Source of the DNA: Candidatus Latescibacterota bacterium
GTDB taxonomy: Bacteria; Latescibacterota; UBA2968; UBA8231
DNA length: 64,000 bases
Direction: 5' to 3'
NCBI GenBank assembly: GCA_965206595.1
Contig: OZ242214.1
Span: 3,008,001-3,072,000 of the forward strand
Part shown: positions 1 through 64,000 of the stretch, piece by piece
Numbering within the stretch: position 1 is the first letter of the stretch
Layout: each line of letters starts with the position of its first letter
The notes under the pieces: model-generated
Told to the model about the DNA's origin: nothing
Databases searched by the model: none
What the model saw: the letters and a program-made list of their open reading frames with translations, nothing else
Program-made: the position numbers and the translations under genes

Positions 1-1
1 T

Positions 2-3000
2 TCACCCTATAAGTGGACGCTTCAGGCAATAAATATTCCGGAGGCGATTGTCCCGGTCCGAGAGCGCTCACCACAGGTGCGCGAATCTATTTATCAAGTA
101 GTCAGTAGGTTCCAAGATGGGAGCGTCTCTAGCTATGAACAGATCACTGATGCCCACCTTGCTGCCATTAATACGTTGTTTGTGAATAATATCCATGCTT
201 CAGACTCTCCCCTGCAATCTAACGATCTTGATGGTCTCACCGGTTTGGAAAGCCTTGAACTAAGATTGGGGGACGGATTTTCAGAGAGAAGTCTTCTGCC
301 AGCAGGGATTTTTGCAGGACTCACTTCGCTGAGCCGGTTCAAGTTCCTCTATTATGAAAACATATACGGTGATGATCCTTCGCTTTATCCGATTCTACCG
401 ATTCCCGTAGGGCTGGAGAAGGTTGGCGAAGGTCAGTTCAAGGCGGTTGTACACACTGGTGCGCCGTTTGACATGGACCTGCCGCTCCACATTGTGAATG
501 GGCGTATCAACGGCGGCACAATTACTATCACGATACCCAGAGGCAGCGTCGAAAGCGCGCCGTTCACCGTGACCCGCAGTCCCGGCACAACCGCTGCGGT
601 CATCGTGGACATTGAGACGTTGCCGAATACGAGTATCCCAACGAATGCCGGCTACAGCTTCTACAGATCATCCTTCCCGCTGGAAATGTTCAGCCCCTTG
701 GCGGGAGCACCCAGCCCCGTTACCGAACGCACACCGCAGGTACTCGACGCTATTGTGGCGGCAGTGCCAGAGATAATTCACGTTCACCATGATAGAGAGA
801 TAACCTACATAGTGAACGGGAGATTTACAGAAGAGACATCTAATTTCGGCCACTATGTGTCTGAGGCACACCTCGCGGCGATTACGAGTCTGGATGTATC
901 TGGGTCTAGTGGGGTCGACTTAAGCCTCGGAGGCAATTGGTTTAGTTTGCAGGGGAACGCCACAGAACTGAAACCCGGCGATTTTGATGGCCTGACCAAC
1001 CTGACAGAGCTCCGCCTGGACGACAACGAGTTGAGTGCATTGCCGGAGAACATCTTTGACCAGCTCACCAATCTGACGGAGCTCAAGCTAGACGGCAACC
1101 AGTTGAGTGCATTGCCATCCGGCCTCTTTGACCAGCTCACCAACCTGACAGAGATCTACCTAAGCAACAACCAGCTGAGTGCATTGCCAGACGGCCTCTT
1201 TGACCAGCTCACCAATCTGACCCTACTCGCCCTAAACAGCAACGAGTTGAGTGCATTGCCAGACGGCTTCTTTGACCAACTCACCAATCTGACAAGGCTC
1301 TACCTGAACAGCAACCAATTGAGTGCATTGCCATCCGGCCTCTTTGACCAGCTCACCAGTCTGGCACTGCTCAACCTGTTCGACAACCCGTTGAGTTCAC
1401 TGCAGGAGAGCGATTTTGACCATCTCATCAATCTGACAACGCTCATCCTACCCGGCAACAGCAACTCGTCGAATTCATCGCTGGAATTCAGCGGAGACAC
1501 CCCCGTCTGCGACCGCACCCCGCAGGTGCGCGACGCGATTGTGGCCGCGGTACCGGGCGTAAACAATTGTCGCGATGTGACCGAGGCACACCTCGCAGCG
1601 ATTACGGATACGGAGCTGGAGTTGTCTGGTAGTAGCATTACAGAACTGAAACCCGGCGATTTTGACAATCTCACTAACTTGAGAGGGCTCGGCCTAGTCG
1701 ACAACCAGTTGAGTTCATTGCCGGAGGACATCTTTGAATATCTCATCAACCTAGAAGCCCTCGGCATAGCCAACACCCAGTTGAGTTCATTACCAGACGG
1801 ACTCTTTGAAAATCTCACCAACCTGAGAACGCTCGGCATAGGCAACAACACCCAGTTGAGTTCATTACCAGACGGACTCTTTGAAAATCTCACCAACCTG
1901 AGAACGCTCAGCCTAAGTGGCAACCAGTTGAGTTCATTGCCGGAGGGACTCTTTGAATATCCCACCAACTTGTTATTTCTCGACCTAAGCGGCAACCAAT
2001 TAAGTTCATTACCGGAGGGACTCTTTGACAAAGTTACGCTAGCGCTCGACCTAAGCGACAACCAGTTGAGTTCATTACCTCACGGCATCTTTAAGGGCAT
2101 TTTCGTCGAAATTCCCGACTTTACAGGGTTCTTCGCGTTCGGCACCCCGCTGGGTCCATTTCCAGAGGACGCCTATAACGAACTCGCCGACCCGACGACT
2201 CTCGACCTGACCGGCAACCCAGGTGCCCCCCTGCCTCTCACCGTCTCACTGGAGAAGGTTGCGGATGGTCAGTTCAAGGCGGTGGCCCCTGCCGGTGCGC
2301 CGTTTGATATGGTCCTGCCGCTCACCGTTACCAACGGCAGTATCAGCGGCGGTACAACCACGATCACAATTCCCGCCGGTAGCGTCGAAAGCGAGACACT
2401 CACCATAACCCGCACCTCCGGCACGACATTCGCCGTTACCGTGGATATCGGAACGTTGCCGGAGTTGCCCAATAGCCATAGCGGCTATGCTCTCGTCAAA
2501 TCCGCCGACCTGCCGCTGGTGTTCACGGAATTCGGGGGCATGCTCTCGGTCTGCGAGCGCACGCCGCAGGTGCGCAATCAGATTTGGGCAAGAACGGGTA
2601 TGAGCGATTGCCGTGACATAACCGAGGCACACCTCGCGGCGATTACGAGGCTAGATAAATATGGTGGGGGTCCGGGTTATGGGGACATTACAGCACTGAA
2701 ACTCGGCGATTTTGATGGTCTGACCAACCTGCGAGGGCTCTACCTAAACGACAACCAGTTGAGTTCGTTGCCAGCGGGCCTGTTTGACAACCTCACCGCG
2801 CTGGAAACGCTCAACTTGCACGACAACCAGTTGAGTTCGTTGCCAACGGGCCTGTTTGACAACCTCACCGCGCTGCAAGACCTCGACCTAAGCAACAACC
2901 AGTTGAGCACGCTGCCAGCGGGCCTGTTTGACAACCTCACCGCGCTGGAAACGCTCGACTTGCACGACAACCAGTTGAGTTCGTTGCCAACGGGCCTGTT

Positions 3001-4390
3001 TGACAACCTCACCGCGCTGGAAACGCTCAGCATAAGCAACAACCAGTTGAGTTCGTTGCCGGCGGGCCTGTTTGACAACCTCACCGCGCTAGATTTCCTC
3101 CTCATAGGCAACAACCAGTTGAGCACGCTGCCAGCGGGCCTGTTTGACAACCTCACCGCACTGCAACGGTTCGACCTAAGCGGCAACCAGTTGAGTTCAT
3201 TACCAGACGGACTCTTCGGCAACCTCACCGCGCTGGAAGAGCTCTACCTGTACGACAACCAGTTGAGTTCGTTACCAGCGGGCCTCTTTGGTAATCTCAC
3301 CAACCTGCCAGAGCTCTACTTGCACAACAACCAGTTGCGCTCGTTACCAGCGGGGCTGTTTGGCAATTTCACCAATCTGGGTATCGAGCTGGGCAACAAC
3401 CAATTGAGTTCGTTACCACCTGGCCTCTTTGGTAATCCCACCAATCTGGGTATCGGCCTAAGCGGCAACCAGTTGAGTTCATTACCACCGGGCCTGTTTG
3501 GTAATCTCACCAATCTGACATACCTCGACCTGACCGACAACCTTATAAACCCACTGCCCCTTACCGTCTCACTAGAGAAGGTTGCTGAAGGTCAGTTCAA
3601 GGCGGTGGCACCAACCGGCGCGCCTTTCGAACTCGTGCTCCCGGTCAGTGTCTCAGGTCCCGGTGCGATCGTAGGGGGCGCAACCACTGTCACCATTCCC
3701 CCAGGAAGCCTGGAAAGCGCCCCGCTCACCTTTTCCCGCACGCCAGGTACCACGGCTGCGGTCACCGTGGATATAGGCACGTTGCCGGGGCTGCCCGCTT
3801 CTCATTCTGGCTATGCCCTTGTCAAATCCGGCGACCTGCCGCTGGCGTACTATGTCGGGGCCGAAGGAAGGCAGGGGGGAGCCGAAGGAAGGCCGGGCGG
3901 GCAAGTTTCCACCGATTTCAACAGCGACGGCAAGACCGATTTCGTCGACTTCTTCCTCTTTGCCGATGCCTACGGCGGCACCGACGCAAAGTTTGACCTC
4001 GACGGCAGCGGCACGGTGGACTTCGTCGATTTCTTCAAATTCGTCGATGCCTTCGACCAGCCGGGCCAAGCCAAGCTGCTGGCACTGGCCCGGGAGATGC
4101 TCGGATTGCCTGCCGGCCCGCAACTCCAGCAGAACGCCCCTAATCCGTTCAACAGCGAGACCGTCATCTCATGGTTCCTGCTTGAACCGGGTCCGGTGCG
4201 ACTGGAAGTGTTCGCCCTGACCGGACAGCGGCTGGCCGTCCTGCACCAGGGTCCGGAGAAGGCGGGCCTCCACCGCCTTCACTGGGACGGTCGCGACGAC
4301 GAGGGCCGCCCCCTGGCCAGCGGTGTATACCTGTACCGGCTGGTGACAAACGAAGCTGTGTTGACCCGCAAGCTCACCCTGCTGCGTTGA
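2..4390 (+). CDS. Large secreted leucine-rich-repeat protein, 5' partial: capped LRR arrays, three Ig-like spacer domains, paired EF-hand/dockerin-like motif, FlgD-Ig/T9SS-like C-terminal domain
   Basis: The frame is open from base 2 (SPYKWTLQ...VRERSPQVRESI), so the GTG at 77 is probably internal. 24-aa repeats LTxLxxLxLxxNQLSxLPxGLFDx. Four caps of the form (E/D)R(T/S)PQV...(D/E)AHLAAI. Three copies of an LEKVxxGQFKAV...GAPF domain. DFNSDGKTDFVDFF and DLDGSGTVDFVDFF; ends PNPFNS...GVYLYRL...TRKLTLLR. Confidence 0.9.
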   Translation, partial: SPYKWTLQAINIPEAIVPVRERSPQVRESIYQVVSRFQDGSVSSYEQITDAHLAAINTLFVNNIHASDSPLQSNDLDGLTGLESLELRLGDGFSERSLLPAGIFAGLTSLSRFKFLYYENIYGDDPSLYPILPIPVGLEKVGEGQFKAVVHTGAPFDMDLPLHIVNGRINGGTITITIPRGSVESAPFTVTRSPGTTAAVIVDIETLPNTSIPTNAGYSFYRSSFPLEMFSPLAGAPSPVTERTPQVLDAIVAAVPEIIHVHHDREITYIVNGRFTEETSNFGHYVSEAHLAAITSLDVSGSSGVDLSLGGNWFSLQGNATELKPGDFDGLTNLTELRLDDNELSALPENIFDQLTNLTELKLDGNQLSALPSGLFDQLTNLTEIYLSNNQLSALPDGLFDQLTNLTLLALNSNELSALPDGFFDQLTNLTRLYLNSNQLSALPSGLFDQLTSLALLNLFDNPLSSLQESDFDHLINLTTLILPGNSNSSNSSLEFSGDTPVCDRTPQVRDAIVAAVPGVNNCRDVTEAHLAAITDTELELSGSSITELKPGDFDNLTNLRGLGLVDNQLSSLPEDIFEYLINLEALGIANTQLSSLPDGLFENLTNLRTLGIGNNTQLSSLPDGLFENLTNLRTLSLSGNQLSSLPEGLFEYPTNLLFLDLSGNQLSSLPEGLFDKVTLALDLSDNQLSSLPHGIFKGIFVEIPDFTGFFAFGTPLGPFPEDAYNELADPTTLDLTGNPGAPLPLTVSLEKVADGQFKAVAPAGAPFDMVLPLTVTNGSISGGTTTITIPAGSVESETLTITRTSGTTFAVTVDIGTLPELPNSHSGYALVKSADLPLVFTEFGGMLSVCERTPQVRNQIWARTGMSDCRDITEAHLAAITRLDKYGGGPGYGDITALKLGDFDGLTNLRGLYLNDNQLSSLPAGLFDNLTALETLNLHDNQLSSLPTGLFDNLTALQDLDLSNNQLSTLPAGLFDNLTALETLDLHDNQLSSLPTGLFDNLTALETLSISNNQLSSLPAGLFDNLTALDFLLIGNNQLSTLPAGLFDNLTALQRFDLSGNQLSSLPDGLFGNLTALEELYLYDNQLSSLPAGLFGNLTNLPELYLHNNQLRSLPAGLFGNFTNLGIELGNNQLSSLPPGLFGNPTNLGIGLSGNQLSSLPPGLFGNLTNLTYLDLTDNLINPLPLTVSLEKVAEGQFKAVAPTGAPFELVLPVSVSGPGAIVGGATTVTIPPGSLESAPLTFSRTPGTTAAVTVDIGTLPGLPASHSGYALVKSGDLPLAYYVGAEGRQGGAEGRPGGQVSTDFNSDGKTDFVDFFLFADAYGGTDAKFDLDGSGTVDFVDFFKFVDAFDQPGQAKLLALAREMLGLPAGPQLQQNAPNPFNSETVISWFLLEPGPVRLEVFALTGQRLAVLHQGPEKAGLHRLHWDGRDDEGRPLASGVYLYRLVTNEAVLTRKLTLLR
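2720..3545 (+). repeat. Intragenic tandem array of about 12 LRR-coding units (72 bp)
   Basis: Units start at 2720, 2792, 2864, 2936, 3008, 3080, 3152, 3224 and 3296, then continue as shorter units. Near-constant scaffold aaccagttgagttcgttgccagcgggcctgtttgacaacctcaccgcgctg. Similar arrays at about 960-1450 and 1640-2100. Confidence 0.95.
3911..4390 (+). repeat. Shared C-terminal cassette (EF-hand pair + CTD); other copies at about 6893-7372, 10475-10751 (CTD only) and 15950-16429
   Basis: 3911 accgatttcaacagcgacggcaagaccgatttcgtcgacttcttcctctttgccgatgcctacggcggcacc is nearly identical to 6893. All four copies end in TRKLTLLR-stop. Confidence 0.95.
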
Positions 4391-4519
4391 TCCTACCGAC
4401 CGGAACAGAGTTGACAGGGCCTTATGGAACGATGTCATCTGTAATCCATAGCGGTGAACCGAGATAAGGAAAAACGTTATGAGGATGGACGCAAAGCGAT
4501 ATTACAGGAGCATAACCCT

Positions 4520-7372
4520 ATGAAAACCCCCGCTCTGCATTCCGCCTCTTTGGCGTGGCTCGCTCTCGTGCTCTCGACGCCGGCGGTCGGCCATGCTTCG
4601 CCTCCGTCGTTCCCTGAGATGCCATTCCGCCAGCAAATCGATTTAGAGCAGCGGGAGCGCGATCATACTCCCCGCCCTGCCGCCAAGCGGCTGGCGGAGG
4701 CGGACGCCGGCGACCCCCGCACCGTGCGCCTCATCTACTTCCTGCCCAACGATCGCTCGTTCAACTCCGACGTGGTTGACTCGATGAAAACGGGGATTCG
4801 CCGCATTCAGACCTTTTATAGCGAGCAGATGGAGGCCAACGGCTATGGCAATAAAACTTTCCAGTTTGAAACCGACGATCAGGGCGAACCGATGGTTCAC
4901 CGCGTCGATGGTCCATACCCCGAGAGCGAATATTTTTTCGCTTACCGCCTGGTTGGTGCGGGTAATGTGAAGCGGGATGTGGGACAGGCGTTTGATTTCA
5001 GGAGGAACATTTTCTTTATCGTTGTTGACCATAGCACACGTAACCTCTGGGACAATGTCAGAGGTATCGCAGGCCACTTGTCAAAAGAGGGCGGATTTGC
5101 GCTGGTTCCCAGCGACTTCGACTTCGCAACGGCAGCCCATGAACTGGGACATGCCTTCGGCTTGCAGCACGATTTTCGCGATGGTGTCTTCGATGGTGGG
5201 TACATCATGTCCTTTGGCCAAGGACCGGATCGGTTATCGGCGTGCAGTGCCGGGATTTTGGCCGTGCATCCCTACTTCAATCCCGATGTCCCGACTGCGG
5301 TGCAAACCCCACCGACTATCGACCTCGTTTCCTCACTCAGATTTCCAGCCGGCTCAACGAGCTTTTCCGTTCAACTCAGAGTCAGTGTGAATTTCTTCGT
5401 CGATGTTTTTCGCCCTGAGCTGAAGCCGCCGGATCTTCATCAGGTATCTCTATTCGTCAAGACAGGGGGAACAGATGCCGCAGCCGGATTCCGTGAAGTG
5501 AAATTCTGTCATGTATTGTCGGGTGTACAAGATACTGTTGTTGTATTCGATTATGACGGGATTATTCCGTCTGAGGGATCTGCGAGTCTATCCACCTCCG
5601 TTACACAGTATATTGCCGTAGAAGCGATCGATACCAAGGGAAATGTGCGCCAAGCGCACTTTCTCCTGGCGGAAGATTCGCCACATCATATCACTACTTT
5701 GAAGGGGCCTACCTCGCCGGAGGTCTATGGTGCGAAATTCTCACCCGATGGGACCCTCCTTGCCGTACACGCATCCTCCGGGATCGCAATATGGGACGCG
5801 GCGACGCGAACCTATATCGCTGGGCTAAGTCAGCGGAGCGTCTCTTCGGTCGTGTTTTCGCCCGACGGGACCCTCCTCGCTTCCGGGTCTTACAGCCCTT
5901 CCGAGGCCAATATCAAGCTGTGGGACGTGGCGACCCGAACCCTCGTCGCCACCCTGGAGGGACATTTGGGGGGACCTACGGGGGTGCTTTCGCTGTCGTT
6001 TTCGCCCGATGGAGCCCTCCTCGCTTCCGGGTCAGGGGATCAAACGATCAAGCTGTGGGATGTGGCGACACGAACCCATCTCGCCACCCTCGAAGGGCAT
6101 ACAAGTCATGTCTATTCTGTTGCATTTTCACCCGATGGGACGCTCGCTTCCGGGTCGCGGGATGGCACGGTCAAGCTGTGGGATGCGGCGACCCGAACCA
6201 GTGTCGCCACCCTCGAGGGAGGTACGGGCCGGGTTCTCGATGTGTCGTTTTCACCCGATGGGACGACCCTTGCTTCGAGCACTGATGGCGCGATCCTGCT
6301 GTGGGACATGGCGACCAGAACACAGACCGCCACCCTGGATGGGCGTGGCGACGCGTCGTTTTCCGCCGATGGGTCGACCCTTGCCTCCGGGGGAGGAGGG
6401 TACACGGTTCTGTGGGATATGGCGACCAGAGAACAGATCGCCACGCTCGGGCATGCGGGCCGGCTGAGGGATCCCGACGGGTATTGGGTCAACGGGGTGT
6501 TCTCGCCCAATGGGGCTCTGCTCGCTTCAGTATCAATAGACGGGGTACAACTGTGGGATGCGTCGGCGTGGACGCGAACCCCGCCTCATACACTGGTGAA
6601 GATCTCCGGCGATGACCAGCAGGGTACGCCCGGTGCCGCATTGGCGAACCCGTTTGTCGTTGACGTGAGAGATCAGGGCGGTTCGGGGTATGCCGGGGCG
6701 GCCGTCACCTTTGCGGTCACTGCCGGGGGTGGTTCGCTCAGTTCCTCGGCGGAGACGACCGATGCCAGCGGCCGGGCCGCCAGCACGCTGACCTTGGGGA
6801 GCCAGCCGGGGACGAATACCGTGGAGGTGAGCGTGGCCGGGCTTACGCCGGTGACTTTTACCGCCGTCGGGCAAGCTAGCGGCCAAACGGCGACCGATTT
6901 CAACGGCGACGGCAAGACGGATTTCGTCGACTTCTTCCTCTTTGCCGATGCCTACGGCGGCACCGATTCCCGCTTCGACCTCGACGGCAGCGGCACCGTC
7001 GATTTCGTCGACTTCTTCAAATTCGTCGATGCCTTCGACCAGCCGGGGCAAGCCAAGCTGCTGGCACTGGCCCAGGAGATATTCGGGCTGCCTTTGGAAA
7101 CCCAGTTGCAGCAGAACTGGCCCAATCCGTTCAACAGCGAAACCGTCATTTCCTGGTTCCGTTTGGAGCCGGGTCCGGCGCGACTGGAGGTATTCTCCCT
7201 TACCGGGCAGCGGGTGGCGGTCCTGCGCCAGGGTCGGGAGAAGGCGGGACGCCACCGCGTTCACTGGGCAGGCCGGGACGACGAGGGCCGTCCCATGGCT
7301 GGCGGGGTCTACCTGTACCGGCTGGTGACGGCCGAAGGCGTCCTGACCCGCAAGCTCACCCTGCTGCGGTGA
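4520..7372 (+). CDS. Secreted metzincin-type zinc metalloprotease + WD40 propeller + bacterial Ig domain + EF-hand pair + CTD
   Basis: ATG at 4520 after AGGAG; signal peptide. HELGHAFGLQH (HExxHxxGxxH) with a YIMS Met-turn. WD40 repeats FSPDGTLLASGS...IKLWDV. ISGDDQQG Big-like domain; TRKLTLLR end. Confidence 0.9.
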   Translation: MKTPALHSASLAWLALVLSTPAVGHASPPSFPEMPFRQQIDLEQRERDHTPRPAAKRLAEADAGDPRTVRLIYFLPNDRSFNSDVVDSMKTGIRRIQTFYSEQMEANGYGNKTFQFETDDQGEPMVHRVDGPYPESEYFFAYRLVGAGNVKRDVGQAFDFRRNIFFIVVDHSTRNLWDNVRGIAGHLSKEGGFALVPSDFDFATAAHELGHAFGLQHDFRDGVFDGGYIMSFGQGPDRLSACSAGILAVHPYFNPDVPTAVQTPPTIDLVSSLRFPAGSTSFSVQLRVSVNFFVDVFRPELKPPDLHQVSLFVKTGGTDAAAGFREVKFCHVLSGVQDTVVVFDYDGIIPSEGSASLSTSVTQYIAVEAIDTKGNVRQAHFLLAEDSPHHITTLKGPTSPEVYGAKFSPDGTLLAVHASSGIAIWDAATRTYIAGLSQRSVSSVVFSPDGTLLASGSYSPSEANIKLWDVATRTLVATLEGHLGGPTGVLSLSFSPDGALLASGSGDQTIKLWDVATRTHLATLEGHTSHVYSVAFSPDGTLASGSRDGTVKLWDAATRTSVATLEGGTGRVLDVSFSPDGTTLASSTDGAILLWDMATRTQTATLDGRGDASFSADGSTLASGGGGYTVLWDMATREQIATLGHAGRLRDPDGYWVNGVFSPNGALLASVSIDGVQLWDASAWTRTPPHTLVKISGDDQQGTPGAALANPFVVDVRDQGGSGYAGAAVTFAVTAGGGSLSSSAETTDASGRAASTLTLGSQPGTNTVEVSVAGLTPVTFTAVGQASGQTATDFNGDGKTDFVDFFLFADAYGGTDSRFDLDGSGTVDFVDFFKFVDAFDQPGQAKLLALAQEIFGLPLETQLQQNWPNPFNSETVISWFRLEPGPARLEVFSLTGQRVAVLRQGREKAGRHRVHWAGRDDEGRPMAGGVYLYRLVTAEGVLTRKLTLLR

Positions 7373-7482
7373 TTGGATCGGCCAACCTTGAGCATTGAGA
7401 ATTAGCCTAAAACGTCCATCCGGACGAAAGCAAATTGTGAGCCCTCGAGTTGAAGAACTCGATCAAAAAAAGGAGGAATAAG

Positions 7483-8055
7483 GTGAAAATACTCCATTTG
7501 TTCAGCGTCGTCTCCCTATTGTCCTGTGTCTTGCAGGCGGGATGCGACTATGCCAAACCCACCGATGTCGAGGAGGTGGACAAGAAAGTAGAGACACTCC
7601 GGCAGCAGTTGAACCAACAGGAAGAGGAACTACAGAAGCAGTTGAACCAACAGGAAGAAGCGGTGCAGGAGCGATTGAGCAATTGGGAAATTGTATTCGC
7701 ACTGATCGGCGCCAATTTTTTGGATATGGGGCAAGTAAGATCTGAATCTCCCACACACGGAGTACTCACAACCAACGAGGTTCACGTCTACGAATTCAAC
7801 CAGGATGAGAACCGTGAAGTGACCATTGTTCTGGACGGATCGGGTGACATTGTTTTTTCGCTTCTTCGAGAAATGAACGACGGTAGTTTCGATAACTTCG
7901 GCCGCTTCGATCAGGACTTTGATTCAACATACAGAACCGGTTGGGACGCTTCTATTTTCAATGGGACATTGGAAGCGGCCACATACCTGATCATCGTTGA
8001 GGCATATTCCTTTGAAGAAGAGCTTCAATACCGGATTTCTTTTGCCTTTCCGTAG
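7483..8055 (+). CDS. Hypothetical lipoprotein with a short coiled coil and a beta-sandwich (PPC-like) C-terminus
   Basis: GTG at 7483 after AGGAGG; lipobox-like LQAGC; 33-bp duplication at 7603-7668 (QLNQQEE x2). Confidence 0.7.
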   Translation: MKILHLFSVVSLLSCVLQAGCDYAKPTDVEEVDKKVETLRQQLNQQEEELQKQLNQQEEAVQERLSNWEIVFALIGANFLDMGQVRSESPTHGVLTTNEVHVYEFNQDENREVTIVLDGSGDIVFSLLREMNDGSFDNFGRFDQDFDSTYRTGWDASIFNGTLEAATYLIIVEAYSFEEELQYRISFAFP

Positions 8056-8150
8056 CCCAACCGAGGCGGCCCTTGGAACGACGCTTGTATATGTTGAATA
8101 GAGCGATAGCCCTGGCAGTTCCATGTAAACCCCGTTGACAGGAGCTTCTT

Positions 8151-10751
8151 ATGAAAACCATGATTTTCATTCGAAACAAATTCCTTTCGGTTCTCGTGGT
8201 GATTTTGATGATATGTGCCCTGCAGGACCATTGCTACGCCGGGGGGGTCTTTGACGTCGTTGGTGACGTCGTTGGCGGCGTTGGTGATGCGGTCGGGGCT
8301 GTTGGTGATGCGGTCGGGGCTGTCGGTGAGGCCGTCGGGGCTGTCGGTGAGGCCATCGGAGTAGTAGTCGGTGCAGTCAGCCTCGTCGCCGGAGTGGTCG
8401 ACTTAAGCGTCAGCCTTGTTACCACTCTCATCGGGCATACGGATTGTGTTTTGACCACGGCTTTCAGTCTGGATGGGGCGACTCTGGCGAGTGGGAGTTG
8501 CGACTTGACAATTCGTTTATGGGATGTCTTCACCGGGACAACCACCTTCATTTTGCGGCATGCGTCTCCCGTTTCGAGTACCGCCTTCTGTCCCCTCGAT
8601 GGCTGTATGCTGGCCAGTGGGACCGAGGATGGGAAAATACACCTGTGGAACCCTGACACCGGGAAACTCAACACCACTCTCACGGGACATACTGCGAGTG
8701 TCTTGAGCACGGCCTTCCATCCCTTTCAGGGCGTCTTTGCCAGTGGAAGTGCGGATTCCACCATCCGTCTTTGGGATGCGAATACCGGTGCCCACCTGCA
8801 GACATTTACCGGACATGCGGATAGTGTTTTAGGTGTCGCCTTCCATCCCGCGGGGGCCTTGTTGGCCAGTAGCAGTGCGGACGCCACTATCCGTCTTTGG
8901 GATGCGAGAACGGGTATTCTCCGGCGTACACTCACCGAACATACGGGGCCCGTAGCAAGCGTCGCTTTCAGTCCCGCCGGAGCCGTGCTGGCAAGCTGCA
9001 GTGCAGACAGCACAGTGCGCTTGTGGGACCCAGCCACTGGCGAACACCTGGCAACTCTCCACCACCCTTCTCCTGTCTTGAGCGTGGCCTTCAGTCCCGC
9101 CGGGGACCTATTGGTCAGTGGGAGTACAGACGGCACCGTGAATTTGTGGGACCCCCTCACCCGGAACCTCAAAGGCGCCCTTGGGCATGGGTCCCCTGTA
9201 ATGAGTGTGGCTTTCAGTCCTGATGGCGGCCTGCTCGCCGGCGGGACCGAGGAGGGTCTGGTCCTCCAATGGCAATTCGTATCCGCACCCAAAATTACCA
9301 GATTCCTCAACAACGACTTCAACACTCTGGAGGCCGCGGGGAACGAATATCCCGAGGGTCTCTGGTCTGACGGCACTACCATGTGGGTTGCAGACTACTC
9401 GGATGGAAAGATTTTCGCCTACGGCGTGAACACCAAGGACCGGGTCCCCGCAAAGGACTTCAACACCCTGAGAGCCGCTGGTAACTCTTTTCCCGGCGGC
9501 CTCTGGTCCAACGGCACTACCATGTGGGTGGCAGACTACCAGGATGGAAAGATTTACGCCTACGGCGTGAACACCAAGGACCGGGTCCCCGCAGCGGACT
9601 TCAACACCCTGGAAGCCGCTGGAAATGAACATCCCCGCGGTCTCTGGTCCGACGGCACTACCATGTGGGTGGCGGACTACTCGGATGGAAAGATTTTCGC
9701 CTACGACATGAACACCAAGGTCCGGGTCCCCGCAAAGGAAATCAACACCCTGGTAGCCGCAAATAACTACACTCCCCGCGGTCTCTGGTCCGACGCCACC
9801 ACCATGTGGGTGGCGGACTACTCGGATGGAAAGATTTTCGCCTACGACATGAACACCAAGGCCCGGGTTCCAGCAAAGGAAAACAACACCCTGAAATCCG
9901 CTGGAAACCGCTATCCCCAAGGCCTCTGGTCCGACGGCACCATCATCTGGGTGGCAGACGGATCGGATGACAAGCTGTATGCATACAGTCTGCTGGCCGG
10001 TCCCAGCTACGACAGCCCCTGCGCTACAGGAGGGGTGGTGCCCAACGCGGCAAGCAACCCGAGGCTGGTGTCCGACTGCGAGGCGCTGCTGGCGGTTGGG
10101 GACTCCCTGGCGGAAACGGGTACACTGAATTGGTCGGAAAGCATTTCCATCGGCAGCTGGGACGCCGTGACCATCGGCGGAACTCCTCCGCGGGTAACAC
10201 GGCTCGAGCTCGCAAGCAGAGGTTTGACCGGGACGGTACCTGCGGAGTTGGGACGCCTGACCAACCTGAAAGCCCTGAAGCTCTCCGGAAACAGGCTGTC
10301 CGGGACCATACCTGCGGAGTTGGGACGCCTGACCAACCTGAAAGCCCTGAGCCTTTCAAGGAACCAGTTGACCGGGTGCATTCCTGCCGGCCTGGGCGAT
10401 GTGCCTGAGAATGACCTGAAAAAGCTACATCTTCCCAATTGCGGTCCAGCGCCAAAAATGATCGGCTTTCCTGTCGAAACGCAGTTGCTGCAGAACGTCC
10501 CCAATCCATTCAACAGCGAAACCGTTATCGCCTACTCCCTGCCTAAACCGGGTCCGGCGCGACTGGAGGTATTCGCCCTTACCGGGCAGCGGGTGGCGGT
10601 CCTGCATCAGGGACCGCGGCAGGCCGGGTACCACCGCCTTCACTGGGACAGCCGCGACGACGAGGGCCGGCCCCTGGGCAGCGGCGTCTACCTGTACCGC
10701 CTGGTGACGGGGGAGGGTGTGTTGACGCGAAAACTCACCCTGCTGCGATAA
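8151..10751 (+). CDS. Secreted chimeric repeat protein: Gly/Val heptad repeat + WD40 propeller + five 47-aa repeats + plant-type LRR + CTD
   Basis: AGGAG RBS and signal peptide; VGDAVGA repeats; about 7 WD40 repeats; DFNTLxAAGNxxPxGLWSDGTTMWVADYxDGKIxAY x5; LTGTVPAELGRLTNLKALxLSxNxL; PNPFNS...TRKLTLLR. Confidence 0.9.
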   Translation: MKTMIFIRNKFLSVLVVILMICALQDHCYAGGVFDVVGDVVGGVGDAVGAVGDAVGAVGEAVGAVGEAIGVVVGAVSLVAGVVDLSVSLVTTLIGHTDCVLTTAFSLDGATLASGSCDLTIRLWDVFTGTTTFILRHASPVSSTAFCPLDGCMLASGTEDGKIHLWNPDTGKLNTTLTGHTASVLSTAFHPFQGVFASGSADSTIRLWDANTGAHLQTFTGHADSVLGVAFHPAGALLASSSADATIRLWDARTGILRRTLTEHTGPVASVAFSPAGAVLASCSADSTVRLWDPATGEHLATLHHPSPVLSVAFSPAGDLLVSGSTDGTVNLWDPLTRNLKGALGHGSPVMSVAFSPDGGLLAGGTEEGLVLQWQFVSAPKITRFLNNDFNTLEAAGNEYPEGLWSDGTTMWVADYSDGKIFAYGVNTKDRVPAKDFNTLRAAGNSFPGGLWSNGTTMWVADYQDGKIYAYGVNTKDRVPAADFNTLEAAGNEHPRGLWSDGTTMWVADYSDGKIFAYDMNTKVRVPAKEINTLVAANNYTPRGLWSDATTMWVADYSDGKIFAYDMNTKARVPAKENNTLKSAGNRYPQGLWSDGTIIWVADGSDDKLYAYSLLAGPSYDSPCATGGVVPNAASNPRLVSDCEALLAVGDSLAETGTLNWSESISIGSWDAVTIGGTPPRVTRLELASRGLTGTVPAELGRLTNLKALKLSGNRLSGTIPAELGRLTNLKALSLSRNQLTGCIPAGLGDVPENDLKKLHLPNCGPAPKMIGFPVETQLLQNVPNPFNSETVIAYSLPKPGPARLEVFALTGQRVAVLHQGPRQAGYHRLHWDSRDDEGRPLGSGVYLYRLVTGEGVLTRKLTLLR
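9315..9990 (+). repeat. Five tandem 141-bp (47-aa) intragenic repeats
   Basis: Unit starts at 9315, 9456, 9597, 9738 and 9879, with high DNA identity between units. Confidence 0.95.
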
Positions 10752-10867
10752 TGGATCCCAACCCTGAATCCGGGCCACAACCGGGATTCTTACGAAGTCG
10801 CCGTCCTTGAAAGCCCAAGCGGAGAAACCAAAACAGGATCGCACGCATTGCGCGCCGCGGCTTCCAA

Positions 10868-13800
10868 ATGAGACGGAGAGTTACAGAAGTGAAGCATAGC
10901 CCCAAAAAAGCCTTCGTTCTTCATTCCGCTTTCTTTGCGATAGCCAGCTTCACTCTCTTGCGGCCGCCGGCCGCCCATGCTTCTCCCCCGCCGGCCGACA
11001 GCGTGCATTTCTGCGCCTTCGACCACGAGCAGTGGCGGCGTGATCATCCGCGGCCTGCGGCCAAGCGGCTGGCGGACCTGAACGTCGGCGAACCCCGCAC
11101 CGTGCGGATGATCTACTTCCTGCCGAACGACTGGCCGTATCGCGCCGTGGTGGTCGATTCGATGAAGACGGTGATCAAGCAGAGTCAGAGCTTCTATGCC
11201 GAGCAGATGCAGGCGCACGGCTACGGCGACTGGACCTTCCGCATCGAGACCGATGCCCAGGACGAGCCGCTGGTGCATCATGTCGATGGCCAGCATCCCT
11301 TCAGCCATTACGACAACACCCTCGGTACCGCGGTGGTTGCCGAGCTTGAGCAGACGTTCGATCTCGATGCGAACATCTACTTCATCGTACTCGGCACCGA
11401 TGCCCTTCGCCAGGGGAACGGTCAGCCTGCGGGTGGAGTCGGGAGCCGACGGACGAAGAACGGCGGTCATCTGGTGGTACCGGATAGATTCGGTTTCTTC
11501 ACGGTGACCCATGAGCTGGGGCATACCTTCGGATTGTACCACGATTTCAGGGACAACCGATTCATCATGTCGTATGGATTTGATCAGCGCGGGGTCCTGT
11601 CTGCGTGTGCTGCCGAATTTTTGTCCGTGCATACGTACTTCAATTCCGCTATCCCGATTGCAGAGGGGCAGCCGCCAACCGTCGAGATCATTTCGAGCAC
11701 CAGATATCAGCCCGGCACAACAAGCGTCCCGGTTCAGCTCCAGGTCAGGGATTCGGAGGGGCTTCACCAGGTGAGCCTGATTGGCAACGCGAAGCCGTGT
11801 CGTGGATTGGCGGGTGAAGGAGATGCCGTCGTCGAGTTCGACTATGATGGCAGTTTTTGGGCAGGTGGCTTTACGAACCTTTCTGACCAACCCAGGCATC
11901 ACATGCTCATTGTCGCCGTCGATGGCAAAGGGAATGTGAGCGAGACGAATTCGTTCCTTACGGAAATTTCGCCCTACAAGATCGCTACACTGAGGGCGCA
12001 TATGGATTGGGTCAATGCAGTGGCGTTTTCGTCCGATGGAACCCTCGCCTCCGGGTCAGGATCATATGAGTTGAATGATGCATCGGTCAGGCTGTGGGAC
12101 GTGGAGAGCCGGAAAGAAATCGCCATCCTCGACGAGTATACGTCTGCAGTTACTTCGGTAGCCTTTTCCCGCGATGGGACGCTCGCTTCCGTGTCTTTTT
12201 TTGATGGCATCAAGCTGTGGGACGTTGTGCTTCGAAAGGAGATTGCCACCCTGAAGGGGAGGTCTCCCGTGGCAATTTCGCCCGATGGGTCCCTGCTCGC
12301 CTCTCCCTCAGAGTCGGGGGACCACACGATCAAGCTGTGGGACATGAGAACCCGACGGGAGATCGCCACCTTCGTAGGACATACAAGACAGATCAATGCG
12401 TTAGCGTTTTCGCCCGACGGGACCCTTCTCGCTTCCGGGTCAGGGGAAGATGATTCCCCTGATAAAGAAGACCTGACGGTCAGGCTTTGGGACGTGGCCG
12501 CACAAACAGAAGTCGCCACTCTGAGAGGACATTCGGATGGGGTCTGGGCGGTAGCGTTTTCCTCCAATGGCACTCTCCTGGCTTCGGGAGGGGGGTGGAA
12601 TGACTCCACCGTCAAGCTGTGGGACGTGGCGACACAAACAGAAGTCGCCACTCTGAGAGGGCATTCGTTTGGGGTCCGGGGGGTAGCGTTTCCTCCCGAT
12701 GGCGCCATCCTGGCTTCGGGAGCAGGGGACTTCACGGTCAGATTGTGGGACATGGGGAGTTTAAAAGAGGTCGCCACTTTCATAGAGCATACATGGACGG
12801 TCAAGTCAGTGGCCTTTTCCCCCGACCGGACCACCCTTGCATCCGGATCAATGGATAGTACGGTGATTTTGTGGGATGTGTCCGAGTGGACGGGACCCCG
12901 TCCTTTCGCCCTGGAGATCATCTCCGGCGACGGACAGCAGGGTGCCCCCGGGGCGGTTCTACCCCATCCCTTGGTCGTGGAAGTGCGGGACCAGTATGGC
13001 GATCTCCTGCCGGAGGCCACCGTCACCTTCACGGTCACGGCCGGCGAAGGCAAGCTGAGCGGCCGCTATTCAGTGGAGCATACCACCACCGATGCCGACG
13101 GCCGGGCAGAACTGACCCTTACCCTGGGCCCCAACCCGGGGCCGAACATCGTGGGCGTGTCCCTTGGCGGGCGCGAGCTGGAGACGTTTCATGCCAAGGG
13201 CGTGGGCACCGCCGTGGCGGAGTTGGAGGGGGACTACCGGACCTGGCATCTGCCCGAGGGGGCGACGGTGCGTCTGGGTAAGGGCGCTCTGGGGGAAAGC
13301 GACCGGGCGGTGGCCCTTTCGGCGGATGGCCGCTGCCTGGCCGTGGCCAGCGCCATCGGGGTGTGGCTGTACGAGGCGGCCACGTCCCGGGCCCTGGCAC
13401 TGCTGCCGACGGAGAGTGCGGTCCATTCGGTAGCGTTCTCCCTCGACGGCACCTTGGCCGCCGGGTTGGATAACGGCCAGGTCGAGCTGTGGGAGGTGGA
13501 GACCGGGGAGCGGATCGGCACCCTGAGGCATGCGAATTGGGGAGGGGTCACTGTGACGTTCTCGCCGGATGGGACGAGGCTGGCTTCCGGGTCATTGGAG
13601 CAGGTCATCAAGGTGTGGGATATCGAGACCAGACGCGTGGCCGGCACCTGGGAGGTGGCGCGGGACAGCGATTCGTATTGGGACATCCCCGTGGCCTTCT
13701 CGCCGGACGGGTCGAGGCTGCTCTCGGGATTTCAGGACGGCACGGTGCGGCTGTGGGACGTGGCGACACAGACAGAGGTCGTCACGCTGGAAGGGCACAC

Positions 13801-16429
13801 GGACCGGGTTGCTACGGTGTCATTTTCGCCAGACGGCTCGCTCCTGGTTTCGGCCGGGGGATGGGATGATCCCACGGTCCGGCTGTGGGACGCGGCCACA
13901 CAGGCACAGGTTGCCACGCTAAGAGGGCATACCAGCGAAATCCGTTCGGTGGCGTTCTCTTCCCCCGACGGCAACACCCTGGCTTCGGGGTCGGCGGACC
14001 GCACGGTCCGGCTGTGGAACGTGGCGACCCAGACGGAGGTGGCCACCCTGCAGGAGCATAGGGGTGCGGTCCATTCGGTGACGTTTTCTCGCGATGGCGC
14101 CACCCTCATCTCGGGGTCGGCGGACGGCAGGGTACTGCTGCGGGATTTGGAGACGGGCAACGTCGCCGGTCTCTCCGGTCATGAGCGCTTGTCTTCGATG
14201 GCATTTTCCCGTGATGGGGCCACCCTCGCCTCCGGGACCGCGGACGGCACAGTCAGGCTGTGGGACACGGAGACCCAAACACAGATTGCCAGGCTGGAAG
14301 GGCCCACTGGTTGGGTCTATTCGATGGCGTTTTCCCCCGACGGCCTCCATCTGGCTTCCGGATCATGGCGCACGATCACGTTGTGGGACCTGGCGAATCG
14401 GGAAATGATCGCCACCTTCGAAGGGCACAGCGGTGACGTGCGATCGGTTGCCTTTTCTTCTCCCGACGGCGCCACCCTGGCTTCCGCAGGGGGGCGGAAT
14501 GATGCCAGGGTGAGACTGTGGAACGTGGCGACACGCACAGAGATCGCCACTCTGGAAGGGCATACCGGGGGGATCTATTCGGTGGCGTTTTCTCCGGACG
14601 GCGCCACCCTGGCTTCGGCAGGAGACCATCAAGACAACACAGTCAGGCTGTGGGACGTGGCGGCACGGACAGAGATCGCCACCCTCGAAGGGCATACCGA
14701 TGGGATCTTTTCAGTGGCGTTTTCTCCGGACGGCGCCACCCTGGCTTCGGCAGGGGTGTGGGATCGGACGGTCAGGCTGTGGGACGTGAAAACTCGTACG
14801 CACATCGCTACCCTGGGAGGGCATACGGGTGCGGTCAATTCGGTGTCGTTCTCGCCTGACGGCGCAACCCTGGCTTCCGGGTTGTCGGACGGAACGATGC
14901 TGCTATGGAACGTGGCGACGAAGGGAAGAACTGCCACCCTGGAGGGGCACACAGGTTGGGTCCATTACGTTGGGTTTTCCGGCGACGGCACCACCCTGGC
15001 CTCCGGGGCCAGGGATGGCACGATGCTGCTGTGGGATATGGAGTTTCTGCAATCCCGGCCCCATACCCTGACCAGGATCTCCGGCGTTGAGCAGCAAGGG
15101 CCGGTCGATGCGGCGTTACCCCAGCCGTTTGTCGTTTTGGTGCGGGATCAGAACGGGAATCCAGTGGCAGGTGCGACCGTCACCTTCGCGGTCACCGCCG
15201 GCGGAGGGACGCTGACCGCAGAGACCGCAACCACCGATGCAAACGGGCGCGCCGCCACCACCCTGACCCTGGGCCCCGATCCAGGACCGAACACCGTGAC
15301 GGCGGCCGTGGCCGGGCTGGACCCGGTGACCTTTTCCGCGGCCGGGTCAGCGACTCCCCATACCCTGACGAAGCTCTCCGGCCACGACCAGCAGGGAGCG
15401 GCAGGCGCCGCCTTGCCCGAACCGTTTGTCGTCGAGGTCAGAGATCAGAAGGGCCAGCCGCTCGAGGGCGCCCAGGTCACCTTCGCGGTCTCCGCCGGCG
15501 GGGGGACCCTGTCGGTAACCACCGTCACCACCGATGCCAACGGCCGCGCCGCCACCACCCTGACCCTGGGCCGCGATCCCGGGAGAAATACCGTAGTCGC
15601 AAGGGTCGCCGAGCTGAAGCCGGTGATCTTCAGCGCCACCGGACTGGCGATTCCCACGACCCTGACCAGGGTCTCCGGCGACGATCAGCAGGGACCTGCC
15701 GGAGCCGCGCTGGCCGAGCCGTTTCTGGTCGAAGTGAGAGATCAGAACGGCGATCCACTCGAAGGCGCCCAAGTCACCTTCGCGGTCACTGCCGGCGAGG
15801 GGATGCTTTCGGCTGCCACCGCCACCACCGATGCCAACGGCCGTGCCGCCACCACCCTGACCCTGGGCCGCGAACCGGAGACCGTCACCGTGGTGGCGAC
15901 CGTGGCCGGACTCGAACCAGTCACCTTCACCGCCACCGCGGAAGCCACCCCCGACTTCGACGGCGACGGCGAGACCGGCTTCTCCGACTTCTTCCTGTTC
16001 GCCGACGCCTTCGGCGGCAGCGACCCCCGCTTCGACCTCGACGGCAGCGGCAGCGTCGACTTCGGCGACTTCTTCCTCTTCGCCGACCACTTCGGGGACC
16101 CGGCCCGCGGCAAGCTGCTGGCGCTGGCGCGGGAGATGATCGGACTGCCGGACGGGCCGCAGCTGCAGCAGAACGCCCCCAACCCCTTCAACAACGAGAC
16201 CGTCATCTCCTGGTTCCTGCTGCGCCCGGGTGCGGCCCGGGTGGAGGTGTTCTCCCTGACCGGACAGCGGGTGGCGGTGCTGCACCAGGGGCCGGAGAAG
16301 GCGGGTGTCCACCGCGTGCACTGGGACGGCCGCGACGGTCAGGGCCGGCCGCTTGCCAGCGGTGTCTACCTGTACCGGCTGGTCACTGCCGAGCGCGTCC
16401 ACACGCGCAAGCTCACCTTGCTGCGATGA
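10868..16429 (+). CDS. Giant secreted metzincin protease + two WD40 arrays (about 20 repeats) + four bacterial Ig domains + EF-hand pair + CTD
   Basis: 1853-aa ORF (start could be GTG 10889). HELGHTFGLYH...FIMSY. Repeated TLEGH...SVAFSPDGATLAS...VRLWDV. Four (I/L/V)SGxxQQG...VTFxVxAG domains. DFDGDGETGFSDFF; TRKLTLLR. Paralogous to 4520..7372. Confidence 0.92.
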   Translation: MRRRVTEVKHSPKKAFVLHSAFFAIASFTLLRPPAAHASPPPADSVHFCAFDHEQWRRDHPRPAAKRLADLNVGEPRTVRMIYFLPNDWPYRAVVVDSMKTVIKQSQSFYAEQMQAHGYGDWTFRIETDAQDEPLVHHVDGQHPFSHYDNTLGTAVVAELEQTFDLDANIYFIVLGTDALRQGNGQPAGGVGSRRTKNGGHLVVPDRFGFFTVTHELGHTFGLYHDFRDNRFIMSYGFDQRGVLSACAAEFLSVHTYFNSAIPIAEGQPPTVEIISSTRYQPGTTSVPVQLQVRDSEGLHQVSLIGNAKPCRGLAGEGDAVVEFDYDGSFWAGGFTNLSDQPRHHMLIVAVDGKGNVSETNSFLTEISPYKIATLRAHMDWVNAVAFSSDGTLASGSGSYELNDASVRLWDVESRKEIAILDEYTSAVTSVAFSRDGTLASVSFFDGIKLWDVVLRKEIATLKGRSPVAISPDGSLLASPSESGDHTIKLWDMRTRREIATFVGHTRQINALAFSPDGTLLASGSGEDDSPDKEDLTVRLWDVAAQTEVATLRGHSDGVWAVAFSSNGTLLASGGGWNDSTVKLWDVATQTEVATLRGHSFGVRGVAFPPDGAILASGAGDFTVRLWDMGSLKEVATFIEHTWTVKSVAFSPDRTTLASGSMDSTVILWDVSEWTGPRPFALEIISGDGQQGAPGAVLPHPLVVEVRDQYGDLLPEATVTFTVTAGEGKLSGRYSVEHTTTDADGRAELTLTLGPNPGPNIVGVSLGGRELETFHAKGVGTAVAELEGDYRTWHLPEGATVRLGKGALGESDRAVALSADGRCLAVASAIGVWLYEAATSRALALLPTESAVHSVAFSLDGTLAAGLDNGQVELWEVETGERIGTLRHANWGGVTVTFSPDGTRLASGSLEQVIKVWDIETRRVAGTWEVARDSDSYWDIPVAFSPDGSRLLSGFQDGTVRLWDVATQTEVVTLEGHTDRVATVSFSPDGSLLVSAGGWDDPTVRLWDAATQAQVATLRGHTSEIRSVAFSSPDGNTLASGSADRTVRLWNVATQTEVATLQEHRGAVHSVTFSRDGATLISGSADGRVLLRDLETGNVAGLSGHERLSSMAFSRDGATLASGTADGTVRLWDTETQTQIARLEGPTGWVYSMAFSPDGLHLASGSWRTITLWDLANREMIATFEGHSGDVRSVAFSSPDGATLASAGGRNDARVRLWNVATRTEIATLEGHTGGIYSVAFSPDGATLASAGDHQDNTVRLWDVAARTEIATLEGHTDGIFSVAFSPDGATLASAGVWDRTVRLWDVKTRTHIATLGGHTGAVNSVSFSPDGATLASGLSDGTMLLWNVATKGRTATLEGHTGWVHYVGFSGDGTTLASGARDGTMLLWDMEFLQSRPHTLTRISGVEQQGPVDAALPQPFVVLVRDQNGNPVAGATVTFAVTAGGGTLTAETATTDANGRAATTLTLGPDPGPNTVTAAVAGLDPVTFSAAGSATPHTLTKLSGHDQQGAAGAALPEPFVVEVRDQKGQPLEGAQVTFAVSAGGGTLSVTTVTTDANGRAATTLTLGRDPGRNTVVARVAELKPVIFSATGLAIPTTLTRVSGDDQQGPAGAALAEPFLVEVRDQNGDPLEGAQVTFAVTAGEGMLSAATATTDANGRAATTLTLGREPETVTVVATVAGLEPVTFTATAEATPDFDGDGETGFSDFFLFADAFGGSDPRFDLDGSGSVDFGDFFLFADHFGDPARGKLLALAREMIGLPDGPQLQQNAPNPFNNETVISWFLLRPGAARVEVFSLTGQRVAVLHQGPEKAGVHRVHWDGRDGQGRPLASGVYLYRLVTAERVHTRKLTLLR

Positions 16430-16579
16430 TTTGCCGGGATCCGGGGGTGGTTTGCCCTATCTTTTATTCCATGGTTCATATAATTTTGGAATTTTGGTAT
16501 CACTGTAATTTTTTCGTGGCCTTTTTTCAGTGCTTCCGCTCTGAAGAACGCCCCGACTCACCAAAGAACGGAGAGTGCT

Positions 16580-17617
16580 ATGCTGGGGTTTATCCTGCTC
16601 GTTTGCCTTACCGCTTTTTTAGTGACTTCTCCGGTTTCCGCCCAACAGAAAGCCCCTCCGGCCCCTGAGACCGAACATCCTGCCCCGTCTTTGCAGGCCG
16701 TTGAGCCGGTAACCGCCCCGGCGGCCTGCCTGGTTGGTGAACATTCCGGTTTCCCGGAAGCCGACGCGCGGACCGCGGCCCTTCTCGTTTGCGGCGAGCT
16801 GAGCAAGCAGGGCATACCGGTCAGCGAGCCCGTTTTCCGTGCGCCGGACGCGGGGGGTATCTATCGGTTGGGTTTGCACCGCCTGGGGCAAAAGATCCTG
16901 GTTCGCCTGAGTCATGAGTACCCCGCCGGGACGGTCATTGTCGAGCGGCAGATCCAGTTGGGAAATATCGAAGAAATGATCTCGGCGGCGCCGCGATTGG
17001 TCGATGCCCTCGTCCACCGAAAATCGCTCGCTTCCACGGTCGACATGGAGAACGTCGTCGAAGAGGAGGCTCGCAGGCACCGGAAAATACCCGGTGAATC
17101 TCTTTGGGATATAGGACTCCTCGGGACCTTCGCCCTCATCACGGACGCGGACATGATAGCCAAGCCGGGCTACAGGCTCGGGTGGTTTCACGAGACACCA
17201 TCCTATGCCGCGGGAACCGAGTTCTGGGGTGCCGGTGGAGAGGACGATGAGGGCGACAGCTTTCACTTCTTCTGTTGGGGAATCGGCGGTCGCTACTTCT
17301 TCAACAAGCAGAACTTCTCGCCGTATGTGGGCGGTGGCTTCTCCCATGTCTGGGCCGGTTATGAACAAACAGAACCAAGGTGGAATTCGAGATGGGAGAG
17401 GTGGGAAGAGGAACGGGAATCCGAAGATGGAAACGGCCTGGGGGGTTATGTCGTCGGTGGAATAGAAGCCATGCGTCTCACCAGTGTTCGCATGAGGCTC
17501 GAATTGCGTGTGGATCGGCCCTTCTTTCAGCTGCAAACCCGGGACGTGATGCCGGTGACACTGGGTGTTTCCTTTTCTTTCCGCGGAGGAGGAGGAGTCG
17601 GAGGGATGTGGTTTTGA
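16580..17617 (+). CDS. Putative outer-membrane beta-barrel protein with an N-terminal periplasmic domain
   Basis: Signal peptide; C-terminal half of alternating aromatic/Gly strands (GGRYFF, SPYVGGGFS, LGVSFSF); terminal WF. Confidence 0.65.
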   Translation: MLGFILLVCLTAFLVTSPVSAQQKAPPAPETEHPAPSLQAVEPVTAPAACLVGEHSGFPEADARTAALLVCGELSKQGIPVSEPVFRAPDAGGIYRLGLHRLGQKILVRLSHEYPAGTVIVERQIQLGNIEEMISAAPRLVDALVHRKSLASTVDMENVVEEEARRHRKIPGESLWDIGLLGTFALITDADMIAKPGYRLGWFHETPSYAAGTEFWGAGGEDDEGDSFHFFCWGIGGRYFFNKQNFSPYVGGGFSHVWAGYEQTEPRWNSRWERWEEERESEDGNGLGGYVVGGIEAMRLTSVRMRLELRVDRPFFQLQTRDVMPVTLGVSFSFRGGGGVGGMWF

Positions 17618-18189
17618 AACCGGTTCCGGTATCCGCATTCCTGATCTGCTGTGTTCTGGCCTGGTCGGCCGCAGCCGAGACGCAAACGGGCCATTCGGCT
17701 TCCCTGGCCTACGACCGGGCGTTGCTGCAGGGGGCGACGCGTTTCGGGGCGCTGGAGCTGGCTTTTCCCAAGGCGTGCGCAGCTTTTCCCGACAGCCTGC
17801 GGCAGGCGGCTGAGGATGGGGCCCATCAGGCCAATCGGCACGGGTTTCAATACCGAATCGAGCACTTCTGCGGCTTCGCGGAGGGGCACACTCTGGTTCT
17901 CAGTCGCATCGTCGATCAGAAGCCGTCCGCGGACTTCGCCTACCTTGCGGGGTACGAGCCGGTGGAGCCCCGTTCCGAGGACGACTATTTGCAGGTGCGA
18001 TCCATGAATTCGGGGGCGGTAGCGCTCCGGGAGTACTCTTTTGTGCGCTCGGGCTTTATCGTCAGGCAGGTCTTCGTCCAGACCCCCGTGGCAGTGTACC
18101 AGCTGGACGTACTCATCCGGAAAGCGTGGACCGGGGTCATGATCAAGACTTACGAGTCCGTGCTTTCTTCCATTCACATCACTCCCTGA
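17614..18189 (+). CDS. Hypothetical exported protein
   Basis: TTG overlaps the upstream TGA; signal-peptide-like KPVPVSAFLICCVLAWSAAA; fills the gap in an apparent operon. Confidence 0.55.
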   Translation: MKPVPVSAFLICCVLAWSAAAETQTGHSASLAYDRALLQGATRFGALELAFPKACAAFPDSLRQAAEDGAHQANRHGFQYRIEHFCGFAEGHTLVLSRIVDQKPSADFAYLAGYEPVEPRSEDDYLQVRSMNSGAVALREYSFVRSGFIVRQVFVQTPVAVYQLDVLIRKAWTGVMIKTYESVLSSIHITP

Positions 18190-18200
18190 TGAGGGATACC

Positions 18201-18485
18201 ATGAAGAAGAAGCTGATCGCCCCGCTGCTGCTGGCTGTTTTCGTCCTGGCCGGCTGCGCCGCCCACATGCACGTGGTGGGCGAGGGAGCGCAAGGGACGG
18301 AAGTGGTAGCCGCACGGCAGTTCTACGTCATCAGCCTGGCGCCGCTCAACGAGGTGGATACGCGCGCCATGGCCGGCGGAGCCGAGGATTACACCATCAA
18401 GACAGCGGCCGGTTTCGTCGACATAGTCATCGCGACGGTCACTGGGGGGATCATCACGTCCCGCAAGGTGGTCGTGGAGAAATAG
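18201..18485 (+). CDS. Small Bor/Iss-like lipoprotein
   Basis: MKKKLIAPLLLAVFVLAGC lipobox; 94 aa; C-terminal FVDIVIATVTGGIITSRKVVV resembles the Bor-family pattern. Confidence 0.65.
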   Translation: MKKKLIAPLLLAVFVLAGCAAHMHVVGEGAQGTEVVAARQFYVISLAPLNEVDTRAMAGGAEDYTIKTAAGFVDIVIATVTGGIITSRKVVVEK

Positions 18486-18506
18486 CCGGACGATGGCGCC
18501 GGTTGT

Positions 18507-18534
18507 GCCGGGCCCTGGGTGACCAGGGCCCGGC
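18507..18534 (+). terminator. GC-rich 12-bp hairpin after the lipoprotein gene (possible terminator or stabiliser)
   Basis: gccgggccctgg-gtga-ccagggcccggc perfect stem; no U-tract follows. Confidence 0.4.
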
Positions 18535-18747
18535 TGGAGTGTGCGGACGAAACAGGCCCTGGATCCGGAGCCGTAGCGGCGAAAGCCCCAGGTGGAGCAA
18601 GAGGACCACGGTGTTTCTACACAAGCATCGACCATTCGTATCCCACGCCCGGTCCGGGGCCGGTCCGTGCGGCCTCGCCTGCTGTCTGCCCCCCACCCCA
18701 GGCAGGCAGCCCAAATGGACTTTTCAACGGGTGGTCAGGAGCGCGAG

Positions 18748-19569
18748 ATGGCAGATAAGAAAAAGGGAGATTCCTCCAAATCCTCCGGCAAGGGCAAGTT
18801 GAGCCGGGAGGGTTACGAGAAGGAGCTGGTCAAACTCCAGATCGAGCTGGCCAAACTGCAGGAATGGATACGCCACGAGGGCCTGAAGGTGATCGTCATC
18901 TTCGAGGGCCGCGACGCCGCCGGCAAGGGGGGCGTCATCCGGCGCATCACCGAGTCGCTCAACCCCCGCATCTGCCGGGTCGTCGCCCTCGGCACCCCCA
19001 CGGAACGCCAGAAGACGCAGTGGTACTTCCAGCGCTACGTCGAGGAGCTTCCGGCCGCGGGTGAGATGGTTCTCTTCGACCGCAGCTGGTACAATCGCGC
19101 CGGTGTCGAGCGGGTGATGGGTTTTTGCACGGAAACAGAAGTGCAGGAATTCTTCCGCACCTGTCCCGAATTCGAGCGCATGCTGGTGCGCTCGGGAATC
19201 ATCCTGATCAAGTACTGGTTCTCCGTTTCCGAGGAGGAGCAGGGACGGCGTTTCAAACAGCGCATCTCCGATCCGACGCGGCGCTGGAAGCTCAGCGGCA
19301 TGGATCTGGAAGCGCGCACCCACTGGGTCGACTACTCGCGCGCCAAGGACGACATGTTCCGCCATACCGACATCAAGCAGGCGCCCTGGTACGTCGTCGA
19401 CGCCAACGACAAGCGCCGCGCCCGCCTCAACTGCATTTCCCACCTGCTGAGCATGATCCCTTACAGGAACGTGCTGCCGGACAAGCTCGAGCTCCCGCCC
19501 ATGCAGCAGGACGACAGTTACGTGCGCCCGCCGGTCGATGAGCAGACCTTCCTGCCCGAGCTGTACTGA
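18748..19569 (+). CDS. ppk2: Polyphosphate kinase 2
   Basis: FEGRDAAGKGG P-loop, QWYFQRY, FDRSWYNRAGVERVMGFC, WKLS; ATG at 18748 after AGGAG. Confidence 0.95.
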   Translation: MADKKKGDSSKSSGKGKLSREGYEKELVKLQIELAKLQEWIRHEGLKVIVIFEGRDAAGKGGVIRRITESLNPRICRVVALGTPTERQKTQWYFQRYVEELPAAGEMVLFDRSWYNRAGVERVMGFCTETEVQEFFRTCPEFERMLVRSGIILIKYWFSVSEEEQGRRFKQRISDPTRRWKLSGMDLEARTHWVDYSRAKDDMFRHTDIKQAPWYVVDANDKRRARLNCISHLLSMIPYRNVLPDKLELPPMQQDDSYVRPPVDEQTFLPELY

Positions 19570-19610
19570 GCAGCCCGATCAGCAAGGAAGACCGATGGCC
19601 AAAACCAGAG

Positions 19611-20990
19611 ATGCAGGAATCGCAGTTTAATATGGTTCTTCGAGCACTCATCCTTGCCCTGATGTTGACGGCGCTGGCTGCGTCGGCAGTCGGACAAGCT
19701 TTCCCCACCGCATCAGCAGAGACTGACACCGGCGAGGTCTACGAGACCAGGCACAGTCACGTTCTCGCCTTCCCGAAATACGTGTGGAATGCCCTGACCT
19801 ACCCGGTCGGGCAGCTCACCATCCGGGCCGAACACAAAGGTCTGTTCGCCAACCGATCGGGTAGAGAGCCGAAGACCTTCGGCCTGCTTCCTTATGGAGT
19901 TCTCGGTGGAGAAATGGGAGGCAACCTTGGTGGGGAGACCGGAATTGCTGGTGGGTTCACCATGTTCCATTCCAATTTGTTCGGGCGTGGAAACGGATTC
20001 TCCGCACGTTTGATCGCCAACCGCTCCAATTTCAGCGGGCACGTCCGTTTTGAAGACCCGGGGATCGGCGGCGGTCCATGGTACTGGAATGCGTCTGTCG
20101 AAGCGCTGGATACGAGGAACAAGGGGGCCACCATCAACGGCCGACTGCGTGGTTCCGGGTCGCGGCTCGATTACAAGCAGCGCGACTCGAGGATTACCCT
20201 CGGGCGCCATTCCAATTACGGCGAAACCGAAGGCTATGAACCGGATACCATTGTGGAACTCCGGCTGTCTCACGGCTTCCGCCAGTTTGACGATATCGAC
20301 CGCCTGCCCAGCGACATTGTCGGGGCGAACGAGGCCATCAACCTGTTCTCCGTAGGCGGCCGGGTGGCCTTCGACGACCGGGACTTCAAGCCCCCGACCG
20401 CCTCGATCAGCCACCCCCTGAACTACCAGCTGCCCGGGCGGGTCCTGCTTTTCGCGGAGGGTCTTTACTACAGCTTTCGCGACACCGCCTTCCCCGAGCA
20501 CGGCGGACTCGCCCGGATCGAGGCCGATTACGTAGCCGGCTCCGGGAACGTTCGGTACCTCCACTACGCAGCCGGGCTCCAACGCTTCTTCACCCTTTTT
20601 TTCAAAAACCGGATTCTTGCCTTGCGGGCCAGGCTCGACAAGACACACGCCCTGGGAGACGACAGCATCATCCCGTATTCGGACCTGGCCACCCTAGGCG
20701 GCACTCACCGGTTGCGAGGGTACCGGCGGGGTTCCTTCCGCGGCGAAGGCACCCTGCTGTTCAGCGCCGAATACCGCTACCCGATCCGGGACACCTGGAA
20801 CGCCTTCCTGTTCTGGGACGAAGGGCAAGTCTTTGACCAGTACGGAGACCTCGGACTGAACCAGTTCGAGTACAGTTTCGGGGCCGGCATCAGCGTGCGC
20901 ACGGAGCGCGCCTTCTTGTTCGGGTTGCGCATCGCCCGCAGCAAGGAGGAGGAGGCATCGGCCGGCTTCTCGCTGGAGAAGGAGTTCTGA
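19611..20990 (+). CDS. Omp85/BamA-TamA family outer-membrane protein without evident POTRA domains
   Basis: Signal peptide; LGGTHRLRGY (VRGF/Y lid motif), SAEYRYPI, FWDEGQVF, SFGAGISV; terminal F. Confidence 0.8.
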   Translation: MQESQFNMVLRALILALMLTALAASAVGQAFPTASAETDTGEVYETRHSHVLAFPKYVWNALTYPVGQLTIRAEHKGLFANRSGREPKTFGLLPYGVLGGEMGGNLGGETGIAGGFTMFHSNLFGRGNGFSARLIANRSNFSGHVRFEDPGIGGGPWYWNASVEALDTRNKGATINGRLRGSGSRLDYKQRDSRITLGRHSNYGETEGYEPDTIVELRLSHGFRQFDDIDRLPSDIVGANEAINLFSVGGRVAFDDRDFKPPTASISHPLNYQLPGRVLLFAEGLYYSFRDTAFPEHGGLARIEADYVAGSGNVRYLHYAAGLQRFFTLFFKNRILALRARLDKTHALGDDSIIPYSDLATLGGTHRLRGYRRGSFRGEGTLLFSAEYRYPIRDTWNAFLFWDEGQVFDQYGDLGLNQFEYSFGAGISVRTERAFLFGLRIARSKEEEASAGFSLEKEF

Positions 20991-21126
20991 TGAGTTCCCT
21001 GCTGACTGCCCTTTCGGGTCCACTGGCCCTTGGCCGGTTGTCCACACTTTTTTCCCTTCCGCGTGCATCGCCCACTTCCGGTAGACCGCCTGACACTATC
21101 CACCCTCGCCAGAAAACGGTTCGCTC

Positions 21127-22593
21127 GTGAAAACCATCTTCATCATCCTCGACTCCCTGAACCGCCACTACCTCCCCAGCTACGGCCCCTCCTGGGTGCA
21201 CACCCCCAACATCGACCGTCTGGCGCGGCGGGGGCTGGTGTTCGACCGCCACTACAGCTGCTCCCTGCCCTGCATGCCGGCGCGGCGCGACCTGTACACA
21301 GGGCACGCCGGTTTCCTCGAGACGCCCTGGAGCCCGCTGCAGCCCTGGGACGACACCCTGCAGGCGGAGCTGCGGCGCCAGCGGCAGACCTACAGCCACC
21401 TCATCACCGACCACTACCACTACTTCCACAGCGGCGGCGAATTCTACCACGTCCAGTTCGACAGCTGGGAGTTCGTGCGCGGCCAGGAGCGGGACGTGTG
21501 GCGGCCCCTGGTCGACCTGCCGCCGCCGCCGCCCCACCTCGGCAAGTCGCAGCGCGGGTACTGGGCCAACCGCACCTTCGCCGAAACCGAGAACGACGAG
21601 GACTACCCCACCCCGCAGTGCTTCGCCCGCGCCATCGAGTTCCTCGACGCCAACCACGGCGCCGACAACTGGCATCTGCACCTCGAGTGCTTCGACCCGC
21701 ACGAGCCCTTCGCCTGCCCTGCGAAGTACCGCGAGCTCTACGACGACACCTGGGACGGCGAGCACTTCGACTGGCCGGAGTATGCGCCGGTGAGCGAGAG
21801 CCCCGAGGCGGTCGAGCATATCCGCAAGGCGTACGCCGGCACCCTGACCATGGCCGACGCCTGGCTCGGCAGGTTCCTCGACCGGATGGACGAACTGAAC
21901 ATGTGGGAGGATACCGCGGTCGTCATCAGCACCGATCACGGGCATCTGCTCGGCGAGCACGGGTACTGGGCCAAGAACTACATGCTCGACTACGAGGAGC
22001 TGGTGCACATACCCCTCATCGTCTGCGCTCCCGGGATCGGGCACCGGCGCGTGCCGGCGCTGACCTCGGCTCTCGATCTGATGCCGACCTTCATGGAGCT
22101 GCACCGCGGGGAGCTGCCGCCGAACGTGCAGGGACGCTCCCTCTGCCACCTGCTGCAGGGGGATGAAAGCCACCACGACGCCGTGCTCTTCGGCTACTTC
22201 GGCAAGGACATCAACCTCACCGACGGCCACTACAGCTACTGCCGGCAGCCGCTGCCCGGCTCCTTCGCCTACAACCACGCCGCGGTCCTGTGCACCTCAC
22301 CCGACCCCGGCAGGATGGGCAATCCCCTGCACCAGCGGGAAGAGCTCGCCGCGGCGGAGCACGGCCTGTTTCTGCCGCACACCTGCGGCATTCCCCACCT
22401 GCGCCTGAAGACGCCGTCGCACCGGCACCACAACGCCCCCGACTTCAACCCGATCTACGATCTCGAGGCCGACCCGCGGCAGGAGAGCCCGGTCCGGGAC
22501 GGCCGGCTGGAGGAGGAGCTGGCCGGGAAGATGAGGGAGCTGCTGCGGCGCTACGGGGCCCCGGAAAGCGAGTTCCGGCGGGTGGGGCTGTAG
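21127..22593 (+). CDS. Sulfatase (Cys-type, formylglycine-dependent)
   Basis: IILDSL, TPNIDRLA, CMPARR (CxPxR), FDPHEPF, STDHG. Confidence 0.93.
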   Translation: MKTIFIILDSLNRHYLPSYGPSWVHTPNIDRLARRGLVFDRHYSCSLPCMPARRDLYTGHAGFLETPWSPLQPWDDTLQAELRRQRQTYSHLITDHYHYFHSGGEFYHVQFDSWEFVRGQERDVWRPLVDLPPPPPHLGKSQRGYWANRTFAETENDEDYPTPQCFARAIEFLDANHGADNWHLHLECFDPHEPFACPAKYRELYDDTWDGEHFDWPEYAPVSESPEAVEHIRKAYAGTLTMADAWLGRFLDRMDELNMWEDTAVVISTDHGHLLGEHGYWAKNYMLDYEELVHIPLIVCAPGIGHRRVPALTSALDLMPTFMELHRGELPPNVQGRSLCHLLQGDESHHDAVLFGYFGKDINLTDGHYSYCRQPLPGSFAYNHAAVLCTSPDPGRMGNPLHQREELAAAEHGLFLPHTCGIPHLRLKTPSHRHHNAPDFNPIYDLEADPRQESPVRDGRLEEELAGKMRELLRRYGAPESEFRRVGL

Positions 22594-22726
22594 CGGGCGG
22601 GGATACAAGTGGCTGGGTCCGCCACTTCAGAAAGCATCTCCTGACGAAACCTTATCTTAGAAGATTGCTTTCGAAACCAGGGGCACTGGTATTCCGGAGA
22701 ATTCCCCACATACAGTTAGAGGATTG

Positions 22727-24595
22727 ATGACCCAGACCGAATCCGCAACGCAAGACGCGGTGCAAACGGCACCCCACACCTCCATCCGCAACGTCGCCAT
22801 TATCGCCCACGTCGACCACGGCAAAACCACCCTGGTCGACGGCATGCTCAAACAGAGCAATGTCTTCCAGGCGCACCAGCAAGTCGCCGACCGCATCCTC
22901 GACTCCAACGATCTCGAGCGCGAGCGGGGCATCACGATCCTGGCCAAAAACACGGGCATCGTCTACGACGGCACGACCATCAATATCGTCGACACCCCCG
23001 GGCACACCGATTTCGGCGGTGAAGTCGAGCGCATCATGAACATGGTCGACGGCGTGGTGTTGCTCATCGACGCCGTCGAGGGACCGATGCCGCAGACGCG
23101 CTTCGTCCTCAAGCAAGCGCTGGAGCGCGGACACAAGGCCATCGTCGTCGTCAACAAGATCGACCGGCCCGCCGCCCGCCCCGACGCAGTGGTCGACGCC
23201 ACCTTCGATCTGTTTAACGACCTCGGGGCCAGCGACCAACAGGCCGACTTCCCCGTGGTTTACACCCGGGCCCTGGAGGGCCGCGCCGGACTCGCACCCG
23301 ATCGGCTGGCCGAAAACCTGGTCCCCTTGTTCGATGCCATCGTCGGCCACCTCCCCCCGCCGCAGATCGCAATAGACGGTCCGCCGCAGTTATTGGTCAC
23401 GACCTTGGAGCATAGCTCGTATGTCGGCAAGATCGGCGTCGGCCGTTTGAGCAGCGGTTCGCTGGCCGCCGGTCAGGCGATCATGCACATCGACGCCGAA
23501 GGCGAGATGCAGCCGGCCACGGTCGGACAGGTTTTCGTCTTCCGCAACCTCAAACGCGAGCCGGTCGAGCAAGTCCACGCCGGCAATATCGTCGCCGTCT
23601 CCGGCGTGCCCGCCATCGGTATCGGGGATACGTTGACCTGCCCGGAGCGACCGCTGGCGCTGCCGCCGATCAAAGTCGAAGAGCCTACGGTACGCATGGT
23701 CTTCAAGGTCAACGACAGCCCCTTCGCCGGGCGCGAGGGCCGCTTCGTGACCAGCCGCGAACTGCGCACACGGCTTTTCGACGAGTTGGAGAGCAATGTC
23801 GCGCTGCGCGTGGAGGACCTGGATCGTTCGGGCGAGTTTGTCGTGTCCGGCCGCGGCGAGTTGCACCTGGCCATCCTGATCGAGACCATGCGGCGCGAGG
23901 GCTACGAGCTGGCGGTGAGCAACCCCGAGGTCATCTTTCGCCCGAGTGCGCGAGGTATCCTCGAACCCGTCGAGCGGGTCTTTATCGAGGTGCTTGTCGA
24001 GTATCTGGGGCCGGTCAGCGAAATACTCGGCAAAAGGCGCGGGCGGCTGCAGGACATCCGCCACGGCGATGACGGCGTAGTCTACGCCGAATTTCTGGTT
24101 CCCACCCGCGGAGTTCTGGGGTTTCGCCAGCCCTACATGAATACCACGCGCGGTACGGGAACCTTCAACACGCTCTTCCACGATTACGAGCCGGTGACCG
24201 GGGAGATCGACGTGCAGGAGCACGGCTCGCTCATCTCACACGAGCACGGCACCGTCAGCGCCTATGCCCTGGAGCATCTGCAGCAGCGCGGCACTTTTTT
24301 CATCCGTCCCGGGGAGGAAGTCTACGCCGGTCAAGTCGTCGGCCAGACCATCCGCAACGAAGACCTGGTCGTCAACGTCTGCCGCACGAAACACCTGACC
24401 GGCCACCGCGCTACGCCCAAGGCCATAATGGATTCACTCTCACCCCCGCGCATCCTGACGCTCGACGAGGCGATAGAATACCTGGACAACGACGAGCTCC
24501 TGGAAGTGACGCCCAAGGCCTTGCGCCTGCGCAAGAGAGAGCTGCAACACAGCCTGCGCTACCGCGCCGAAAAGAACGCCAGGAAAGAAGGATAG
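22727..24595 (+). CDS. typA: Translational GTPase TypA/BipA
   Basis: [77 protein letters not shown]. Confidence 0.97.
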
Positions 24596-24625
24596 ACCCC
24601 CTCGCCCGGGGCCGCCCCCTGAGCG

Positions 24626-25373
24626 TCAGCTTCCCCGCCTTTCCCGCCAGTACCCCTCCAGGCCGTCCCGCGGCTCCCACCCGAGAAGGCGCCGGGCCTT
24701 GCCGGCCCGTACCTGGTCCTGCGGCAGGTCCGCGGTGATGAAGAACGCCTCGCATCTCGACGGCAGCGCCTCGAGATCGGCCTTGAGGGCGCAGCGGACC
24801 GCGGCGGCCGCGTCCGGGAAGGTGACGGGCGAACGGGTTCATCCGGGCCTGCGGCGCGCCGGCAGGGTGCGGCTCGCAGAAGCGGGAGAAGATCAGCGTC
24901 AGGAGGTGGATCGGGTGCTGTTCGGAAAACAGGCGGCAGATCTCGTGGCCCAGCGACTTGCTGAGCGCGTACAGCCCGGTTCCCGGGTGCGGCGGAATCT
25001 CCTCGACGATGCCGAAGTCCCGGTCGAGGTAGCGGGGCCCGGCGAGGGTGAACCGGGGGCCGGTGTTGACGAAGCGGCGGTGCCCGGCCTCGACCGCGGC
25101 CCTGAGCGCGTTCCAGGTGCCGCGCGTGTTGACGTCGAAGGCGCCGCGGCGGTCCCGCCGCGACACCGAGCAGTTGACGATGGCGTCGGTCCCCTCGGCC
25201 GCGGCCCGCACCTGCCGGTAGTCGGCGGCGTCGACCTGCATGGTCTCGTGCGGGCCGGAGACCGGGACCACGTCGGTGACGCGCAGGTCGCAGTCCCTTT
25301 CCAGCTCCCGGACGACGTGCGGTCCGAGGTAGCCGTTGCCGCCGAGAAGGAGAATTCGCGGCCTACCCGGCAA
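24626..25373 (-). pseudogene. NAD-dependent epimerase/dehydratase with a single-base frameshift (pseudogene or sequencing error)
   Basis: GGNGYLG Rossmann motif and YALSK. Removing one base of the GGG at 24827-24829 restores VTFPDAAAAVRCAL...KARRLLGWEP and a stop at 24626. Confidence 0.8.
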
Positions 25374-26613
25374 AGGCGACTCCTCCCCTGCCCTCGAGCC
25401 CGGCGTAGCGCCGGGCGAACCCGGCGCTGCCGTCGTCGTCGATCACCTCGAGGCTGGAGCCGGCCTCGAAGATCGGCAGCCCGGCCTGCCGGTAGCGCCC
25501 GTGGAAGGCGCTGCGGTTACCGGCGATCTCGACGATCTCGCCCCCTGCCCGCGTGTAGCGGTAGACGTGGCGGGGCTCCTTCACCGTCGTGTAGTCGACG
25601 GCGTATTTCTCGATCGCGGCCTCGTCGATCTCGACGCCGAGCCCGGGTCCTTCGGGAACCGGGTAATAGCCGCCCCTCACCTGGAGCGGGGTTTCGAGCA
25701 GCTGGGACTCGTAGATGTTCATGCAGGTTATCGCCGGCCACCGCGCCTCGCTGCAAACGGCGCCGACGTGGGCTGCCCAGGCGGTGGTCAGGCCGGAGCC
25801 GACCAGCTGCAGCCAGAACGGCTTGTTGGCGGCCGCGACGACCGCCTGCTGTTTCATCATCTGCGCGGCCCCGCCCCCGATGATGAGGCCGTCGGCGATG
25901 TCGTCGCGCAGCACCGTCATGATCGCGGGCCGGTCCACGTGCATCGCCACGGGCCGGTCGATCCGGGTGCGGATCTGCCGGTTTCCGGCGACGTCCTCCT
26001 GAGGGATCGGGGTCTCGATCATCGCTACCTGCTCGTACTGCTCCAGGGACTTCAGCAGGGGCACGGCGTTGGCGGAGTTGACGAGGTGGCCGTTGAAGTC
26101 GAGGTCGAGCCGGAACTGCGGCGGGATCACCTGCCCCACCGCCTCGATGCAGGCGTGCAGGTCCTGCCAGGGCCGTGTCTTCAGCTTGGCAGACATGTAG
26201 CCCCGGGCCACCGCGGTCTCGCACTGCCGCGCCCAGTCCTCCGGCCCCATGTCGCAGGTCCACCAGGAGATCGGGCACCAGTCGCGGACCCGGGGGCCGA
26301 GCAGGTCGCTGACCGGGACGTTCTCGTTTCTCGCCACCGCGTCGAACAGGGCGATCTGGACGCCGCAGCCGAGGCCGTCGTCCCAGAGCAGCGAGGCGGC
26401 TTCCCGGCCGAGGATGCGCTCCTCGATGTCGTCGGGGACGCGGGCATGGGTGGCGTTGAGGATGGTCTCCCCCCAGCCGGCGACGCCGTTGTCCAGGGTC
26501 AGCCGGCATAGCTGGACGATCCGCCACGGGGAGATCCAGTGCTGCAGGTGCCGGCCGGCGTCGGCTTCGAACGGCACCTCGAGGTGAATGAGCTCGACAC
26601 GGGCCACCTTCAT
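25363..26613 (-). CDS. Mandelate racemase/muconate lactonizing enzyme (enolase superfamily)
   Basis: ATG at 26613 after AGGAGG; KLK motif, DFN, ETP, VPEGPGLGVEID. Confidence 0.88.
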   Translation of the reverse strand: MKVARVELIHLEVPFEADAGRHLQHWISPWRIVQLCRLTLDNGVAGWGETILNATHARVPDDIEERILGREAASLLWDDGLGCGVQIALFDAVARNENVPVSDLLGPRVRDWCPISWWTCDMGPEDWARQCETAVARGYMSAKLKTRPWQDLHACIEAVGQVIPPQFRLDLDFNGHLVNSANAVPLLKSLEQYEQVAMIETPIPQEDVAGNRQIRTRIDRPVAMHVDRPAIMTVLRDDIADGLIIGGGAAQMMKQQAVVAAANKPFWLQLVGSGLTTAWAAHVGAVCSEARWPAITCMNIYESQLLETPLQVRGGYYPVPEGPGLGVEIDEAAIEKYAVDYTTVKEPRHVYRYTRAGGEIVEIAGNRSAFHGRYRQAGLPIFEAGSSLEVIDDDGSAGFARRYAGLEGRGGVAFAG

Positions 26614-26818
26614 TTGGGTCCTCCTGTCGCTTCGGTAACTGCGGGACGGGTCGGGATCGGGCAGACGGATTGCCACCCCCTGTCCAAGCCCGGGCCAAAT
26701 GTACGCAACCGATGCCGGAAGACCGGATTTACCCGGAAAGGTCCGTGTCCCTTTCGATGGTCTCCTGCTCGAGCAGTTCAGGCCAACCGGGACGCAAACT
26801 CCCAAAAGGGATTATGGA

Positions 26819-28090
26819 TCACTTTGCCTGTCTGCGGAAAAGTCTGGTCCCCAGCCCGACAATAAGCGCGACGTCATTAACCTCTTCATTGAACCATCGC
26901 CGATACTGTCCTTCCGCCCGTAAGACGAGGGCAGATCCCAGACACCACCGATAACCCAGACCGGCTCCGGCAGAGAAATCGGTCTCGGACTCACCATCAC
27001 TGGATACTGTCACTAGAGCACCAAGCCCTAGTAAATAGGGACCGGACATCGTGTTGGTTCCCAGAGAGAATGTGCTCCGACCTCCAAGGTAAAGAGAGGT
27101 GATGCCATCTCCATCTGATGAAGCGTTTCCAAAACTGAATTCCGGGCCAATGGACAGCTTTTCACTCGGAAACCACAAAACGTAAAGCGAGGGAATGAAA
27201 TAGGGACGGTGTGCGGGGTGGAGAAACAGATAGTTTGGTGCAGCAGGCACCCCAATATGAGTAAAAGTAACAGTCTCAGAATTACCGAACCAATTAAAAT
27301 TCAGGACGCGGCGGGAAAGTCCAAACATCGTTCCAATTTCGACCTCGGGGGCCGAGGAATTCTTTTGGAGACCAACGCGCCCTGCCCGAGTTCCCACCCC
27401 GAGAAGGAACGAGAAGTCATTAACCTCGTCATCGAACCAGAGCCGATACCGTCCTTCCGTCCGCAGGATTAAATCAGATCCCAGACGCCACTGATATCCT
27501 AGACCGGCTCCGACAGAGAAATCGGAGTCGGAGTCGGAGTAGAAACCATCTATGAACAATAAAGCACCGTGCCCCATAATGTAGGAGCTTGACCTTGCGT
27601 TGCTTTGCAGAAAGAATGCACCCCGACCTCCGAGATGAAGAGAGGTGATGCCATCTCCATCTGCTGAAACGCGTCCAAAACTGAATTCCGGGCCAATGGC
27701 CAGCTGCTCATTCGGAAACCACGAAACGTACAGCGAAGGATTCCCAAAGAATGCAAGCGGCGCACCTGGCACCCCGGTAATTGTGAACCCGTCGCCATTG
27801 GAAGAAAGATGGGAAAGTCCGAACAGCGTGCCGATTTCGACACCGGTAGCCCCATCTTCCGTCTTCATCACAGGTTCCTTGACCATTTTGGGGATCTCGT
27901 TCATCGCATAGACCAATACCCTGCCGTCAGCCGTTTGTATCTTCAGCGATTCGCCTGGAATCTGCTCGACGATGGTTCCCCAAACGGTTTCTCCATTCTT
28001 CAAGTAAATAACATCTTCGGTCTCCTGGGCCAACAGCGGTTCGGTCACTAAAAAAGCGTTCAAGCAGGAAACCAGGAATAACCGCAGCAT
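26819..28090 (-). CDS. Outer-membrane protein with an N-terminal DVIYLKNG domain and two tandem small beta-barrel repeats
   Basis: RBS AAGGAGG; signal peptide; duplicated VEIGTxFGLS...PSLYVxWFP...IGPEFSFG...DGDGITSLxLGGR...DFSxGAGLGYxW...LRxEGxYR. Confidence 0.8.
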   Translation of the reverse strand: MLRLFLVSCLNAFLVTEPLLAQETEDVIYLKNGETVWGTIVEQIPGESLKIQTADGRVLVYAMNEIPKMVKEPVMKTEDGATGVEIGTLFGLSHLSSNGDGFTITGVPGAPLAFFGNPSLYVSWFPNEQLAIGPEFSFGRVSADGDGITSLHLGGRGAFFLQSNARSSSYIMGHGALLFIDGFYSDSDSDFSVGAGLGYQWRLGSDLILRTEGRYRLWFDDEVNDFSFLLGVGTRAGRVGLQKNSSAPEVEIGTMFGLSRRVLNFNWFGNSETVTFTHIGVPAAPNYLFLHPAHRPYFIPSLYVLWFPSEKLSIGPEFSFGNASSDGDGITSLYLGGRSTFSLGTNTMSGPYLLGLGALVTVSSDGESETDFSAGAGLGYRWCLGSALVLRAEGQYRRWFNEEVNDVALIVGLGTRLFRRQAK

Positions 28091-28478
28091 GATCGCCCTC
28101 CTTCAAAGGGTTGCACCAGTCAGGGGCATGGTTCTGTCCTCCGTTAGTGATGTTAAAAACTATCTTTAAAGCGGACAGGGAGTGTCCGTTGCCAGAAATT
28201 AATTCTCGTCGTACGCCTCGGGGAAAACAAAAACGCCAGAAAGAATTTGGTGACCGTATCAATCCTCTCCGGCGTTTACGCCGCAATTCCTGGTCCCCGG
28301 GCCCGGGTCGCGGCGGCATCGTGCCGTCAAACCGCTTGTTGAGCCGCCCTTGGGGACCTCGGTTCGAGCGCTCTGTCCTGCGATCAACGGAGCGGCTTTG
28401 CCACCGAGTCTGAATGACTACGGATGCCGCCATCGATGACTCCATTCACTCGGTGCGGCATATCCGCCAGGGAAAGAT

Positions 28479-31400
28479 TCAGTACTGCAGGTGCCCGCCC
28501 GCGTCCGCGTCCCTTTCGATTGCGGCCTGCTCGATTCGCATGCGGCGGTTGCCGGTCTCGTACGCCGCCAGGCCCCGCACCGGTTCGTCGGGGCCGCGGC
28601 CGAGGCGGCCCCTGACGGTTACCCCGCCCGGCAAGGGGAAGGAGTACCCGACCGGCCCGCTCGCCGGTTCCGGGGTTATGGTCCTGACCTGCGGCTCCGG
28701 CCTGCCCTGAGGCAAGACCCGGTACCGTTGCCCCGCCACCGTTACGAACCTCAGTATATCGCCTTCCAGCTGGGTTCCGTCCCCGGCGGCATCCCCCTTT
28801 TCTTCCAGCAAGCTGTCCCCCGCGGGGCCTTCCCCTGCTCCTTCCGGCACGGTCCCGTCAGCCGCGGCATCCCCTTCCCCCGCACCGATCCCGCTGAGCA
28901 GACACGGCCCGCCCCAGGGATTGCGCAGGCGACACTCCTCCCCAAGCCGGGACTCGATCTCGACGAACTCCACCTCCCCCCCGCGGATCGACGACGTCAC
29001 CAGAAAGCCGCCCCGGGCCAGCAGGCGGAACGAGGCTTCCCATTCCTTCGGCCAGGCCGGAAACACGCGGATGACCTCCGGCTCTCCCGGCCGCGGGGAC
29101 ACGCTCTGCATCAGTCCCTGCTGCAAGGTCCCGGCCGCCATCCCCGAGGGCTCCAGTCCCATCGACTGGATCCCCTGCTCGAAGCAGCTCAGGCCGTTGG
29201 CGAGGTAGGGCTTGTACAGGCTGTAGTGGGCGGCGAGCAGGGCGGGCAGCTCTTCGCCGCGGCCGGCCAGGGGAAAGGCGATCGGGGTGCGCACCAGCGA
29301 CGGCCGCCAATGCCTGCCGGTCATCGCCTTGCGGTGGTTGGGGCAGAGGTCGAGCAGCCGCCGCACCATCGCCGCTTGCGCATCGTCGCCGCTCTCCAGG
29401 GTCCAGGCCTCGAAGGTCTCGACCGGGTGCGCCCAGACGTCCTCGCTCGGGAAGTCCTCCCCCGGGACGTCGATGTGGCCGAGGTGGCCGGCGGCCCAGA
29501 CGTCGTCGGCCAGGGTCCCGAAGGTCAGGGCCTTCGACTCCGGGTCGCTCCCCATCGGGTAGGGGGCGAGGTTCTCGAGCAGGTCCCGCCAGCGCTCCCG
29601 CAGGCCGGCGTCGACCCCGAGGATCTCCGCGGCGCGGACGGCGGGCCCGGCGATGCCGCGGATCGCCGCCAGGTCCTTGAGGCTGTCCTTCACCAGGTAG
29701 AAGGACTCCATGACGTTGGTCCCCTCGAGGTGGTAGAGGCCGTCCTCCTCCTTGACGGCGAGGTGCCGGTAGAACTCGGCGGCGCCGCGCAGCAGCGGAT
29801 AGGCCCTGTCGCGCAGCCAGTCCTCGTCCCCGGTGCGGCGGTACCGCCACCAGGCGTGCAGGGCGATCTTGCTGCCCGTCGAGACGATGTGGGCGATGGC
29901 GGCGAACGGCCGCAGTCCCCGGCGCGCCTCCTCCTCCTTGTTGCCGTCGAACGCCGAGCTGTAGTAGAGGTGGGAGTCGTGCTGGCAGAGGACGCGGGTG
30001 CGCGCCGACAGGGTGCCGCTGCCGGTCCTGCCGAGGAAGTAGTCGCGGAACTCCCGGGCGCATTCTTCCGGAAGCAGCACCGGTCCGTCGGCAGGGCTGG
30101 TCTCGGGAAACAGGGCGCCCGCGGCCACCCCCCAGCGCTGACGGGCGGCCTCCTCGCACAGGGGCAGCTGGCGCGAGTACATGTCGAAGTAGGGCTCGCA
30201 CAGGTCGACGGCGTCGGCGGCCTGGAGCGGCCGGTACATCATCTCGACGATCCAGTGCCAGAGCTGGGTGCCGAGATGGGGGATGTCCCCCTCGGTCTGG
30301 AAGATCAGGCCGGCCCCCTGCGGCACCGGACCGGGGCCGCGCGACGAGGAGGCGGCGTAGTACAGGTGCAGGGTGCGGACGCGCTCGAGGTAGTCGGCGA
30401 AGCCGTCGTCGCTGGTCAGGTGCACGAAGGACCGGGACCAGAAACGGTGCCACCATTCCGCGTGCTCCTCCCGCAACATTTCATATGACATGCCGGCCGC
30501 GGCGTCGAGCAGCTCCAGAGCCCTGTCGCCGGTGCCGCCGGAATCCGGGCCTGCCGCATCGGGCTCGAGTAGCTCCAGGGCCCTTTCCCCCGTGCCGCCG
30601 GCGTCCGGGCCTGCTTTCGCGGCGCTGGAGAGCAGCACCGAGCGGACTCCGTTTTGCGCGGGAAGCACCAGCGTGCGCGCCTCGGGCCGGCCCTTGGAGA
30701 TCGCCTCGCGCTCGTTTGTGATGCCGAGCGGCTTCTCGTCCCACAGCAGGGCCGCCGGCTTCCAGGCGGCCTCGTGCGCCTCGACGGGGGGGTTCGCTCC
30801 CGGAACCGCCACGGCCACAGCGGACCCGGCGCGGTACTCCTCGTCGCGGAAGAACCGCTTCTCCTCGAACTCCTGCACCACCAGCAGCCTGCCGCCGGAG
30901 CCTTCGAAGCGGTAGCGGGCCGTGTGCACCCCGGTCTCGATCTCCTCGGGAATCCAGCGCTTGGCGTTCCAGAGATTGAGGGGCGTGGTCACCTCCGGTG
31001 CCCGCCACATCGACAGGGTCACGCGGATCTCCCGCGGCCGCACGCGCCGGTCGTCGACCTCCACCGCGAGGAGGTCGCGGGCCGAGGAGAGGAAGCAGCG
31101 CACCTGCACCCCGTCTCCGGAGATGGCGACCTCGGCGTCGTACAGGGAGAGGTGCTGGCGGAAGGCATCCCCGGCCGCGAACGCCTGGCCACCTACATCT
31201 ATCTCGATGCGGGCGCAGCCGCCGCGGTAGTCGACCGGGCTGCGGTGCGAGCCGGCGTGGTTGCGGTCCGAGGAGAAGAGGTCGCGCCGGTTGAGGTGGA
31301 AGCGCACCGAGCCCGGCGTCGTCCAGACCGTCGTCCCCATCATGCCGTTGCCGATCGGGGTCCCGTCGATCGACACCTCCGCGGGGCTGTGGTAGACGAG

Positions 31401-31580
31401 GTCGGCGCGCGAGACCAGGGCGCGGTAATCGACTGCGATCCCGTCAACCATCCGGGGTGTTCCGGGGCGGGGATACGGCTGAAGATTTACCCATCCCGGG
31501 CCCGTGGAGCTCTGGTTTTCACTTCCCCCCGGCTGACCGTGGGGCTTTGCTTCGATGGGTCGCGTGCCGTATCGGGACAT
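28479..31580 (-). CDS. Glycoside hydrolase, GH95/GH65-like (alpha/alpha)6 family
   Basis: PIGNGMMG, HAEWWHRFWSRS, YPLLRGAAEFY, RVFPAWPKEW...LARGGFLVTS; start uncertain (31580 or 31451). Confidence 0.8.
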   Translation of the reverse strand: MSRYGTRPIEAKPHGQPGGSENQSSTGPGWVNLQPYPRPGTPRMVDGIAVDYRALVSRADLVYHSPAEVSIDGTPIGNGMMGTTVWTTPGSVRFHLNRRDLFSSDRNHAGSHRSPVDYRGGCARIEIDVGGQAFAAGDAFRQHLSLYDAEVAISGDGVQVRCFLSSARDLLAVEVDDRRVRPREIRVTLSMWRAPEVTTPLNLWNAKRWIPEEIETGVHTARYRFEGSGGRLLVVQEFEEKRFFRDEEYRAGSAVAVAVPGANPPVEAHEAAWKPAALLWDEKPLGITNEREAISKGRPEARTLVLPAQNGVRSVLLSSAAKAGPDAGGTGERALELLEPDAAGPDSGGTGDRALELLDAAAGMSYEMLREEHAEWWHRFWSRSFVHLTSDDGFADYLERVRTLHLYYAASSSRGPGPVPQGAGLIFQTEGDIPHLGTQLWHWIVEMMYRPLQAADAVDLCEPYFDMYSRQLPLCEEAARQRWGVAAGALFPETSPADGPVLLPEECAREFRDYFLGRTGSGTLSARTRVLCQHDSHLYYSSAFDGNKEEEARRGLRPFAAIAHIVSTGSKIALHAWWRYRRTGDEDWLRDRAYPLLRGAAEFYRHLAVKEEDGLYHLEGTNVMESFYLVKDSLKDLAAIRGIAGPAVRAAEILGVDAGLRERWRDLLENLAPYPMGSDPESKALTFGTLADDVWAAGHLGHIDVPGEDFPSEDVWAHPVETFEAWTLESGDDAQAAMVRRLLDLCPNHRKAMTGRHWRPSLVRTPIAFPLAGRGEELPALLAAHYSLYKPYLANGLSCFEQGIQSMGLEPSGMAAGTLQQGLMQSVSPRPGEPEVIRVFPAWPKEWEASFRLLARGGFLVTSSIRGGEVEFVEIESRLGEECRLRNPWGGPCLLSGIGAGEGDAAADGTVPEGAGEGPAGDSLLEEKGDAAGDGTQLEGDILRFVTVAGQRYRVLPQGRPEPQVRTITPEPASGPVGYSFPLPGGVTVRGRLGRGPDEPVRGLAAYETGNRRMRIEQAAIERDADAGGHLQY
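30505..30614 (-). repeat. In-frame 60-bp tandem duplication inside the hydrolase
   Basis: AGPDAGGTGERALELL / AGPDSGGTGDRALELL; copies at 30505 and 30565. Confidence 0.85.
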
Positions 31581-31835
31581 TTCTAAAGGTGTTATCCTTC
31601 CTTTGGTCCGGATTGGGGAAATCGGAGTTCGGCGGTTTCGCCCCTCCAGTCACACTGAAGCGTTTTCCGGCTTGATCTTTTCCCGGAGGAGCTCGATCCG
31701 GATGCCATCCCAACTCGATCACTCCTTTCAAACAATGCCTTCTCCGCCGCAACCAAAAACCGGTCGATGGTTCCTCTGCAAGCCAGCCCGCAGGCCGGCA
31801 GCCCGGAGGGAGAACCGGCCGACAGGGACCACGCC

Positions 31836-33071
31836 ATGAACAGGGACGAGCTTCACGCCAAAGCGGTCCGCCTGGAGCGGGAGCTTCGGGAGACCCGCGA
31901 ACTTCTGCGCCGGGCCTGCCACGACCCCGGTGCTTTTACCGCGGAGCTGGTAAGCACTCGCGCCTACGCTTTCAACGCCGCACGACCGGTCGCCGAGGTG
32001 GTGAGCGGTTGTGCCGATTCCCTGGACCGGTACGGGTTCTGCGTCATCGACAAGGTGATCCCGGACGGGGAGGTGGAGGCCATCCGGGAGGAGGTGGCAG
32101 CCGCCCGGGACGTCATCTCCCGCAACATCCAGGCGATCAGAGAGCTTTCTGGTAAAGATGCGCCCCCGGGGGCGCCGCCGGAAGGCGCCGGAGGGGGAGT
32201 GGAGCTGCGCCCGGTGCGCCGCCTCGGGCACCCGCCCAAACCTCCCAACGACATCGTCCGGATGCCCCGCTTCGCCCGCCATCTGGCTTCCCCGGTTGTA
32301 ACCGCCCTGGCGCGCTGCGTCCTCGACGACCACCTGCGCATCGCCCAGCTGCATCCGCGCATCGTCGAGGCGGGCAAGCCCGACGGAACCGGGGTGGCGG
32401 CCCACCGGGAACGCGCCGGCGTGCGCGGATGGCACACGGACTGGCCCCACGACCTGTCGGCCTACGGCATGGGATCGCCCCTGGAAAACGCCGGCTGCAT
32501 CCGCCAGCCCTTCCCGGACGTAACCATGTGTCTGGTGATGATCTGGTATCTCACCGACGTCGATGAAAACTCCGGCGGCACCTGGGCGGTCCCCGGATCG
32601 CACAAGGACAAACGCAACCCGCGCGGCCCCGGCGACGGCATCATGGTCACCGCTCCGATCCCCGGTGACATGCAAGTGAGGGCGAAGGCCGGATCGGTGT
32701 ATATCCAGGACTCCCGTACCTGGCATGCCTCCCCCCGGCACAACCGCAGCGGCCGGGACCGGGCGGCCATGGTGACCCGCTGGTGTCCCTGGTGGTTGTC
32801 GGTCGACGACTACGCCCCGGGCGATGCCTTCAGCACCAGCATCGTCTGCCGGCCGCTCTCCCAAGAGGAGTATCTCGCCTTGCCTGAGGCCCTGCGGCCG
32901 CTGATGAGGCACCTCTGTCCCGGTGAGCGGGACACCCTGCAGCAGCCGGTGCTCGACCGCTCCGAGGCGGCCGATCGTCAGAACCAGCGGGGATTCCGCC
33001 TGCTGGAGGAAAACCCGCAAGCCCTGGCACAGGCCAACGCCCACATCCGGGTCCCGGTGGAGGATCGGTGA
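31836..33071 (+). CDS. Phytanoyl-CoA dioxygenase (PhyH) family Fe(II)/2OG oxygenase
   Basis: GWHTDWPHD (HxD), NSGGTWAVPGSH, GSVYIQDSRTWH. Confidence 0.9.
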   Translation: MNRDELHAKAVRLERELRETRELLRRACHDPGAFTAELVSTRAYAFNAARPVAEVVSGCADSLDRYGFCVIDKVIPDGEVEAIREEVAAARDVISRNIQAIRELSGKDAPPGAPPEGAGGGVELRPVRRLGHPPKPPNDIVRMPRFARHLASPVVTALARCVLDDHLRIAQLHPRIVEAGKPDGTGVAAHRERAGVRGWHTDWPHDLSAYGMGSPLENAGCIRQPFPDVTMCLVMIWYLTDVDENSGGTWAVPGSHKDKRNPRGPGDGIMVTAPIPGDMQVRAKAGSVYIQDSRTWHASPRHNRSGRDRAAMVTRWCPWWLSVDDYAPGDAFSTSIVCRPLSQEEYLALPEALRPLMRHLCPGERDTLQQPVLDRSEAADRQNQRGFRLLEENPQALAQANAHIRVPVEDR

Positions 33072-33093
33072 CGCCGGGGGAGCGAGAGTGCGC

Positions 33094-33459
33094 ATGAGCC
33101 GCAAGAGCGAAACCTGCTTCGGCAGCCGGACAGCCGGAGCGCTGACCGAGTACGACTCGGAATTCGACGCCCGGGAAGCGGCCGAGTACGCCAACAGCCG
33201 CTACCGCAGGAACCTGGTCCCCTATCGGTGCGACCGCTGCGGCATGTGGCATCTCGCACCCGGCAGCAGGAACACCCCGAGCCGGCCGTGCGGCTACTGC
33301 ACCGGCAGGGACGGCCTGCCCAAGGAGTCCTACCGCAGCCGCGAGGCCGCGGCCCTCCGGGCGGAGATCCTGCGCAAGGAAGAAGGGGCTTCGCTGCAGG
33401 TGTACGCCTGCCAGTACGGCGACGGCTGGCACCTCACCGGCAGCCGACGGCGGCCTTGA
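33094..33459 (+). CDS. Small hypothetical protein with two tandem Cys/His putative zinc-binding repeats
   Basis: YxS...A...A...LxxYxCxx(C/G)..WHL occurs twice, with a CxxC between the copies. Confidence 0.7.
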   Translation: MSRKSETCFGSRTAGALTEYDSEFDAREAAEYANSRYRRNLVPYRCDRCGMWHLAPGSRNTPSRPCGYCTGRDGLPKESYRSREAAALRAEILRKEEGASLQVYACQYGDGWHLTGSRRRP

Positions 33460-33496
33460 GGGGCGTCACCAGGATTCACCGGAACGGAAAATCATC

Positions 33497-34267
33497 ATGC
33501 CCCCCGATATCGACCGCTACGTCGAGGCAGTCCTGACCAGGGGCCACTGCCTGCTCGAGAACCAGTTTCCCCGCGACGCCGTCGAAGCCTGCCGCGCCGG
33601 GTTTCTCCCCCTGCTCGAGGAGGTGGCGCGCCGCATCCCGGAAGGGAACCGCGGCCCCAACCGCTGGGCCATCGGCCTGCCGTTCGCGCCCCCCTTCTAT
33701 CACTCCGCCTTCTTTCTCGACGAGACCGTAAACCGGATCTGCAGCCGCATCCTCGGAGACGACATGCACGTCGTCTACTACGGCACCGACACCCCTGTCG
33801 CCGGCTCCGGGTACCAGAAGGTGCATGCCGACATACCGATGCTGTTCCCCGAGGACCCCAACCACAGGCATCCCCCCGCGACCCTGTCGGTGCGTTTCAC
33901 CTTCGGCGACATGACGATGGAGAACGGACCTTTCGAAGTGGCCCCGGGTATGCAGCACCTGCCACGGCAGGAGACGCTGGCCCGGCTGGAATCAAGGGAG
34001 CTGCCGCTGGAGCCGCTGCTGCTAAAGGTCGGGGACGTGATCGTGTCGGACGCCCGCACTCCGCATCGAGGCACCCCCAACCATACCCGCGAGCCGCGGC
34101 CGTTCGCGGTCATCGTATACAACCGCTCCTGGTACTTCACCGAGTCGATGGATGTGCGCGAGCTCGAGGCCAACGAGGAGACCCCGAGGCTCACCGAGTC
34201 TTTCTACCGGTCCCTGTCGGAGAAGGAGCAATTCCTGCTGCGCCGGCTGAAGCGGCAGCCGGGCTAG
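33497..34267 (+). CDS. PhyH family dioxygenase
   Basis: QKVHAD (HxD), ENGPFEVAPG, GDVIVSDARTPHRG. Confidence 0.9.
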   Translation: MPPDIDRYVEAVLTRGHCLLENQFPRDAVEACRAGFLPLLEEVARRIPEGNRGPNRWAIGLPFAPPFYHSAFFLDETVNRICSRILGDDMHVVYYGTDTPVAGSGYQKVHADIPMLFPEDPNHRHPPATLSVRFTFGDMTMENGPFEVAPGMQHLPRQETLARLESRELPLEPLLLKVGDVIVSDARTPHRGTPNHTREPRPFAVIVYNRSWYFTESMDVRELEANEETPRLTESFYRSLSEKEQFLLRRLKRQPG

Positions 34268-34291
34268 TTTTCTGGGGCTGCCCGGACTACT

Positions 34292-35263
34292 TCAGTGGAC
34301 CTTCCGCGCGCGGTAGTCGGCCATGACCTGCTCGGTGCGGCGCAGGAGGTGCTCGTCCTTCTCGCTGCGCACCGCGGTGGGGTCCATCCCCGACCAGTCG
34401 TAGTACCCCTTCCCCGACTTCAGTCCCGTCTCGCCGCGCTCGACCATGGCCCGCAGGTAGGCCAGCGCTTCCTCCCAGCCCCCTAGGTGTCTCCACAGGT
34501 GGCCGGCCACGTTCACGTGCATCGCGAGCCCGTTGATGTCGCGCTGCTTGAGGGGGCCGGCGGTGGTGAACCGCGGGGCCAGGCCCAGCTCGACGGCCAG
34601 GTCGATGGACTCGGCGTCGGCCACGCCGGTGACCAGCAGGTTCACGGCCTCGCAGATCACGGCGTGCTGCAGGCGGTTGCACAGGAAGCCGGGCACGTCC
34701 TTCTCGACGCGCAGGGGGATCTTGTCCAGCCGCCGCCAGATCTCGCAGGAGCGGTCCATGGCCTCGTCCGAGGTCCTGTTCCCGCGGATGACCTCCAGGA
34801 CGGGGACGATGTGGGCGGGCTGGAAGAAGTGGGAGCCGGCGATGCGGTCCGGGTGGGCCATGCGCTCGCCGAGCTGGGTGATGGGCAGGCCGGAGGTGTT
34901 GCTCGCCAGCACCGTGTCCCGGGGGGCCGCCGCGTCCATGCGCCGGAAGACCTCCTGCTTGGCCTCGAGGTTCTCCGTGATCGATTCGACGACGAACTGC
35001 GCGGTGCCGACGGCTTCCTCCAGCTCCGTGGTGGTGCGGATGCGGCCGGCCACGGCTGCGGCCGTCTCGCCCTTCAGCAGATCGTGCCGCTGCAGGTCGC
35101 CGGCGCCCCGCCGGATGCTGTCCATGGCCTGGTCCAGGGTTTCCTGGCGCCGGCTCACCAGCACCGTTTCCCTGCTGCCGAGGGCCAGCACCAGGGCGAT
35201 CTGGCTGCCCATGAGGCCGCCTCCGACGACGGCCGACTTCTCGATAAACAGATCCGGTTCCAT
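34292..35263 (-). CDS. 3-hydroxyacyl-CoA dehydrogenase family protein
   Basis: GGGLMG, ESITENLEAK, LASNTSG, HFFQP, PGFLCNRLQ, GLKSGKGYYDW. Confidence 0.93.
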   Translation of the reverse strand: MEPDLFIEKSAVVGGGLMGSQIALVLALGSRETVLVSRRQETLDQAMDSIRRGAGDLQRHDLLKGETAAAVAGRIRTTTELEEAVGTAQFVVESITENLEAKQEVFRRMDAAAPRDTVLASNTSGLPITQLGERMAHPDRIAGSHFFQPAHIVPVLEVIRGNRTSDEAMDRSCEIWRRLDKIPLRVEKDVPGFLCNRLQHAVICEAVNLLVTGVADAESIDLAVELGLAPRFTTAGPLKQRDINGLAMHVNVAGHLWRHLGGWEEALAYLRAMVERGETGLKSGKGYYDWSGMDPTAVRSEKDEHLLRRTEQVMADYRARKVH

Positions 35264-35297
35264 TCTCTTCCGCCTCCTTTGCGGGTTTGCCTGGTCT

Positions 35298-36644
35298 TCA
35301 CCTTGCAGCGGCCGCCCCGCCGGCACCGCGACCGGCGGCCGGTGACTGGAGCGTGCCTTTCACGACGTGCAGCGATTCCTCGGCCGCCTGAAGCGTGCGG
35401 TCGACGTCGCCGGCGCTGTGCGCCAGCGACAGGTAGAGCTTGCCCCCGGGGGTGACCAGGACGCCGCGGCGGATCATCTCCACGCCGAAGCGGCGGGCCG
35501 CCCCGGCGTCGGCCCTCAGCCCGTCGATGTGGTTGCGGACCGGCGCCTCGGTGAACACCGGCTGCAGCACCGGACCGTCGCCGATCACCTGAAAGGGGAG
35601 CTCCAGGCGCCGGCCGGCCTCCTCCAGGCCCTGCCGCAGGCGGTCCGAGGTCTCGAAAAGCCGCGGGTAGACCCCCTCCTTCTCCAGCTCGTCCAGGGTC
35701 GCCAGGCCCGCGGCGCAGCCCACGGGATTGCCGTTCATGGTGCCGCTGGCGAAGACGTACCCGCTCTCGGCCTTGCGCCGGGGGTCGGCCAGGGCCATGA
35801 CCTCCTCGCGGCCGCAGACCGCGGCGAGCGGATAGCCGCCGCTGATCGTCTTGCCGTACACGGCCAGGTCCGGGACCACGCCGTAGCGCTCCTGGGCGCC
35901 GCCCCAGGCGAGACGGAAACCGGTGACGATCTCGTCGAAGACCAGCAGCACGCCGTGGGACCGCGTCACCTCCCTCAACCTCTCCAGGAAGCCCGGCTCC
36001 GGGGGAATGGCCCGCTGCAGGGGCTCGACGATGACGGCGGCGAGATCCCTTGCGTGCCCGGCCACGGTGAGAGCCGCGGCCTCGGGGTCGTTGAAAGGGG
36101 CGACGAGAACGGTCCTTGATGCGGCCCCCGGAATCCCCGAGGAATCGGGTACGGGGTTCGGGTACTCCGCGGGGACGGAGGGGGCCGCGCTCTGCAGGGC
36201 GTAGTCGTGGGCCCCGTGCCACCCGCCCTCGAACTTGAGGACCTTCTCCCGGCCGGTGAAGGCCCGGGCCAGGCGCAGGGCGGTGAAGGTTCCCTCGGTT
36301 CCGGAGCTGCCGTAGCGCAGCAGGCCGCCGCAGGGAACGGCCTCGGTGACGCGCCGGGCGAGGCGGAGGGCGGGCTCGTTGAGGCCGTAGAAGGTCGAAC
36401 CCAGCCCCGCCTGCTCGCGCACCGCGGCGACCACCGCGGGGTGGGCGTGTCCCAGGATCAGGGGCCCCGAGCCGAGGACGTAGTCGATGTACTCCTTCCC
36501 GGCCACGTCCCGGATGCGGCTGCCCTCGCCCCGGTGGAACACCGCGGCGACCTCGTCGGGGAGACGGAACATCCCGAAGCAACCCCCCACCAGGACGCGC
36601 TCGGACAGCTCGATCAGACTCTGCTGCAGGCCGGCTCCTTCCAT
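35298..36644 (-). CDS. Class III PLP aminotransferase, glutamate-1-semialdehyde aminomutase-like
   Basis: YIDYVLGSGPLILGH, SSGTE, KFEGGWHG, FDEIVTGFR, YGKTISGGYP, SGTMNGNP; start uncertain. Confidence 0.9.
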   Translation of the reverse strand: MEGAGLQQSLIELSERVLVGGCFGMFRLPDEVAAVFHRGEGSRIRDVAGKEYIDYVLGSGPLILGHAHPAVVAAVREQAGLGSTFYGLNEPALRLARRVTEAVPCGGLLRYGSSGTEGTFTALRLARAFTGREKVLKFEGGWHGAHDYALQSAAPSVPAEYPNPVPDSSGIPGAASRTVLVAPFNDPEAAALTVAGHARDLAAVIVEPLQRAIPPEPGFLERLREVTRSHGVLLVFDEIVTGFRLAWGGAQERYGVVPDLAVYGKTISGGYPLAAVCGREEVMALADPRRKAESGYVFASGTMNGNPVGCAAGLATLDELEKEGVYPRLFETSDRLRQGLEEAGRRLELPFQVIGDGPVLQPVFTEAPVRNHIDGLRADAGAARRFGVEMIRRGVLVTPGGKLYLSLAHSAGDVDRTLQAAEESLHVVKGTLQSPAAGRGAGGAAAAR

Positions 36645-36718
36645 CTGTTCATGGCCTCCCGCGCCGGGCAGGCGCGGTCGTTTCAGTTGCCGCCGTCCAC
36701 AGTCCCCCTCCCGACCCG

Positions 36719-38071
36719 TCACGGAGCAAACTGGTAGACCACCGACAACTGCCCCGGGTCCGTGATCTCCGGGTCCGTGTGGTGGTAGATGCTCACGCCC
36801 CCGGTGCCGCAATCGCCGAAATCGTCGCAGGAGAGCGTGCCGATGAGGCCCTGAAAGCCGGATGTCGCCGCGATACCCTCGCGCAGCGCGGCACGGTCGA
36901 CGTACAACTTGCCGCCCTCGGCCACCGCAACGGATTGGATGGCGCTGAGCAGCACGGTCGTGGCGTCGTAGGCGTGCGCCCAGTACGGAGCGGCATGAGT
37001 CACGCCATAGGTGGTTTCGATCGCCTCGAGAACCGCGTCGGCGTTCTTGTTGGTCGCGGCATTGACGTTCGAGCTGTGCACGGGCTCCGGCCCGGCAAAG
37101 TAGATGCCTTCGGACTGCGGTGTGCCGAGGAATTCCGACAGAAAGAGAGCCGCGTCCGTGATCAGCGTCGCATCTTTAAGGCCGTCGACCTCCCTCACCT
37201 GCTCGGCAAATGGCGAGCCTTCCGCAATGAAAAGCGGGAAGAAGATGCCGTCCGGCTCGGCTGCGGCGAACTCCTCCAGGATGTCCGCCATGTCCGTGGT
37301 CCCCTTCTCGATTCGGGCGTTGCCGGCGACCTCGCCGCCGAGTTCGCGGAACACATTGCCGAAGGCGACGGTCAGGCCCATGGTGTACGGGTCGCCGTCG
37401 TCTATGGACACCATGCGCCGCAGACCCAGTTCACTGTATGCGAAGTCGGCGACCGCTTGCCCCTGATAGAGATCGTTGTTGGCAGTGCGGAAATAGCCGG
37501 GGTGGTAGTCGGGACTCGCGTTGCCGGCGAGGTCGGATGTGAGCGCAGGCGAGGTGTTGGCCGGCGAAATCATAACCAGCCCCGCTTCGCTGAGCAGCGG
37601 CGAGGCCGCCACTGCCGCGCCCGAGCACAAAGTGCCGATGACGGCGACTACCTGTGGGTCGGCGATGATCTGCTCGGCACTTGCGCGTCCCCCTTCCGCC
37701 GAACACCCGCCGTCTAGCGGTTCGCCGAGCTCGACCTCGAGACCGTGGATGCTGCCGAAGTCCCGGACAGCCAACTCGGTGCTGTACCGCAACCACTCGG
37801 CAACCGACGGCACGACGACGTGCGCGAGCACCGAACGGATCTGGATGGCCTCGCCGGCGCCGATCTCGACCGCGCCGAGCGGTCCGGCCTCGAAGGCGGG
37901 CGCTTCTGCCCGCGACTCGGCCAGCCCCGCGACCGGGGCGCTCAGGGTCAGGCTGCTGCTTGTGCGCTTGCCGGACGCCTCGCCCGGAGAGTTGGAGGAA
38001 ACGGGATCGCGGTCCGAGCAGGCGCCCAGGACCAGGAGGCCGGGGAGCAGGAAGGAAAGGGCGGATTTCAT
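36719..38071 (-). CDS. Branched-chain amino-acid ABC-type solute-binding lipoprotein (no permease nearby)
   Basis: AAAGGAGG RBS; VLGAC lipobox; VIGTLCSGA, MISPANTSPALT, YFRTANND, AYDA. Confidence 0.88.
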   Translation of the reverse strand: MKSALSFLLPGLLVLGACSDRDPVSSNSPGEASGKRTSSSLTLSAPVAGLAESRAEAPAFEAGPLGAVEIGAGEAIQIRSVLAHVVVPSVAEWLRYSTELAVRDFGSIHGLEVELGEPLDGGCSAEGGRASAEQIIADPQVVAVIGTLCSGAAVAASPLLSEAGLVMISPANTSPALTSDLAGNASPDYHPGYFRTANNDLYQGQAVADFAYSELGLRRMVSIDDGDPYTMGLTVAFGNVFRELGGEVAGNARIEKGTTDMADILEEFAAAEPDGIFFPLFIAEGSPFAEQVREVDGLKDATLITDAALFLSEFLGTPQSEGIYFAGPEPVHSSNVNAATNKNADAVLEAIETTYGVTHAAPYWAHAYDATTVLLSAIQSVAVAEGGKLYVDRAALREGIAATSGFQGLIGTLSCDDFGDCGTGGVSIYHHTDPEITDPGQLSVVYQFAP

Positions 38072-38197
38072 GGGATTCCTCCTTTGGAGATTGGGTTGAT
38101 GCCTCGGTTGAGGCAGGGCAAGCATGTGACCGGTACCGGAGGCAAGGATCTGGCCCCCTGTGGGCGGTATGCCGTTTCCAGCGGCAGTATCGCCGAT

Positions 38198-38707
38198 TCA
38201 GTTCGTATCGACGATGGCGACGCCGTCGCGCATTTCGATAACCAGCACGCGGTCCCCGGGATTGAGAGGGACCTTGTCCTCCGCCCGGCGCGCCAGGAGC
38301 TCGATGGTGCGGCCCTGGATGGTTCCGGAAATTTTCCCGGTGCCGCCGGTGCCGATGGGAATGGTGACTTCGGCTTCGAGGCCGACCAGGTCGTCCCCTT
38401 CCAGGGAACTGTCCGCGGTGGAGGTGCTCAGGCGGCTGAGAACCCAGTCTCCCAGGAAGGCGCAGACCATACCTGTACCCAGCGCCGTGAACAACGCCGC
38501 ACCCTGCCCCATCAACTGGCTGCCGAGAATTCCCGCCAGCCCGAAGAAGAAGGCGAAGAACAACAGCGTCCTGAGCCGCAGGAAGGCCAGCGCCCTCAGC
38601 CCGTCCCCCAGGCCATCGCCGTCTCCCCCGAAAAGCGAGGCGCCGACGGCGATGCCGCCGACGATCAGCCCGCTCAGGTACAGGTAGAAGAGATCCACGC
38701 TACCCAT
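38198..38707 (-). CDS. NfeD-like membrane protein (flotillin partner)
   Basis: Three hydrophobic helices followed by an OB-fold-like LVGLEAEVTIPI...GKI...GDRVLVIEMRDGVAIV; overlaps the flotillin stop. Confidence 0.85.
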   Translation of the reverse strand: MGSVDLFYLYLSGLIVGGIAVGASLFGGDGDGLGDGLRALAFLRLRTLLFFAFFFGLAGILGSQLMGQGAALFTALGTGMVCAFLGDWVLSRLSTSTADSSLEGDDLVGLEAEVTIPIGTGGTGKISGTIQGRTIELLARRAEDKVPLNPGDRVLVIEMRDGVAIVDTN

Positions 38708-39980
38708 CCTGGGCCGCGGGCTGGCCGTCGGCCTTCTCGGCGATGACCGAAGCGAGGTCGACGCCGGTGGTGGCCTTGATGCTCTCGAACAGCGCCGGCG
38801 CCAGCGCACCGATCTGGTGGACGACCGCGGGCAGACCGCTGTGGCTGCCGTTTCCGGAATCGACGACGGCGAGGTGGTCGATCTTGATGTCCTTGGCCAT
38901 GCCGGTGATCTGCTCGACCAGGCCCGGGAGCATCTGGATCAGCAGAAGCTCCTTGCCGTTGGAGCCGGCAACGGTCCAGACATGGTTTTTCTGCTTGAGC
39001 ACCTGGATCTCCGCGAGGCCGTTCTCGAGGATGTTGGCCGCCTCCCCCTTGGCTCGCAGCTCCGCGGCGTCGCGGTCGGCGCGCGCCGGCTCGATGACCT
39101 CGATTTCGAGCTGGCGCTTCTGCAACGCCAGCCGCTCCTGCTCGACCTCCTGCTCGGCCTGGACCTCGGCCTTGCGGGCGATTTGCGCAGCGCGCTTTTC
39201 CGCGGCCAGGGCCTCCCCTTCAAGCTCGGCCTTGCGGACGCGGAGAAGGTTTTGCGCATCGACGATCTGGACCTGGGCTTCGGCGTCGGCGACCTCGCCG
39301 CGACGGCGGGCCCCGGCCGACTTCTCCTGGGATTCGGCGCGGTTCTCCGCCTCGGCGATCTCGGCTTCCTTGAGGACGGCGGCCGTGCTCTTGCGGCCGA
39401 TGGCGTCGAGATAGCCGACCTCGTCGGAGACGTTCTGAATCTTCAGCGTGTCGAGGACGAGGCCGAGCTTGTGCAAATCGACGTCGGCCTCGCCGATCAG
39501 GGATTCGGCGAATTTGAGGCGGTCCTCATTGACTTCCTCGGGGGTCAGGGTGGCGAGGACACCGCGCAGGTTGCCCTCGAGGGTGTCCTTGGCAATCTCC
39601 TGGACTTCGACCAGCTGTTTGCCGAGGAAGCGCTCCAGCGCATTGCCGAGGAGGGGCTCGTCGCCGGCGATTTTGATGTTGGCAATGCCCTGGACCGACA
39701 GCGGTATGCCCCCCTTCGAGTAGGCGTTGGTGATCGAGACTTCGAGGGGAATCGTGCGCAGGTCGAGGCGGTCGACCTTTTCGAGAAGCGGGATGCGGAA
39801 GGCGCGGCCTCCCTTTATTACGCGGTAGCCGACCTCGCGGCCGTCGGAGGTTACGCGCTTGCGGCCCGAGAAGATGATGACCTCGCTGGGCTGGCAGATG
39901 AAGAGATTCGTCGTGATGATGACGATCAGCACGACGAGCAGCGCGGCAAAAACCAGGGCGAAGGTCAGGAGCATTCCCAT
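38700..39980 (-). CDS. Flotillin (SPFH domain) protein
   Basis: N-terminal TM helix; LEGNLRGVLATLTPEEVNEDR, LKIQNVSDEVGYLDAIGRK; EA-rich coiled coil; AGGAGG RBS. Confidence 0.93.
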   Translation of the reverse strand: MGMLLTFALVFAALLVVLIVIITTNLFICQPSEVIIFSGRKRVTSDGREVGYRVIKGGRAFRIPLLEKVDRLDLRTIPLEVSITNAYSKGGIPLSVQGIANIKIAGDEPLLGNALERFLGKQLVEVQEIAKDTLEGNLRGVLATLTPEEVNEDRLKFAESLIGEADVDLHKLGLVLDTLKIQNVSDEVGYLDAIGRKSTAAVLKEAEIAEAENRAESQEKSAGARRRGEVADAEAQVQIVDAQNLLRVRKAELEGEALAAEKRAAQIARKAEVQAEQEVEQERLALQKRQLEIEVIEPARADRDAAELRAKGEAANILENGLAEIQVLKQKNHVWTVAGSNGKELLLIQMLPGLVEQITGMAKDIKIDHLAVVDSGNGSHSGLPAVVHQIGALAPALFESIKATTGVDLASVIAEKADGQPAAQDG

Positions 39981-40145
39981 CTCGTACCTCCTTTGGGGTT
40001 TGGGGACGAATGGGCAGACAATGGAAAGTTAATTTACCGATGCCCTGTCACGCTTCCGAGAACTAATTTGCGGACGGCGGGCGGCTGGACTTCCGGCGGT
40101 ACGCCGAGGAGGTGGCCTGGCACGAGGGGGAGGGGGTCGGCTGCG

Positions 40146-40280
40146 CGCTGGCGGGCGTACGCGCCGATTCTCCTGGCCGGCTATTCGTGCAGGATGGGCT
40201 TGGTCGGCATGTCTTCCATCGCGCTGGCCCTGATTTCCAAGGCCGTGTCGAGCATTGTGTTTAAGGCTTTGGGTGCGTAA
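40146..40280 (+). pseudogene. Remnant: C-terminal helix of a membrane transporter (OPT/peptide-transporter-like)
   Basis: RWRAYAPILLAGYSCRMGLVGMSSIALALISKAVSSIVF with no start or upstream gene body; the family resemblance is from memory. Confidence 0.45.
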
Positions 40281-40293
40281 CACCAAGTTGTAT

Positions 40294-40338
40294 AATGCCC
40301 CCTTTTTCGTACATTGCACGTACGAAAAAGGGGGCATT
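40294..40338. promoter_or_regulatory. Perfect 19-bp inverted repeat overlapping TATAAT, upstream of the AAA ATPase gene
   Basis: aatgccccctttttcgtac-attgcac-gtacgaaaaagggggcatt; TATAAT at 40291-40296; ATG at 40348. Confidence 0.8.
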
Positions 40339-40347
40339 TTATTCATC

Positions 40348-41724
40348 ATGTATAGATCGGCTGAACGCGCTCTGGCCCAATGGTTTGCCACCCCACAGCG
40401 AAAACCGCTGGTCATCCGCGGTGCTCGCCAAGTGGGTAAATCCACCCTGGTGCGGCAATTCGCCCAGTCCCATCGCCTGCACCCCAACGAAATCAACCTC
40501 GAGCGCCACCCAGACCTGGACCCCGTCTTCCAGACCTTGGACCTGACGCGCATCCGCCGGGAACTCGAAGGGCTGCTGGGTCAACCGCTGTTGGCAGCGG
40601 GCAGCCTGCTCTTCCTCGACGAAATCCAAGCAACCCCACACGCCCTGCCCGCCCTGCGCTATTTCTTCGAAGACCACCCCGAGCTGCCGGTTATCGCCGC
40701 GGGCTCCCTGCTCGAATTCGTCCTCTCGCAACACGCCTTTACCATGCCGGTAGGACGCATTCAATACTTCCACCTAGGCCCGATGAGCTTTGAAGAATTT
40801 CTCGCCGAACTGGACCCGCCCCTCTTGGCCTATCTGCCGGACTACACCCTTGAGCATCCCCTGCCCCATACCGTCCACACCCGCTTGTCGGCCTGTCAGC
40901 GGGAATACTTGCTGGTGGGTGGTATGCCCGAAGCCGTAGCCGCATATAGCTCCACCCGCCGCTTTGCCGACGTGACGCCGGTGCATCAGTCCATCGTCGA
41001 TACCTACCAGGACGATTTTGCCAAGTACTCCTCCGCCCGAGTCCTGCTGCGCCTGCAGCGAGTCTTCAACTACGTTCCCCGGACCGTGGGTCGCAAAGTC
41101 AAATACACCCGGATCGACCGCGAGGAGACCGCCCGCGAACTGCGGGCCGCCATCGACTTGCTGGTCAATTCCCGGGTCATTGCACCCGTCTTCCACAGTA
41201 CCTGTTCCGGGGTGCCTATCCACGCCGATGTCGATTGGAAGACCTACAAACTCCTCTTTTTGGACATCGGCCTGATGAACCGTCTGTGCGGCCTGGACTG
41301 GCTGGCTCTGAAGGACCTGGACGACCGCCAACTGGTCAATGAAGGAGCCTTGGCCGAACAGTTCGTCGGGCAACACTTACTCTACTTGGAAGAGGGTCGG
41401 GAAACGCCCCGTTTGAACTACTGGCTGCGGGAAGGGAAAAGTGCCAACGCCGAAGTTGACTACGCGATTGCCCGGGGGGCTTGGATCGTGCCGGTCGAAG
41501 TCAAAGCCGGCACCAGCGGCACCCTGCGCTCGCTGCATCAGTTCGCCTTGGCCAAAGGGACGCGCCTCGCGGTGCGCTTCGACCTCAATCCGCCCACCGT
41601 CCAGTCCATCCGGCACCAAGTGAGCGGAACGCGGCAGCGCGTGGAAATGACCTTGCTCTCGCTGCCGCTTTACCTGGTGGGGCAACTGGGCCGCCTGCTG
41701 GACCGGCTCAGGCAGGAGCGATAA
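40348..41724 (+). CDS. AAA family ATPase with a DUF4143 (PD-(D/E)xK-like) C-terminal domain
   Basis: GARQVGKS Walker A, FLDEIQ Walker B, AGS, PVGR, GGMP, KLLFLDIGL, EVDY...PVEVK. Confidence 0.92.
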   Translation: MYRSAERALAQWFATPQRKPLVIRGARQVGKSTLVRQFAQSHRLHPNEINLERHPDLDPVFQTLDLTRIRRELEGLLGQPLLAAGSLLFLDEIQATPHALPALRYFFEDHPELPVIAAGSLLEFVLSQHAFTMPVGRIQYFHLGPMSFEEFLAELDPPLLAYLPDYTLEHPLPHTVHTRLSACQREYLLVGGMPEAVAAYSSTRRFADVTPVHQSIVDTYQDDFAKYSSARVLLRLQRVFNYVPRTVGRKVKYTRIDREETARELRAAIDLLVNSRVIAPVFHSTCSGVPIHADVDWKTYKLLFLDIGLMNRLCGLDWLALKDLDDRQLVNEGALAEQFVGQHLLYLEEGRETPRLNYWLREGKSANAEVDYAIARGAWIVPVEVKAGTSGTLRSLHQFALAKGTRLAVRFDLNPPTVQSIRHQVSGTRQRVEMTLLSLPLYLVGQLGRLLDRLRQER

Positions 41725-41725
41725 G

Positions 41726-41773
41726 GTCGCCCTGTTCTACGGATTCATCGGCGGCGGGGGCGCGTGGCCGCAC
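41726..41773 (+). pseudogene. Very short remnant, possibly of the same transporter family as 40146-40280
   Basis: VALFYGFIGGGGAWPH directly after the ATPase stop; only 16 aa long. Confidence 0.3.
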
Positions 41774-42114
41774 TTGATCTATCAGTCGCCTAGGGTGGGG
41801 CGTGATGCGCCTCCGCCCAGCATCATGCCACTCATCGGGATTGTTCCTCTTTCTTCTGGAATAGCCCTCAGCCATCTGTCCAAATTCTCGCGATCATTTC
41901 CGGATATCCACGATGGGCGGTGGGGGCGTTCCGAACGAACTCGGCACCAGCCTCTTTGCGGAAGCGCTGCTTGAAAATGAGACAGATCGTCCATGGTGAT
42001 CGAACCTCTGCCGCCGGTTGCTTCGTAGAAATTGGAATACGTATTGCCACGCCAGACGGTATTGGTCTCACCGACATGGCTGATCCAGGATACGTCGTCG
42101 CTCCCGGAGCTTTC

Positions 42115-42330
42115 GACGCCGCCTCGGCTATGTGCTTCAAGCTGACCGGCGAGCGGGGCTACCTGGAGGTGGGCAGGGTACTGCTGGTCCGCCTTGCCGA
42201 ATCGCAGGACTGGAGCGACGATCCGAGGAAACGCGGCGCCGTGGGCATGAGCCCGATGTACCTGAGCCTGCTGTTTTTCGGCGTGCCCTGTCTGCTGGGG
42301 GTACTGCAGGAGGCGGGGCTAGAGGAGTGA
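42115..42330 (+). pseudogene. Probable orphan 3' gene fragment of unknown family
   Basis: GC3-rich coding-like stretch AMCFKLTGERGYLEVG...GVLQEAGLEE-stop, joined to lower-GC upstream DNA with no good start. Confidence 0.35.
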
Positions 42331-42346
42331 GGGCGGTGCCGCCCGG

Positions 42347-42590
42347 CTACCACTTCTCGATTCCCCCCAGGAGCAGCTTCCGCTCGTCGCTGCCGCTCTC
42401 GCGCAGGGCGGTGACCCGGGGGCCGTCGAACGGCTCGCGCGATTTCATCCAGGCGTCCGGTAGCACATCAGGCAGACCCGGCGCCGGGTGCCCGAGGTAT
42501 TGGCCGCGCCCCGGTGGTAGAGCCAGCCATCGAAGAGGACGGCCTGTCCGGGTCGCGCCAGGACGCTCAGCTCGTCCGGGGAACGGGAGT
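42347..42590 (-). pseudogene. Remnant 3' half of a PhyH family dioxygenase
   Basis: My translation: PDELSVLARPGQAVLFDGWLYHRGAANTSGTRRRVCLMCY, a frameshift near 42457, then AWMKSREPFDG...GGIEKW-stop. Confidence 0.7.
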
Positions 42591-42600
42591 AGCGGCCAAT

Positions 42601-43345
42601 TCAGGCAACCCCCTCGGCCACCACCGGATTGCGCAGCACGCCGATGCCCTCGATCTCGATCTCCACCACGTCGCCGGGCTGTACCTCGCCGACGCCGGAA
42701 GGGGTGCCGGTCAGGATGACGTCCCCGGGCAGCAGGGTAATGGCGGCGCTGAGGGTACTCGATCAGCTCGGCCACGGAAAAGATCAGGTCCGCGGTCGAT
42801 GTCGACTGCACGACGCGTCCGTTCAGCCGTGTCGTCAGCTGCAGGTCCGAAGAGTCGAGGCCGGTGGCGATCCAGGGGCCCAGGGGCTTGAAGGTGTCGA
42901 ACCCCTTGCCGATCAGCAGGCAGCCGTTGTCCATCTCCGCCTTCTGGATCACGCGCTCGCTGACGTCGTTGCCGATGGTGTAGCCGAACACGTGGTCGAG
43001 GGCACGGTCCGCGGACACGCGGCGGGCCGCCGTGCCGATGACCGCGGCCAGTTCCCCCTCGTAATGCACGACCCTGCCCTGCCTCGGGTAGACGATGCCG
43101 TCGCCGGGGTTGCAGACCGCGGTGGCCGGCAGCTGAAACAGGATCGGCCGATCGGGCGGGTCATGGCCGCTCTCCGCGGCGTGGGCGGCGTAGTTCAGGC
43201 CGACGCCGATCAGGCGCGGGTTCGCCACCGGGGCCAGCAGCCGGACGTCCGCGAGGGCGAGCTGCCCGCCCGTGCGGACGAGCCCGCCGTACCCGGGGCC
43301 CTCCAACAGGTCCAGCATGCCGGCGCCGGCGAGGACACCGTCCAC
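42601..43345 (-). pseudogene. Fumarylacetoacetate hydrolase family protein, frameshifted and probably 5'-truncated
   Basis: GVGLNY, HYEGEL, GYTIGNDVSER, GKGFDTF. Removing one G at 42753-42755 restores [22 protein letters not shown] and a stop at 42601. Confidence 0.82.
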
Positions 43346-43354
43346 GGACCGGAC

Positions 43355-43663
43355 TCAACCCAATACGGAAAGCGCCAGCCACCCGAAGAACCCGGCATTC
43401 GCCGCAACCAGAGCTGTGCCCAGCTTCCTGTGGTTCCGTCGGGTAGCAACCGCTGCCACCAGGTAGACGCCGACCGGAAACAACCCCCACAGGAAGAAGC
43501 CCGGCGATGCGGCAAGGTACGCCGACGCCGGGCCGACCAGGACCGCGGCCACGAGCACGGACGTTGGACGCCTGCGGGCCAGTCCGAAGGAGGCCGCCAG
43601 CACACTCAGCACCACCGCCGGCCAGAAGAGCAGGACAGGCCAGAGCACCAGCAGGTCAGCCAT
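43355..43663 (-). CDS. Small hypothetical integral membrane protein (about 4 TM helices)
   Basis: 102-aa strongly hydrophobic ORF, MADLLVLWPVLLFWPAVV... Confidence 0.6.
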   Translation of the reverse strand: MADLLVLWPVLLFWPAVVLSVLAASFGLARRRPTSVLVAAVLVGPASAYLAASPGFFLWGLFPVGVYLVAAVATRRNHRKLGTALVAANAGFFGWLALSVLG

Positions 43664-43879
43664 GTACCGTGTGACGCGAGCCGCACGCGCTCGCGGGCGG
43701 CCGCCGCGCTCTCCGTGGAGCAGCGCCGAGGTCGATGCCCGCGGTTCGTCCTGAGGGGACGCCTTGCAGCGCCCGAAGCGCCGCGCGGTCTCGCGCTCCA
43801 CCCAGCCTCAGGGTGCATGGAGAAGCGGTGCGGCGATCTCGACGACGACATGCCCGCGGCACCTGAAATCGGTGTTTCA

Positions 43880-45244
43880 TCAGCTTCCCGCTTCTTCTTC
43901 CGACACGCGGCGTTGTCCGCTCTCCTGCGCAGGGACCGGTTCGATCGCCGGCGCCTCCTCCCCCGCCTCGAGCATGCGCCGGATCAGCCGTTCCCGCATC
44001 GCCGCGGCCACCGCTTCATGCGACCGGAGCCCGACGAGATTCCGCAGCTCGTAGGGGTCCGCCTCGAGGTCGTAGAGGTACTGCTCGACATACCGGTCGG
44101 ATCCGGGATAATCGCGGCCGCTCCTGCCGGGTGCATCCACGCCGTACTTCCAGCGCCGCGTCCGGACCGCCCGCCCCACCTGCGCTTCGCTGGTCTGCAC
44201 GAAGACCTCCTGCGGCCAGCCGGCCGTATCGCCACGCAGGAGCGGACAAAGCGAGCGGCCCTGCATCTCGGCGGGAACCGCCATCCCCGCGGCATCGAGA
44301 AGGGTCGGCGGGAGGTCGACGAGGCTCACCAACTCCTGGAGTTGCCCTCCGCCCGTGAACCCGGGGCCGTGGAACGCGGTCGGCACGCGGATCGAGCTTT
44401 CGTGGCATGAACGCTTGTACTCGTTGTTGCGCGTCTTGAAGTGGCAGCCGTGGTCGGAGGTGAACAGGAGGACGGTATTGTCGAGCAGGTCGAGGCTTTT
44501 CAGCGCGTCCAGAATCCTGCCGAGCGCTTCGTCCAGCCTCTTGACCATGCCGTAGTAGCCGCCGAGGTGCTGGTGCGCCGAACCCTCGAGGGCGGCGAGA
44601 TCGGGCGGCATCCACCTTCCCGTATACCGCTCCCGGTACCCGTCCGGGGGCGGGTAATCGTCGATATGGTTCTGGTGATGCGGCTCGATGTACGAGGTGA
44701 AGAGATAGAAGGGCTCGTTCCTGTGCCCGTCGACGTACCGGATCACGGCATCGGTCAGCGCGTCCACGCGGTAGCCGGGAAGGTCGACCGGTTGATTGTC
44801 GTTGTCGTACAGGGTGGTCTTGTACGCGTCGGAGGTGAACTCGAGGACGTTGGAGGCCAGCCAGTAGTCGTACCCGCCGCGATGCCCGGCCGGCACCGGT
44901 CCGATGGCCTCCCTGGAGTAGAGGTGCCACTTGCCGATGTATCCGGTGGCGTAGCCGGCCTCGCCGAAGTGGTGGGCGAGGGTCTTCAGCTCGCCGGACA
45001 GCGGGATGCCGTTCCGGTAGCATCCGGTGCGGGTTGCGTACATCCCGGTCTGCAGGCAGGAGCGCGCCGGCCCGCACACAGGCTGGCAGGTGAAGGAGCG
45101 CCGGACATGGGTGCCGCGCTGCGCCATGCGGTCGAAGTTGGGCGTCAGGTCGAGCGGGTTGCCGTGCAGCCCGGAGGTGTCCCACCGCTGCTGATCGGTG
45201 AAGAAGACGAGGACATTGGGTCGATTTGCTTCAGGTCGGGGCAT
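43880..45244 (-). CDS. Sulfatase (Cys-type)
   Basis: RPNVLVFFTDQQR, CGPARS (CxPxR), GKWH, EPHH, FTSDHG, LYDLEADPYE. Confidence 0.94.
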   Translation of the reverse strand: MPRPEANRPNVLVFFTDQQRWDTSGLHGNPLDLTPNFDRMAQRGTHVRRSFTCQPVCGPARSCLQTGMYATRTGCYRNGIPLSGELKTLAHHFGEAGYATGYIGKWHLYSREAIGPVPAGHRGGYDYWLASNVLEFTSDAYKTTLYDNDNQPVDLPGYRVDALTDAVIRYVDGHRNEPFYLFTSYIEPHHQNHIDDYPPPDGYRERYTGRWMPPDLAALEGSAHQHLGGYYGMVKRLDEALGRILDALKSLDLLDNTVLLFTSDHGCHFKTRNNEYKRSCHESSIRVPTAFHGPGFTGGGQLQELVSLVDLPPTLLDAAGMAVPAEMQGRSLCPLLRGDTAGWPQEVFVQTSEAQVGRAVRTRRWKYGVDAPGRSGRDYPGSDRYVEQYLYDLEADPYELRNLVGLRSHEAVAAAMRERLIRRMLEAGEEAPAIEPVPAQESGQRRVSEEEAGS

Positions 45245-45485
45245 GGCCTGCTTTTTCTCTCTATCTCTCTCTATTCGGTTTTTGGTTTCCAATCGCCTTG
45301 ACGAGCTTGCCTTGGCGAGCCGGGAATCAGCGCCGACTTGCCCGTCAAGTCCAATACTTTCCTTCTGCGCCAGGACTTCCTCCAATTGTAATTCGAACTT
45401 TGTTTGTACCAGCGGGTTCGGTTGCCGATTTTCATTTACTTCCTCCGAAGCACAGCCAGTTCTAGTCGAACTTCAGGAGACTCCC

Positions 45486-46517
45486 TTGAAAGCCGTCGTC
45501 CTTCATAAAGCCGGGGACCTGCGAATCGAGGAGCGCGGAGAAGGCGCCCCGTGTCCCGGCGAGGTCAAGGTCCGGATGGCTGCCGGCGGCGTCTGCGGAA
45601 CCGACCTCCACTACTACAATCACGGGGGCTTCGGATCGGTGGTCCTCAGGGAGCCGATGATCCTCGGGCACGAAGTCGCCGGCCATATCGCCGCGGTGGG
45701 CCCCGAGGTTGAAGGTCTCGCTCCGGGAGACCTGGTCGCGGTCTCTCCCTCGCGTCCCTGCGGGGACTGCCGCTTCTGTGCCGGCGGCCTGCACATCCAT
45801 TGCCCCGACATGCGGTTCTACGGCTCCGCCATGCCGTTCCCGCACATCCAGGGGGCTTTCCGCGAAGAGCTGGTCGCCGACGCTTCCCAGTGCGTGAAGG
45901 CGGACGGGCTTTCCGCGGGAGAGGCGGCCATGGCCGAACCCCTGTCGGTGTGCCTGCACGCAACCCGCCGGGCCGGCGAGCTGAAGGGGAAGCGGGTGCT
46001 GGTCACCGGGTGCGGGCCGATCGGGGTGCTCTCCATCCTGGCGGCGCGCTGGGCAGGGGCTTCCGAGATCGTCGCCACCGACCTCGTCGGCAACGCCCTC
46101 AAGCACGCGGCCGCGGCCGGGGCCGACCGGGTGATCGACGTTACCGAAGCTACCGGCGGGCTGGAGGCGTACGCCGCGGACAAGGGGTATTTCGATCTGC
46201 TCTACGAGTGCACCGGTTCGTCCGCGGCCCTGTCAGGAGCGGTAGCGGCGATGCGTCCGCGCGCCGTGGTGATGCAGCTCGGGCTCGGCGGCGACATGAC
46301 CGTGCCGACGATGCAGATCACCGTGAAGGAGCTCGAACTGCGCGGCTCGTTCCGGTTCCACGAGGAGTTCGCGACCGCGGTGCGGCTGATGCAGTCCGGA
46401 GCCATCGACGTGAAAGCGGCGATAACCCACACCCTTCCTCTCGAGGAGGCCGAGCTCGCTTTCCGGATTGCGAACAATCGCAGCCAGGCGATGAAGACGC
46501 AGATCGCTTTCGCCTGA
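45486..46517 (+). CDS. idnD: L-idonate 5-dehydrogenase-like Zn-dependent dehydrogenase
   Basis: TTG after AGGAG; GVCGTDLHYY, GHEVAG, CxxCxxC, MRFYGSAMPFPHIQG, GCGPIG, GSFRF. Confidence 0.85.
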   Translation: MKAVVLHKAGDLRIEERGEGAPCPGEVKVRMAAGGVCGTDLHYYNHGGFGSVVLREPMILGHEVAGHIAAVGPEVEGLAPGDLVAVSPSRPCGDCRFCAGGLHIHCPDMRFYGSAMPFPHIQGAFREELVADASQCVKADGLSAGEAAMAEPLSVCLHATRRAGELKGKRVLVTGCGPIGVLSILAARWAGASEIVATDLVGNALKHAAAAGADRVIDVTEATGGLEAYAADKGYFDLLYECTGSSAALSGAVAAMRPRAVVMQLGLGGDMTVPTMQITVKELELRGSFRFHEEFATAVRLMQSGAIDVKAAITHTLPLEEAELAFRIANNRSQAMKTQIAFA

Positions 46518-46591
46518 GGTGCCCCGGGCAGCCGGGTCGAGGACTGACGCGGTCAGGGTCTACGCACGGCGAGCGCCACCACGCCTATCGA

Positions 46592-47930
46592 TCACTCCAC
46601 CGATAAAACGAGCTTTTTCCAATCCGGAAACGTTCCCCGTTCAAGGAATTTCAGCAACGCCTTTCGGCCAAGCTCGTACCCTTGCTCTGCGATTTGCGCG
46701 GCCTCCTTCCGCTTCCCGCTCTTCCTGTCCCGGCCCCCATGCACGATCCCAGAACGGGCATCATAGAAACGCTTCACCGCGTCGAACACTTCAACCCGAG
46801 TCTCCGGCTCGTCGCCCAGAAGGTGTGCAGCCCTTACGGACAGCTTGTGGGTCAACTCGCCACCCTTCAGCTGAAACATCACTTCCAGTGCCACAGCTAC
46901 ATCAAGGATGCGGTCCTCCTGCCAGAATCTTCCTCGATTGCGCCGCACCGACGAAACTAGCCGAGAGAGCGCCAGTTCCAGGAGATCACGCTTGTCCCTC
47001 CCGAAACTCGTCCATTCGCAGAACAGGCGACGGGCCTGCGTGACATGCTCCGATTTCAGCTCCTTCACCTTCCACCAATCCGTGGACACGAACCCCACCT
47101 TGGTTCCGGGCCCGAAGTTGGGATCCACGTCCACGAAATCCGGCGCACACGAGAGAATCTCCACCACCTCGATCCGTTGCGATGTCACAAGCGATAACAG
47201 GTTGAGAAGCACTTCGTCCGCTAGACCGTTTCTCCAAGAGAATTTGACCCGTAGCGGCGGGTCATTGACGTGCTTCGACGTCCTTGGGGTCACTAGGCAA
47301 GGGCTCCAGATCATTTTTCGAAACAGTACCAAGGCTTGCATATCCCTGTAGGGTGTAACGTCATTCCAAGGCGCAGGCTCCTCTTTCTTGAGCATTCCGC
47401 GTTTAACCGCGTCTTCATAAGACGCGAGGCCGGCGTCCGGCCCAAGCTCAACCACGCCGTTCATCACCAGTCCGCGAATTACCACAACATTGTAACCGGG
47501 CAAACGTCCTTCCGTACCAAGCGTCAGGAATTTGTCCATTTCCTCCGCTGCTGCCTCGTCTCCCCGTCTTGCGCCGATCCGTCGCTGCCCGCTGCGCCAA
47601 TTGCTTCAATTCGACGCGGAAACCCTTACCAGGCATCGTCACGAACGTCGCCGTATCTTTACCCTGTCCACCAAAGACCGCACCTACCCCCGGGTGTTTC
47701 ACCACAAGCTCGATCACCTTGCTTGGGTCCGCGTGGATTTCCGTCAGGTAATCGTCCAGCACCGCTCGCGCTTTCACGTCCACCCGACCGCGCTTTGCCA
47801 GCTCCTGATACTCAGCGTTACCCAGGTCCGGCAGCCCCTGACGATGTGCAGTCAGGGTCCCTGATAGCGGGCCCAACGCCTCCCCAAACGCATTGCGCCA
47901 TGCTTCCCGACTTGGATCACTCACAGTCAC
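46592..47930 (-). CDS. HEPN-domain (ApeA-like) protein of about 445 aa, split by a single-base frameshift
   Basis: C-terminal DVAVALE...ELTHKLSVRAA...YDARSGIVHG (RxxxxH). ORFs 47448..47930 and 46592..47539 fuse if one base near 47579 is removed. Confidence 0.75.
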
Positions 47931-47998
47931 CGCGATAACCCCGGCCCGACTCTTTTAGCCACGGCCTAAGCGCTTCCCCCGAAACCCCAAGACACCAA

Positions 47999-48044
47999 AG
48001 TAGTGAGAGATTTGTGAAGCGAGTAGTGAGAGATTTGTGAAGCG
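47999..48044. repeat. Perfect 23-bp tandem direct repeat
   Basis: agtagtgagagatttgtgaagcg at 47999-48021 and 48022-48044. Confidence 0.95.
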
Positions 48045-48127
48045 CGGTGGAATCTTTCAGCACAGGTCGCACCCCTATTTTATCTTTCATCGTCGTACTC
48101 TCACTTTTTTCTCCTTCACTGTTGCAC

Positions 48128-54801
<6,674 letters not shown>

Positions 54802-54950
54802 CCGATCGGTTTCCCTTGTGGTTCATTGTTAAGGCATTTTCAGAAAGAACACTTCGACTTGGCAGCTCATGATTCTTCCGGCCGACACTTAGGAAAATAA
54901 CGCACCGTTTAATCGATACCCTGTCAAGTTGCAGATAGGACACACACGCC

Positions 54951-55498
54951 CTGAGACCGGTCTCCTCCTTGAGCCGCTCCCGCGCGTCGTTTCCGCGCGG
55001 CATGTTCTGATCTTGGCACAGCCACCAGGGGAAGTAGACGTTGATCATGCCCACCCGGGGACCGTCGCTGCGGTTGGCCCCTCCGGTGTGCCAGAGCCGG
55101 TTGTCGAACAGCAGCACGCTGCCCGCGGCACCGGTCACCTGGGTCTCTCCGGGATGGGGGATCGGCAAGTCGAGGCCGGCGGTGCGGTTGGTCGGCGCCC
55201 GGTGCCGGGAAACTCGACAAACCCCTTCACGGAGCCCATCCGGAGGTAGGGCCGAACATTGCCCGCATGGGGGCGAGCAGGCGCTCGTGCGCCAGGTACG
55301 GGGCGAATCGCCTGGTCGTGGTTGATGCAGAAGGGGATGAACCGATTCGGTGTTGGTCCCCCAGGTCCGGCCGAGCCGCCTCGCCGCTGTCTCCTCGATG
55401 CTCTCCCGCACCTCGGTCACCTCGCCGGGGGGAATGATCCCCTCCAGCAGGGACCAGCCGTGCACCCGGTGCTGGAACAGTACTTCGTCGAGACTCAT
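54951..55498 (-). pseudogene. Degraded PhyH family dioxygenase, truncated at the R-M islet
   Basis: HGWSLLEGIIP, FAPYLAHERLL and GSVLLFDNRLWH...YFPWWL are spread over more than one frame; the HxD region is missing; similarity ends abruptly near 54951. Confidence 0.75.
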
Positions 55499-55692
55499 AT
55501 GTCGCAGGCGGCCATGGACTTCGAGGTAACGCGTTGGTTCGCAAGGGACCCGCCTTTTTCCAAACGGCCCGCCACATTCCAGGCAAAACAGTCCGGGAAC
55601 ATGGTTTACAATTCCGGCGGGCGGCTGTTATCGTATGCCCACCGCCGGCGCATCCGGTGCCGCACACCACACCCGAAACAGGAGCACGCATC

Positions 55693-56631
55693 GTGAAAGT
55701 CGCTGTCTGGGGCCGTGAGCTCGAGGACTCCTACCTGAAGTTCGTCTGCCAGATCGGAGCGGACGCCGTCGACGGGTTGCCCATACCCAACGAGCCGGGG
55801 AAGGGGTATTTCGATCTCGACGAGACCCTGAAGATCAAGAGGAAGATCGCATCCTGGGGAATGGAGATTAACCGCGTTTCCCTGCCCTACCTGTCGGAGA
55901 CCTACGTCGACGACGGCGACGGCGCCGAGGAGGAGCTGGAAAACTGCTGCCAGTCCCTGCGGGTGCTGGGGGAAGCGAAGCTGCCCCTGGGCCGGGTCGG
56001 TTTCGCCAGGGACGTGTACCCGTGGATGCGCAAGGACCACCGCGCCGTCCATCGCGGCGGCTACGTGTACCGCGGCGAGGGCGTTGAGGAAGGCACGGTC
56101 CCTCCCTCCGCCGAGGAGCAGGAGCGCTACTGGGGCCGGGTCTGCCACGCCTACGCAAAGCTCGTCCCCATAGCCGAGGAGTACGGCGTGCGGCTGATCA
56201 TGCATCCCTCCGATCCCCCGAGCCCGGACGCCCCCTTCGGCGGCCTCGGGTTCCACCGCCTGATCGACTCCTTCCCCAGCCCCAGCGTCGGCTACCTCTA
56301 CTGCTGCGGCACCCGCTGCCAGGCGGGCGGCCTGCCCCTGGTGCTCGACGAGATCCACAACTACGGCCGCAAGAACCGGATCTTCATGGTCCACTTCCGC
56401 AACGTCCGCGGCAGCATCGCCACGGCCAACGGCTTCGAGGAGGTGCTGCTCGACGACGGCGACATGAACATGTTCAAGGTCCTGCTCGAGCTGCGGCGCG
56501 TCGGCTTCGACGGCTGCCTGAACCCCGACCACTGCCCCGCCCTCGAAGGGGACGGTCCCGAGGCCACCCAGTCCCTGGCCTACGCGGTGGGCTACATCAA
56601 GGCTATGCTCGCGGCCCTGGCGGTGGTGTAG
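55693..56631 (+). CDS. uxuA: Mannonate dehydratase (UxuA family)
   Basis: GTG after AGGAG; LVPIAEEYGVRLIMHPSDPP, VHFRNVRG, EVLLDDGDMNM, PDH, AYAVGYIKAM. Confidence 0.82.
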   Translation: MKVAVWGRELEDSYLKFVCQIGADAVDGLPIPNEPGKGYFDLDETLKIKRKIASWGMEINRVSLPYLSETYVDDGDGAEEELENCCQSLRVLGEAKLPLGRVGFARDVYPWMRKDHRAVHRGGYVYRGEGVEEGTVPPSAEEQERYWGRVCHAYAKLVPIAEEYGVRLIMHPSDPPSPDAPFGGLGFHRLIDSFPSPSVGYLYCCGTRCQAGGLPLVLDEIHNYGRKNRIFMVHFRNVRGSIATANGFEEVLLDDGDMNMFKVLLELRRVGFDGCLNPDHCPALEGDGPEATQSLAYAVGYIKAMLAALAVV

Positions 56632-56709
56632 GGAGGATGAAGGGGGTGCGCGCCTGAAAACCGGAACCAGCAGTAGTTTTTCCCCGCATTCCACCCCAAG
56701 GAGGGTGCC

Positions 56710-58227
56710 GTGACTGCGACGACCATGACGGAACACGAGAACTACTACTTCGACGTGTGCGGCTACCTCATCGTCCGCAACGCCCTCTCCCACGTCGAGG
56801 TCGACACCTTCAACAAGGCCTTCGACGCCGCCGTCGACGGGTCGCTGCCGGCCGGCGCCCCGTACCGCTATCCCTTCCTGCAGCTGCGCGACCACCCGGT
56901 TCTCCGGCGCTACCTCTCGGAAATCCTCGGCGGGGAGTACTGCTGCGACGAAGGGCCGGAGTGGATCGGCGCCCCTGGGGCGGCGGCTGACGGCAGGCTA
57001 TCCGGCGGCGGCGAGTGGGTCGACTGGTCGCGCGCCTACCTGCACCGGGGAGGGGTCCGCCTCTGCCAGGGGGTGCGAGCCCTCTGGGCCCTGACCGATG
57101 TCGATCCGGGAGACGGAGGCTTCGTGCTAATCCCGGCCAGCCACAACTCGGAAGTCGAGGCCCCCGAAGACGTGCTCACCGGCGAAGACGACATGGGGCT
57201 GACCTTGCAGCCGGGCCTGCGGGCCGGGGACCTGCTGCTCTGCGCCCACTCGCTGGTGCACGGGGTGCGGCCCCGGAAGGGCTCCAGGCCGGCGCGGACC
57301 CTGGCCTGGACCTACGTCCACTCCCAGGTGCGGGCCCACGACTGGCGCGGCGGCAGCGAACCGGCGCGGGACTGGCTGCCGTCGCTGACCCCGGCGCAGC
57401 GGGCGGTGATGCACGACCCGGACCGCGACGGACTGCCGCCCCCGGTCCGGACCGACGGCGAGACCTCCCGTGTCGAGGAGGACGGCGACGAAATCCACCA
57501 CCCTTCGATCTACCTGCGCGACCCGGAAGCGGAGATCGACGACAAGGAGTTCTACCACTGGGACCTGTGCGGCCACCTGGTCGTCAAGGGGGTGATGGAC
57601 GCCGACTGGCTGGCCGCGGCCAACGAGGCGATCGACCGGAACGCCGACCTCGTCAACGCCGGCCCGAGCGACGCGGCGCGGGATTCGAAGCGCCTCGCCG
57701 GCAGACACGGCGCCTCGATGTCCGACCCCTGGCAGCTGCCCGAGCCGTACTGCGAGCCGTTCCGCCGCATGATCGCCCACCCGGCCCTGATCCGGAGGCT
57801 GAACTGGATCGTGGGCAGCGGCTTCGAGTGCCGCCAGTGCTCGCTGTTCGCCCACCGCAAGGGCGGGGTCGGCCACTACCTGCACAGCGGCACCGCAGAG
57901 CCCGGGGTCGGCAACCACTACCGTTTGCGGAACGGGCGCGCCTACTGCGAGCACCTCAACGTCGCCTGGCAGCTGCGCGACGTCACCGCCGCGGACGGCG
58001 GCTTCTGCTGCATTCCGGGCAGCCACAAGGGGCGCTACCCCCTGCCCGCGGGGATCGCCTCCTGCGACGACGACCCGATGCAGGTGGTGCGCCACGTCGG
58101 CATGGAGGCGGGGGACGTGCTGATCTTCCTCGCCGGGGCGCAGACCCACGGCGCCTTCCCCTGGCGCGGGGACGCCGACCGCAGGGCGGTCTTCTTCGCC
58201 TACCGGGGCCGCAACTTCAAGCGCTGA
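56710..58227 (+). CDS. Tandem two-domain PhyH family protein
   Basis: Two units: YFDVCGYLIV...GGFVLIPASH...LVHG and HWDLCGHLVV...GGFCCIPGSH...QTHG. Confidence 0.88.
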   Translation: MTATTMTEHENYYFDVCGYLIVRNALSHVEVDTFNKAFDAAVDGSLPAGAPYRYPFLQLRDHPVLRRYLSEILGGEYCCDEGPEWIGAPGAAADGRLSGGGEWVDWSRAYLHRGGVRLCQGVRALWALTDVDPGDGGFVLIPASHNSEVEAPEDVLTGEDDMGLTLQPGLRAGDLLLCAHSLVHGVRPRKGSRPARTLAWTYVHSQVRAHDWRGGSEPARDWLPSLTPAQRAVMHDPDRDGLPPPVRTDGETSRVEEDGDEIHHPSIYLRDPEAEIDDKEFYHWDLCGHLVVKGVMDADWLAAANEAIDRNADLVNAGPSDAARDSKRLAGRHGASMSDPWQLPEPYCEPFRRMIAHPALIRRLNWIVGSGFECRQCSLFAHRKGGVGHYLHSGTAEPGVGNHYRLRNGRAYCEHLNVAWQLRDVTAADGGFCCIPGSHKGRYPLPAGIASCDDDPMQVVRHVGMEAGDVLIFLAGAQTHGAFPWRGDADRRAVFFAYRGRNFKR

Positions 58228-58276
58228 GCGGGTTGCTTCCGGGCCGCCGGAAGACTCCCCCTGTCCGGGATCGCGG

Positions 58277-58678
58277 CTACTTGCGCGCGTCGCGCGACAT
58301 CACGTGAGAACAGGTGAGGATGCGGCTGTCCGCGGTTACCACAGTGAGGTCGTGGACTCTCGCCGTGGCGACCAGGATGCGGTCGGCGGGATCCCGATGG
58401 AACTCGCCGGGCAGGTCGTACGCCCCCGCGGCTATCTCGTGGGTAAGGGAAATCGTTTCCGCAAGCAGCGCCTGCAGCGACTCCGAGATCCATGTCTGCA
58501 GCCGCCCCGCCAGAGTCAGCCGCCCCGCCCAGGCGAGCTGGGCGAGTTCCAGCGACGACACCGGGGAAACGAAGAGGCTGTTTTCCTCCGCAGCGAGGGC
58601 ACTCCTCGTACCGGGGCCCAGAGTTTCGGGTGACTCCTGGGTCCAGACCCACACATGGGTATCCAGCAGGAAGTTCAA
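58277..58678 (-). CDS. vapC: VapC/PIN-domain toxin
   Basis: FLLDTHVWVW, VSPVSSLEL, HRDPADRILVATA, VTAD; TTG overlaps the antitoxin TGA. Confidence 0.92.
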   Translation of the reverse strand: MNFLLDTHVWVWTQESPETLGPGTRSALAAEENSLFVSPVSSLELAQLAWAGRLTLAGRLQTWISESLQALLAETISLTHEIAAGAYDLPGEFHRDPADRILVATARVHDLTVVTADSRILTCSHVMSRDARK

Positions 58679-58908
58679 CCTTCCCACTCCCAGTGGTCGG
58701 AGAAGTCGCAGTGGACGATGTCGCCGTGAATGGTCATGCGCCCGCGCAGGCTCCCCAGCTGCCGCTTGCGTGGAGTCTCCCGATAGGGATCGACCGTCGC
58801 GATGGGACGCTTCCGCAAAGTGACGACGAGGGATTCCCCCGTATCGTGAACGGTCTTCAGCTCTTCGATGCACTTCGCCTTGAACTCGGAGATACCCATG
58901 GTCTTCAT
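58675..58908 (-). CDS. Phd/YefM family antitoxin
   Basis: MKTMGISEFKAKC...GESLVVTLRKRPIA; upstream of and coupled to vapC. Confidence 0.9.
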   Translation of the reverse strand: MKTMGISEFKAKCIEELKTVHDTGESLVVTLRKRPIATVDPYRETPRKRQLGSLRGRMTIHGDIVHCDFSDHWEWEG

Positions 58909-58958
58909 GGTCGGCTTTCCTTCCACCGGAACGGATTTTTGTATTCGAACATCAGGGA

Positions 58959-58987
58959 ATTTACACCTGGTCAAATGACCAGGTCAA
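58959..58987 (-). promoter_or_regulatory. Toxin-antitoxin promoter/operator palindrome
   Basis: acctggtca-aa-tgaccaggt (58965-58984) plus an overlapping tgacc-a-ggtca; on the minus strand TTGACC-18 nt-TAAATT brackets it. Confidence 0.7.
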
Positions 58988-59017
58988 TTACGGGCCTAGT
59001 GCTTGCGCGCCCAGGCA

Positions 59018-60154
59018 CTATAGCCCCTCCACGGTTCCCTCGATAAGGAGGTCGACCACGGCCCGGAGGGCCTCCTCCCGCGGCTTACCGGACTGCAGCG
59101 CCCTCCGGTAAGCCTCCCTCTGCAGGTGCGAGCTGGTCCCCCGCTGGAGGATCCTGCGCGCGTGTTCCACCTCGGCGACGCACTCGAACTGTTCGGCGTC
59201 TTCGCGGACGAGGTCGAGGAGCTCGTCGATCAGCTGCGCATACCCCACGATCTCGCCGCGGCCGAAGTCGACCATGCCTTCGTCGAGGCCGTAGCGCTGC
59301 GCCCGCCAGCGGTTCTCCTCGACCAGGAACGAAGGGTAGATCCGCCAGCGCTGGTTGTCGCGGCGGAGCCTGAAGAGCAGGCGGCAGATGCAGCGGAACA
59401 GGGCTGCGCAGCAGAGCGCATCCTCCAGCTTCGTGCAGACATCGGTGATGCGCATTTCGACCGTGGGGAAACGGGCGCTAGGGCGCACGTCCCACCACAG
59501 CTTCGTCGCGTCCTCGATCAGGCCGGCCGAGACCATCAGGCCGACCGTGCGCCTGAATTCCCCGTAGCTCTCGAAGCGTTCGGGCAGGCCCGTGCGCGGC
59601 AGCTCGTCGAAAACGCAGAGGCGGTACGACTGCAGGCCGGTCTCGGTCCCCTCCCAGAACGGCGAAGAGGTGCTCAGCGCCAAGAGGTGCGGGAGGAAGT
59701 AGGATACCTGGTTGAGGATGTCGATCCGCAGGTCTTCGTCCTCGATGCCGACGTGGACGTGCATCCCGCAGATGAGCAGCCGCTGCGCGACGACCTGGAG
59801 ATCCTTGTGCAGGATTTCGTAGCGCGGCTTGTCGGTGTGCTTCTGGTCCCGCCACCGGGCGAAGGGATGGGTGGAGGCGGCGATCGGGGCGAGTCCGTGA
59901 CCGCCGGCGATCCCGGCCACGGTGCCCCGCAGGTGCTTGAGTTCCTCCGCCACCTCCCGGATCGATCCGCAGACGGAGGTCCCGATCTCGATCTGGGGAC
60001 GCAGGAACTCCGGGCTGAAGTGCCCGGGAAGCCGGGCCTCGAACTCCTCGATCAACCCCTGGGGCAATTCGCCGACCAGGTTCCGGGAACTCCGGTCGAC
60101 CAGCAGGTACTCCTCTTCGACGCCGATGCTGAAGCTCGGCTCCCGCAGGGACAT
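59018..60154 (-). CDS. ybdK: Carboxylate-amine ligase, YbdK/GCS2 family
   Basis: IGVEEEY, ICGMHVHVG, LALSTSSPFW, WWDVRPS, VEMRITD, ENRWRAQRYG. Confidence 0.9.
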   Translation of the reverse strand: MSLREPSFSIGVEEEYLLVDRSSRNLVGELPQGLIEEFEARLPGHFSPEFLRPQIEIGTSVCGSIREVAEELKHLRGTVAGIAGGHGLAPIAASTHPFARWRDQKHTDKPRYEILHKDLQVVAQRLLICGMHVHVGIEDEDLRIDILNQVSYFLPHLLALSTSSPFWEGTETGLQSYRLCVFDELPRTGLPERFESYGEFRRTVGLMVSAGLIEDATKLWWDVRPSARFPTVEMRITDVCTKLEDALCCAALFRCICRLLFRLRRDNQRWRIYPSFLVEENRWRAQRYGLDEGMVDFGRGEIVGYAQLIDELLDLVREDAEQFECVAEVEHARRILQRGTSSHLQREAYRRALQSGKPREEALRAVVDLLIEGTVEGL

Positions 60155-60191
60155 CAGCGCACCTCCCTGTTCATGCTGCAGCCGGCAGGCC

Positions 60192-60986
60192 CTAGAACTC
60201 GACGGTCTCCTCCGGCTCGAGCACGATCGCCTCGACCTCCGGGGCGTGTGTTTTCAGCGCCTCGAGGAAAGCATCCGGGTTCGGGTCCATGGTGTCGAAG
60301 ACGCCGTAGTGGGCCGGGATGACGTACCTCGGGTTGATCATGCCGACGGCGTACCCGGCGCTGTCCCCGCCGACCGTGAAGCCGCCGCCGCAGATGTTGA
60401 GGATCGCCAGGTCCGGCTTGTAGTAGTCGCCGATCACCAGCTTGAGGTCGGAGCAGAGGCCGGTGTCGGAGGAGATGTAGACCTTGAAGCCGTTCTCGAA
60501 CTCGACGACGAAGCCGATCGGGTCGCCGACGTCGTGGCCCTTGGGGCGGCCGTCGTCGAGCAGGACGATCTCCGAGGAGGTGTGCTCGCAGTGGACGCCG
60601 GAAACCGAGATGCCGTCGATCGGCGGCAGCGGCCCGCGGTTCATCCCCCAGCCGTTGTTGCAGAAGTTCTCCAGCCCGGTGTGCTCGCGGATGTAGACCG
60701 CGGTCTCCACCGGCGTCAGGATGATCGGGTCGAAGCGCTCGGAGAGGGCGGCGATGTCGCCGAGGTTGAGGTGATCGAAGTGGGCGTGGGTCTGCAGGAT
60801 GATGTCGACGTTGCCGAAGGCGCCGACGTCCTGCTTGTACTTGTCCGGCACCGCGGGGTTGCCGTCGGGGAAGAAGTCGTTGCCGGTGAGCCAGGGATCG
60901 ATCAGCAGCACCTTGCCCTGCGGCGAGGTCAGCTTGAGGGTGGCGAAGCCGATCATCTGCACCTGAACTTTTCCGTTGCCAGCCAT
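60192..60986 (-). CDS. Metallo-beta-lactamase-fold metal-dependent hydrolase
   Basis: AAGGAG RBS; LLIDPWL, THAHFDH, SDTG, IPAHY. Confidence 0.88.
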   Translation of the reverse strand: MAGNGKVQVQMIGFATLKLTSPQGKVLLIDPWLTGNDFFPDGNPAVPDKYKQDVGAFGNVDIILQTHAHFDHLNLGDIAALSERFDPIILTPVETAVYIREHTGLENFCNNGWGMNRGPLPPIDGISVSGVHCEHTSSEIVLLDDGRPKGHDVGDPIGFVVEFENGFKVYISSDTGLCSDLKLVIGDYYKPDLAILNICGGGFTVGGDSAGYAVGMINPRYVIPAHYGVFDTMDPNPDAFLEALKTHAPEVEAIVLEPEETVEF

Positions 60987-61412
60987 GGCGTGTCTCCTTG
61001 CGAAATGTGATGGTCTGTCAATCCTGTCCGCCGTGAGGTAAACAACTGCCATTCACCTCCCGGCGCTACCGCGGCGCGGGCTCTTCCCCGCGCTCGCGGG
61101 GGGCGGGAACCTTCCCTGAGGTGAAGGTGGTCAACACCCTCGCCAACCACATGAGAAGCTGCCCGACCGGGCACGTGCTTCCGGGGCAGCGGCCTCCTCG
61201 GACCGGTGGAGCTGCAGTTCCTGCGCCGGGTCGAGCTGAGGGCACCGCGCAGGTAACCTGCCCTGCGGGAACGGCATGAGGCGTTAGGACAGGGAGGGTC
61301 CTTTGATGTAATTCAGTCGGTCCTGCAAACTGCTACCGGGGGTAGCAACCCGGTCGTCCCGAGCCCGGGCGCGGTGTCCTGGGACAAGGCAGCGCATAAA
61401 GGGATTCGCAAC

Positions 61413-64000
61413 ATGTACCGGAACTGGTTGTTCGGAGCAGTCGCCGCAAGCGCCCTCCTGTCGGCAGGCGCTATGGCAGATGAAGACTTCCTCGGCGGCA
61501 ACGGCGGTTTCGAGCTGGGGAATTTCAGCTCCTGGACAATCGTCAGCGGCCAGGGGTGGGATGTCGTCGAGTTCGATCATCCCGGCAAGAGCGGACGCTT
61601 CTACGCCACGACCTGCAACGAGATATGGCCTGGCAACGGCGGCTGCAAGAACGGCAACGGCGAGCGCGACACCGGCGTGCTATCCTCCAAGGTCTTCACC
61701 GCTCCAGGGGGATTCCTCGAGTTCAGGATCTCCGGGTTCAACGGCCCCTCCTGCGACAACAACCTCAGCCAGATCTCGCTGAGACGAGCTTCCAACCACG
61801 AGGAGCTTCGGGAAGCCCTGCTTCCCTGCCAGAACCCCTTCAAGCTGCACCGCTGGAGCCTCGAAGACCTCGCCGGGGTGGAGGTCTATGTCCGGGTAGA
61901 GGACGCCGATGCCCAGTCCGGGTGGGCGTGGATCGCAGTGGACGGATTCCGCTTGACGAGCGAACCGACCGACAGCCTCGCCCCTGCCGCCTCGGACAGC
62001 GCGCTCTCTCTTGCCGATCTCTCGACAGGCGAGATCACCTTCACCTCACGCCCGGCCGGCAGTCATACGATCAATACCATCGACGGAAGCGGGGTGAGGC
62101 GGGCAGTCCCCCACGTGGTCTGGAAACTCTGGAACCCCTCCTGGTCGCCCGACGGACGGACGCTGGCCGCGGTTTCGAATCGCTACACCTCGAACCAGGA
62201 GATATACCTGTTCCATTTCGATTCTGACGGCCGCACCGCCGGGCACCGGGCCCTGACGAACCATCCCGGGTCGGACTACCAGCCTGCATGGTCCCCGGAC
62301 GGCCGCCAGATCGCCTTCATTTCGGATCGCACCGGAGAGGGGGACCTGTACCTGGTTTCCGCCGAGGGGGGCGATCCGCTTCAGCTGACTCAGGGAGCGC
62401 CGGCCTCGCATCCCAGCTGGTCGCCGGACGGCCTGCGCATCGCCTTCTCCAAGGAAGGGGACATCCGCTCCGTCGATCCCATATCGGGAGCCGTCTCCGT
62501 CCTCTCCGATGCCCCGGAGTGGGAGGGGTATCCCGCGTGGTCTCCCGGTGGGGGCCGGATCGCGTACTCCGCCGACGGGGAGCTCGCGGTCCTCGACCTG
62601 GGGCAGGGAACCGCCCGCCGGATCACTCGAGGCTTCTCTCACGTATCGGACCCGTCCTGGTCGCCGGACCAGGGGTATATCGCCTTTGCCTCGAGCCGCG
62701 AGGGCGCTCCGGATATCTATCTGGTAGAAATCGCCTCGGAACGCATGGCGCGGATCACCCATGCCCGCGACACCTGGGGTAACCGGGACCCCGTCTGGTA
62801 TCCCGGAGCAATGGCCGTTCCCACCCCCCCACCAGTGAAGGTGCCGCCACCCCCCGGGAGCCGCACGGAAGTCGAGGCGACCATCCTGGGCGACGGGGCC
62901 GCGGGCCTGACCCTCGAGTTTTCACGCGCCATCTCCGGCCGCCCCGCCGACTACGCGTGGAGGGCGGTCACCGACTCGGCTGGCCGGGTGGATCTCACTA
63001 TTTCCAGCGCCGACCGGGTAACCGGCTTCTACCGCGCCCGCGCCCGCAACACAGGGGGAGAGGTGGTGGCCAGTTGGTTCAGCATTCCCCTGAACGAAGG
63101 GCGCCGCCAGGTTTTGGAGCTGACTCTGGGAGGCGGGGTACGGGTGGTGGCGGTTGAACGGCTCAAGCCCGCGAGAGAAGAGGTGCCGCGGAAGCAGCCC
63201 GGGTTGATTGCCCACTACCGCTTCGATGGAGACGCCCGCGACGCCAGCGGCAACGAGTATCACGGAACCATGCTGGGGCCCGTGCCCACCCGGGACCGCT
63301 TCGGCAAGGAAGACGGCGCCGTTCTCTTCAACGCGGCCGACCACCGGATCGACCTTCCGCACCAGGTGCTCGACGGCCTGTTCGACGTCACCGTCTCCTT
63401 CTGGCTGAAGACCTCCAAGTCCGGAGCGCAAGCCATCGTCAGCGGCGCCAACCGGAGCAACGACAACGAGCACATCGTCTTTTTCATCAGCGAAAGCCGG
63501 TTCCGCTTCTACTCGCATGGCAGGTTCGGACAAGGCCAGCCCTGGTGTGACGTCGACATCGAGCCGATCGACGACGGCGCCTGGCATCACTTCGCCGTGG
63601 TCCGCAATACCTCGGAGGGCAACGTCGACTTCTTCGTCGACGGCGTCGGCTATACCGATCAATGCGGGTACCTGGAGTACGGAAAGCTCGTCATTGATGC
63701 CGGAGGGCTCATCCTCGGCCAGGACCAGGACCGGTTGGGCGGGGGGTTCGACTCCAGCCAGGTTCTCAGGGGCATTCTGGACGACCTCAGGATTTACGCC
63801 AGGACGCTGTCGGCCGCCGAGGTGCAGGCGCTCTTGGGGGAGGAAAACTCACCCGCCGCGGGCGGGCAGGTGACGGCTCTTTCCATACCGGCCTCAGGCG
63901 GCCTTGAGCCCAGCTTTCCCAACCCCTTCAACAGCTCCACGCAGGTCCCCTACCGCCTGGCCGGCCCAGGAATGGTGCGGCTGGAGATCTACAACGTCCT
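61413..64000 (+). CDS. Secreted multidomain protein, 3' partial: N-terminal beta-sandwich + TolB-like (PD40) propeller + LamG/pentraxin domain + start of a FlgD/CTD tail
   Basis: Absent from the ORF track because it has no stop in the window. My translation from ATG 61413: signal peptide, NGGFELG, repeated PxWSP(D/G), LIAHYRFDGDARDASGN, WHHFAVV, GGLILGQDQDRLGGGFD, then FPNPFNSST in the same frame at 63918. Confidence 0.88.
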   Translation, partial: MYRNWLFGAVAASALLSAGAMADEDFLGGNGGFELGNFSSWTIVSGQGWDVVEFDHPGKSGRFYATTCNEIWPGNGGCKNGNGERDTGVLSSKVFTAPGGFLEFRISGFNGPSCDNNLSQISLRRASNHEELREALLPCQNPFKLHRWSLEDLAGVEVYVRVEDADAQSGWAWIAVDGFRLTSEPTDSLAPAASDSALSLADLSTGEITFTSRPAGSHTINTIDGSGVRRAVPHVVWKLWNPSWSPDGRTLAAVSNRYTSNQEIYLFHFDSDGRTAGHRALTNHPGSDYQPAWSPDGRQIAFISDRTGEGDLYLVSAEGGDPLQLTQGAPASHPSWSPDGLRIAFSKEGDIRSVDPISGAVSVLSDAPEWEGYPAWSPGGGRIAYSADGELAVLDLGQGTARRITRGFSHVSDPSWSPDQGYIAFASSREGAPDIYLVEIASERMARITHARDTWGNRDPVWYPGAMAVPTPPPVKVPPPPGSRTEVEATILGDGAAGLTLEFSRAISGRPADYAWRAVTDSAGRVDLTISSADRVTGFYRARARNTGGEVVASWFSIPLNEGRRQVLELTLGGGVRVVAVERLKPAREEVPRKQPGLIAHYRFDGDARDASGNEYHGTMLGPVPTRDRFGKEDGAVLFNAADHRIDLPHQVLDGLFDVTVSFWLKTSKSGAQAIVSGANRSNDNEHIVFFISESRFRFYSHGRFGQGQPWCDVDIEPIDDGAWHHFAVVRNTSEGNVDFFVDGVGYTDQCGYLEYGKLVIDAGGLILGQDQDRLGGGFDSSQVLRGILDDLRIYARTLSAAEVQALLGEENSPAAGGQVTALSIPASGGLEPSFPNPFNSSTQVPYRLAGPGMVRLEIYNV

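What the first reader, a model, noticed from the sequence alone, without database searches (positions are those of the whole stretch)
2720..3545. VLR-like LRR array: constant DNA scaffold with hypervariable concave-face codons
Seen: the 72-bp units are near-identical even at synonymous sites in the NQLSxLPxGLFDNLTAL part. The beta-strand segment differs in every unit (RGLYLND, ETLNLHD, QDLDLSN, ETLDLHD, ETLSISN, DFLLIGN, QRFDLSG, EELYLYD, PELYLHN), and some units look like patchworks of their neighbours. Known: these x positions form the ligand-binding concave surface of LRRs, and the 24-aa consensus closely resembles lamprey/hagfish variable lymphocyte receptor modules. Inference: concerted evolution of the scaffold with diversifying selection or gene conversion at binding positions, i.e. 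a bacterial variable receptor.
Basis: partly seen in the sequence, partly recalled or inferred. Interest (0 to 1): 0.72.

Follow-up and report, generated by a model that had tools for sequence, protein, structure and literature searches.

The report
Recombining LRR block, sponge-symbiont secreted protein
This is one of several leucine-rich-repeat binding modules in a large exported protease-like protein of a sponge-dwelling bacterium; its repeat frame is kept uniform and its binding-face residues and repeat number are reshuffled by ordinary recombination, not by an antibody-like system.

Summary
Window 2720-3505 holds 11 in-frame LRR units (nine of 72 bp, two of 69 bp) plus a capping unit. The scaffold DNA is 92% identical among units 1-6; the strand segment is 62% identical. 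The five most variable codons are exactly the x positions of LxxLxLxxN.

The array is block 3 of a 1812-aa protein: signal peptide, M12-like zincin domain, repeated cap-LRR-Ig-like modules, a calcium-binding-like repeat and a T9SS sorting domain. The genome is a 7.05-Mb sponge-associated one whose relatives are labelled Latescibacterota or Poribacteria.

Five further full or long alleles of this gene carry 7-11 units. One allele is 98-100% identical on both sides but has a different block 3.

Recombination between units is supported: PHI p=0.0005, a 13-nt tract shared by units 10 and 11, and one scaffold change present in 4 units of one allele.

Positive selection is not shown. At 1:1 orthologous units, dN at x positions over dS is 1.44 (95% CI 0.69-2.60).

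I found no donor cassettes and no nearby reverse transcriptase. VLRs are not the closest LRR relatives.

Verdict: a germline, population-level variable LRR module, and a new member of a known kind (eukaryote-like LRR proteins of sponge symbionts). This scan has already reported the same pattern on other DNA.

The parts
1..4390 (+). Last 1462 codons of an 1812-codon gene. Its start codon lies 1048 bases upstream of the window, at genome C1:3006952. The upstream part encodes a signal peptide and an M12/reprolysin-like zincin domain with an HExxHxxGxxH motif.
   Evidence: ORF list. Extension in the whole genome. Reprolysin_5 34.2 bits against a cut-off of 27.
992..1459 (+). LRR block 1: six 24-residue units plus a partial unit. 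It is collinear and conserved in the orthologues.
   Evidence: x-position residue differences from L016 are 5 of 30.
1670..2098 (+). LRR block 2, about six units. One unit has been gained or lost relative to L016.
2540..2719 (+). Helical N-terminal cap of block 3, with two cysteines. It has no Pfam family.
   Evidence: Model helices at residues 9-19 and 29-34. No Pfam hit at E<=0.1 for window 2159-2720. The motif is conserved in 41 aligned homologues.
2720..3505 (+). The finding: 11 LRR units (U1-U9 of 72 bp, U10-U11 of 69 bp). The scaffold is homogenised and columns 5, 6, 8, 10 and 11 are variable.
   Evidence: One short beta-strand per unit at columns 6-8 in the model.
3506..3562 (+). C-terminal capping LRR unit (U12) leading into the Ig-like domain.
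   Evidence: The junction is conserved in all 6 alleles.
3554..3827 (+). Ig-like beta-sandwich spacer domain after block 3. The same domain follows the other LRR blocks. It has no Pfam family.
   Evidence: Strands at model residues 339-429, pLDDT 91-97. No Pfam hit. Internalin A aligns over 482-515 columns, including this domain.
3900..4060 (+). Two Asp-rich calcium-binding-like (EF-hand or dockerin-like) repeats.
   Evidence: Only a weak EF-hand_1 hit, E=0.025. The assignment rests on the sequence pattern seen and is an inference.
4139..4375 (+). T9SS type A C-terminal sorting domain.
   Evidence: TIGR04183 29.3 bits against a cut-off of 23. FlgD_ig 27.9 and 30.3 bits against 27. A PorU sortase is present in the genome, 617.6 bits against a cut-off of 420.

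Best explanation
Block 3 is a ligand-binding LRR solenoid inside a modular protein. The protein is exported by the type IX secretion system, carries a metzincin-like domain, and belongs to a sponge-associated bacterium.

The peculiar DNA pattern comes from ordinary homologous recombination acting on a tandem array of 72-bp units:
- Unequal crossing-over adds and removes whole units.
- Short-tract gene conversion keeps the structural scaffold nearly identical. It also moves strand segments between units, so units become patchworks.
- Recombination with diverged alleles or paralogues can replace the whole block.

The five solvent-exposed x residues per unit are weakly constrained and evolve at about the neutral rate or somewhat faster, so the concave face differs from unit to unit and from strain to strain.

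The result is a germline-encoded binding module that varies between lineages, not one diversified within a cell line.

Shown here: the anatomy, the export signals, the recombination signals, and the allele-to-allele variation in unit number and in the whole block.

Inferred: that the block binds a host (sponge) or particle-surface ligand and so aims or tethers the protease-like domain, and that variation is useful to the bacterium.
For: Anatomy:
- LRR_8 scores 370 bits against a cut-off of 27.
- The model has mean pLDDT 92.7 and pTM 0.89, with one strand every 24 residues at unit columns 6-8.
- Top fold matches are LRRTM2, designed LRRs, internalin A, SHOC2 and Leptospira LRR proteins.

Export:
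- Signal peptide.
- T9SS sorting domain above its cut-off.
- PorU in the genome.

Habitat:
- Relatives are labelled Ca. Latescibacterota or Poribacteria.
- The two listed runs with an uncoded organism label are sponge metagenomes, and they hold only a small share of the stretch.
- LRR and WD40 proteins with Por sorting domains are described for Poribacteria (PMC3909097, passages read).

Recombination between units:
- PHI p=0.0005 on 25 informative sites of U1-11.
- U1/W1, U7/W6 and U6/W4 have 0 of 48 scaffold differences, yet 5, 4 and many differences respectively in the 21 strand bases. These include synonymous two-base Leu codon changes.
- In G000, U10 and U11 share a 13-nt strand tract. It covers 9 of 9 and 6 of 8 of the sites at which they differ from their L016 orthologues.
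- In L016 the same AAC-to-ACC change at column 12 occurs in 4 of 10 units, against 0 of 11 in G000 and no Thr at that position in any of the 11 units of the close allele P0124.

Variation between alleles (unit counts, each plus a cap):
- G000 11, L016 10, P0124 11, G020 7, P0137 9, P0142 8.
- L016 and P0124 are 274 of 275 identical after the block, but 91% identical within it.
- P0142 matches G000 at 886 of 900 N-terminal residues and 262 of 262 C-terminal residues. Across residues 1201-1550 the match is 175 of 272.

Rate at x positions: dN 0.192, against scaffold dN 0.040 and non-LRR dN 0.080.
Against: - No ligand, binding or protease activity has been tested.
- Only three alleles were available as DNA, so the rate estimates rest on 38 x codons.
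- The PHI signal can be inflated by correlated changes within codons, and it vanishes for U1-9 at the widest window (p=0.35).
- Allele sequences come from metagenome assemblies. The partial allele P0005, which lacks one unit, lies on an 11-kb contig that ends inside the array and could be an assembly collapse.
- Within-population variation could not be assessed. The runs are available only as short contigs that fragment in the repeats.
Confidence: 0.75

Rival explanations
1. The same recombining array, but the concave-face codons are under positive diversifying selection in an arms race or host-specificity race. It would be a true variable receptor at population level, as proposed for high-internal-conservation repeats of fungal NLRs.
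For: - Paralogue comparison: dN(x) 0.85 against scaffold dS 0.18 in U1-6.
- Orthologue comparison, block 3: dN(x) 0.31 against gene-wide dS of about 0.16-0.23.
- 1:1 units: point estimate of the ratio 1.44.
- 39 distinct strand heptads among 50 units from 6 alleles, against 24 distinct scaffolds.
- x residues are rich in D, N, Y, E, H and R.
- Block 3 is more variable at x positions than blocks 1 and 2: 43% residue differences from L016, against 17% and 31%.
Against: - The 95% bootstrap interval is 0.69-2.60 and P(ratio<=1) is 0.16.
- The paralogue contrast is confounded by scaffold gene conversion.
- Synonymous divergence is also raised at the Leu codons inside the strand (dS 0.40 against 0.18). 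This points to different coalescence or conversion histories of the two segments and not only to amino-acid selection.
- Some conversions homogenise strands (U10/U11), and some added units are exact copies (P0015 and P0137).
Confidence: 0.3
2. Programmed or somatic diversification: assembly from donor cassettes as in lamprey VLRs, or mutagenic retrohoming by a diversity-generating retroelement.
For: - Modular 24-residue units with variable concave positions resemble VLR modules in a general way. VLR chains match at E 2e-43 to 3e-37, and hagfish VLR A29 superposes at rmsd 1.3 over 201 columns.
- Variable codons at columns 8, 10 and 11 are mostly NNC. This superficially recalls diversification of AAC codons, a point recalled from general knowledge of such retroelements.
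Against: - blastn of the block against the whole 7.05-Mb genome finds only three places: the gene itself, one intact paralogous array 22 kb upstream at no more than 76% identity, and a 43-nt match.
- The genome has two reverse transcriptase hits, 0.37 and 3.1 Mb away. One has a group II intron maturase domain and the other sits next to a transposase.
- NNC is explained by the C-ending codon preference of a 64% G+C genome.
- Contigs of the best-holding run match the reference with 0 differences over seven listed pieces. This is weak evidence, because contigs drop rare variants.
- Differences between alleles are whole-unit indels and tract exchanges, not adenine-specific changes.
Confidence: 0.03
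3. An artefact: the near-identical units, or the differences in unit number, come from mis-assembly of a repeat.
For: - The partial allele P0005 ends inside the array on an 11-kb contig.
- Short contigs of four runs break throughout the array.
Against: - The window lies in a single 7.05-Mb contig.
- The reading frame is intact over 1812 codons.
- Alleles with 7-11 units lie on contigs or chromosomes of 0.7 to 6.5 Mb.
- Contigs of run X4 reproduce 2542-2777, 3000-3137 and 3287-3487 without a difference.
- The model folds as a regular solenoid.
Confidence: 0.03

Closest known systems
Eukaryote-like LRR repeat proteins of sponge symbionts (Poribacteria and others)
   Same: - The host genome is sponge-associated.
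- The protein is secreted, has LRR Pfam domains, and sits beside WD40 paralogues that carry the same Por/T9SS sorting domain. This is as described in PMC3909097 (passages read).
- More than 1400 database relatives at E<=1e-20. The few that carry a source name are simply called leucine-rich repeat proteins.
   Different: - The passages I read count domains only. They do not describe homogenised scaffolds, unit-number polymorphism or block replacement.
- A four-term search found 31 papers holding at least 3 of the terms. Among the 12 listed, none that mentions sponge symbionts contains 'positive selection'.
High-internal-conservation repeats of fungal NOD-like receptors (WD40, ANK, TPR)
   Same: - Near-identical repeats.
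- Repeat-number polymorphism.
- Exchange between repeats.
- Variation focused on the binding surface (PMC4986451, passages read).
   Different: - That paper found no LRR motifs in fungal NLRs.
- Its criterion of more than 85% identity over at least 100 residues is not reached here: mean residue identity is 0.75 in U1-6.
- The protein here is extracellular and bacterial, not an intracellular NLR.
- Positive selection is not demonstrated here.
Listeria internalins (cap, LRR, Ig-like inter-repeat domain)
   Same: - The same three-part module: helical cap, LRR solenoid, Ig-like domain.
- Internalin A chains align over 482-515 columns.
- It is a bacterial surface or secreted protein with a host-binding role. 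That role is established knowledge cited in PMC3909097.
   Different: - TM-scores are only 0.29-0.48, at about 12 A rmsd and 21-23% identity.
- Units here have 24 residues, not the 22 of internalins (the figure of 22 is recalled).
- The module is repeated several times in one protein, fused to a zincin domain, and exported with a T9SS sorting domain.
Lamprey and hagfish variable lymphocyte receptors
   Same: - 24-residue 'typical' LRR units with an NQL..LP.G.F consensus.
- Variation at the same concave positions.
- VLR chains are significant sequence and fold matches.
   Different: - VLRs are not the nearest LRR relatives: at least 10 other molecule types rank higher.
- No donor cassettes.
- Pfam reports no LRRNT or LRRCT cap at E<=0.01.
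- No evidence of somatic assembly. Variation lies between lineages.

Membership tests
Typical-class leucine-rich repeat domain (Pfam LRR_8 / LRR_4) | LxxLxLxxNxL motif repeated with a period of about 24 residues, and Pfam score above the gathering cut-off | tested here: met
   11 units in frame. LRR_8 370.2 bits against a cut-off of 27, and LRR_4 194.1 against 27.
Typical-class leucine-rich repeat domain (Pfam LRR_8 / LRR_4) | Curved solenoid with one short beta-strand per unit on the concave side | tested here: met
   Model pLDDT 92.7, with strands every 24 residues at unit columns 6-8. At least 500 PDB matches at E<=0.001; all chains listed are LRR proteins.
Eukaryote-like LRR proteins of sponge symbionts | LRR protein with export signals, encoded by a sponge-associated bacterium | tested here: met
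   Signal peptide. TIGR04183 above its cut-off. Relatives are labelled Latescibacterota or Poribacteria. The two listed runs with an uncoded organism label are sponge metagenomes and hold a small share of the stretch; the other organism names are coded.
Variable lymphocyte receptor system | Incomplete germline gene flanked by many silent donor LRR cassettes | tested here: not met
   The gene is complete at 1812 codons. blastn finds no further copies in 7.05 Mb beyond the gene itself, one intact paralogous gene 22 kb upstream (at most 76% identity) and a 43-nt match.
Variable lymphocyte receptor system | Different assembled receptors in different cells of one individual or clone | not testable with these tools
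   Only short contigs of the runs could be laid. They fragment in the array and drop rare variants.
Variable lymphocyte receptor system | LRRNT and LRRCT cysteine caps and a stalk | tested here: not met
   Pfam gives no LRRNT or LRRCT hit at E<=0.01. The model shows a helical two-Cys cap and an Ig-like domain instead.
Diversity-generating retroelement target | Reverse transcriptase and template repeat close to the variable repeat | tested here: not met
   RVT_1 hits lie only at C1:6113267 and C1:2642807. One of them has a GIIM domain. No template-like copy was found.
High-internal-conservation repeat regime (fungal NLR type) | More than 85% identity between repeats over at least 100 residues (criterion in PMC4986451) | tested here: not met
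   Mean residue identity is 0.75 (U1-6), 0.72 (U1-9) and 0.69 (U1-11). Scaffold DNA alone is 0.919.
High-internal-conservation repeat regime (fungal NLR type) | Repeat-number polymorphism between alleles, and exchange between repeats | tested here: met
   7 to 11 units in 6 alleles. PHI p=0.0005. Shared tracts.
High-internal-conservation repeat regime (fungal NLR type) | Positive selection at binding-surface positions | tested here: inconclusive
   dN(x)/dS 1.44, 95% interval 0.69-2.60, from 38 x codons in 8 orthologous unit pairs.
Internalin family | Cap, 22-residue LRRs and Ig-like inter-repeat domain | tested here: inconclusive
   The three-part architecture is present and InlA aligns over the whole model, but TM is only 0.29-0.48. 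The units have 24 residues. I treat it as an analogue, not as a member.

The most novel reading that the evidence does not exclude
Block 3 would be a swappable specificity cassette of a large family of T9SS-exported zincin proteins. Recombination within the array, and with other alleles or co-resident symbiont lineages, would generate a population-wide repertoire of concave faces under diversifying selection. These faces would aim the protease-like domain at changing sponge or prey surface molecules. That would be a bacterial, extracellular counterpart of the high-internal-conservation repeats of fungal immune receptors, here built on LRRs, which the fungal NLR survey did not find.
Probability: 0.25. 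Interest if true: 0.6.

Novelty: new member of a known kind. Interest (0 to 1): 0.35.

Why it matters
Sponge symbionts are known to be rich in eukaryote-like repeat proteins, but how these proteins change is little described. This gene gives a clear, dated example. Alleles that are 98-100% identical on both flanks differ in the number, order and binding face of the LRR units, or carry a different block altogether. This marks block 3 as the part of the protein most likely to determine partner specificity, and so as the sensible fragment to express for binding studies. It also warns that such arrays need long-read assemblies. It does not point to a new diversification mechanism.

Tried and rejected
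- Diversity-generating retroelement: rejected.
- Donor-cassette system: rejected.
- Population variants from public runs: four runs were laid (X4, X7, X8, X1), all as short contigs of about 80-700 bases. They break inside the array and mix paralogues and related strains. Unit number, unit order and within-sample variation could not be read. The listed joints mostly carry foreign letters between the two sides and look like other LRR genes. A few between-run differences fall in strand segments (3167-3170, 3380-3381, 3443-3452), but 82 further differences were not shown, so I draw no count from this.
- Metagenome contig scan for more alleles as DNA: 80 loci were kept, all at 51% identity or less, and none is orthologous.
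- Family-wide genome search: orthologues were found in only 2 of the 75 other genomes, so codon-based tests rest on three sequences.
- The period-216 super-repeat reported by Tandem Repeats Finder (81% matches) is no better than period 72 (80%) and was not pursued.
- The 162-codon antisense ORF at 2740-3228 is a mirror of the repeat and has no independent support.
- NCBIfam hits to T3SS LRR effectors and to a Leptospira fibronectin-binding protein are all far below their cut-offs. They reflect generic LRR likeness.
- Earlier notes of this scan near this place: none.
Full report
**1. What is at 2720-3545**

Tandem Repeats Finder reports an array at 2737-3511 with period 72, 10.8 copies and 80% matches. 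Read in the frame of the long + strand ORF, it consists of 11 LRR units and a capping unit. U1-U9 have 24 codons. U10 and U11 have 23, each with the same one-codon deletion in the strand. The capping unit lies at about 3506-3562.

- ACC (column 2), AAC (column 12) and TTG (column 14) occur in 11 of 11 units.
- CTG (column 4), CAG (column 13), CCA (column 18) and TTT (column 22) occur in 10 of 11 units.
- Columns 5, 6, 8, 10 and 11 hold 6, 6, 7, 5 and 3 different residues.

These five columns are positions 2, 3, 5, 7 and 8 of LxxLxLxxN. They are the top five by entropy in this array and in 50 units from 6 alleles: 2.8-2.9 bits for columns 5, 6, 8 and 10, and 1.9 for column 11. The remaining columns are at 1.8 bits or less.

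The synonymous uniformity is not a codon-usage effect.
- Identical-codon frequency at invariant-residue columns is 0.86 against 0.41 expected for U1-6, over 15 columns.
- It is 0.75 against 0.44 for U1-11, over 11 columns.
- The fixed codons are rare in this genome: TTG 7%, AGT 7% and CCA 12% of their families.

Scaffold DNA identity among U1-6 is 0.919. Strand DNA identity is 0.619.

**2. The gene and its setting**

The ORF runs off the window start. In the whole genome (7.05 Mb, one contig, 63.7% G+C) it begins 1048 bases upstream and encodes 1812 residues. Its parts are:
- a signal peptide;
- an M12/reprolysin-like zincin domain, Reprolysin_5 34.2 bits against a cut-off of 27;
- several cap-LRR-Ig-like modules, with LRR blocks at 992-1459, 1670-2098 and 2720-3562;
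- two Asp-rich calcium-binding-like repeats, supported only by a weak EF-hand hit;
- a T9SS type A sorting domain, TIGR04183 29.3 bits against a cut-off of 23.

The genome encodes a PorU sortase, 617.6 bits against a cut-off of 420.

The next three genes in the window (4454-7372, 8151-10751, 10868-16429) carry the same sorting domain. The N-terminal zincin region gives 10 matches in this genome at E<=1e-50, including neighbours at window positions -4383, 4520 and 10910.

Related records are labelled Ca. Latescibacterota or Ca. Poribacteria. The only two listed runs with an uncoded organism label are sponge metagenomes, and they hold a small share of the stretch. Kamke et al. (PMC3909097, passages read) describe abundant LRR and WD40 proteins with Por sorting domains in Poribacteria.

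**3. Structure**

An AlphaFold2 model of window 2540-3850, built with a 41-sequence alignment, has mean pLDDT 92.7 and pTM 0.89. It shows:
- a helical cap;
- one short strand every 24 residues, at unit columns 6-8;
- a dip in confidence (residues 283-290, pLDDT below 50) at the short unit U10;
- an all-beta domain after the array.

I had no coordinates. That the variable side chains line the concave face therefore follows from standard LRR geometry, not from a measurement.

Foldseek ranks LRRTM2, designed LRRs, internalin A, SHOC2 and Leptospira LRR proteins first. Internalin A aligns across the whole model, but with TM of only 0.29-0.48. The first VLR is at rank 42.

By sequence, IGFALS (E 1e-94), LRRTM (3e-84), SHOC2, a Toll-like receptor and LRRC15 precede any pure VLR chain, the first being VLR A at 2e-43. 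The likeness to VLRs is therefore that of the general 24-residue LRR class.

**4. Rates**

Among paralogous units U1-6 (Nei-Gojobori):
- dN at x codons is 0.85;
- dS of the scaffold is 0.18;
- dS at the three Leu codons inside the strand is 0.40.

Over all 11 units the first two values are 0.89 and 0.59.

The first contrast looks like strong positive selection. It is confounded, because anything that homogenises the scaffold lowers its dS. The raised synonymous divergence inside the strand suggests that the two segments have different histories.

I therefore compared orthologues.
- Against L016 (88% identical over the first 640 residues), x positions of block 3 have dN 0.31. Scaffold dS is 0.16 and non-LRR dS is 0.23.
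- In blocks 1 and 2, dN(x) is 0.09 and 0.26.
- Restricting to 8 unit pairs with clear 1:1 orthology gives dN(x) 0.192, scaffold dN 0.040, non-LRR dN 0.080, and dS of 0.11-0.14.
- The ratio dN(x)/dS is 1.44, with a bootstrap 95% interval of 0.69-2.60 and P(ratio<=1)=0.16.

The x positions thus evolve about five times faster than the scaffold and at about the neutral rate. Selection for change is possible but not shown.

**5. Recombination between units**

A PHI test written for this purpose gives p=0.0005 for U1-11 (25 informative sites, windows of 3, 5 and 8 sites). For U1-9 it gives p=0.001, 0.0075 and 0.35. Correlated changes within codons could inflate this signal.

More direct signs are these.
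- The STL scaffold variant differs from SSL at several bases. It is combined with different strands in U3 and U6. The strand pairs CTA-AGC and TTG-CAC recur on different scaffolds.
- U1/W1 and U7/W6 have 0 of 48 scaffold differences but 5 and 4 differences within 21 strand bases. One of these is a two-base synonymous Leu change. The new strings recur in neighbouring units of the same array.
- U10 and U11 of G000 share a 13-nt strand tract. It covers 9 of 9 and 6 of 8 of the sites at which they differ from their L016 orthologues, and both carry the same codon deletion.
- In L016 the conserved Asn codon at column 12 reads ACC in 4 of 10 units. It does so in 0 of 11 units of G000, and no unit of P0124 has Thr there.

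Conversion therefore both shuffles and homogenises.

**6. Alleles**

Of 76 genomes of the same family, counting G000, only G078 (the genome of L016, another genus) and G020 (a third genus) have the orthologue. The two same-genus genomes reach only 51-57% identity.

The protein database adds further alleles. Block 3 lengths are:

| Allele | Block 3 length (residues) | Units (plus cap) |
|---|---|---|
| G000 | 281 | 11 |
| L016 | 258 | 10 |
| P0124 | 282 | 11 |
| G020 | 187 | 7 |
| P0137 | 235 | 9 |
| P0142 | 210 | 8 |

P0015, a fragment, has one unit more than G020, and that unit is an exact copy of another.

L016 and P0124 are 274 of 275 identical after the block but 91% identical within it. 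They differ in the first six units.

P0142 compared with G000:
- identical at 886 of 900 N-terminal residues;
- identical at 262 of 262 C-terminal residues;
- 175 of 272 identical across residues 1201-1550.

In P0142 the block, its cap and the preceding Ig-like domain are of a different type. Part of that stretch matches G020. This is a segment replacement by recombination.

P0005 is near-identical to G000 and lacks unit U3. Its 11-kb contig ends inside the array, so it may be an assembly collapse.

**7. Programmed mechanisms**

blastn of the block against the whole genome finds only three places: the gene itself, one intact paralogous array 22 kb upstream at no more than 76% identity, and a 43-nt match. 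There are two reverse transcriptase hits, 0.37 and 3.1 Mb away. One has a group II intron maturase domain and the other lies next to a Mutator-type transposase.

The NNC look of the variable codons fits the C-ending preference of the genome. Contigs of the best-holding run reproduce the reference. Because contigs cannot show rare variants, within-population variation stays untested.

**8. Comparison and verdict**

The nearest described kind is the eukaryote-like LRR proteins of sponge symbionts.

The nearest described evolutionary regime is that of high-internal-conservation repeats in fungal NLRs: repeat-number polymorphism, exchange between repeats, and variable binding surface (PMC4986451, passages read). 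The identity criterion of that paper is not met here. Mean residue identity is 0.75 against the required 85% or more. That survey also found no LRRs.

Internalins are the nearest bacterial architectural analogue.

In a four-term search, 31 papers held at least 3 of the terms and 12 were listed. None of the listed papers that mention sponge symbionts contains 'positive selection'. I read no paper beyond the passages named, and their supplements were not opened.

This scan has already reported the same pattern on other DNA: e1-778291, e1-5050188, e1-5251131 and e1-551798.

I therefore file this as a well-documented new member of a known kind. It is a germline LRR binding module that varies between lineages and is shaped by ordinary recombination. 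Diversifying selection remains possible but unproven.

Noticed in passing
window 1-16429, and genome C1:2984145-3024400: A cluster of genes for T9SS-sorted proteins. They share one N-terminal zincin domain and differ in the repeat module behind it: LRR, WD40, or a 47-residue repeat at 9315-9959. The zincin region gives 10 matches genome-wide at E<=1e-50, four of them in or next to this window.
   Followed up: partly
window 1-4390: The gene has 55.7% G+C against 63.7% for the genome, and it uses codons that are rare in the genome. Its orthologue is 88% identical in a different genus, while the two same-genus genomes reach only 51-57% identity with this query. The TTG codon at column 14 is also common in LRR loci of other sponge-symbiont genomes. 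Together this suggests horizontal exchange among co-resident symbionts.
   Followed up: partly
window 2159-2720 and 3554-3827: The helical two-Cys cap before each LRR block, and the Ig-like domain after it, match no Pfam family at E<=0.1. Yet they recur in hundreds of database proteins. This looks like an undescribed cap-LRR-Ig module family.
   Followed up: partly
L016 (OZ253462.1), block 3: The ladder asparagine codon of the LRR motif reads ACC (Thr) in 4 of 10 units of this allele. It does not do so in G000, and no unit of the close allele P0124 has Thr there. The likely cause is spread of one change by gene conversion; a systematic sequencing error was not excluded.
   Followed up: partly
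L016 (OZ253462.1), downstream of block 3: The orthologue continues past the point where the window's gene turns to its calcium-binding-like repeats and sorting domain. It adds further LRR modules and a fibronectin-III-like region (open frame 4422 residues in G078). The C-terminal architecture is therefore also plastic.
   Followed up: no
window 5994-6265 and 14458-14877: Tandem WD40-blade repeats (periods 123 and 132, 75-78% matches) in the neighbouring paralogues. They may follow the same regime as the LRR units.
   Followed up: no
window 47999-48044: A perfect 23-bp direct repeat, two copies, of unknown meaning.
   Followed up: no
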